The notes beneath the pieces were generated by a model, which worked only from the letters and a program-made list of their open reading frames with translations, was not told the DNA's origin and did not search any database. A DNA stretch of 39,825 nt. Source: Nannocystaceae bacterium (GTDB taxonomy: Bacteria; Myxococcota_A; Polyangia; Nannocystales; Nannocystaceae). This document shows positions 1 to 39,825 of the stretch, one piece after another; positions within the stretch are counted from its first letter, which is position 1; every line of letters starts with the position of its first letter. Position numbers and translations under genes: made by a program. The stretch lies in assembly GCA_041389865.1 (NCBI GenBank), contig JAWKRA010000044.1, positions 1 to 39,825 of the forward strand, given 5' to 3'.

Positions 1-201
1 TGACCCTGCGGACCGGAGGCGCGTCGTGATCGTGCGCGCCCCAGCCCGCCGCGCGCGTCACGGTCGCGCGTCGTTGACCATGTCTATTGGGACATGTCTG
101 TTTGGACGCGTCGAAGCCCGAGGGGGGACGCGCCGCGCTCACCAGCGCCTCGGCCGGAGCCCGTCACACAACGATCTCCGGCGCGCCTTGGGAGGTGCGC
201 C

Positions 202-1368
202 ATGAGCTCGGGCCGCGCTCGACGTCGTAGGATCCTCCGCGGCACCGCCCGCGCGACCGCGGTGCGGGTCGTCGCGCTCCTGCAGGTCGCGCTCGCCCTC
301 GGGCTCGAGCGCGCGAGGCCGGCCCGCGCCGCCGCGCCGCCGCCGACCGCCGCCGTCCCGCTGCCCTCGAGCGAGGCGCTCGGCGCCTGGTACCTCGACA
401 CAAGCCGGACGACCCGGGCCGAGCCGAAGGTCCGCCGCCTGCTCGCCCACGCGCTCTACGACGACGCCAACCCGCCGAGCCTCGCCGAGATCGAGGCCGC
501 CTTCCACGGGCGGCTCCCCGGCAAGCTCGCGGCCGTGATCCTCGCTCGCCTGGATCCGCTCGCCGCTCGTCCGAGCGCGGGCTCCGGCGATCACGAGCTG
601 CTCGCCGCGCTCGACGAGGCCGAGCAGAGCGGGCTCTTCGACCCCTGGATCCCCGCCTTGCTCTGGGGACAGATCGCAAAGCTCCCCGAGCCCAAGGCCG
701 CCGACGCGCGCGCGCGTCGACGCGAGCTGCTCGCTCGCCTCCGCCGCCACGCGCTCCTGTGCGACGCCCTGACCCGCGCCGCGTTCGAGATCGGCCCCGT
801 CGAGTTCAGCCCGTGGCGCAGCAAGGCCGCGCGCCCGATCGTAGACACCGAGCGCGCCTACGGCTTCGCCCTACAGATGGGCCTCGCCCAGCACCTCGCC
901 AGGCCCGACGCGACCACCTGGGCGACGAGCGCGACGATCGAGCTGCGAGTGATCTCCGCGGTCGGTCTGACGATCGCCCGCGACGGCGCGCCCGCGGCGG
1001 TGAGCGCCGGCGCCAAGCTCCGAATCGGTCGCCTCGATCTGCTCGAGACCGCCGCCACCAGCCAGGCGATCCTCGAGCACCCGACGCTCGGGCGCCTGCC
1101 GCTGCCGCAAGGGCGCAGCCTCTCGGTCTGGCAGCTCCCCGAGCTCTTGCAGGGCCGCGCGCGCGAGCTCGCCGAGGACAAGGTCCAGCGCGCGCTCGCG
1201 GGCGACCCGAGCGCGGCGGCCTGGATCGAGGCGACCCTGCCGCTCACCCACGCGCTCCTGCGGGCTGGTCTGCGCAAGGATCCGCGAGGCCGCGGCGCGC
1301 CGACCCTGCGGATGATCCTCGCGCTCTTCGACGACGCGGTGGTGCGCGCGCGCCAGTACAAACGGTGA
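202..1368 (+). CDS. hypothetical protein (about 388 aa). I did not recognise any conserved domain.
   Basis: The frame is open from 94 to 1368. The ATG at 202 sits 6 nt after a GGAGG at 191-195, so I prefer it over the ATG at 94, which lacks a Shine-Dalgarno-like motif. GC3 codon bias is high and there is no homopolymeric Arg run. The start could be either ATG. Confidence 0.5.
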   Translation: MSSGRARRRRILRGTARATAVRVVALLQVALALGLERARPARAAAPPPTAAVPLPSSEALGAWYLDTSRTTRAEPKVRRLLAHALYDDANPPSLAEIEAAFHGRLPGKLAAVILARLDPLAARPSAGSGDHELLAALDEAEQSGLFDPWIPALLWGQIAKLPEPKAADARARRRELLARLRRHALLCDALTRAAFEIGPVEFSPWRSKAARPIVDTERAYGFALQMGLAQHLARPDATTWATSATIELRVISAVGLTIARDGAPAAVSAGAKLRIGRLDLLETAATSQAILEHPTLGRLPLPQGRSLSVWQLPELLQGRARELAEDKVQRALAGDPSAAAWIEATLPLTHALLRAGLRKDPRGRGAPTLRMILALFDDAVVRARQYKR

Positions 1369-1423
1369 CCTGTCCGGCCGTTCAGCCTGGGCGAGCCGCC
1401 GCGACCAGTCCACGATCGGCCGC

Positions 1424-2128
1424 ATGAACGATCGGCACGTCCTCCTCACCGGCGGCTCGGGGGGCCTCGGCATCGCCGTCACCCGGGCGCTCCTCGCCCG
1501 CGGCGCCCACCTGACCCTCACCGTGCGCGACGACGTCCACGCGCAGCGACTGACCGCGTTCCTCGACGACCTTGATGATGAGGCGCGGGCGCGCGTCCGC
1601 ACCGCGCCCGCCGACCTCGCGGACGAAGCCAGCGTGCGCGGGGTCATCGACGCCATGCCGCGCGTCGACTGCCTGATCCACCTCGTCGGCGGCTTCACCA
1701 TGGGCCCGCTCGACGAGACGTCGCTCGAGGCGCTCCGCGAGCAGATCGACCTGAACCTCGTGACTACCTTCCTGGTCTGCAAGCACGCGCTGCGACGGAT
1801 GAAGGAGCGGGGCCACGGCCGCATCGTCACCGTCGGCTCGCGCGCGGCGGTCGAGCCCGGCGCCCAGCTCTCCGCCTACGCCGCGACCAAGGCCGGCGTC
1901 CTCGCGCTCACCCGCGTCATCGCCGACGAGACCCGCGACACCGACATCACCGCCAACGCGGTGCTCCCCAGCATCATCGACACCGCCGCCAACCGCAAGG
2001 CGATGGGCGAGTCGCAGGCCGAGCGCTGGGTAACCCCCGAGTCGCTGGCCGAGGTCATCCTGTTCCTCGCCTCGGAGGCCGCCCGCGACGTCCGCGGCGC
2101 GCTGCTCCCGGTCTACGGCAAGGTCTAG
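1424..2128 (+). CDS. SDR family NAD(P)-dependent oxidoreductase (short-chain dehydrogenase/reductase)
   Basis: The N-terminus carries the Rossmann motif TGGSGGLG and the protein has the catalytic YAATK (YxxxK) motif. It is 234 aa, which is typical of classical SDRs. Confidence 0.85.
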   Translation: MNDRHVLLTGGSGGLGIAVTRALLARGAHLTLTVRDDVHAQRLTAFLDDLDDEARARVRTAPADLADEASVRGVIDAMPRVDCLIHLVGGFTMGPLDETSLEALREQIDLNLVTTFLVCKHALRRMKERGHGRIVTVGSRAAVEPGAQLSAYAATKAGVLALTRVIADETRDTDITANAVLPSIIDTAANRKAMGESQAERWVTPESLAEVILFLASEAARDVRGALLPVYGKV

Positions 2129-2242
2129 TCGCCGCCGACGAAGCTCAACACGAGCGCAGCGGACCTCGCAGTCAGGCTCGCAGGGATGCAGCCGACCCGC
2201 CGCGCTCGACGGCGCCCCGAGCCGCGACGCCTTCGTCGAGTC

Positions 2243-4360
2243 TTACGCGTCGCCTTCGAGCGCGTAGACGCGGCCCTCCCCCGATCGCATGCCAGCGAAC
2301 ACGCGCGCGCCATCGCTGCGCAGCACCACGCTGGTGATGCTCTCCCCGAGCTCGACCCTCGCCAGCGCGCCCCCGCTCGAGAGCTGCGCGACGACGACCG
2401 CATGGTCCTCGGTCCAGGCGACGCGATCGGCCGCGCTTGCGACCGACAGGTGCATCGCCCCGAAGGGTAGATCGAGCAGCTTCGTCGGCGCGCCGTCGGG
2501 GTCGACGCGCGCGAGCCAGCTGCGCGTCTCGTGGTCCGAGCTCCTCCAGTCGAGGTCATCGGGGTCGACGTAGATGCGCACGTCGTCAAACCCCAGACGC
2601 TTCAGTCGCTTGGTGACGCGCGCGATCGCTACGCCCTCGTGAACGCCGACGATCGAGAAGTCGTCGCCGAGCTTCCACGTTCGCAGCAGCGCGCCGGTCC
2701 GCGGATCGAGGAGCGCGAGCTCGCCGCTCTCTCGCCCGGAGTGGGTCAAGAGGCGCCCGTCGGCGAGCGGGTGGAGCGAGTCAAACGACGCGGACCACTG
2801 CCACTTGGGGGCCGGCTGCGACGCGTGCGTCCACAGCAGCTCGCCCGCCGCCGACCACCCCTGGAGGTGCGTGACGCTGTCGTTCTCGCCGCTCCACGGG
2901 GCGTCCACGCCGCGGACGCTGAAGTAGCCGATCGAGACCACGACGTCGCCGACGATCGCGAGCTTCGAGATCTGGCAGGTCTTCGTCGCGCCCGACGACA
3001 CGCGCTCGCCGTCGAGGCTCCAGCGCTGGATCGTGCCGCCGCCGAACGGGCCGACGAGCAGCGAGTCACCGGCGAAGACGAGCGCGCCGACCTGGTGCTT
3101 GCGCGCCGACGCATCCTGGTGGTGGAGCTCGCGGATCAGCGCGCCCGTGGCCGCATCCCACAGGCAGACGCACGGGGGCCGCTCGTGGTGCGTGGTCGCG
3201 AGGAGCGCGCCGTCGCTCGAGAACGCGAACGGCTTGTGATTGGGCTCAGGGTAGCGATCCAGGCAGGCGCGCGGCGCCCCCGTGTCGAAGTCCCACAGGC
3301 GGATGACCGCGTCGCTGTCGGCCGTCGCCACGAGCGCGTCCCCGGGCGCCGCCGTGGCCTCCGACGCGCTGCCGAGGTGGCGCGGCGCCGGCTGCCAGCC
3401 CGCGGTCGGCATCACCCACACCGCTCCCTTCGCCCCGCCGACGAGGACGCGATCGCCGTGGAGGCACAGCGCCGTCACGCCGCCCGCCGGCGCCTTGCAG
3501 CGGAGCACGACGGCGCTCAGATCGCTCGTCATCCCGCGGAGCTCGGAGTGTGTCCCAAAGAACACGCGCGTGGCGTCGCGCGCCATGGCCTGAACCCCCC
3601 ACGCGAAGTCGTCGAGGCGGCCGAGCTCGGCTCGCGCGGGGAAGTCCCACACGATGACGTCGTCGGCCGCGGTCACGAGCCGGCGCGCGTCGAGGAACTG
3701 CATCGCCTGCGGCGCCTGCCCGGCGTGGCCCTTGCCGCTCGTGTTCCGCCCGCCGATGAACAAGCGCCCGAGGCCCAGGTGGCGGACCCAGGACGTGCCC
3801 GTATAGACAGGTTCGACGGCCTTCATGCGCTTGAGGTCCCAGACCAGCACGCGGTGCTCGATCGAGGCCGAGACCGCGTAGCGACCGCAGGGGCTGACGG
3901 TGACGGCCTGGATCACCTCGCCGTGGCCCTCGAGCGCGCCGCGGAGCCGACCGTTGGCCATCGACCACACGCGGACGATCCCGTCGTCGCACGCGCTGAT
4001 GACGTACTCGTCGGTGAGCGCGACCCGGCGCACGTAGCCCTCGTGTCCGCGGAGGACGAACATCGGCTCGACCCCCGCGCGCAGGCTCCACACCCGCGCG
4101 GTCCTGTCGTCGCCAGCCGAGGCCATGAACGCGCCGTGGACCGCGAGGTGATTGACGGGGCCGCTGTGGCCCTCGAGCTCGCGCACGAGCGCTCCCGAGT
4201 CGATCTCCCACAGGAGCACCCGTCCGCCCTCGTCGCTCGAGAGCGCGTGCTCGCCGTCGGGGTGGACGACGATCGCGTGGACGTGCGCCGAGTGGAGCGC
4301 CAGGCGCCGCCACTGGGGCGTCGGCGCGGCGGGGTTTCGATCGACTCGCACGAGCTCCAT
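2243..4360 (-). CDS. WD40-repeat protein, probably a double beta-propeller (705 aa)
   Basis: There are repeated G-H...(V/I)WD/L units, for example 'VLLWEIDSGALVRELEGHSGPVNHL', 'DDRTARVWSL', 'DDGIVRVWSM' and 'HRVLVWDL'. The C-terminal half has further 'IRLWDF' and 'CVCLWDA' units. The ATG at 4358-4360 opens the frame. Confidence 0.8.
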   Translation of the reverse strand: MELVRVDRNPAAPTPQWRRLALHSAHVHAIVVHPDGEHALSSDEGGRVLLWEIDSGALVRELEGHSGPVNHLAVHGAFMASAGDDRTARVWSLRAGVEPMFVLRGHEGYVRRVALTDEYVISACDDGIVRVWSMANGRLRGALEGHGEVIQAVTVSPCGRYAVSASIEHRVLVWDLKRMKAVEPVYTGTSWVRHLGLGRLFIGGRNTSGKGHAGQAPQAMQFLDARRLVTAADDVIVWDFPARAELGRLDDFAWGVQAMARDATRVFFGTHSELRGMTSDLSAVVLRCKAPAGGVTALCLHGDRVLVGGAKGAVWVMPTAGWQPAPRHLGSASEATAAPGDALVATADSDAVIRLWDFDTGAPRACLDRYPEPNHKPFAFSSDGALLATTHHERPPCVCLWDAATGALIRELHHQDASARKHQVGALVFAGDSLLVGPFGGGTIQRWSLDGERVSSGATKTCQISKLAIVGDVVVSIGYFSVRGVDAPWSGENDSVTHLQGWSAAGELLWTHASQPAPKWQWSASFDSLHPLADGRLLTHSGRESGELALLDPRTGALLRTWKLGDDFSIVGVHEGVAIARVTKRLKRLGFDDVRIYVDPDDLDWRSSDHETRSWLARVDPDGAPTKLLDLPFGAMHLSVASAADRVAWTEDHAVVVAQLSSGGALARVELGESITSVVLRSDGARVFAGMRSGEGRVYALEGDA

Positions 4361-4496
4361 CGACCCGAGGGTACACCGTCGCGCAGCGCGTTCGGGGTAG
4401 CGACGATCGAGCGCCGCGCACCGAACGGATCGAGGTCGCCGGCGCGCTCGACCTCACCATCCGCCGCGATCGTCGACGCGAGCGCCCGCGATCGCG

Positions 4497-5108
4497 CTAC
4501 AGGTCGCAGGCTATCGACAGCGAGAAGGGCGCCGCGCCGATCGGGTCACCTGTCGTTGAGTTCAGGTCGTACTTAAGGAAATCCGGGCAGTCGAGGTCGA
4601 AGTCGACGCGGGCCGCGGACAGCTCGCGCACCGTCAGCGCGCAGGTCGCCTCGCTCGCTTCATCGTGCGGGAACCCGTAGGAGAAGTTCGACGAGCCGTC
4701 GGGATCGGTCTTGAAGAAGAACCCGAAGACCGGCGCGTCGGCGTCGTCGCGACCGAACGTGTAGTCGCCCGGATCGAGCCAGCGGACCCCGAAGCTGAAG
4801 GCGTAGTCGCCGACGTTGAACAAGATCGAGTTCTGCTGCTCGGCCGCGATCGCGCTGCAGAAGCCGATCGGCCCGCTGTCGTCGGTGCTCGAGAACGTGC
4901 CGCTCGCGGGGAGGTCTGGCTCGCCGCCGATCTCGAGGCTGAAGGTCCCGTCGATCGACTCGACATCCTGGGTCGGGTCGTCGAGCGTCGGGTCGCCGGG
5001 CCCAGGCCCAGGCCCCGGGATGATGCAGGCCGTCTGCGTGGTGACGGCGAGCATCGCTGCCGCCGCGGTGAAGCGGGCGCGCGCGCCCCTGCGGTGTGTA
5101 CCTGTCAT
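4497..5108 (-). CDS. small secreted lipoprotein, hypothetical (203 aa)
   Basis: An internal ATG at 5106-5108 is preceded by a GGAG-containing stretch (cgagaggagcgaag). It gives the N-terminus MTGTHRRGARARFTAAAAMLAVTTQTAC, which has an n-region, an h-region and a Cys. A PGPGPGPGDP linker follows. The ORF-track start at 5510 would add 134 Arg/Pro-rich residues and looks spurious. Confidence 0.55.
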   Translation of the reverse strand: MTGTHRRGARARFTAAAAMLAVTTQTACIIPGPGPGPGDPTLDDPTQDVESIDGTFSLEIGGEPDLPASGTFSSTDDSGPIGFCSAIAAEQQNSILFNVGDYAFSFGVRWLDPGDYTFGRDDADAPVFGFFFKTDPDGSSNFSYGFPHDEASEATCALTVRELSAARVDFDLDCPDFLKYDLNSTTGDPIGAAPFSLSIACDL

Positions 5109-5623
5109 GCTTCGCTCCTCTCGCGGCCGCTGCCGAGGCGGCCGAGGGCGGGTCCCTGTCTTCGCGGCGGGGAGGCCCCTCGTTTCGTCGGAGATGGTGA
5201 CGGGCGAGCAGGCTGGTCCACGCCTTAAAGCCGGCTTAAACCGCCGAGAGGCGCCGAGGGCCGCGAGGCGCTCACGCGGGGCGAGGCCGCGCGCGGGGCC
5301 GCGCCGCGTTTTGGGTGTCTTAAGGGGAAGGTCGCGGCGGCTCGCGTCGGGGCGCCACCACGGTCGCGCGCGAGGCTGCGCCGACGGGTCGGCGCGCGAG
5401 CGCCTCGCGAGGCGACATCGCGCGAACGGCCGATCGCTTGCATCGGCACACAGTGCGCCACGCCGCTCGCGATCGTCGACCTCACGGACTCCGGGCGACT
5501 CCGGCAGCACCTCGAGGCGCTCCGATGACGTGGGGTCGAATCGATGGGCCCAACGACAAACGACCGCGCGCGCCAGGAGGACGCGCGCGGTCGTCTTGAA
5601 CGGCGCCGGGGCGCCGCGTCGCG

Positions 5624-7438
<1,815 letters not shown>

Positions 7439-7869
7439 GAAGAACCCCCTTCCGCGCACGGTACCGCAGATCTGCCCCCTGGGTCGTCGCCCCCTGAACG
7501 TGAGTCACCGCGCGATCCGAGCAGAGCTGACCTGACCCTAAGAGCTGCTGACGTCCGCGGGGATCCCCGCGCCGTGGGGTCGTGCTGACGCGCTCGACCC
7601 CAAGGGCGGCGGCCTAGCAGCCCGTGGACATAGTCCCCACGCCACCTCGCGGGTCCTCTCGGCCGAAGGCCGTGGCGCCCATAGGCTCGCTACCGCTGCG
7701 ATCTGGCTCCTACCTCTCGGGGTGAGAAGCCGGGCGAGGCGACGCGCGGACTTCATCCACGGGCTGCTGGCGGCGTGCGGCGTGCGGCCACGCCCATCGC
7801 ATCGGGGGGAAACCCCACATCGTGGGCGCTCGTCGTGGAGCGGTCACGTGCGCAGGCGTACCATCGCTC

Positions 7870-8418
7870 ATGCTCGCGATCTGCGTACGCGCGTCCGTGT
7901 TGGTGCTCGCGCTCCCTTCGCTGGCCTGCGGGCCCGGTGACGAGCCGACGGTGACGACCACCGGCGGCAGCGACACCGCGGCGACGAGCGGGTCGGAGGC
8001 GACCTCGGAGAGCGGCGACGGGACGTCGACGACGACCTCCGCGAGCACGAGCGGCGCGACCGAGAGCACGGGATCAACCGACGCGACCGAGACGGCGGAG
8101 ACGACCGAAGCGACGAGCGACGAGCCCAGCCCCGATCTCCCGCCTGAGGTGACCTGCGAGCCGCACATCTACTTCAAGTGCGAGGTGCCCGTCGACTGCG
8201 GGGCGAACGGGTGCGACGACGACCCCAAGAGCCCGTTTGATGCGAATGGTTGCATGCGCCCCGCCTGCCCCGGGGACGTGTGCCCGCCAGGGACCGTGTG
8301 CAAGGCCTGGAACACCGGGTTTGGGGACTACAGCTGCAGCGAGATCGCCGGTCATTGCTACTGCGGTGGCGACCCCGTGCCGGGCGATGTCACCTTCAAG
8401 CTGTGCTTCCCGCGGTGA
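7870..8418 (+). CDS. secreted Cys-rich lipoprotein (182 aa)
   Basis: Starting at the ATG at 7870 gives MLAICVRASVLVLALPSLACGPG, a lipobox-type signal. A Thr/Ser/Glu-rich linker follows, then a 90-aa C-terminal domain with about 14 Cys. The ORF-track start at 7822 is a GTG and adds 16 residues. Confidence 0.55.
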   Translation: MLAICVRASVLVLALPSLACGPGDEPTVTTTGGSDTAATSGSEATSESGDGTSTTTSASTSGATESTGSTDATETAETTEATSDEPSPDLPPEVTCEPHIYFKCEVPVDCGANGCDDDPKSPFDANGCMRPACPGDVCPPGTVCKAWNTGFGDYSCSEIAGHCYCGGDPVPGDVTFKLCFPR

Positions 8419-8434
8419 GGCGCCGCGTCACCGC
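8412..8434. terminator. short hairpin (7-bp stem gcggtga / tcaccgc, 9-nt GC loop) that contains the stop codons of both convergent genes
   Basis: The sequence cGCGGTGAggcgccgcgTCACCGCa is inverted-repeat. The TGA of the plus-strand gene and the TGA of the minus-strand gene lie within the two stem arms. There is no U-tract. Confidence 0.3.
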
Positions 8435-10671
8435 ACCGGGCGAGGCGGACGGCCGGCGAGGTACTGCACCGGCCAGTGGATCCCCGGTCCTTCGTAGCCC
8501 TGCTCAATCGCCGCGTGCAGCGTGAGGTAGGGGTCGGCGAGGTGCGGGCGGGCGAGCGCGCAGAGGTCCGCGCGACCCGAGGCGATGATCGTGTTCACGT
8601 GGTCCCAGCCCTGGATGTTGCCGACCGCGATCGTCGGGATGCCGACCTCGTTGCGGATCCGGTCCGAGAACGGCGTCTGGAACATGCGCCCGTAGATGGG
8701 CTTGGCGGCAGGGCTCGTGCCGCCCGCGGAGACGTCGATGAGGTCACAGCCGCGCTCCTTGAGCGCGCGCGCGACCGCGACCGCGTCGTCGGGCGTAAAC
8801 CCCTCGGGGACCCAGTCGGTCGCCGAGATCCGCACGGCGATCGGCTTGTGCTCAGGCCACACGGCTCGGACCGCGTCGAACACCTCGAGCGGGAAGCGCA
8901 TGCGCCTCTCCGTCGAGCCGCCGTACGCGTCGTCGCGCTGGTTGGTCAGCGGCGTCAGGAACGACGACAGCAGGTAGCCGTGGGCGAAGTGGATCTCGAG
9001 CAGATCAAAGCCTGCCTCTTCGGCCATCTCGGCGGCGCGCGTGTAGTCGGCGACGACCGCGTCCATGTCGGCGCGATCCATCGCCTTGGGGATCCGATTG
9101 GCCGCGCTCCACGGGATCGCCGACGGCCCCAGGAGCTCCCAGCCGCCCGCGACGAGCGGCTTGTCGATGCCCTCCCACAGCAGCCGGGTCGCGCCCTTGC
9201 GGCCGGCGTGCCCGAGCTGCAAGCCCAGCTTGGCCTGTGAGAAGCGATGGCAGTAGTCGACGATCCGCCTCCAGGCGGCGACGTGCTCGGGCTTGTACAT
9301 GCCGGCGCAGCCGGGCGTGATCCGGCCGTCGCGCGACACGTCGGTCATCTCGGCGATCACCAGGCCCGCGCCGCCGATCGCCCGCGATCCGAGGTGGACG
9401 AGGTGCCAGTCGTCGACCGCGCCGTCCTCGGCCGAGTACTGACACATCGGCGAGACGACCACGCGGTTGATGAGCTCGAGCGAGCGCAGGCGGAGCGGAG
9501 TGAACATCGGCGGCGGCGCGGGCTCCTGATCGGCGCAGCCGTGGGCGTCGGCGAACCAGCGATCGAGCGCGGCGACGTAGCCCGGATCGCGCTGGCGCAG
9601 GTTCTCGTGGGTCACGCGCTTCGAACGGGTCAGCAGGCTCGCGACCAGCTGCTCGGGCGCGAAGTCCTTGTAGCGATCGATCTCTTCAAACCACCGCCGA
9701 CTGACCCCCGCCGCCCGCTGCAGCTTGGCGACGTCGAGCCAGCGCGCCTCGCGGTAGGCCGGCAGCGCGCGGGCGACGTCGCCGTGCTCGCAGAGCGCCT
9801 GGCACAGCGCGATCGAGTCCTCCATCGCCAGCTTGGTCCCCGAGCCGATCGAGAAGTGGGCGGTGTGCACGGCGTCGCCGAGCAGCACCACGTTCTCGTG
9901 GTGCCAGCGCTCGCAGCGAATCGTGCGGAAGTTGATCCACGCCGACTTGTTGGTCAACAGCCTGTGGCCGGCGAGCTCGGGGGCGAACAGCGCCTCGAGG
10001 TAGGCGACGCCCTCCTCGGTCGACATGCGATCGAGCCCCGCGCGCCGCCAGGTAGCCTCGTCGGTCTCGACGATGAAGGTGCTGGTCTCCGCGTCGAACG
10101 GGTAGGCGTGGACCTGGAACAGCCCGTGCTCGCAGGCGCGGATAATGAAGGTGAACGCCGAGAGCTTGCGGGTCGTGCCCAGCCAGATGAACTTGGCGAG
10201 GTTGACGGCGATCCGCGGCTGGAACACGTCGGCGAAGTGGGAGCGGGTGACGCTGTTGATCCCGTCGGCGGCGACGACCAGGTCGGACTTGCCGAACTCG
10301 CTCGGGTCGACGCACTCGCGTTCGAATTCCAGCTCGACGCCGACGTCGTCGCAGCGCTCTTGCAGGATCTGCAGCAGGCGCCGACGCGCGACCCCGCAGA
10401 AGCCGTGGCCGCCCGATCGGATCACGCGGCCCTTGAAGTGGGTGTCGATGTCATCCCAGTGGACGAACGACTCGGTGATGCGCCGGTAGCTCTCGGGGTC
10501 GGCGGCCTCGAGGTTGCCGAGGGTGCCGTCGGAGAACACCACGCCCCAGCCGAAGGTGTCGTCGGGCCGGTTGCGCTCGACCACGTGCACGCGGTGCTCG
10601 GGGTGGGCCTTCTTGATGAGGAGGCCGAAGTAGAGTCCGCCAGGTCCGCCGCCGATGACCGAGATCTTCAT
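8428..10671 (-). CDS. bifunctional flavoprotein. An N-terminal FAD-dependent aromatic-ring monooxygenase is fused to a C-terminal Old Yellow Enzyme-type NADH:flavin oxidoreductase. The architecture matches salicylyl-CoA 5-hydroxylase-like proteins.
   Basis: [16 protein letters not shown] (GxGxxG) opens the protein, and a DG...GDAVH-type monooxygenase core follows ('[24 protein letters not shown]'). The C-terminal half has OYE hallmarks ('[10 protein letters not shown]', '[18 protein letters not shown]', 'RISATDW'). I chose the ATG at 10669-10671; an alternative ATG at 10684-10686 adds MARDT. The 936-aa ORF-track version has a 184-residue Arg-rich N-terminus that I reject. Confidence 0.8.
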
Positions 10672-10763
10672 GGTGTCGCGCGCCATGGTAGTCGGCGCGC
10701 CCGAGCGGCTGCGCGGCGTCGCGGTGAGATCGTTCACGGGCGCGCGGTGTATCCTCCGTCGGC

Positions 10764-13463
10764 GTGCCGCGAAGCGATCGCCTCCTGCTCGTCGCGTTCT
10801 TCCTCTCGGGCGCCGCGGCCCTCGGCTACGAGCTCCTGTGGACGCGGCTCCTCGCGCTCGCGCTCGGCCACGAGCTGCTCGGCGTGCTCTCCAGCGTCGC
10901 CGGCTTCTTCGCTGGGGTGAGCCTCGGCGCGGTGACGGTGCGACGGTGGCTCGCCGGTCGTGAGCCGACGCGGGTGTTCGTCGCCCTCGAGGTCGTCGCG
11001 GCCGCCTACGCGATCGCCTCGCCGTGGCTGCTCGAGCTGCTGGTCGTCCGCTTGCCGGGGTTTTTTCCAGGGGACGCGCCGCCGGGGCCGCTCGCGTCGG
11101 TGGTGATCGCCACCGTAACGCTGCTGCCAGGGACGCTGTGCCTGGGCGGGACCTTGCCGGCGCTCGTCGACGCGCGGACGCGGGCGCTGGGCGATGACGC
11201 CGGCGGCGCGCGGGGCCTCGCGCGGCTGTACGCCGCAAACACCTTCGGCGCGACGGTAGGTGTCTTGGGGACGGTACACCTTTGGCTGCCGGCGGTCGGC
11301 TTCGGCGTCGGGGCGCTCGGGCTCGCCGCGCTCGGGCTCGTCGCGGCCGGGCTCGCGCTCGCGTGGCGCCGCGGGTCGCCGCGCGTCGACGCGCCCGCGC
11401 CCGCGTCGGCGTCCGTCGACCTCTCGGGCGATCCCGACGCCGAGCTGCTCGCCGAGCCGTGGCTCCTCTACGCCGTCACCTTTGCGACCGGCCTCGCCGG
11501 CGTCGGCCTCGAGGTGGTCTCGGTGCAGATCCTCGGCCAGAACGTCGAGGGCACCGTCTACACGTTCGCCGGGATCCTCGCCGTCTACCTCGTCGGGGCC
11601 GGGATCGGGGCGGCGATCTACCAGCGCCTCGCCGCGCGGGCGATCGCGGGCCGACCGGCGACCGTGCTCGCCGGGCTGCTGCTCGCGCTCGCGGCCAGCA
11701 CCGTGCTCTCGGCCTTCGCGCTCGCCCGCAGCCCCGACATGCTCCTAGGGGCAGGTTCATCGCCGCGCTACGCCGAGGCGCTCGCGCGCGAGCTGCTGGC
11801 GGCCGCGGCCGCGCTGCTCGTGCCGACGATCCTCATGGGCGCGCTGTTCTCCCACGTGGTCGGCCTCGTCAGCGGTCTCGGCCAGCGCGCGCTCGGCCGG
11901 GCCTACGCGCTCAACACCCTGGGCGGGGCGCTCGCGCCGTTCGTGTTCGGGCTGTGGGCGGTGCCGACGCTCGGCTACACCGACGGCTTCTACGCGGTCA
12001 CCTACCTCTACCTGCTGGTGTTCGCCGGGTTCGCGTGGTTTCGCCGATTCCGGCCGTGGGTGATCATCGCCGGGGTCTTGGGGGTCGTCGCGCTCACGGC
12101 CGCAGGGCCGCGGGCCGGCGCGCTGTCGCTGGTCAAGGACGCCGAGGGCTGGGCGGTGCTCGAGCGCCGCGAGACCCTCCAAGGAGTGGTGACGGTCGCC
12201 GAGTACGAAGGACCGCGACCCGAGGGCGCGCCGCCGCTGCGACGGCTGCAGGTCAATCAACACTTCAAGATGGGCGGCGTCTACAGCTTCGGTGAGCGGC
12301 GCATGGGCCAGCTTGCGACCCTCCTCGCGCCCCCCGACGCGCGCGCGCTGTTCCTCGGGGTCGGCACGGGCGCGACCATGGGGGCCGCGCTCGAGGTCAC
12401 GCCGGGGGCGATTCGCGCGGCGACCGGGGTCGAGCTGGTCCCGGCCGTGCTCGAGCTGCTGCCGTACTTCGCGGCGACGAGCGGCGACCTCGCGCACGAG
12501 CGGCGCGCGACGCTGGTCGCCGCCGACGCCCGCCGCTACCTCGCGGCCGGGGACGCGCCGCTCGAGCTCATCGTCGCCGATCTCTTTCATCCGGCGCGTG
12601 ACGGGGCCGCGTCGCTCTACGCCCGCGAGCACTTCGCCCGGGCCCGGGCGCGGCTCTCGGATGACGGCGTCTTCGTCCAGTGGCTGCCGCTCTACCAGCT
12701 CAGCCGCGACGATCTGGCGGCGATCGTGCGCGCGTTCCTCGAGGTCTTCCCCGAGCACGCGCACGCGTTCCTCGGCTTCTACAACGTCGAGACCCCGCCG
12801 CTCGCGCTGGTCGGCTCGCGCGTCCCGGTGGTCGTCGATCCGGCGCGGGTCCAGAGCTTCGGAGCTCGTCCGTCGGCGACGATCGTCGAGGCCCGCGACC
12901 TCCTCGCCGCCCACCTCCTCGACGGCGAGGGGCTCGCGCGCTTCGTCGGTGACGGCCCGGTCCACCACGATCTCGATCCCCGGGTGCTGTTCTCGGCGCC
13001 GCGGGTCGCCTACGAAGATCCGCCCGACCTCGGCGCCCGCACGCTCGCGGCGCTGCTCGAGGTCCGCGCTCCGTACCCGCCCTCGATGGTCCCTGGCGAC
13101 GATCCGGCGCTGCGGGCCGCGACCGAGCGCTACGCCGAGGCGGTCGACGCGTACCTGCGCGGCGAATTGCTCGGGCACGCGGACGGCCCGACGGCGCCCG
13201 TGAGCGCCGCCCGACTCGAGCGGTACCTGGCGGCCTACGAGCGCGAGCCGGGCTTCCCGCCCGCCCGCGGCGCCCTGTTTCGCGCGGCCAAGAACCACCC
13301 CGAGCGCGCCGCGGCGATCTACGAGCGAATGCTCGAGCGCACCCCCGACGAGCCGCGCGTCTACCGGGCCTACGCCGAGCACCTCCGCCAACGAGGCGAC
13401 ACGCCCGGGCTCGACCGCCTGCTCGAGCGGGCCCGGGCGCGACGCGACGCGGCGACGCTGTGA
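10764..13463 (+). CDS. fused polytopic membrane domain plus spermidine-synthase-like (polyamine aminopropyltransferase fold) domain plus C-terminal TPR-like helical repeats (about 899 aa)
   Basis: The N-terminal '[19 protein letters not shown]' block and several hydrophobic helices are typical of the membrane-embedded spermidine synthase-like family. The middle has a '[16 protein letters not shown]' Rossmann-like motif and 'LIVADLFHP...DGVFVQW'. The C-terminus has repeated helical hairpins ('[12 protein letters not shown]...', '[26 protein letters not shown]'). The start is a GTG at 10764 with no clear Shine-Dalgarno-like motif, so the 5' end is uncertain. Confidence 0.7.
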
Positions 13464-13547
13464 AGCCGATCCCGCGGCGGGCAAACGCACATCCCCGCCC
13501 GACGGCGAGCCGTCCGCGAGGCCAGGCCCCGGCGGTACCATGGGGGC

Positions 13548-14864
13548 ATGCGCGGTCTCGCTGATAGGAGCCCTGAACAGCTTTGTGCGCGACTCCAGGC
13601 CCTCGGGCAGCGACGGGCGTACGCGGTGTTCGACGCCGAGGCCGGGCGCGTCAAGGTCTCGCACCCCGAGCTCGCCGAGCTCGCCAGCTTCCTCGAGGGC
13701 GACCGCCGCGACTACGATCGTCACGAGGGCGTGTTCCTCGAGGTCGGCCGTGAGACCGGCGCGCTGATGGCCGCGTTCGTCCACAACACCCGCCGCGGTC
13801 AGGCCCAGGGCGGCCTGCGCTTTTGGCCATATGAGTCGACCGGCGACCTGCTCCGCGACGGCCTCCGGCTGGCCCGCGGCATGACCCGCAAGAACGCGCT
13901 CGCGGGCCTTTGGTGGGGCGGCGGCAAGGGGATCATCGCCCGGCCGCCGGGCGATCAGCACCGTGATCCCGAGTATCGCGCGCGCCTGTTTCGCGAGTAC
14001 GGCCGCTTCACCAGCTCGCTGCGCGGCTGCTACTACACCGCCGAGGACGTCGGCACCCGACCCGTCGACATCGAGGGCGTGTTCGCTACCACGCGCTTCT
14101 GCACCTGCACGCCGCCGGCCGTCGGCGGCGCGGGCAACCCGTCTCCGCACACCGCCCGCGGGGTCGTGTGCGCGATGGAGGGGGCGCTCGCCCACCTCGG
14201 CCTCGGGACCCTGGCTGGAAAGTCGATCGTGATGCAGGGCACCGGCAACGTCGGCGCCTCGATGATCGGCGAGCTCCTGGCCCGCGACGTCGCGTCGATC
14301 GTCGCCAGCGATATCGCGGAGGAGCGCGCCGCCGAGGTCCGCGCCCAGTTCGCGGGGAGGCCCGTTGAGGTCGTCGTCACCGCGCCCGGCGACGCATCGA
14401 TCCTCGCGCGTCCCTGCGACATCCTCGCGCCCAACGCCCTCGGCGGCGTGTTGAACCCGGAGACCATCCCGACGATCGCGGCGCGGATCGTCTGCGGCGC
14501 GGCCAACAACCAGCTCCTCGATGACGACCGCGACGGCGCGGCCCTGCGCGCGCGCGGCATCGTCTACGTGCCCGACTTCCTCGCCAACCGCATGGGCATC
14601 GTCTACTGCGCCAACGAACAGTACGGGCAGGTCCGCGACGATCCGGCGATCCACCGTCACTTCGGGCGCGACTGGGAGAACTCGGTCTACCGGGTCGCGA
14701 TCCGGGCGCTGACCCTCGCCGACGCTGAGGACATCACGACCGCGGCGGCGGCCAACCACCTCGCTGACGCGCTTGCGAGCGAGCTGCACCCGCTGTGGGG
14801 TCACCGCGGCCAGGCCATCATCGACGGCCTCATCGCCGACGGCTGGGAGACCGGCGCCTCCTGA
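13548..14864 (+). CDS. Glu/Leu/Phe/Val dehydrogenase family amino-acid dehydrogenase (most like Leu/Phe/Val dehydrogenases)
   Basis: The '[25 protein letters not shown]' stretch matches the family's catalytic Lys/Gly-rich signature. '[13 protein letters not shown]' gives the NAD(P)-binding GxGxxG. Alignment by eye to the Bacillus LeuDH N-terminal region (…GGTRMWTY…[22 protein letters not shown]…) is strong. The start is the ATG at 13548. Confidence 0.85.
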   Translation: [438 protein letters not shown]

Positions 14865-15012
14865 CCCACAGCTCCGCGGAGGACCGTGTATCCCTCGAGA
14901 CACCCCGCGGGTCGTCCGAGTTTCAAGCGCTTCGGTTTCACGGCCGAGTCGTGAAGATCCTCGCCGGCCAGGGGGAGGCGAGCACGCGGCGGCCTGTGGC
15001 ATCGTCGCCCGT

Positions 15013-17142
15013 ATGCGTCGCATCTCCGCGGTCCCTCCGGCCCTCTGTGTCGCCCTCGCGCTCGCCTGCACCGCCCAAAGCGGCCCAGCGCCCAAGCCCA
15101 AGCCCGAGGCCGCGGGCGAAGAGCCGACCAAGCCCAACGAGCCTGTCTCTAAGACCATGCGGCTCGACGCCGCGGCGATCGCCGCCGAGGTCCAGAGCAC
15201 CCTCGACGCGTCCGCCGACCCCTGCGACAACTTCTACAAGTACGCGTGCGGCGGCTGGCTCACGTCGACGACGCGCCCGCCCGACAAGCCCCGCTACGGG
15301 CGCGGCTTCGGGGTCGTCGACGAGAAGAACAAGGCGATCCTCCGCGAGATCCTCGAGGCCGCCCAGACGAGCGAGGATCCCAAGGAGAAGCAGCTCGGCG
15401 CCTTCTATCACGCGTGCATGGACGAGGCGGCGATCAACGCCGCGGGCGTCACCCCGATCGCCGAGCTGGCCGGCAAGATCGAGAAGGCCAAGGACCTCGG
15501 CGACATCCTCGAGCGCGTCGGCTCAATGCACCGGTCGGTGACAGCCGGCGGCGGCGGCCTGTTTCGCGTCTACGTCGACGCCGACGACAAGAACCCCGAC
15601 GTCTACATCGCCAAGGCCACGCAGGGCGGCACCGGCCTGCCAGACCGCGACTTCTACCTCGAGGACTCGGAGAAGATGAGGTCGATCCGCGCCCAGTACG
15701 AGGCCCACATCGCCCGCATGCTCGGCTTCCTCGGCGACGCCGAGGCCGACGCCAAGCAGCGCGCGACGGCGATCCTCGCCTTCGAGACCGAGCTCGCGCG
15801 CCTGGCACGGCCGCGCGCCGAGATGCGTGACCCGGAGAAGACCTACAACAAGGTGGGCGTCACGGGCTTCGTCGCGCTCGGCGAGGGGCTGCCGTGGGAT
15901 CGCTACTTCGGGGGCCTTGGCTACGGGCCCGACAAGATCGGCGAGCACCTCAGCGTCTCGGTCCCCGAGTTCTTCCAAGGGCTGCCGGCGCTGCTCGAGC
16001 GCACCGACCTCGACACGCTCAAGCACTACCTGCGCTGGCACGTGATCCACGCGACCGCCGAGCACCTCAGCGCCGAGATCGACGCCGCCGACTTCGAGAT
16101 GCAGAAGCTCCTGACCGGCGCGGAGCGGCAGTCCGATCGCTGGGAGCGGTGCGTCGACTGGGCCAACCACAGCGTCCCCGAGCTCATCGGTCCGGCGTTC
16201 GTCGAGCGCCAGTTCGCGGGCGACAGCAAGCAGATCGCGGTGACGATGATCAGCGCGATCGAGCAGGCCTTCGAAGCCAGCCTCCCGGAGCTCTCGTGGA
16301 TGGACGAGGTCACCCGCGGGCGCGCGATCACCAAGGCCAAGGCGATCACCAACAAGATCGGCTACCCCGATCGCTGGCGGGACTACAGCGGGCTCGAGTT
16401 CACCGGCGACGATCACATGCGCAACATCTTCAACGCGCTGCGCTTCAACTTCGAGTACGACGCCAATCGGGTCGGCGGCCCCGTCGATCGCGACGAGTGG
16501 CACATGCCGACCGCCTACGTCAACGCGTACTACAGCGCCTCGGTCAACGAGATCGTGTTCCCGGCCGGGATCCTGCAGCCGCCGTACTTCAGCCGCGACT
16601 TCCCGATGGCGATGAACTTCGGCGGCATCGGCATGGTGATGGGCCACGAGATCACGCACGGCTTCGACGACGGCGGGCGCAAGTACGACGAGAAGGGCGT
16701 GCTGCGCCCGTGGTGGGAGGACGAGGCCGCGCAGAAGTTCGAGGCGCAGGCGCAGTGCGTCGACGATCTCTACAGCGGCATCGAGGTGCTCCCGGGCGTC
16801 AAGCTCAACGGCAAGCTGACGCTCGGCGAGAACATCGCCGACCTCGGCGGCATCAAGGAGGCCTACAACGCCTACAAGCGCTGGGCCGCGCAGAACGGCG
16901 GCGACGCTGCGCCGCACGTCGCCGGGCTGACCAACGACCAGCTGCTCTTCGTCGGCTTCGCCCAGGGCTGGTGCACGCTGCAGAGCGACGAGTCGACGCT
17001 CCTGCGCGCCAAGACCGACTCCCACTCGCCGCCCGAGCAGCGCGTCAACGTGCCGCTCTCCAACTTCCCGAGCTTCTGGGAGGCGTTCTCGTGCGCCGAG
17101 GGGACGCCGATGCACCCGGCCCAGACCTGCCAAGTCTGGTGA
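15013..17142 (+). CDS. M13 family zinc metalloendopeptidase (neprilysin/PepO-like), lipoprotein
   Basis: The N-terminus MRRISAVPPALCVALALACTAQSG has a lipobox. 'CDNFYKYACGGWL' is the M13 N-terminal signature. 'HEITHGFDD' gives HExxH, 'GENIADLGG' gives the third zinc-ligand Glu motif, and the protein ends in the CQVW motif. The ATG at 15013 is chosen; the ORF-track start at 14773 adds an 80-aa Arg/Pro-rich leader. Confidence 0.9.
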   Translation: MRRISAVPPALCVALALACTAQSGPAPKPKPEAAGEEPTKPNEPVSKTMRLDAAAIAAEVQSTLDASADPCDNFYKYACGGWLTSTTRPPDKPRYGRGFGVVDEKNKAILREILEAAQTSEDPKEKQLGAFYHACMDEAAINAAGVTPIAELAGKIEKAKDLGDILERVGSMHRSVTAGGGGLFRVYVDADDKNPDVYIAKATQGGTGLPDRDFYLEDSEKMRSIRAQYEAHIARMLGFLGDAEADAKQRATAILAFETELARLARPRAEMRDPEKTYNKVGVTGFVALGEGLPWDRYFGGLGYGPDKIGEHLSVSVPEFFQGLPALLERTDLDTLKHYLRWHVIHATAEHLSAEIDAADFEMQKLLTGAERQSDRWERCVDWANHSVPELIGPAFVERQFAGDSKQIAVTMISAIEQAFEASLPELSWMDEVTRGRAITKAKAITNKIGYPDRWRDYSGLEFTGDDHMRNIFNALRFNFEYDANRVGGPVDRDEWHMPTAYVNAYYSASVNEIVFPAGILQPPYFSRDFPMAMNFGGIGMVMGHEITHGFDDGGRKYDEKGVLRPWWEDEAAQKFEAQAQCVDDLYSGIEVLPGVKLNGKLTLGENIADLGGIKEAYNAYKRWAAQNGGDAAPHVAGLTNDQLLFVGFAQGWCTLQSDESTLLRAKTDSHSPPEQRVNVPLSNFPSFWEAFSCAEGTPMHPAQTCQVW

Positions 17143-17149
17143 GCCGGCG

Positions 17150-17185
17150 CGCGTGAGACCTGTCGAACGAGGCAGGTCTCACGCG
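17150..17185. terminator. perfect 13-bp stem / 10-nt loop hairpin between convergent genes (M13 peptidase and Cys-rich lipoprotein); putative bidirectional terminator
   Basis: cgcgtgagacctg-tcgaacgagg-caggtctcacgcg was read directly. It starts 8 nt after the M13 stop. There is no strong U-tract, which is common in high-GC genomes. Confidence 0.5.
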
Positions 17186-17231
17186 ACCCATCCGCCGTGT
17201 GTCGAGCGATCGAGCGCGACGGGCTCGAGCC

Positions 17232-18122
17232 TTAGCAGCCCTCGCAGGCGCACAGCGACTGGCCGTTGGGGATCACCGTGGGCGGGTTGCCGACCTGCTG
17301 GCAGGTGACGTTGGCGTTGTTGAGGCCGCAGTGCACGTCGAGGCCCTGACAGACGTTCGTGCCGCCCTGACAGCTGACGTCGCAGACCCCGTTGTTGCAG
17401 TTGACAGTCGCGTTCTTGCACGCGTTGTTGCCCGAGCAGGTGACCTCGCAGAGCTGGCCGTTGGCGCAGTTGATCGTCGCGTCGGAGCACGCGCCCGAGC
17501 CGCTGCAGTCGACCACGCACTCCTTGTTGGCCGGGCAGTCGACGACCTTGCCGCTGCAGCTCTGACAGTCGATGAGGCAGTCCGCGCCTTGACAGCTCGT
17601 GCACCCCAGCGGGCACTCGTTGAGATCGGGCTCCTTCGTCATCCCGCAGACGTCCATCTGCTCGGTGTCGCTGCTGGCGTCGGTGGTGGCGTCGGTCTCG
17701 GTCGTGTCCGTGGTCGGATCGGTCGTGTCCGTGGTCGGATCGGTCGGGTCGGTGGTCTCGGTCGTCGGGTCGGTGGTCTCCGTCGTCGGATCGGTCGGGT
17801 CGGTGGTCTCCGTCGTCGGATCGGTCGGGTCGGTGGTCTCCGTCGTCGGATCGGTCGGATCGGTGGTGGGGTCGGTCGGATCCGTCGTTGGGTCGGTCGT
17901 CGTCACCGCGTCGGTGGTGCCGGTCTCGCTGTCGGTGCCCGTAGCGTTCGTCGGCCCCGCGGTCGTCACCTGGGAGGTGCTCGAGGAAGACGTCGACGAC
18001 TCGGTCCCGTCGCCCGTCGACGTCTGCGACTCGTTGCCCGACCCCTCGATCACGTCGCCGCACCCTGCGAGCGCGAGGAGGAGCGCGCCGCCGCGCGCGA
18101 AGGAGCGCATCTTAAGCATCAT
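17232..18122 (-). CDS. secreted lipoprotein with a Thr/Asp/Pro-rich tandem-repeat linker and a C-terminal Cys-rich domain (about 40 Cys)
   Basis: The signal MMLKMRSFARGGALLLALAGCGD has an LAGC lipobox. TDPTDPTTE/TTDPTTE repeats follow. The C-terminal 'CPLGCTSCQGADCLIDCQSCSGKVVDCPANKECVVDCSGSGACS...' consists of repeated CxxxC units. GC3 is high. Confidence 0.65.
   Translation of the reverse strand: MMLKMRSFARGGALLLALAGCGDVIEGSGNESQTSTGDGTESSTSSSSTSQVTTAGPTNATGTDSETGTTDAVTTTDPTTDPTDPTTDPTDPTTETTDPTDPTTETTDPTDPTTETTDPTTETTDPTDPTTDTTDPTTDTTETDATTDASSDTEQMDVCGMTKEPDLNECPLGCTSCQGADCLIDCQSCSGKVVDCPANKECVVDCSGSGACSDATINCANGQLCEVTCSGNNACKNATVNCNNGVCDVSCQGGTNVCQGLDVHCGLNNANVTCQQVGNPPTVIPNGQSLCACEGC
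17690..17900. repeat. 27-nt (and variant 18/21-nt) tandem repeats inside CDS 17232..18122; they encode TDPTDPTTE units
   Basis: ggtctccgtcgtcggatcggtcgggtc is repeated three times perfectly, with degenerate copies on either side. Confidence 0.75.
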
Positions 18123-18169
18123 GCGAGCATTCTACCTCGGGCGGGCGCGGGCGCCTGCGGAGAGCGCTC

Positions 18170-18979
18170 TCAGCTCGAGGCCGAGGTGTACCCGCGCAGG
18201 GCCACGCGCCACGAGAGGCGCGCGATCAAGAGCAGCGCCGCCGCGGTGCCGAGGGCGGCGAGGAGCGTCCCAAAGGTCAGGCGCCCGAGCACGGCCTGGG
18301 CCGGGTAGGTGGTGAGGATTGCGAGCGGCACCACGAAGGTGAAGACCGCCTTGAGCAGCCCGCTGAAGACGTCGATCGGCCAGCGCGAGAAGTCGAGCGT
18401 CGACTCGATCAACATGGTGAGGTTTTGCAGCTGCTGGGCCGAGAAGCTCAGGCACAGGCACAGGACGCCGAGGGCGTAGAGCGCCAGGACCCCGGCGAGG
18501 CCGGAGAGCGCGACCGCGGCCAGATCGATGAGGCGCGGGGTCGCGGCCAGCTGCCAAAGGCTCACGGCGACGAGCCCGGCGCCGAACAGCACCTCGACGA
18601 ACCGCCACGGGTTGAACTCGGTCGTCAGGCACAGGACCAGGGAGTCGGCCGGGCGCAGGAGGACGTGGTCGAGGGTGCCGCGGCGGATGTGGTGCATCGA
18701 CTCGACGAGCGCGGGCTGGACCAAGGCGCCGAACACCCCCGAGATCATCATGAAGAAGCCGGTCAGGACCATGAGCTGCCACGGACCCCAGCCGACGACG
18801 TCGCCGCGGTGCTCCACCGCGATCACCAGCGGGACCACGCCGATCAGGCTCCAGAGCACCGAGAGCAGCCCCTCGCTCCAGAAGCCGACGCGGTACTGCA
18901 TGGCCGCCATGCCGCTGATCCGCAGCTGGGTGGCGAACAGGCGCGCGGCCTGGACGAGCGGCGACGGCCCTGGGCTCAT
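18170..18979 (-). CDS. ABC-2 family transporter permease (second permease of a COG4586/COG4587/COG3694-type system)
   Basis: There are six or more hydrophobic helices ('MAAMQYRVGFWSEGLLSVLWSLIGVVPLVIAV...'). The ATG at 18977-18979 overlaps the TGA of the upstream permease as ATGA, indicating translational coupling. The 508-aa ORF-track version has a 239-residue Arg-rich spurious N-terminus. Confidence 0.75.
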   Translation of the reverse strand: MSPGPSPLVQAARLFATQLRISGMAAMQYRVGFWSEGLLSVLWSLIGVVPLVIAVEHRGDVVGWGPWQLMVLTGFFMMISGVFGALVQPALVESMHHIRRGTLDHVLLRPADSLVLCLTTEFNPWRFVEVLFGAGLVAVSLWQLAATPRLIDLAAVALSGLAGVLALYALGVLCLCLSFSAQQLQNLTMLIESTLDFSRWPIDVFSGLLKAVFTFVVPLAILTTYPAQAVLGRLTFGTLLAALGTAAALLLIARLSWRVALRGYTSASS

Positions 18980-19782
18980 GCGCCCACCGCCGAGAAGTGC
19001 CGCGCGCCGCGGCGCCAGGCGAGGCCCGCGGTTACGGAGAGTCCCAAGAGCCAGGTCCACTGGATCAGGAAGCCGCGGGCGGCGGCGGCGGCGTCGAGGC
19101 GCCCGAGCAAGAGCTCGACCGGGAACCCGAGCCCGGCGTGGAACGGGAGGAAGCGGACGAGCTCGGCGAGGCCGCCCGGGAACAGGCTGGTGGGCACCGC
19201 GTAGCCGGAGAGCGCGATGAAGAGCGCGAGCCACAGCTCGAAGAGCGCGGACGAGCGCGTGAACCAAAACGCCAGGCAGCCGATCGTCAGCTGGACGACG
19301 AAATTGAGCAGGAAGCCGCCGATGATCGCTGGGATTGCGAGCGCGAGCGCGCCGCCGCGCGCGAGCTCGAGCCCGGCGTCGCCGAGCGCGAGCACCAGGA
19401 CGATCGCGGCCACCGGCGCGGCGATCAGCGCGCGGACGGGCAGGGCGGCGAGGTTGGTCATCAGGTGGTGGAGGATCGGGTGCACCGGGCGCAGCAGCAG
19501 CGTCGAGAGCTCGCCGGTCACCACCTGGCGCTCGAGGTCCCACACCACCCAGCTCGCGGTGAGCTGACGGACCAGGAACGCGGCGACGAAGTAGGCGACG
19601 AAGCCGGGGCGATCGTAGTCGCCGATCGGCCCGGCGCGGGCGAGCCCCGCCCACAGCGCCAGGGCGATCAGCGGGAACGAGCTGTTCAGGATCCACACGA
19701 ACAGCGCGCCGCGGTAGGCGACGGCCTCCGCGAGCCCGAGCCGCCAGATCGCCGCGAAGTGCCGGAGCCGCCTGCCGATCAC
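18976..19782 (-). CDS. ABC-2 family transporter permease (first permease)
   Basis: The protein is hydrophobic ('RRLRHFAAIWRLGLAEAVAYRGALFVWILNSSFPLIALALWAGL...'). The GTG at 19780-19782 overlaps the ATPase stop as GTGA. The upstream 170 residues of the ORF-track version are Arg-rich shadow. Confidence 0.75.
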   Translation of the reverse strand: MIGRRLRHFAAIWRLGLAEAVAYRGALFVWILNSSFPLIALALWAGLARAGPIGDYDRPGFVAYFVAAFLVRQLTASWVVWDLERQVVTGELSTLLLRPVHPILHHLMTNLAALPVRALIAAPVAAIVLVLALGDAGLELARGGALALAIPAIIGGFLLNFVVQLTIGCLAFWFTRSSALFELWLALFIALSGYAVPTSLFPGGLAELVRFLPFHAGLGFPVELLLGRLDAAAAARGFLIQWTWLLGLSVTAGLAWRRGARHFSAVGA

Positions 19783-28194: not shown

Positions 28195-28387
28195 GCCGTG
28201 AAGAGTGGCACGCCACCTGCATGGAACGACGCTATCGTGACAGGCCGGTCCTGAGATTGACTTGTGAAGCCGTTGTAGATCCCATCATGCAGATTTCGTC
28301 CTGTGCGTGATCAACGGAGTTTCGTCGCGCAGGAACGAACCTTGATTCCAGGCGCAAAACTGCTGTTCCTCGAGCCCGAGCGGCGTC

Positions 28388-29161
28388 CTACTCCGGCACC
28401 GCTTGACCGATGCACATGCGGCAGCTCACGCCACCGCTGGCGGTGATCGAAGGCTGCAAAACGCCGTGCTCCGCGAGCTGTGCTTCGACCGCGTCGAGCT
28501 GGCTCACGTCGAGCTGCGGCACCAGGCGTCGGGGATCGTCGCCGCGGCGCCGAGCGAGGGCCGCGAGCCCGTAGACGGTGGGGTAGAAGGCCGTGACCCG
28601 CAGGGTGCGGCTGTGCCGGCAGATCAGGGTCGGCGTCGGGGCGCGCTCCGGGGGCGGCGTCGCCGGATCGGTGAGCGCCTGGGCGTACTCCGGGATCTTG
28701 CAGCTGGCCGCCTGGCGGACGAAGACGCGGTGGTCGAGGCCGTCGGGGAGCGTCCCGGCGGGCAGCTCGTCGCTGGCGACGTGGGCTAGAAGCGCAGCCA
28801 GTAGTAGTCCGCGATCTCCTCCCAGAGCGGCTCGATGCGCGGATCGCTCTGGCGGCATGGGCCCGGGTAGTCGGAGAACGGCGCGGCGAAGGTGTTAGGG
28901 TTGCGGGCGGTGGCCGGGTGGGCGTCGCTGAAGTCGTCGACGAAGCCGGTCCCACAGCAGCGCGCAGGTGGGTGATCCGCGCGCACAGGGCCGAACGCTC
29001 CGGCGCAGGATTTTGTCCATGTTGCGGCGGATCAGCACCCGGTAGAAGGCGACCCGCCGGACCCCGGACGGGCTCTCGCCGAGCGCGGCCTGGAAGGTGG
29101 CGACGTCGGTCTCGCCGGAGAGCAGGCGGCGCGCTTCGTGGAAGAACGCCGCGAGGCTCAC
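28388..29161 (-). pseudogene. DUF2063-family partner of the DUF692/MNIO enzyme (MbnC/HvfC/BufC-like), as it reads here interrupted by two +1 frameshifts
   Basis: The GTG at 29159-29161 overlaps the DUF692 stop as GTGA. Frame A reads 'VSLAAFFHEARRLLSGETDVATFQAALGESPSGVRRVAFYRVLIRRNMDKILRR...' (DUF2063-like N-terminus, compare 'RFAVYRNNV'). High-GC3 coding then continues in the +1 frame ('TGFVDDFSDAHPATARNPNTFAAPFSDYPGP...LWEEIADYYWLRF') and again in the next +1 frame ('AHVASDELPAGTLPDGLDHRVFVRQAASCKIPEYAQAL...CRMCIGQAVPE*'). The frame switches fall near short homopolymer runs (tggg at about 28950; gccc at about 28785). These could be real, giving a pseudogene, or assembly indels. Confidence 0.5.
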
Positions 29162-30012
29162 ACGGCCACCTCCGCGCGGACCGCATCGCGGACGGCGTAC
29201 CCCGCCGCGACCTCGCGCGCCCGATCGAGCTGGTCGAGGACCGTGTCGAGGTCGGGGATGTCGGTGTCCCACTCGAGCAGGGTCGGCGGGACCTCGCCGA
29301 GCCGCTCGATCGTCGCCCGGTACAGCCCCCAGACGCCGTCGCAGACCGGGGCGCCGTGGTTGTCGATGTACATGTCGCGCTCGACGATGTAGCCGGCGAG
29401 GTGGACCTGGCGGGTGCGCTCGACCGGGAGCGCGGCGAGGGCCGCGAACGGGTCCTGCTGGAAGTTGTGGGCGTTGACCTGGACGTTGTTGACGTCGAGC
29501 AGCAGGCCGCAGTCCGCCTCCTCGAGCACGGCGGTGATGAACGCCTCCTCGCTCATCGTGCCGCCCGGCATGATCGCGTAGTAGGAGATGTTCTCGAGCG
29601 CGAGCGGCCGCTCCATCCGATCGGCGAGCTCGCGGGCGCGCGCGGCCACGTGGCGCACGGCCTCCTCGGTGCGCGGCAGCGGCAGCAGGTCGTGGAAGCG
29701 TCGGCCGTCGATGGCCGCGTAGCACAGGTGATCGGTGAAGTAGGGCGGGTCGAGGTAGTCGAGCAGCGCCTTGAGCCCCTTGAGGTGCTCGGGATCAAAG
29801 GGATCGGGGCCGCCGACCGAGGTCGAGACGCCGTGCGAGACCACCGGCCAGCGCTCGCGCACCCGGGCCAGGATGTCGCGCTGCAGGCCGCCGTAGCCGA
29901 CGTAGTTCTCCGGGATGATCTCGAACCAGTCGATCGCGCGCGGGGTCGTGAAGACATCCCGGTAGTGGGGTCTTCGCAGACCGATCCCGAAGCCAGCAGG
30001 CGCGCGCTGCAT
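29158..30012 (-). CDS. DUF692 family enzyme (MbnB/TglH/ChrH/BufB-type multinuclear non-heme iron oxidative enzyme, MNIO; TIM-barrel fold)
   Basis: 'GFGIGLRRPHYRDVFTTPRAIDWFEIIPENYVGYGG' is the DUF692 N-terminal signature. 'HGVSTSVGGPDPFD', 'DHLCYAA', 'LALENISYY', 'CGLLLDVNNVQVNAHN' and 'VHLAGY...IDNHGAPV' match conserved blocks of MbnB-like proteins. The ATG at 30010-30012 gives MQRAPAGFGIGLR. The GTG at 30114 is the ORF-track alternative; it adds a Pro/Arg-rich 34 aa and is less likely. Confidence 0.88.
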   Translation of the reverse strand: MQRAPAGFGIGLRRPHYRDVFTTPRAIDWFEIIPENYVGYGGLQRDILARVRERWPVVSHGVSTSVGGPDPFDPEHLKGLKALLDYLDPPYFTDHLCYAAIDGRRFHDLLPLPRTEEAVRHVAARARELADRMERPLALENISYYAIMPGGTMSEEAFITAVLEEADCGLLLDVNNVQVNAHNFQQDPFAALAALPVERTRQVHLAGYIVERDMYIDNHGAPVCDGVWGLYRATIERLGEVPPTLLEWDTDIPDLDTVLDQLDRAREVAAGYAVRDAVRAEVAV

Positions 30013-30132
30013 AAGAGAGACGATAACACGCTGTGGTCGCGCCCACGGCTCGCAGGGGAGCGGAGATCGCGGGTCACGACGAGGCGGCGCGGGCCCCTGC
30101 GGACCCGCGCTCACCTACGTTGTCACAGCTCG

Positions 30133-30750
30133 TCAGCAGGTCGGGGCCGCGTCGATGCACGCCGAGTAGTCGGCGCCGCCGTCGCCACACTCGCCCATGA
30201 CGCACTCGAGCAGGCCCATGTTGACCTCGGCCTGGTTGTCGCAGACCTCGGTGATCTCGTTGCACTTCGACTCGCAGTCGGCGACGCCGTCCGGGTCGAG
30301 GAGCTCGCACTCGCCCATCTTGCTGCACCCGTCGAGGCAGACCTGGATGGTCTCCATGAGCAGGGCGCCGTCGGTGTCGGTGCTCGGGCAGCCCGTGGTC
30401 GGGCAGGCGGTCGTCGGGCAGCCCGTGGTCGGGCAGGCGGTCGTCGGGCAGGCGGTCGTCGGACAGCCAGTCGTCGGACAGCCGGTCGTCGGACAGCCGG
30501 CGGTCGGGCACGCTGCGGTTGGGCAGCCAGCGGTCGGACATCCGGCGGTCGGGCAGCCCGTGGTCGGGCAGCCGGCGGTGGTGCCTGTCTCGGTGGTCGG
30601 ACAGCCGGCGGTCGGGCAGCCAGCGCTGGCGGTGTCGGTCGTCTCGGTGTCGGTGCCGCTCTCGGTCGTGTTCTTGTCGTCGCCGCAGCCAGCGACGACC
30701 GTCGCGGTGAGAGCCGCCGCCGCGAGTATCGAATCCAGGTTTTTGAGCAT
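30133..30750 (-). CDS. Cys-repeat lipoprotein immediately upstream of DUF692; candidate Sec-exported RiPP-type precursor/substrate (205 aa)
   Basis: The ATG at 30748-30750 has GAGG 9 nt upstream. The signal MLKNLDSILAAAALTATVVAGCGDD has a VAGC lipobox. It is followed by about 16 tandem (A/T)GCPT(T/A) units ('AGCPTAGCPTTETGTTAGCPTTGCPTAGCPTAGCPTAACPTAGCPTTGCPTTGCPTTACPTTACPTTGCPTTACPTTGCPS'). A 75-aa Cys-rich tail follows ('CLDGCSKMGECELLDPDGVADCESKCNEITEVCDNQ...'). The ORF-track version (398 aa) has an Arg-rich spurious N-terminus. Confidence 0.75.
   Translation of the reverse strand: MLKNLDSILAAAALTATVVAGCGDDKNTTESGTDTETTDTASAGCPTAGCPTTETGTTAGCPTTGCPTAGCPTAGCPTAACPTAGCPTTGCPTTGCPTTACPTTACPTTGCPTTACPTTGCPSTDTDGALLMETIQVCLDGCSKMGECELLDPDGVADCESKCNEITEVCDNQAEVNMGLLECVMGECGDGGADYSACIDAAPTC
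30385..30620. repeat. 15-nt tandem DNA repeats (ggtcgggcagSCSgt) encoding the GCPT(T/A) pentapeptide array
   Basis: Direct reading shows gggcagcccgtggtcgggcaggcggtcgtcgggcagcccgtggtcgggcaggcggtcgtc... with a 15-nt period over about 235 nt. Confidence 0.75.
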
Positions 30751-30914
30751 GACGCTATCCTCGCGAGGTCGGGGGGGGTGAACGACGACGAGCCCTCGCT
30801 GTCTCGTCGCGTCGTCCAGGGTACCCGGTCTGTGCGGGCAATGCGAGTCGGCCGTGGAGTCGGCGGGTTCCCCCGCGATCCACGCTGCGCACCGCAGGTG
30901 TCCCTTTCGCCAGC

Positions 30915-31979
30915 TCAGTCGAGCTCGACCTCGGCGCACGGCGTCAGCGCGTCCGCGAACGCGTTGAGGCCGGCTTCGTCGAGTCGCTCCAGCAAGTACG
31001 CGCGCGCTCGACACAGATCGCGAGCGCGTGGCTCTCCTTCGGCCAGCGACGCCGCGAGGTCGAAGATGGCGATCGGCACGCCGCGATCCGGGCACTGCGG
31101 AGGCGCGCTCGCGTGCGCGCCCGGGAGCGCCGGCGCGTCGCCGCAGCGATGGGTGATGGCGGGGTCCTTGAGGTTGAGGTCGTGTCGCCGATAGTCCTCG
31201 ATCGGCGCGCGATCGCGGAGCACGGTCTCGATCGTGTAGAGCCCGCTGGCGTCCGTGGCCCGGTGCACAGGACCCTTGGCGTGCAGCGTCTCGGCCTCGG
31301 CCAGCCGCGGCGTGTGGCACGGCGCGCACTGATTGATGCCGCGAAACCGCCGTTCGAACGCCTCACGCTGGGTGGGCTTCATGTTCTTGACCTGCTCGGT
31401 GGTCGCCAGGAACTCGAGCATCCGACGCGTGACCTCGGCCTGCTGCTCGGGATCGCCGCGATCCCACTCAAAGCCGCGCAGGCGGGCGTTGGGCTGGGCC
31501 TGCTCGGGTCGCAGCACGCGGAAGCGCTCGCGGCCGTCGGGACCAAACACGGTGCCGCGCACGTCGGCGATCTGGCGGCGCGGGCCGTGGCCGAGGAACT
31601 CGATGCGATCGGCGTGGGTCCCCTGCGGGTAGCGCAGGGTGTGGCGTTTCTGGTCAGGGAGATACTCGGTCGTGATCACGCCGCCTTCGGGGATCTTGAT
31701 CCAGATCTCGATCTGCTCGAGGACGGGGCTCGTCGACGGCAGCCGTGCGGGCGGGATCATTCGAATGTAGCCGGCGTCGCGCCAGAACGACTCGGGATCC
31801 TCCACAGAGATCTCGACGATGCCTCGGGCGGTGCCCGAGAGATCCGCGCGCTCCGCCTCGGGCGCGGGTGGAGCTTCGGGCGCGCGCGCGGTGATCCACC
31901 AGACGGCGACGCCGAGGCCGAGCGCCACGATCGCGACGAACAGCCAGCGGGTGCGACTCGTGCGGGAGGCGTCCGCCAT
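30915..31979 (-). CDS. membrane-anchored protein with a single CxxCH motif (possible c-type haem site), hypothetical, 354 aa
   Basis: The ATG is at 31977-31979. The N-terminal TM helix is 'WLFVAIVALGLGVAVWWI'. 'INQCAPCHTPRL' is a CxxCH motif, and further Cys are at 'HRCGD' and 'PQCPD'. The gene is co-directional with, and 52 bp downstream of, the P460-like gene. Confidence 0.5.
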   Translation of the reverse strand: MADASRTSRTRWLFVAIVALGLGVAVWWITARAPEAPPAPEAERADLSGTARGIVEISVEDPESFWRDAGYIRMIPPARLPSTSPVLEQIEIWIKIPEGGVITTEYLPDQKRHTLRYPQGTHADRIEFLGHGPRRQIADVRGTVFGPDGRERFRVLRPEQAQPNARLRGFEWDRGDPEQQAEVTRRMLEFLATTEQVKNMKPTQREAFERRFRGINQCAPCHTPRLAEAETLHAKGPVHRATDASGLYTIETVLRDRAPIEDYRRHDLNLKDPAITHRCGDAPALPGAHASAPPQCPDRGVPIAIFDLAASLAEGEPRARDLCRARAYLLERLDEAGLNAFADALTPCAEVELD

Positions 31980-32031
31980 GCGACTCTCGCTTGATAGCGA
32001 GGGCCGGGCGCGAACGCCAGCCCGAAACCTG

Positions 32032-32634
32032 TCAGGGGACCTGATCGGCGGCGTCGATGCCTCTCGCCCAGTCCGACGGCGCGGCCGGCATGTGGCAGCT
32101 GATGCAGAAATCGGCGGCGGGCGCGGTCCCCTTGACCGGCGTGGTGCCGTCCTCGTAGACGCGCGCCCACCACCAGTCGCCGGTGTCGGGCGCGTAGCCG
32201 GGCGGGCCCTTGTGCATCACCGTCCAGCCGCCAGGCATGGTGGCCTCGGCGTCGGCCCAGTGGCGCTTGATGAGCGTCGTGCCGACCGGGAACGTGATCG
32301 GCTGGTAGTCCATGGGATCGATCATCTTGTAGGTGGCGAGCACGTCCGGCGGCACCCAGATGTCGACGACCATCGCCATGTCGCCGTGCTGGCTGGCGAG
32401 CGGCGCGTTGTTGGCCTTGGTGAATTTTCCCTGATCGAAGTTCATCACGTCATCGAGGACCGCGTCCTCATCAACTTCGGCGGCCGTGGTCTCGGTCTCC
32501 GAGCCCGTCTCCGAGCCTGACTCGGTGGCGTCGGTGGTGCCGGCGGTCGTGTCATCGGTGCCCGAGGTGGTGTCGCCGCAGGCCGCGAGCGTTAGGATGA
32601 GGAGTGAGCGGTGGAGAACGTGCGCGTGTTGCAT
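32032..32634 (-). CDS. cytochrome P460 / cytochrome c'-beta family-like haem lipoprotein (201 aa)
   Basis: The ATG at 32632-32634 gives MQHAHVLHRSLLILTLAACGD with an LAAC lipobox. 'FPVGTTLIKRHW', 'GYAPDTGDWWWARVYEDG' and the C-terminal 'FCISCHMP' (CxxCH near the C-terminus) resemble the cytochrome P460 layout ('GTVTVKE…', 'GNWAFY…', 'C-A-A-CH'). The family call is from memory. Confidence 0.55.
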   Translation of the reverse strand: MQHAHVLHRSLLILTLAACGDTTSGTDDTTAGTTDATESGSETGSETETTAAEVDEDAVLDDVMNFDQGKFTKANNAPLASQHGDMAMVVDIWVPPDVLATYKMIDPMDYQPITFPVGTTLIKRHWADAEATMPGGWTVMHKGPPGYAPDTGDWWWARVYEDGTTPVKGTAPAADFCISCHMPAAPSDWARGIDAADQVP

Positions 32635-32724
32635 GCCGTGTCGATCCCTTGTGGTCGGTGGATGTTCCCACGAACGACGCGGCGGTCGTGATCGTTTCGC
32701 GCGGCGGAGCGCGCCTGACAGATC

Positions 32725-33195
32725 GTGGCGATCGAGCGTACACTCGCGCGCGTGGCTCAGCTCGGCAGCATCTTCGACGACGACGCGGCCGATGACGGCC
32801 CGCGCGGCCGCGATCTGCGGACCGAGGTGACGATTCCGGCCTGGTCGATGGGACACCCCGACGGCTACGCGGTGGCCGTGCCGATCGAGCTGCCGATCGA
32901 CGACGAGACCGCCCACCGCACCCCGTCTCCGCATGATGACGGTGAGCACATCACGCTGCGGCTCCCCGAGAGCTTCCCGGACGGAGGGACGCTGCGGCTG
33001 CGCGGGCAGGGCGAGCGCGGGCCGACCGGGCGCGTCGGCGATCTGCTGGTGACCGTGCGCATCGACGAGACCGACGCGATCGCGCGGGTGTTGCCGAGCT
33101 CGCTCGCCCAGTCCAGCAGCCCCAACAAGACCGTGATCATCGGCGTGACCGTCGCGCTCGCGGCCCTGGCGGCCGCGGTCTACGCGGCGCTTTGA
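32725..33195 (+). CDS. DnaJ C-terminal-domain-like protein with a C-terminal TM helix (no J domain), 156 aa
   Basis: 'DLRTEVTIPAWSMGHPDGYAVAVPIEL' and 'ITLRLPESFPDGGTLRLRGQGERGPTGRVGDLLVTVRID' follow the two CTD motifs of DnaJ/CbpA ('…G..LRL.GKG…GDLYV.V.V'). The C-terminal 'VIIGVTVALAALAAAVYAAL' is hydrophobic. The start is a GTG. Confidence 0.4.
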   Translation: MAIERTLARVAQLGSIFDDDAADDGPRGRDLRTEVTIPAWSMGHPDGYAVAVPIELPIDDETAHRTPSPHDDGEHITLRLPESFPDGGTLRLRGQGERGPTGRVGDLLVTVRIDETDAIARVLPSSLAQSSSPNKTVIIGVTVALAALAAAVYAAL

Positions 33196-33270
33196 AGACC
33201 CTAAGAAGGCGCTCGCCGGCCAGAGGAGGCGCCCCCCCAGGAATCCTCCTCCGGCCGGCGAGGGCTCGCG

Positions 33271-33819
33271 CTACTCGGGCGCCAACGGGCACTCGAGGGC
33301 CTCGAGCGGCTCACATCCCACAAGCCAGCTCGTCGTGTCGAGGCAGCTCGAGTCGTAGTCCGCGAGGCACTTCACAAATTGCTCGGCCGGCGCGAGGGTG
33401 CACAGGCTCGGCGGGTTGGCCCACTCGCCGACCCCGTCGCCCGCGCCGTAGGCCTGCCGAAGCACGCGGCCATCACCGAGGAGCAGGAGGTCGACGTTGC
33501 TCGACGAGCGATCGAAGTCGGTGACGGTCTGCAGGAGGCCCGCGTCCCCGGCGGCGAGCGCCCCGAGCACGCAGCGGGCGGTCTCGTCGTAGCTGAATTC
33601 GGCGTCCGCGGACGGCGACTCCGCGACCGGGAGCGCGTCGCACGGCACCGCAGCCTCGCAGTGGAGCAGCAGCGTCGGCGTGAACGGCGGGTCCTCGGCC
33701 TCAGCCTGGTCGTCGACGCCGTTGTCCTCGATCGAGCTGTCGAGGAGCGCCCCGCCGGGCGTGTCACAGCCCACGGTGAGGAGCGAGCCGACCAGGAGCA
33801 GCGCGGACAAGCGAAGCAT
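33271..33819 (-). CDS. lipoprotein, hypothetical (182 aa)
   Basis: The signal MLRLSALLLVGSLLTVGCDT has an LTVGC lipobox. The mature part has 8 Cys. GC3 is high. Confidence 0.55.
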   Translation of the reverse strand: MLRLSALLLVGSLLTVGCDTPGGALLDSSIEDNGVDDQAEAEDPPFTPTLLLHCEAAVPCDALPVAESPSADAEFSYDETARCVLGALAAGDAGLLQTVTDFDRSSSNVDLLLLGDGRVLRQAYGAGDGVGEWANPPSLCTLAPAEQFVKCLADYDSSCLDTTSWLVGCEPLEALECPLAPE

Positions 33820-33955
33820 GTCGGGTGCTTCTGCAAGACCCCGGATCGGCCGCGAGAGATCAAAATAACTTCAATATTTCCGGTCGGTTAATCGGCGTTC
33901 GTGGATGTGGTGAAGCGCGCCGGCGCATGCCAGCGATGTCGTGTGATCCCCGGCG

Positions 33956-34858
33956 GTGGCCAAAGCCTATGACGCGGCTGTCCGGCCCGAGGCCGATCGT
34001 GCAACACGCTGCGCAGCGGGCCGAGTGTGCGCCGTGTTCACCGCCGCTCCGCTCTACGATCCCTCCCTCCCTTGGTCCGGTCCGCTCAGCTTGACGGGCG
34101 CGATGCCGCCCACGCCGCGGGTCGCCGTCGTCGGCAGCCGGGCCGCCCATCGTCGCGCGCTCGCGCGCATCCCCGCGCTGGTCACGCAGATCGGGGCAGG
34201 GGGCGCTTGCGTCATCTCCGGGGGCGCGATCGGCATCGATCGGGCCGTCCACGAGGCCGCGCTCGCCGCTGCGATCCCCCAGCTCGCGGTGCTCCCGTGC
34301 CCGCCCGATCGCCCCTATCCATCGCAGCACGCCGCGCTGTTCGAAGCGATCGCCTGTGCGCCCGCGAGCGGACTCCTCTTTACCCAAGCCTGCGGCGCGG
34401 CGCCTTCCCGCGGCCTGTTCGCCAGTCGCAATCGCCTCGTCGTCGCGCTGTCGCAGGCGGTGATCGTCGTCGAGGCGAGGACTCGCTCGGGTTCGTGGAG
34501 CACGGGTCGCGCCGCGCTCGCGCGATCGATCCCCGTCGCGGTCGTGCCTGGCTCACCGGGGTGCGCCGACTTGCTGCAGCGCGGCGCTCATCCGCTGCCG
34601 CCGCCCGCACCGGGCGCGCCGTGGTCCGCGCTCACGCGCTTCCTCGCGTCGATCACGGGCGCTTCGGTCGCTTTCGAAGACACGCCCTGGCCGCCGCGCC
34701 TTCGCTGGCTCGTCGCGCCGCTCGCCGCGGCCGGAGCTCGCGGCTGCTCGATCGACGCCCTCGACGATCCCGCGCGCGCGCTCGTTGACTTGCTCGCTGC
34801 AGAGCGCCTCGGGCTCGTCGTCGAGCTCGCGCCCGGTCGCTATCGATCGATCGCCTGA
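33956..34858 (+). CDS. dprA: DNA-processing protein DprA (Smf family)
   Basis: The Rossmann-like DprA core is 'RVAVVGSRAA', 'VISGGAIGIDRAVHEAAL', 'AVLPCPPDRPYPSQHAALFEAIA', 'FASRNRLVVALSQAVIVVEARTRSGSWSTGRAALARSIPVAVVPG'. The start could also be an internal Met (MPPTPRVAVVGSR). Confidence 0.8.
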   Translation: MAKAYDAAVRPEADRATRCAAGRVCAVFTAAPLYDPSLPWSGPLSLTGAMPPTPRVAVVGSRAAHRRALARIPALVTQIGAGGACVISGGAIGIDRAVHEAALAAAIPQLAVLPCPPDRPYPSQHAALFEAIACAPASGLLFTQACGAAPSRGLFASRNRLVVALSQAVIVVEARTRSGSWSTGRAALARSIPVAVVPGSPGCADLLQRGAHPLPPPAPGAPWSALTRFLASITGASVAFEDTPWPPRLRWLVAPLAAAGARGCSIDALDDPARALVDLLAAERLGLVVELAPGRYRSIA

Positions 34859-34942
34859 GCGACGCGATCGCAGGCGGTATCCAGCGCCGACAAATCCTGC
34901 CAAGCTCGCGGCCACCTGCGTATCGCGCTCGAGGAGAGTTCC

Positions 34943-36856
<1,914 letters not shown>

Positions 36857-36861
36857 CGCGC

Positions 36862-39825: not shown

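Follow-up and report, generated by a model that had tools for sequence, protein, structure and literature searches.

The window that we analysed, 39.8 kb of DNA making up one entire contig of a Nannocystaceae MAG, carries five co-directional genes on the minus strand, the arrangement that the original prediction had described. From high to low coordinates they encode a 200-aa cytochrome P460-family lipoprotein (32032..32634), a 354-aa membrane-anchored CxxCH protein referred to here as TMcyt (30915..31979), a 205-aa repeat lipoprotein that is the putative precursor or substrate (30133..30750), a full-length 284-aa MNIO (DUF692) enzyme (29158..30012) and a DUF2063/PME1-type partner whose gene is disrupted (28388..29161). 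The stop codon of the MNIO gene overlaps the GTG start of the partner gene as GTGA at 29158..29161, again as predicted. Neither copper-homeostasis genes nor regulators were found within the 39.8-kb window.

MNIOs are a class of iron enzymes that convert cysteines to metal-binding rings, and the assignment of 29158..30012 to this family was borne out by a match to PF05114 (MbnB_TglH_ChrH, E=4.5e-95) spanning model positions 2-262 of 263. Nine MNIO positions are invariant (H60, H95, E140, D173, N176, H204, D217, H219 and E247, A1 numbering), and their spacing matches that of the iron ligands of MbnB. Among the NCBIfam models the nearest are the BufB and HvfB maturases, though the enzyme scores below both cutoffs (301.5 bits against 310 and 264.9 against 360); ApyH (102 bits), MbnB (48.5) and ChrH (37.9, cutoff 600) follow. 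Its best database relatives are 66% identical and come without exception from Myxococcota. The family of the partner gene is evident from a sister contig (L086, 99.1% identical), which carries an intact 243-aa allele that passes the Pfam DUF2063 model (31.6 bits, cutoff 27.2) and scores 47 bits with HvfC NF050145, below its cutoff of 142. A DUF2063/HvfC-like partner is also present in the loci of relatives.

The repeat protein, which NCBI labels a hypothetical protein, starts at position 30750 with an ATG behind GAGGA and not internally in the ORF. Its N-terminus consists of the box MLKNLDSILAAA followed by the sequence VAGC, which, compared by eye with the PROSITE-type pattern PS51257, fits a lipobox. 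About 16 GCPT units and a Cys-rich tail had been proposed for this protein; the repeats and the tail are real, and the count is 15 (G/A)-C-P sites, 13 of them at 5-residue spacing, with 10 more Cys in the C-terminal ∼75 residues. At the DNA level the units form a tandem array with a period of 15 bp at 30378..30621 (Tandem Repeats Finder: 16.1 copies, 78% matches, score 230). The Cys-rich C-terminal domain (30136..30360) has the pattern C-x3-C-x5-C-x10-C-x3-C ... C-x4-C, is found elsewhere only in the closest relatives, L003 and L008, and still lacks a matching family in Pfam and NCBIfam when the threshold is relaxed to E<=10 or E<=1. Just past the precursor stop, inside the 120-nt gap ahead of the MNIO gene, lies a GC-rich hairpin (30087..30110) with a fold z-score of -4.0, for which 0 of 200 shuffles were equally stable. 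Relatives have hairpins in the same place, followed by U-runs in L011, L012 and L017. A terminator-like hairpin after the precursor gene is usual for RiPP precursors, and the one found here is a possible attenuator.

Both predicted CxxCH proteins were confirmed. The P460 lipoprotein, named 'cytochrome P460 family protein' by NCBI, passes Pfam Cytochrome_P460 (PF16694, 34.6 bits, cutoff 27) and comprises a lipobox (LAAC), an acidic, Thr/Glu-rich, Cys-free linker and a P460 domain with CISCH. C177, C180, H181 and K123 are invariant across 14 homologues, and eight of its nine PDB sequence matches are of the P460 or cytochrome c'-beta type, all of them weak (E 0.05-1.2). Like the known members of that family it keeps CxxCH and an invariant Lys, here in L-V-K-E-H, whose counterpart in the alignment with M. 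capsulatus P460 is the Lys of the '...ILVK...' strand; it differs from them in its predicted lipid anchor, its place in an MNIO cluster and its occasional fusion to Cys-Pro repeats. TMcyt has an N-terminal hydrophobic helix and the motif CAPCH; across 19 sequences C218, C221 and H222 are invariant and four more Cys are conserved, and the protein begins with a TM helix or else with a lipobox. No Pfam or NCBIfam model matches TMcyt. Its AF2 model (pLDDT 86.5, pTM 0.80) shows a confidently folded 300-residue domain with no significant fold match that would support a cytochrome, and in a library of 1.84 billion proteins 358 cluster representatives score E<=1e-3. We regard TMcyt as a putative single-haem c-type protein of an uncharacterised family, the haem assignment coming from CxxCH only.

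If the association of these genes were peculiar to the window, related MNIOs should have other neighbours. In a neighbour-joining tree of 86 MNIOs, however, every locus with these genes falls in one monophyletic group of 28 Myxococcota loci, which contain TMcyt (25/25 loci with upstream sequence), the P460-like gene (22/28) and the repeat lipoprotein (24/28), while the 58 MNIO loci outside this clade have none of the three. Both CxxCH proteins are conserved partners, and the predicted absence of DoxX, sigma and anti-sigma genes holds in the six loci with Pfam tables. Across the clade the repeat motif is [T/E]-A-G-C-P-[G/T], with G-C-P fixed: among 161 Cys-Pro sites in 20 precursors, position -1 is Gly at 148 and position -2 is Ala at 122, and only two of the 20 precursors have repeat-region Cys lacking a following Pro (L052 has two such Cys, L025 a single one at its C-terminal end). 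Since G-C-P is fixed although the Cys-to-Cys spacing varies from 4 to 15 residues, selection acts on the motif rather than on a structural period. L050 and L091 have the repeats fused to the P460 domain, and the P460 lipoproteins of L003 and L008 contain three repeats within the linker. An N-terminal box, M-x-K/R-x-L-x-x-I/V-L-E/A, marks 24 of the 25 proteins that have repeats and none of 12 repeat-less P460 lipoproteins, the pattern having been defined post hoc from the same sequences. In the sister MNIO clade (Archangium, Myxococcus, Cystobacter) the neighbouring proteins have a signal peptide or are lipoproteins, and their EKGxExxC(K/G)G repeats are oxazolin-like.

Together this supports a cluster of the MNIO/DUF2063 type whose likely substrate is a multi-Cys lipoprotein, and the explanation that we favour, as a probable one, places it among the 'captophorin-like' MNIO-PME1 (DUF692-DUF2063) maturation systems, as a member specific to its lineage. 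In the cytoplasm the MNIO, guided by the DUF2063 protein, would act on the repeat lipoprotein and carry out a four-electron oxidation (-4 Da per site) at the Cys of every [T/E]-A-G-C-P-[T/G] unit, most likely yielding a 5-thiooxazole formed with the carbonyl of the preceding Gly. The N-terminal box, which travels with the repeats, is probably a signal peptide plus recognition sequence. The modified protein would then leave the cytoplasm through Sec and receive its lipid at the lipobox Cys, giving a membrane-tethered flexible chain of ∼15 thiolate-bearing heterocycles that may bind copper or another soft metal, with the P460 lipoprotein and the CxxCH protein, also membrane-tethered and periplasmic, as its presumed redox partners, occupying the place that DoxX has in bufferin and oxazolin clusters.

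The further claim that this is an undescribed kind of system did not survive comparison with the literature, as multi-core Cys-repeat substrates of MNIO-DUF2063 pairs and lipoprotein versions are already published. The former are the Sec-exported oxazolin (Buf_EGKCG) with up to 58 Cys (PMC12452194), fontiphorin and the captophorins (PMC13097082); the latter are the DAG-RiPPs, including lipo-NedA, for which lipoprotein forms were shown experimentally, those bearing a lipobox being lipidated (PMC13056109). Every MNIO-PME1 pair characterised to date produces 5-thiooxazoles, on substrates that are Cys-rich, exported by Sec and able to bind Cu (PMC13097082; PMC11626156; 10.64898/2026.06.05.730506). 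With the repeat-type captophorins oxazolin, fontiphorin and gonophorin (Buf_EGKCG precursors HvfA, FonA; maturases HvfBC, FonBC) the cluster shares the MNIO and DUF2063/PME1 pair, a multi-core substrate in which an export signal precedes many short tandem one-Cys units with a small residue before Cys, a closely related MNIO (HvfB, 265 bits) and, in the sister clade, EK..C-type repeats. In contrast to Buf_EGKCG, its core is A-G-C-P-[T/G] instead of E-G-K-C-G, with no Lys, Pro after Cys and units of 4-15 residues; it has no HvfA HMM match, P460 and CxxCH proteins stand in place of DoxX, and its lineage is Myxococcota and not Pseudomonadota. The bufferins (BufA1/DUF2282, BufA2; BufBC) resemble it in the best enzyme model (BufB), the DUF2063 partner, Sec export and the Cys target, and ∼16% of Buf2 precursors have lipoprotein signals (PMC12452194). 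However, their precursors fold into small domains that conserve 4 or 6 Cys, where the repeats here are disordered, no BufA HMM matches here, and the BufB score is under its cutoff. DAG-RiPPs (lipo-DybA, lipo-NedA; PMC13056109) likewise feed a lipobox-bearing MNIO substrate into the lipoprotein pathway, but those characterised are ChrH-type (CPACGMG) or EGKCG-type. Their survey also lists 'Cluster X', a group of lipoproteins that share a CxxxxC motif and await characterisation, and used a length filter of 50-160 aa, outside which the 205-aa window protein falls (PMC13056109). The CxxxxC signal-peptide family of Antoine et al. 2025 (PMC12452194) shares the CxxxxC spacing and adjoins MNIO and DUF2063 genes, but its clusters have DoxX and Lactamase_B_2 (54%), neither of which occurs here, and the spacing here is not fixed at four. 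In a published census Nannocystales are represented by 22 MNIO-PME1 clusters, which it leaves undescribed. As far as the literature searched shows, the novelty lies in the A-G-C-P core motif, in having P460 and CxxCH proteins as partners where other clusters have DoxX, and in the repeat-P460 fusions, and a link from P460 to RiPP-type maturation is not mentioned there. The cluster is a new branch of the copper-binding "captophorin" peptides, themselves described only recently, and not a wholly new kind of system.

Counting against the favoured explanation are the scores of the MNIO and its partner below the BufB, HvfB and HvfC cutoffs, the loci L001, L005 and L090, where 6-8 kb of surrounding sequence, upstream sequence included, contain TMcyt-MNIO-DUF2063 and no repeat ORF, the occurrence of TMcyt without an MNIO in L089, the window's lack of a copper gene or regulator, its disrupted DUF2063 gene, and the reliance on CxxCH for the haem of TMcyt. 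The sub-cutoff MNIO scores would also fit the same genes performing another chemistry, such as an inter-unit cross-link or a ChrH-like rearrangement, the product then not being a captophorin. Variant substrates have been tried on a single MNIO-PME1 pair, FonBC, which tolerates Pro nowhere in the repeat and requires Gly or Ala after Cys (PMC13097082); the invariant Cys-Pro is therefore a genuine deviation and may lead to another product. Cys-Pro occurs in ChrH-family substrates (chryseobasin motif CPACGMG, PMC13056109). However, a 5-thiooxazole retains the peptide bond from Cys C1 to N(i+1) (10.64898/2026.06.05.730506) and is therefore compatible with Pro at +1, the enzyme is much nearer BufB than ChrH, MbnB or ApyH, a DUF2063 partner is so far tied to thiooxazole formation, and the variable unit spacing argues against a fixed cross-link, leaving a different chemistry unlikely. 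The repeat-less loci, in turn, suit a model in which TMcyt or the P460 protein is the true or primary substrate and the Cys-Pro repeats are a lineage-typical linker. TMcyt is the most constant neighbour and lies directly upstream of the MNIO (stop/start overlap in L090 and L091, a 30-nt gap in L001 and L005), and one of its conserved Cys (C296) often has Pro after it. We consider this quite improbable, as G-C-P is fixed at variable spacing, repeat-less P460 lipoproteins have no Cys linkers, related MNIOs act on disordered Cys repeats, TMcyt is confidently folded and also occurs without an MNIO, and L091 has repeats after all, within its P460 fusion. That the lipoprotein is a CefA-type 'Cys-every-fifth' RiPP precursor, and hence belongs to a separate system, is very improbable: NF038108 (cutoff 30) does give 35.2 bits on the window protein and 32.4 on L035, but the alignment is confined to the repeat part (model positions 10-59 of 65), members with 7-10-residue periods do not match, a perfect TAGCP x10 member reaches only 21.8 bits, and the term was not found in the literature searched.

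If the DUF2063 gene were a true pseudogene, the system would be dead in this organism and the lipoprotein made unmodified. The prediction of a DUF2063 gene at 28388..29161 held for the family and failed for an intact reading frame: there is an in-frame TAA at 28895..28897, the mid-section (∼29003..28788) lies in other frames than in intact homologues, so that three frames are needed overall, and NCBI annotated only a fragment (28388..28858). However, 68 of the 89 differences from the sister contig are packed into 879 bp (28125..29003), where neutral decay at background divergence would give 2-3 changes; among them are dozens of indels of 1-3 nt, and the beginning of the next gene is damaged as well. 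This clustering fits a local assembly or polishing fault in the MAG, and such an error is the likeliest cause of the disruption, making a dead system an unlikely reading of the locus. The other ∼9 kb differ from the sister contig at only 21 positions, and their coding regions are free of indels.

The window, which is the entire 39,825-bp contig of the NCBI MAG 'Nannocystaceae bacterium' (locus tags R3A51_107xx, G+C ∼70%), carries five genes on the minus strand between 28388 and 32634. These encode a 200-aa cytochrome P460 lipoprotein with a CISCH motif (32032..32634), a 354-aa protein whose N-terminus forms a hydrophobic helix and which contains a CAPCH motif (the CxxCH protein, 30915..31979), a 205-aa lipobox repeat protein whose start codon position is settled (the putative precursor, 30133..30750), a 284-aa MNIO/DUF692 enzyme (29158..30012), and a DUF2063-like partner whose GTG start overlaps the MNIO stop as GTGA at 29161 (28388..29161). 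The DUF692 assignment made in the original prediction is confirmed by a full-length family match to PF05114 (318.3 bits, cutoff 25; E = 4.5e-95; profile positions 2–262 of 263). The NCBI models named in the same prediction give a more qualified picture, as the BufB, HvfB and HvfC equivalogs are all matched but each below its cutoff. The models scoring closest to the MNIO are those of the BufB maturase (NF050167, 301.5 bits, near but under the cutoff of 310) and the HvfB maturase (NF003818, 264.9 bits, cutoff 360), the ChrH-type model (NF050165) reaches 37.9 bits against a cutoff of 600, and the intact partner encoded on the sister contig L086 scores 47 bits against the HvfC cutoff of 142; the enzyme thus falls outside all three of the BufB, HvfB and ChrH-type families as these models delimit them. 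Nine residues are invariant in 26 MNIO sequences (H60, H95, E140, D173, N176, H204, D217, H219 and E247), and following the MbnB numbering we take them to be the iron ligands.

To place the cluster among its relatives we used an alignment of the closest MNIOs to search one genome from each GTDB species, obtaining 80 loci, and added further loci by exact-protein look-up and by a metagenome scan with a 7-sequence alignment of the CxxCH protein (3 loci only). Gene content was established for each locus using tblastn, ORF extraction and profile searches, and a neighbour-joining tree of 86 MNIOs groups 28 of the loci, all from Myxococcota, into one clade. Within this clade the CxxCH protein is present at every locus with sequence upstream of the MNIO (25/25), the repeat lipoprotein at 24 of 28 and the P460-like gene at 22 of 28, and the 58 MNIO loci that fall outside it have none of the three. 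The association therefore extends beyond the window, and the predicted grouping survives this check. The genes are usually arranged as CxxCH protein, repeat lipoprotein, MNIO, DUF2063 and P460, with the P460 gene coming first in the window and its closest relatives. Two cultured strains, Enhygromyxa salina DSM 15201 and Paraliomyxa miuraensis SMH-27-4, carry the cluster and make the system testable. The neighbouring choice-of-anchor-L (27019..28194) and TerB (26269..26838) genes were left out of the system, their synteny extending no further than the closest relatives (L003, L008 and the near-identical sister contig L086). No copper gene or regulatory gene was found anywhere in the 39.8-kb window, and a scan of 27900..33300 for sigma-70 promoters and simple terminators returned nothing informative; 3′ of the precursor gene, both the window and relatives have GC-rich hairpins, several of them followed by U-runs.

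At three comparison loci (L001, L005 and L090) the MNIO gene immediately follows that of the CxxCH protein, and the sequence fetched holds no repeat ORF. The substrate in these cases could be the product of a gene at another site, or else the CxxCH protein. In L001 and L005 the CxxCH gene spans 4906..5970 and the MNIO starts at 6001, the gene after DUF2063 encodes 100 aa, a TetR regulator is encoded upstream, and neither a Cys-Pro repeat ORF nor a P460 gene is found within 6–8 kb. In L090, a member of the clade, a DM13-domain lipoprotein (3037..3450) follows the DUF2063 gene, and the linker of the P460-like lipoprotein consists of acidic D-x-x-D repeats in place of Cys-Pro units.

The tandem Cys-repeat array predicted for the lipoprotein is genuine, being encoded by 16.1 copies of a 15-bp tandem repeat (score 230). 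Of the 26 Cys in the precursor, 15 form Cys-Pro sites, with 5-residue spacing at 13, and a 10-Cys tail follows; a gap of 120 nt separates its gene from the MNIO gene downstream. A lipobox (VVAG-C, residues 18–22) follows an uncharged h-region, as judged by pattern check, and an equivalent lipobox is found in all relatives compared, so that by pattern these proteins share the SPII lipobox that marks the MNIO-associated precursors of DAG-RiPPs. With captophorin clusters the system likewise shares a Cys-rich precursor with an export signal, encoded beside the enzymes, an arrangement seen at 24/28 clade loci. Among 20 precursors from different species, which carry 2 to 15 units each and 161 Cys-Pro sites in all, Gly occupies position –1 at 148 sites and Ala position –2 at 122, position +2 is G, T or A, and repeat-region Cys not followed by Pro occur in just two precursors. 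Over the same set the distance from one Cys to the next ranges from 4 to 15 residues. The combination of a fixed motif with free spacing indicates that selection acts on the Cys-Pro motif as a putative recognition or reaction site, rather than on a structural repeat. The additional Cys-rich tail is confined to the window, L086, L003 and L008, and the 10-Cys tail matches no family in Pfam (E ≤ 10) or NCBIfam (E ≤ 1). An N-terminal box of unusually strong conservation (M-x-K/R-x-L-x-x-I/V-L-E/A) marks 24 of 25 repeat-bearing proteins, among them the P460 proteins with repeats, and none of 12 repeat-less P460 lipoproteins; it thus accompanies the repeats whatever comes after, an association that is descriptive only because the pattern was derived from the same set of sequences. 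The signal peptide is dispensable for modification in bufferins (PMC11626156), and we can only hypothesize that the box acts as a leader.

The DUF2063 partner was correctly predicted in its GTGA overlap with the MNIO, but its ORF at 28388..29161 is not intact in the window, as it contains an in-frame TAA and intact homologues align to it only with several frame changes between ∼29003 and 28788. The second MAG contig L086 (GCA_020431275.1) is 99.1% identical to the window across 9.9 kb and has the same gene set, including an intact partner of 243 aa; the Pfam DUF2063 model (cutoff 27.2) matches the intact genes of L086 and L008 at 31.6 and 34.4 bits, respectively. The window and L086 differ at 89 alignment columns, 68 of which fall within 879 bp (28125..29003). 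Most of these are 1–3-nt indels and they also displace the ATG of the choice-of-anchor-L gene from its reading frame, whereas the remaining ∼9 kb holds 21 differences and no indel within a gene. As neutral decay at the background divergence cannot yield such clustering, the differences probably reflect a local assembly or polishing fault. The precursor gene itself differs from that of L086 by only four substitutions, which are paired C/G swaps inside the repeat array (30439..30457) and are consistent with shuffling of repeat units or their collapse in assembly.

The P460 lipoprotein belongs to the Pfam Cytochrome_P460 family (PF16694, 34.6 bits, cutoff 27), with C177, C180, H181 and K123 invariant. 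Its homologues retain the CxxCH and the invariant Lys within L-V-K-E-H, and a PDB search with their profile returned almost only P460 entries, as weak matches. In the CxxCH protein, which matches no Pfam or NCBIfam family, the CxxCH is invariant and accompanied by four more conserved Cys, with no second invariant His or Met, and, depending on the species, the N-terminus forms a TM helix or carries a lipobox. Both proteins are putative haem binders. An exhaustive HMM search of a 1.84-billion-protein library places 358 cluster representatives in the CxxCH family, compared with only 4 and 11 proteins from word-indexed searches. One homologue (L089, 3300..4205) is flanked by genes for a GMC-type oxidoreductase and an O-antigen-ligase-like membrane protein on a 6.5-kb contig that holds no MNIO; members of the family thus also exist outside MNIO clusters. 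At some loci the repeats are physically joined to the P460 domain: L050 and L091 encode one lipoprotein in which 6–7 GGCPT units precede a P460-like domain, and the P460 lipoproteins of L003 and L008 carry three AGCPG units in their linker besides a separate precursor. These fusions provide the strongest evidence for joint action of the repeats with the P460 domain.

The original prediction had proposed an undescribed kind of system, which the literature does not allow, as its general design is already published: MNIO–DUF2063 pairs, exported substrates with multi-Cys repeats, and variants that are lipoproteins. Large censuses count 22 Nannocystales clusters, along with hundreds of signal-peptide precursors that hold as many as 15 Cys and are left unclassified, and do not describe this family. 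The searchable papers and supplements make no mention of the A-G-C-P motif, cytochrome P460 or this CxxCH protein in MNIO clusters, and in the supplements of PMC12452194, PMC12636315 and PMC13097082 the matches were to taxon counts, with no sequence match to GCPT, GCPG or AGCPT; those datasets may still contain such precursors under no name. This family and the CxxxxC lipoproteins that PMC13056109 calls 'Cluster X' may overlap. The HvfA model (NF050188) matches neither the window precursor nor six relatives. Membership of the CefA family ('Cys-every-fifth' RiPP peptide, NF038108) was rejected as an artefact of periodicity: the window precursor reaches 35.2 bits (cutoff 30) through the repeat part of the model only, three of six relatives give no match, and a member with a perfect 5-residue period scores just 21.8 bits. 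Oxazolin/Buf_EGKCG precursors differ in that they repeat E-G-K-C-G, whereas the window precursor repeats A-G-C-P. In a sister MNIO clade (Archangium, Myxococcus, Cystobacter) the enzyme adjoins lipoproteins or signal-peptide proteins with oxazolin-like EKGxExxC(K/G)G repeats. At seven loci, hosted by these genera and one Planctomycetota MAG, repeat proteins lie upstream of the MNIO (∼7300–7970 in L019, L023, L024, L028, L041 and L027; 1665–1901 in L034); their repeats (e.g. EKGxExxCKG, SSCSGDK and GGDKSCSGDKK) are oxazolin-like, several have lipoboxes, and matches to HvfA/BufA2 are weak.

Every characterised MNIO–DUF2063 pair converts Cys to 5-thiooxazole in exported, Cu-binding products, collectively termed 'captophorins' (PMC13097082; 10.64898/2026.06.05.730506; PMC11626156), and versions bearing a lipobox become lipidated (PMC13056109). 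Given this chemistry and lipidation, together with an enzyme nearest to BufB/HvfB and a sister clade that is oxazolin-like, the system would most likely make a lipid-anchored poly-thiooxazole chain that acts with two tethered, putative haem proteins. The Pro that follows the repeat Cys bears on this reading in two ways. It is chemically acceptable, as a thiooxazole retains the peptide bond from Cys to the next residue, but the fontiphorin maturase pair FonBC rejects Pro throughout its repeat and needs Gly or Ala after Cys (PMC13097082), so this clade must recognise its substrate differently. Pro also has no amide N-H, and this limits which reactions can take place; the product in this clade may be something other than 5-thiooxazole. 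Should the Cys-Pro units prove to be modified, thiooxazole-forming MNIOs would accept a wider range of substrates, extending to a motif rejected by FonBC, the sole enzyme tested with variants, and the clade would offer a natural test case for the determinants of MNIO substrate specificity.

The constant pairing with P460 and the CxxCH protein, together with the P460 fusions, points to a redox partner for such metal-binding products, and may shed light on what DoxX does in bufferin and oxazolin clusters. It is conceivable, if rather unlikely, that the modified Cys-Pro chain forms not a free-standing metal sponge but a lipid-anchored, metal-loaded arm serving the P460 enzyme, with the CxxCH protein as membrane partner, in copper delivery or withholding or as an electron relay; RiPP-type chemistry would then serve to equip a periplasmic redox enzyme with a prosthetic tether. 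What would be the arm in such a scheme, namely the repeats, forms a single polypeptide with P460 in some lineages.

Two further genes of the window lie outside the cluster. A small divergent gene (32725..33195, plus strand, 156 aa) shares a ∼90-nt promoter region with the P460 gene, and its product has a hydrophobic C-terminus and a weak match to the DnaJ C-terminal domain (25.6 bits, just under the cutoff). Just downstream of TerB, a 908-aa protein (23271..25997, minus strand) matches MVP_shoulder, a domain of the eukaryote-type major vault protein, above the cutoff (36.5 bits), with Vault_3 and Vault_4 scoring under theirs, and has a counterpart of 902 aa on L086.

Follow-up and report, generated by a model that had tools for sequence, protein, structure and literature searches.

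Frame changes in an MNIO partner gene of a Nannocystaceae metagenome-assembled contig probably stem from a local assembly artefact

The minus strand of a 39,825-bp contig of a Nannocystaceae metagenome-assembled genome (MAG) at NCBI (R3A51_ locus tags; the whole contig is called the window hereafter) carries, beside an MNIO RiPP maturase gene and the gene of a cysteine-rich exported precursor, a stretch that reads as the partner gene of the maturase and changes its reading frame along the way. The question raised by this locus is whether the frame changes belong to the gene of the organism or to its assembled sequence. The original prediction had left the choice open among a genuine pseudogene, named first, indels introduced by the assembly and, as the least likely case, a programmed frameshift. 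The evidence favours assembly indels.

The GTG start codon of the partner gene at 29161 overlaps the stop codon of the MNIO gene (GTGA), and frame 0 as written ends at a stop after 88 codons. The NCBI annotation divides the locus into 2 "hypothetical proteins," R3A51_10770 (28786..28986, 66 aa) and R3A51_10765 (28388..28858, 156 aa). Three-frame translation and GC3 phase tracks revealed that high-GC3, protein-like coding runs on the minus strand down to 28388 despite the frame changes, in agreement with the uninterrupted coding that had been predicted. The frame sites were located by base-level alignment with the intact allele (described below) and exact peptide mapping to it. The frame path is 0>2>1>0 over 3 sites, each with a net loss of 1 nt (Table 1); because these losses total −3, the first and last frames of the gene coincide. 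Of the 2 shift sites predicted, those near 28950 and 28785 are real, and a third at 29003–28994 had been missed. The predicted +1 direction is reversed: compared with the intact allele, each site is one base short, and restoration of the frame needs a −1 shift. The proposed homopolymer context holds in part for the site at 28957–28944, where some of the changes are homopolymer length changes (GGG>G, GG>GGG, and T>TT). At 28788, the lost C of TTCTCAGCC is not in a homopolymer, and its loss creates an in-frame TAG at 28788–28786; the change at 29003–28994 is a complex replacement.

The lesions of the partner gene go beyond the 3 frame sites: (i) the family-invariant residue W71 is destroyed at site (ii); (ii) QYSC is changed to QAASC (+3 nt), TEDP to TDP (−3 nt), and Y182 to C; and (iii) the 3′ end of the gene is rewritten, with the stop codon lost and approximately 15 codons gained. 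The gene is split over 3 frames, and no continuous ORF of approximately 240–260 aa is found in the window. A correction of one base per site, as considered in the original prediction, would give no wild-type product because conserved residues are also replaced.

Table 1. Positions of the partner gene, its frame segments, the error-like zone and the neighbouring genes in the window.
Feature	Position	Strand	Frame	Basis or remark
MNIO partner gene remnant (DUF2063/HvfC-BufC-like; 243 aa when intact)	28388..29161	-		Translation, alignment, peptide mapping
Intact residues 2-53	29158-29003		0	Exact peptide mapping
Frame site (i)	28994..29003	-	0 to 2	Complex replacement: intact CGCGAGGGGTGCCCGG -> CGCCGGAGCGTTCGG, net -1 nt
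Intact residues 58-68	28991-28959		2	Exact peptide mapping
Frame site (ii)	28944..28957	-	2 to 1	Cluster -2, +1, -1, +1, net -1 nt
Intact residues 75-125	28941-28789		1	Exact peptide mapping
Frame site (iii)	28786..28789	-	1 to 0	One base lost from TTCTCAGCC (TTCTTAGCC in L013)
Intact residues 127-236	28786-28457		0	Exact peptide mapping
Error-like zone, 879 bp	28125..29003	.		22 substitutions + 12 insertion + 18 deletion events vs GCA_020431275.1
Choice-of-anchor-L lipoprotein gene	27019..28222	-		400 aa in sister MAG and ENA contig
MNIO (DUF692) RiPP maturase, 284 aa	29158..30012	-		Pfam MbnB_TglH_ChrH, E = 7e-95
CefA-type precursor lipoprotein, 205 aa	30133..30750	-		NCBIfam NF038108, lipobox VVAGC, Cys-rich C-terminal domain

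A search with the frame-corrected conceptual protein retrieved a 243-aa protein (P0001) on a 1,184-bp Logan contig of SRR15882951 (L001). Exact-sequence look-ups added a 9,857-bp contig of GCA_020431275.1 ("Myxococcales bacterium," KC636_ tags; L002), in which the whole neighbourhood is present, and 2 ENA contigs with the same 243-aa protein, one of which (ERZ27309339; L013) covers the entire problem region, the other being partial. Four other assemblies, of sister strains approximately 99.6–99.9% identical and sampled separately from the window MAG, thus have one intact 243-aa ORF at the position of the partner gene. The alleles of L001, L002, and L013 are all 732 nt long and lie 2 to 5 substitutions apart, mostly at third codon positions and with no indels; these assemblies are not mutual copies, and they agree against the window at every complex patch. 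The broken fragments (P0002 and P0032) cluster with no other sequence among approximately 15 billion proteins and occur on the window contig only. A scan of JGI metagenomes with a pattern accepting both alleles of site (iii) gave no match, so JGI provided no further independent evidence, and a literature search for SRR15882951 found no papers.

The intact allele also sets the polarity of the change. All 17 homologues are single ORFs of 237–261 aa, and in the 18-sequence family alignment W71 and Y152 (in an FVRQY motif) are invariant. Frame correction brings neither residue back in the window version, and the other alleles also keep the aromatic residue at position 182. As judged from this alignment, the window allele is the derived one, the other alleles keeping the family-invariant residues. 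In a comparison with orthologous loci, as recommended in the original prediction, the partner match is unbroken in 5 related myxobacterial loci, with an MNIO gene directly upstream in at least 3 of the 5. A pattern scan of genome contigs retrieved only relatives at 32–40% identity and returned neither the R3A51 MAG nor its sister; the pattern included FVRQY, which is absent from the window allele.

These orthologues bear directly on programmed ribosomal frameshifting or recoding, by which one protein would be made through 3 programmed −1 shifts. The persistence of high-GC3 coding across the frame changes fits such a mechanism, against which stand the single frame of all orthologues and the 17 homologues, the absence from the gene of any slippery heptamer of the form X XXY YYZ, the replacement of W71 and Y152 and the loss of the stop codon even after frame correction, and the extension of the same kind of lesions into noncoding DNA. 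Programmed frameshifting, rightly ranked last at the outset, is rejected.

The lesions fall within a sharply bounded zone (Table 1), which spans the partner gene and the spacer and ends at 28125, approximately 30 codons into the next gene. The differences in this zone recur against the Logan and ENA contigs as well as against GCA_020431275.1. The zone contains 52 events (5.9%) compared with 1.7 expected, a 30-fold excess (Poisson P = 6e-57). By contrast, 38 events (approximately 0.2%) were counted outside the zone over approximately 19.3 kb aligned to L002 and to 2 further KC636 contigs (L005 and L012) together, and the 5 indel events among them are all intergenic. The spectrum differs as well: indels make up 30 of the 52 events in the zone compared with 5 of the 38 outside (indel:substitution ratios of 30:22 and 5:33, respectively; Fisher P = 2e-5). 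About half of the zone indels are length changes of homopolymers or dinucleotides, many form −1/+1 pairs within 10 nt, and some are multiples of three (+3, −3, +6, and +3). Between the indel clusters, stretches of up to approximately 165 bp are identical, third codon positions included.

Outside the zone, comparators were available for approximately 22 kb of the contig, and this sequence is clean. Over approximately 9 kb, L002 differs from the window by isolated substitutions, one 2-nt intergenic indel, and 2 CG/GC swaps in a repeat; L005 (window 17867–23096) by substitutions and 3 intergenic indels (losses of 9 nt and 2 nt and a gain of 1 nt); and L012 (window 12612–17722) by substitutions and one 2-nt intergenic indel. 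A further Logan contig (L003; 3 substitutions, no indels) and 2 further ENA contigs (L004, with 6 substitutions and no indels; L014, window 1318–3942, with 8 substitutions and no gaps) add approximately 5.6 kb, partly overlapping L002. The suspicion that other genes in the contig might contain similar errors was not borne out over these 22 kb, and GC3 phase tracks revealed no other within-gene frame changes in the window. Two candidates were dismissed: a same-strand frame change at 18976, the only further one, marks the border between 2 real ABC2_membrane_6 genes, and a GC3 phase candidate at 30346–30466 is a codon-composition effect of the CefA repeat.

The comparison assemblies have peculiarities of their own. 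In L012 (GCA_020431275.1 contig JAGQIN010001514.1), a 35-N scaffold gap at approximately 1299–1333 splits a Glu/Leu/Phe/Val dehydrogenase gene into "partial" proteins of 95 and 305 aa; the window is continuous at 13910–13946, and its dehydrogenase there is intact (438 aa). With an N gap in the sister MAG and an error zone in the window, each assembly has its own local defect. In L014 (ENA WANG18-1_SAMN08389213 scaffold_12367), nt 1–159 do not align to the window at approximately 3942–4360, and the WD40 protein has 557 aa in L014 and 705 aa in the window, a mismatch that may reflect a different 5′ end or a scaffold chimera.

We consider it highly probable that the frameshifts represent a local low-quality consensus of one metagenome-assembled contig rather than a trait of the gene in the organism. 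The position of the differences, their density, and their spectrum were observed directly, as were the intact allele in 4 assemblies and its family and fold; the homopolymer and dinucleotide changes and the −1/+1 pairs are, we infer, the signature of a poorly supported consensus. A noisy, indel-rich consensus of 879 bp would overlie an allele otherwise almost as in the sister strains, and the real gene would be a single ORF of 243 codons, translationally coupled to the upstream MNIO gene through the GTGA overlap. The zone also ignores gene boundaries, affecting coding sequence, spacer, and the start of the next gene, in support of this explanation. Three points count against it. First, contig-wide long-read noise would not usually leave its errors within one 0.9-kb stretch of an otherwise clean 40-kb contig, so a local cause is needed; this technical cause could be, for example, a gap fill or a long-read stretch that was left unpolished or had low coverage. 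Second, the comparison assemblies represent sister strains from other samples, which leaves a real strain-specific lesion some probability. Third, the indels in multiples of three and the −3 sum could hint at real sequence, although they are also compatible with chance.

The same zone accounts for an oddity of the adjacent choice-of-anchor-L lipoprotein gene, the TTG-only start of 27019..28194, which the original prediction had suggested as a similar error. The zone reaches the start of this gene and puts its original ATG (28222–28220) out of frame, and the PGAP annotation accordingly gives a 391-aa ORF from the TTG at 28194. Read from the TTG, the N-terminus MQGGACNFFTGLVFVCLVPLGCGDSELGTGEGTNNA has become MFVCLVPLGCGDSFGFLGTGEWASNNA in the window, with part of the signal peptide lost. 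The intact N-terminus (MQGGACNFF...) is present in L002 and, independently, in the ENA contig L013.

Were the window to be read literally, inactivation would extend to both the partner of the MNIO and the signal peptide of the lipoprotein encoded next to it, and the RiPP system would be dead in this lineage. This would be a genuine strain-specific pseudogene, with a segment of approximately 0.9 kb wrecked by, for example, localised error-prone repair or hypermutation. In its favour, the window strain is unlike all comparison assemblies at some SNPs (for instance, alleles at 27007 and 26996 are common to the comparison assemblies and absent from the window), which makes the window strain a separate lineage; conserved residues are damaged, as in decay; and some of the indels are multiples of three. 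Several observations speak against it: (i) neutral decay cannot exceed the flanking divergence of approximately 0.2%, and the zone is at 5.9%, that is, 30 times the lesion density of the flanks and mostly indels; (ii) indels outnumber substitutions, unlike the substitution-only natural variation at this locus; (iii) the proteins of the neighbouring MNIO and precursor genes are identical to those of the sister MAG, and this identity gives no sign of relaxed selection on the system; and (iv) the broken allele is present in no other assembly, and the JGI scan was empty. In addition, we know of no localised mutational process of such a kind in bacteria, which also counts against it. A genuine pseudogene, although listed first in the original prediction, is therefore improbable. 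The bare claim that the zone is real DNA, a sharply bounded burst of approximately 50 mutations (small indels for the most part) in a genome that elsewhere shares 99.8% identity with its sisters, has in our estimate a slim chance of being true. Were it true, a so far unknown localised hypermutation or error-prone repair would have silenced the partner of the CefA-MNIO system as well as the export signal of the lipoprotein beside it, and hypermutation so sharply localised and so rich in indels would be unusual.

The zone also has sharp boundaries like those of a recombination tract, and the window could in principle be correct, with the zone imported from a divergent relative and another allele, recombinant or paralogous, in the other assemblies. 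In a functional allele from such a relative, mainly scattered synonymous substitutions would be expected, with the frame and the invariant residues kept; the zone instead has identical stretches of up to approximately 165 bp between indel clusters. Moreover, 3 mutually differing assemblies all stand against the window at every complex patch, and no second copy of the zone exists within the window. We regard such an import as very unlikely. A DGR-like or gene-conversion donor was also considered and rejected: the zone occurs only once in the window, and its changes include indels besides substitutions.

The label DUF2063, given in the original prediction to the gene as written, applies to the intact allele (P0001/P0024), which passes the Pfam DUF2063 (PF09836) gathering score (31.6 bits against 27.2); the 3 partner fragments of the window had no DUF2063 match in Pfam. 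The match of the intact partner to the NCBIfam HvfC equivalog NF050145 is partial (47.1 bits, below the cut-off of 142), and by these profile scores the protein belongs to a related subfamily and is not an HvfC equivalog. One homologue bears the NCBI name "HvfC/BufC family peptide modification chaperone." The AlphaFold model of the intact partner, built from the 18-sequence alignment (pLDDT 92, pTM 0.85), predicts a helical N-domain and a beta/alpha C-domain, with a C-terminal RRE-like domain and an overall fold like that of NGO1945 and TglI. The top PDB matches in Foldseek were TglI (8hi7_A/8hci) and NGO1945 (3dee), with a probability of 1.00 and TM-scores of 0.56–0.66; MbnC was weaker. At the sequence level, the RRE-like domain is indicated by a weak NGO1945_C match in a homologue (P0003; E = 0.056), and the family alignment, used as a profile against the sequences in the PDB, had no match. 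With that search empty and Foldseek positive, the relationship is visible at the fold level only.

The neighbours agree with this assignment. The MNIO protein scores 301.5 bits against the BufB equivalog, just below the cut-off of 310, and is also near HvfB. It is annotated from the ATG at 30012; the version with a long GTG start had no exact match. A 15-nt tandem repeat at 30378–30621 gives the precursor its 16 G-C-P-T-[T/A] pentads, and the protein scores 35.3 bits against NF038108 ("Cys-every-fifth RiPP peptide CefA"), above the cut-off of 30; a literature search for the term "Cys-every-fifth" found no paper. The MNIO and precursor proteins are identical in both NCBI MAGs, and in one of the 5 related myxobacterial loci, that of Paraliomyxa miuraensis (L006, approximately 4695–5096), a similar GCPTA-repeat lipoprotein is encoded upstream of the MNIO gene. 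The CefA-type lipoprotein is likely the substrate of the MNIO.

Further genes lie around the cluster. On the same strand, just upstream of the CefA, MNIO, and partner genes, are those of a cytochrome P460-domain protein (32032–32949) and of a 354-aa protein with no family match (30915–31979). A 902-aa protein encoded at 23271–25979 on the minus strand resembles the major vault protein (Pfam MVP_shoulder, 36.5 bits against a gathering score of 25, with a weak Vault_3 repeat match); the 2 NCBI MAGs have the same sequence for it. For the product of 33271–33819, an exact look-up found no entry.

The value of the result lies mainly in quality control of the GenBank record of this MAG, which lists the spurious R3A51_10765 and R3A51_10770 and a truncated anchor-L protein in place of one HvfC/BufC-type partner and one 400-aa lipoprotein. 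Mining of the window contig would wrongly score the CefA-MNIO cluster as partnerless or decaying; the species-level evidence says that the cluster is intact and under purifying selection.

The intact gene is an ordinary BufC/HvfC/TglI-like partner, that is, a member of a known family in a known type of RiPP cluster. BufC and HvfC are DUF2063-RRE partners of MNIO RiPP maturases (PMC11626156, PMC12452194, PMC11252979); such proteins go under the name of "PME-type 1" partners, and the precursors with a signal peptide include a "CxxxxC" group (PMC12452194). The conversion of precursor cysteines into copper-binding 5-thiooxazoles in Caulobacter needs both BufB (MNIO) and BufC (DUF2063), a joint requirement for cysteine modification shown only for BufB1/BufC1 of that genus (PMC11626156). 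By analogy, the partner described here would present to the MNIO the cysteine-rich lipoprotein precursor of the CefA type, whose cysteines the enzyme would then modify oxidatively.

Comparison with known systems, both technical and biological, revealed the following. The zone is similar to the indel-rich residual consensus errors of metagenome assemblies in that (i) indels outnumber substitutions, (ii) homopolymers and dinucleotides change in length, (iii) frame shifts are locally compensated, and (iv) genes break regardless of function. By contrast, the window defect is a single 0.9-kb stretch, and the other approximately 22 kb compared is clean. Like BufC and HvfC, the intact partner has a DUF2063 domain, is approximately 245 aa long (within the narrow size range of the family), and is encoded by a gene that overlaps the MNIO stop codon. 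Unlike them, it belongs to a small myxobacterial subfamily with 30–41% identity between members, and its cluster includes a lipoprotein precursor of the CefA type and lacks a DoxX gene; in addition, the window copy is broken. TglI of the TglHI holoenzyme (8hi7/8hci), NGO1945 (3dee), and MbnC (7fc0) are the best structural matches of the partner model, although their sequence identity with the partner is only 12–15%.

What the first reader, a model, noticed from the sequence alone, without database searches (positions are those of the whole stretch)
30915..32634. Cytochrome P460-like lipoprotein and a CxxCH membrane protein placed directly upstream of the MNIO cluster
P460 and c'-beta cytochromes bind NO and hydroxylamine in nitrifiers and methanotrophs. 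Methanotrophs are also where methanobactin, whose maturation depends on the DUF692 enzyme MbnB, is found. A P460-like gene in a myxobacterium-like genome, co-directional and tightly spaced (52 bp) with a second CxxCH protein and then the Cys-repeat/DUF692 genes, hints at a redox or copper-linked periplasmic module. Operon membership is inference, since the gaps are 52, 164 and 120 bp.
Basis: partly seen in the sequence, partly recalled or inferred. Interest (0 to 1): 0.55.

Follow-up and report, generated by a model that had tools for sequence, protein, structure and literature searches.

The report
P460-fold haem proteins partnering MNIO lipoprotein system
Two exported haem-c-type proteins, one a true cytochrome P460 relative and the other the founder of a large unannotated family distantly related to P460, are recurrently encoded with (and sometimes fused to) the cysteine-repeat lipoprotein and the enzyme pair predicted to turn its cysteines into copper-binding rings, an association I could not find in the literature.

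Summary

The link to the MNIO system is conserved:
- The family sits within two genes of MNIO/DUF2063 genes in 7 of 13 distinct loci, in three different gene orders.
- P460-like genes of this subfamily accompany the system in 7 loci.
- In three loci the P460 domain is fused to the same leader and Gly-Cys-Pro repeats as the CefA precursor.

Most likely these are periplasmic haem partners of a membrane-tethered, MNIO-modified copper-binding lipoprotein. Their chemistry is inferred, not shown. In this MAG the DUF2063 partner gene carries two frameshifts.

The parts
32032..32634 (-). Cytochrome P460-family lipoprotein (200 aa). It has a lipobox LTLAAC, a Thr/Gly/Glu-rich linker and a P460 domain with the cross-link-position Lys123 and C177xxC180H181.
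   Evidence: PF16694 scores 34.6 bits against a gathering score of 27. Profile hits to McP460, Tt c'-beta and NeP460 align K123 with Lys78/Lys70 (Table 2 of PMC11928373). GC3 is 0.91.
30915..31979 (-). 354-aa N-terminally anchored CxxCH protein ('Cx'), member of a large unannotated family. It has a P460-like beta-sheet domain (about residues 55-173), a helical insert, an invariant C218xxC221H222 and a C-terminal part with four more conserved Cys.
30133..30750 (-). CefA-type precursor lipoprotein (205 aa). It has an MLKNLDSIL leader, a lipobox VVAGC, about 16 x-G/A-C-P-T repeats (Cys every fifth residue) and a C-terminal 10-Cys domain.
   Evidence: NF038108 scores 35.3 bits against a cut-off of 30. 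Homologous leader and GCP-repeat genes occur in L004, L005, L010 and L014.
30013..30132 (-). Precursor-MNIO spacer with a strong GC-rich hairpin. It may be an intra-operon attenuator or processing site.
   Evidence: Minimum free energy is -66 kcal/mol and z is -4.57 against 200 shuffles. There is no U-tract, and no terminator was called.
29158..30012 (-). MNIO (DUF692) maturase, BufB/HvfB-like.
   Evidence: PF05114 scores 318 bits. NF050167 BufB scores 301.6 (cut-off 310), HvfB 264.9 and MbnB only 48.5.
28385..29162 (-). DUF2063-type partner gene, split over three reading frames by two frameshifts. It is either a pseudogene or carries MAG assembly errors.
   Evidence: A partner-protein HMM built from five other loci hits three separate frames, at 29158-29000, 28944-28789 and 28759-28457.
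27019..28194 (-). Lipoprotein with a choice-of-anchor-L domain. It is a conserved downstream neighbour; membership of the system is uncertain.
   Evidence: NF038133 scores 36.1 bits. It is 72% identical to the gene in the same position in L010.
32725..33195 (+). Divergently transcribed C-terminally anchored protein with a DnaJ_C-like segment. It is a conserved upstream neighbour; membership is uncertain.
   Evidence: PF01556 scores 25.6 bits, just under the cut-off. It is 42% identical to the gene in the same position in L010.

Best explanation
The two genes encode exported, membrane-tethered haem-c proteins of the cytochrome P460/c'-beta fold. They are dedicated accessory components of a bufferin-like MNIO system.

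Proposed sequence of events:
1. In the cytoplasm the MNIO enzyme and its DUF2063 partner convert the cysteines of the Gly-Cys-Pro repeats of the CefA lipoprotein into 5-thiooxazole-type copper ligands. This is inferred from BufB homology.
2. The product is exported by Sec and lipidated, giving a multi-site metal binder on the periplasmic face of the membrane.
3. The P460-type lipoprotein keeps the cross-link Lys but lacks the loop that carries the hydroxylamine-oxidase carboxylate. The Cx protein has Arg in place of that Lys. Both receive haem in the periplasm and work next to the tether as its redox partners. The likely chemistry is electron exchange with bound copper, or with a small oxidant.

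Shown here: gene identities, family membership, conserved linkage, and fusion of the P460 domain to the repeat tether.
Inferred: the thiooxazole chemistry, copper binding, haem attachment and the redox reaction itself.
For: Identity: P460 passes the Pfam threshold, with the cross-link Lys aligned. CxxCH and its His are invariant in 131 aligned Cx-family members. The only PDB sequence matches of the Cx profile are haem-binding sites of c-type cytochromes.

Linkage:
- P460, Cx, CefA, MNIO, DUF2063 in the window and L010. The same start of the order is seen in L004 and L005, where the contigs end.
- Cx, MNIO, DUF2063 in L001 and L011.
- Cx, MNIO, DUF2063, GCP-repeat gene, P460, second P460-like gene in L014.
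- Repeat-P460 fusion, MNIO, DUF2063, Cx in L013.
- MNIO, DUF2063, Cx in L016.
- MNIO, DUF2063, P460 in L021.

Fusion: in L006, L010 and L013 a P460-like domain carries the MLKNL-type leader, a lipobox and 3-4 GCPG repeats. L006 is in the same genome as L011, whose MNIO locus has no precursor gene.

Copper context: one non-MNIO family member lies between SCO1/SenC and a Cu/Zn superoxide dismutase. BufB-type MNIOs make copper-binding thiooxazoles on Sec-exported precursors (PMC11626156). MNIO-modified lipoproteins are established (PMC13056109).
Against: - No experiment or transcript data exist.
- Haem attachment is inferred from the motif and fold only.
- Four Cx-family loci show no MNIO nearby (L012, L017, L018, L019), so the family is not obligately MNIO-linked.
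- Most linked loci appear to come from related Myxococcota-type organisms, so part of the synteny may be inherited rather than independently selected.
- Characterised P460 haems have low potentials and act on N-oxides, not metals (PMC11928373).
- The DUF2063 gene in this window is frameshifted, so the system may be inactive in this MAG.
- Nothing shows that the GCP cysteines are modified or bind copper.
Confidence: 0.5

Rival explanations
1. The haem proteins are periplasmic tailoring enzymes. They oxidatively finish or cross-link the exported CefA or P460-repeat lipoprotein, or build a metal site on a partner, as the dihaem MauG-like MbnH does for MbnP in methanobactin operons (the MbnH/MbnP comparison is from my own knowledge). 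On this view they are biosynthetic enzymes, not working partners of the mature product.
For: One family member (P0101, 1544 aa) carries a CCP_MauG dihaem peroxidase and a RoxA-like module on the same polypeptide as a C-terminal Cx domain. The invariant polar residues R125, R141 and D243, with no invariant second axial ligand, suit an open catalytic haem. The P460 haem is itself made by a peroxide-dependent protein modification (PMC11928373).
Against: There is no evidence for any further modification. The P460 domain fused downstream of the repeats looks more like a working module than an enzyme-substrate pair. P0101 could be a gene-calling fusion. Cx also occurs away from MNIO genes.
Confidence: 0.2
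2. The P460-like and Cx proteins handle nitrogen oxides (NO, hydroxylamine), as characterised P460 and c'-beta proteins do. They are merely co-regulated with a copper-buffering system because both respond to the same envelope stress.
For: P460 family membership with the cross-link Lys conserved. Known members bind NO and oxidise NH2OH (PMC11928373).
Against: In both active P460s the proton-relay carboxylate needed for NH2OH oxidation (Glu96/Asp102) lies in a loop that is absent from the window protein (Table 2 of PMC11928373). Physical fusion to the GCP repeats in three loci argues for more than co-regulation. No nitrification or denitrification genes lie in the window.
Confidence: 0.15
3. The 354-aa Cx protein is itself a protein substrate of the MNIO enzyme. 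Its conserved cysteines, not a haem, are what matters.
For: In L001, L011 and L014 the Cx gene sits immediately upstream of the MNIO gene, the position of the precursor in bufABC operons (PMC12452194). Cx has six conserved Cys and an export signal. MNIOs are known to modify whole proteins (PMC13056109). No other precursor is seen in L001 or L011.
Against: The His of CxxCH is invariant and the motif follows a helix, as in c-type cytochromes. The P460-like fold points the same way. In L013 and L016 the gene follows DUF2063 instead. Dedicated GCP-repeat precursors coexist with Cx in the window, L010 and L014. The 'missing' precursor of the L011 genome is found elsewhere as a repeat-P460 fusion.
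Confidence: 0.1
4. The adjacency is fortuitous: two unrelated periplasmic cytochrome genes happen to lie upstream of a RiPP cluster.
For: Gaps of 52-164 bp do not prove an operon, and no promoter or terminator evidence was found either way.
Against: The same components recur in at least eight loci, in several gene orders and as fusions.
Confidence: 0.03

Closest known systems
Cytochrome P460 / cytochrome c'-beta superfamily (PF16694; NeP460 2je3, McP460 6hiu, McCP-beta, TtCP-beta 7ead)
   Different: The 200-aa protein is a lipoprotein with a long linker, lacks the loop carrying the catalytic carboxylate, and sits in a RiPP-type cluster rather than a nitrogen-cycle context. The 354-aa protein is twice the size and has a roughly 45-residue helical insert before CxxCH. 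It has Arg where P460 has Lys and c'-beta has Phe/Met, has four extra conserved Cys, and is not detected by the Pfam model.
Bufferin / oxazolin systems (BufA-BufB-BufC-DoxX; HvfABC)
   Same: The MNIO enzyme is closest to BufB/HvfB. There is a DUF2063-type partner and a Sec-exported Cys-motif precursor. The expected product is a periplasmic copper-binding thiooxazole peptide or protein.
   Different: The precursor is a lipoprotein with GCP repeats (CefA type), not DUF2282, BUF_6/12Cys or EGKCG. No DoxX or sigma/anti-sigma genes were seen near it. Two P460-fold haem proteins accompany the system, which the MNIO landscape survey does not report; it mentions only rare Buf1|Cytochrom_C|FGE-sulfatase fusions.
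RiPP-lipoprotein hybrids (DAG-RiPPs) and the uncharacterised lipoprotein 'CxxxxC' precursor cluster (PMC13056109; PMC12452194)
   Same: A lipobox-bearing precursor lies next to an MNIO gene, and a Cys-every-fifth spacing equals CxxxxC.
   Different: The characterised DAG-RiPPs are made by ChrH-type MNIOs. The CxxxxC group is only predicted, and no haem partner or P460 fusion is described for it.
MbnH/MbnP of methanobactin operons (from my own knowledge)
   Same: Periplasmic haem-containing accessory proteins are encoded with an MNIO-based copper-chelator pathway.
   Different: MbnH is a dihaem MauG/CCP-type enzyme and MbnP a copper protein; neither has the P460 fold. The MNIO here is not MbnB-like (48.5 bits against a 325 cut-off).

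Membership tests
Cytochrome P460 family (200-aa protein) | Scores above the curated threshold of PF16694 | tested here: met
   34.6 bits against a gathering score of 27, covering profile positions 19-122 of 125. A profile of ten cluster homologues hits McP460 at E 6.7e-6 and Tt c'-beta at 2.2e-4.
Cytochrome P460 family (200-aa protein) | Single CxxCH haem-c attachment motif near the C-terminus, and export to the periplasm | tested here: met
   C177-I-S-C180-H181 out of 200 aa; lipoprotein signal LTLAAC. The motif is invariant in ten homologues.
Cytochrome P460 proper (as opposed to c'-beta) | Lys at the haem cross-link position (NeP460 Lys70, McP460 Lys78); c'-beta has Phe/Met there | tested here: met
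   K123 in TLIKRHW aligns with K78 in AILVKLSW of 6hiu and with the Lys in TVTVKE of NeP460. Tt c'-beta has Phe there (Table 2 of PMC11928373). The Lys is invariant in all ten cluster homologues. The cross-link itself is not shown.
Hydroxylamine-oxidising P460 | Distal proton-relay carboxylate (Glu96 in NeP460, Asp102 in McP460) | tested here: not met
   In both alignments the carboxylate lies in an insertion ('qad', 'dyigleas') that has no counterpart in the window protein. This rests on alignment only.
Cytochrome P460 family | Covalently bound haem with a P460-type spectrum | not testable with these tools
   Needs expression, haem staining and UV-visible spectroscopy or mass spectrometry.
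P460/c'-beta superfamily (354-aa Cx protein) | Detected by the family sequence model | tested here: not met
   No PF16694 hit at E<=0.1. phmmer and profile searches of the PDB give no P460 hit.
P460/c'-beta superfamily (354-aa Cx protein) | Shares the beta-sheet fold, with CxxCH following it | tested here: inconclusive
P460/c'-beta superfamily (354-aa Cx protein) | Residue at the cross-link position | tested here: not met
   The invariant Arg125 aligns with the P460 Lys. It is therefore neither P460-type (Lys) nor a known c'-beta type (Phe/Met).
CefA, Cys-every-fifth RiPP precursor (NF038108) | Score above the curated cut-off and adjacency to an MNIO gene | tested here: met
   35.3 bits against 30, and 120 bp upstream of the MNIO gene. 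Homologues in other loci have a 7-residue GCPG period and do not hit the model.
BufB, bufferin maturase equivalog (NF050167) | Score above the equivalog cut-off | tested here: not met
   301.6 bits against 310. Superfamily membership is clear (PF05114, 318 bits).
Bufferin biosynthetic cluster (bufABCD) | DUF2282 or BUF_6/12Cys precursor, DUF2063 partner, DoxX | tested here: not met
   The precursor is of a different type. The partner is present but frameshifted. No DoxX was found among the neighbouring ORFs scanned.
Methanobactin system (MbnB, TIGR04159) | MbnB equivalog score | tested here: not met
   48.5 bits against a cut-off of 325.

The most novel reading that the evidence does not exclude
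P460-fold haem domains and MNIO-made thiooxazole (copper-binding) tethers form a previously unrecognised two-cofactor periplasmic machine. A haem sits on, or next to, a lipid-anchored string of copper sites. The Cx family would be a new, Arg-type branch of the P460 superfamily with its own chemistry, for example copper-coupled oxidation or reduction of a small molecule or of Cu itself. P460-type haems would then have a major role outside the nitrogen cycle.
Probability: 0.3. Interest if true: 0.85.

Novelty: new variant of a known kind. Interest (0 to 1): 0.66.

Why it matters
Cytochromes P460 are treated as nitrogen-cycle enzymes of nitrifiers and methanotrophs. MNIO/bufferin systems are treated as self-contained copper buffers. 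This locus and its relatives tie the two together genetically, in three cases on one polypeptide. They also expose a family of at least 351 clusters (at 50% identity) of CxxCH proteins that has no annotation and looks like a third, Arg-bearing branch of the P460 fold.

If the link is functional, it gives a concrete hypothesis for what non-nitrifier P460 homologues do. It also suggests a new accessory layer for MNIO-made metallophores. The system is readily testable by co-expressing the five genes from an intact locus such as L010.

Tried and rejected
Only the four-sequence alignment worked, and it found three loci.
- The word-indexed homologue search with the family profile returned only six proteins. 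Neighbourhood sampling of distant members was therefore limited to the twelve contig look-ups.
- The AlphaFold-database fold library was unavailable. Foldseek against the PDB gave nothing significant.
- The first structure model, made from a four-sequence alignment, was poor (pLDDT 66) and was replaced.
- Promoter/terminator and Rfam scans were uninformative.
- A literature search for 'CefA' was swamped by cephalosporin papers.
- I rejected P0098 as a true DUF2063-Cx fusion. The junction is Arg-rich out-of-frame-looking sequence followed by an internal lipoprotein signal. It is probably two adjacent genes read through, which still shows adjacency.
- I rejected the Cys-rich 'GRDCGC' frames downstream of the MNIO genes in L001 and L011 as precursors. 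They are the reverse frame of a Pro/Gln-rich repeat protein and lack a start or signal.
- I considered whether the conserved MLKNL leader is the MNIO recognition element. In bufferin 1 the signal peptide is dispensable for modification (PMC11626156), so this stays speculative.
Full report
**What is there.** The window is a 70% GC contig of a Nannocystaceae MAG. On the minus strand, reading 5' to 3':
- a 200-aa ORF at 32634-32032;
- a 52-bp gap;
- a 354-aa ORF at 31979-30915;
- a 164-bp gap;
- a 205-aa Cys-repeat ORF at 30750-30133;
- a 120-bp gap;
- an MNIO gene at 30012-29158;
- overlapping its stop, a DUF2063-type partner gene running to about 28385.

Third-position GC of 0.87-0.95 marks all of these as genuine coding frames.

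**The 200-aa protein is a cytochrome P460 family member.**
- It scores 34.6 bits on PF16694, above the gathering score of 27.
- The only PDB sequence hits of the single protein are P460 or c'-beta chains.
- A profile of ten homologues from related loci finds McP460 at E 6.7e-6, Thermus c'-beta at 2.2e-4 and NeP460 at 0.02.
- It begins with a lipoprotein signal (LTLAAC) and carries C177xxC180H181.
- In those alignments Lys123 (TLIKRHW) lines up with Lys78 of McP460 and the equivalent Lys of NeP460, whereas c'-beta has Phe. According to Table 2 of the 2025 review, this is the residue that forms the defining haem-lysine cross-link (PMC11928373). The Lys is invariant in all ten homologues.
- The carboxylate that the review lists as required for hydroxylamine oxidation (Glu96/Asp102) lies in a loop that is simply absent here.

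I therefore file it as P460-type by sequence, but do not expect hydroxylamine oxidase activity.

**The 354-aa protein is not an orphan.**
- It has no Pfam, NCBIfam or PDB sequence match, and the word-indexed search found only four relatives.
- An exhaustive profile search found 351 cluster representatives at E<=1e-3, 229 of them at E<=1e-30, almost all 290-390 aa and matched end to end.
- Every one of the 150 listed carries one CxxCH at the equivalent position, and most start with a lipobox or an anchor helix.
- In a 131-sequence alignment the invariant residues are R125, R141, C218, C221, H222, D243, C323 and C348. C279 and C296 are nearly invariant. There is no invariant Met or second His.
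- The family profile's only PDB matches are the helix-plus-CxxCH haem sites of class I c-type cytochromes.

**Structure of the 354-aa protein.**
- With the deep alignment, AlphaFold2 gives a confident model: pLDDT 92.7, pTM 0.85. It has an N-terminal helix, a beta-sheet domain (about residues 55-173), helices leading to CxxCH, and a C-terminal part holding the four other Cys.
- The scores are modest and Foldseek finds nothing.
- An independent profile-profile comparison of this family with the cluster's P460-like proteins gives 88% probability (E 2.9e-6) over the beta domain. It aligns the invariant Arg125 with the P460 cross-link Lys.

My reading is that this family is a remote, enlarged branch of the P460/c'-beta fold with Arg at the key position. 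That is well suggested, not proven.

**The association with the MNIO system is conserved.** I recovered 13 distinct loci for the Cx family.

| Locus | Gene order |
|---|---|
| Window | P460, Cx, CefA, MNIO, DUF2063 |
| L010 (Polyangia MAG) | same order; flanking genes also conserved |
| L004, L005 | P460, Cx, then the start of a CefA-like gene at the contig end |
| L001 (Myxococcales), L011 (Polyangia) | Cx, MNIO, DUF2063 |
| L014 | Cx, MNIO, DUF2063, 110-aa GGCPGT-repeat lipoprotein, P460, second P460-like lipoprotein |
| L013 (31% identical Cx) | repeat-P460 fusion, MNIO, DUF2063, Cx |
| L016 | MNIO, DUF2063, Cx |

- Seven of the 13 loci therefore have MNIO/DUF2063 within two genes, in three different orders, and two more break off consistently.
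- A miscalled read-through protein (P0098) shows DUF2063 directly upstream of another member.
- Four loci show no MNIO: L012, L017 (a 1.9-kb contig), L018 and L019. In L019 the gene lies between SCO1/SenC and a Cu/Zn superoxide dismutase.
- Seen from the P460 side, a metagenome scan added L021, with MNIO, DUF2063 and a P460-like lipoprotein. More distant P460 homologues (L022-L030) have no MNIO on their contigs.

**Fusions.** A conserved leader, M-[LIKH]-K-[NHD]-L-x-x-[IVM]-[LI], followed by a lipobox and Gly-Cys-Pro repeats, occurs in the loci only in the CefA-type genes. In three cases the same leader and 3-4 GCPG repeats are followed by a P460-like domain with its Lys and CxxCH:
- L010, the gene orthologous to the window's P460 gene;
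- L013, the gene immediately upstream of MNIO;
- L006.

L006 comes from the same genome as L011, whose Cx-MNIO-DUF2063 locus has no precursor gene. This both explains the 'precursor-less' loci and ties the P460 domain physically to the predicted MNIO substrate segment.

**Mechanism.**
- The MNIO is closest to BufB (301.6 bits, just under the 310 equivalog cut-off) and HvfB. It is far from MbnB.
- BufB with its DUF2063 partner converts Cys to copper-binding 5-thiooxazoles on Sec-exported precursors (PMC11626156).
- MNIO-modified lipoproteins are now established, and a lipoprotein 'CxxxxC' precursor group has been predicted (PMC13056109; PMC12452194).
- I therefore propose a lipid-anchored, multi-site thiooxazole copper binder that works with two membrane-tethered P460-fold haem proteins as redox partners.
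- Everything after gene identity and linkage is inference.

The rivals are periplasmic tailoring enzymes (supported by the MauG-like fusion P0101), nitrogen-oxide handling, Cx as a protein substrate, and chance. They are weighed in the rivals section.

**Novelty.** No paper in the searchable library combines P460 with MNIO, DUF692, DUF2063, bufferin or thiooxazole. The MNIO landscape survey and its supplements do not mention P460; the main text mentions a cytochrome only as rare Buf1|Cytochrom_C|FGE-sulfatase fusions. The library is incomplete, so this is absence of evidence only.

**Caveats.**
- In this window the DUF2063 gene is split over three frames. This is either a real pseudogene or MAG assembly error.
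- Transcription was not testable. The only structural hint is a strong hairpin in the precursor-MNIO spacer (z -4.57).
- Most linked loci appear to be from Myxococcota-type genomes.

Noticed in passing
window 28385-29162 (-): The DUF2063-type MNIO partner gene is broken by two frameshifts about 210 bp apart. All three segments are homologous to intact partners, but each in a different frame. This is either a pseudogene or MAG assembly error.
   Followed up: partly
window 30013-30132 (-): The 120-nt spacer between the precursor and MNIO genes folds into a very stable GC hairpin (-66 kcal/mol, z -4.57). The corresponding spacer in L010 also folds better than shuffles (z -2.7) but is not the same hairpin. 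It may be an attenuator that sets the precursor:enzyme ratio.
   Followed up: partly
window 23271-25997 (-): A 908-aa protein has a Major Vault Protein shoulder domain (PF11978, 36.5 bits) and a weak Vault_3 repeat. This is a vault-protein-like gene in a myxobacterial MAG.
   Followed up: no
window 26269-26859 (-) and 27019-28194 (-): A TerB-domain protein and a choice-of-anchor-L lipoprotein lie just downstream of the MNIO cluster. Both are conserved in the same positions in L010 (57% and 72% identity), so they may belong to an extended module.
   Followed up: partly
L019 3-3265: A Cx-family gene without a nearby MNIO sits between an SCO1/SenC copper chaperone gene and BNR_2 plus Cu/Zn superoxide dismutase genes. 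This is independent copper context for the family.
   Followed up: partly
P0101 (1544 aa; MAG labelled Alphaproteobacteria): A giant protein combines Ig-like/PKD domains, a beta-propeller, a CCP_MauG dihaem peroxidase and a RoxA-like cytochrome module with a C-terminal Cx domain (residues 1250-1541). I did not check whether it is a true fusion.
   Followed up: no
L013 3510-5766: Upstream of the repeat-P460 fusion lie a YceI protein, a 395-aa protein with a CASCH motif, and a 175-aa CTLCH protein ending in a MYXO-CTERM-like sorting signal. The neighbourhood is rich in haem motifs.
   Followed up: no
window 30133-30380 (-) and L010 9420-9614: The CefA proteins of the window and L010 end in a roughly 80-residue acidic domain with about 10 Cys that matches no family. 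The L014 homologue lacks it, and in L006, L010 and L013 a P460 domain takes its place.
   Followed up: partly
L001 13172-14767 (-) and L011 about 11222-12697 (-): A lipoprotein with a very long Pro/Gln/Arg-rich repeat tail lies downstream of the MNIO-DUF2063 genes in both precursor-less loci. Its reverse frame mimics a Cys-rich repeat.
   Followed up: partly
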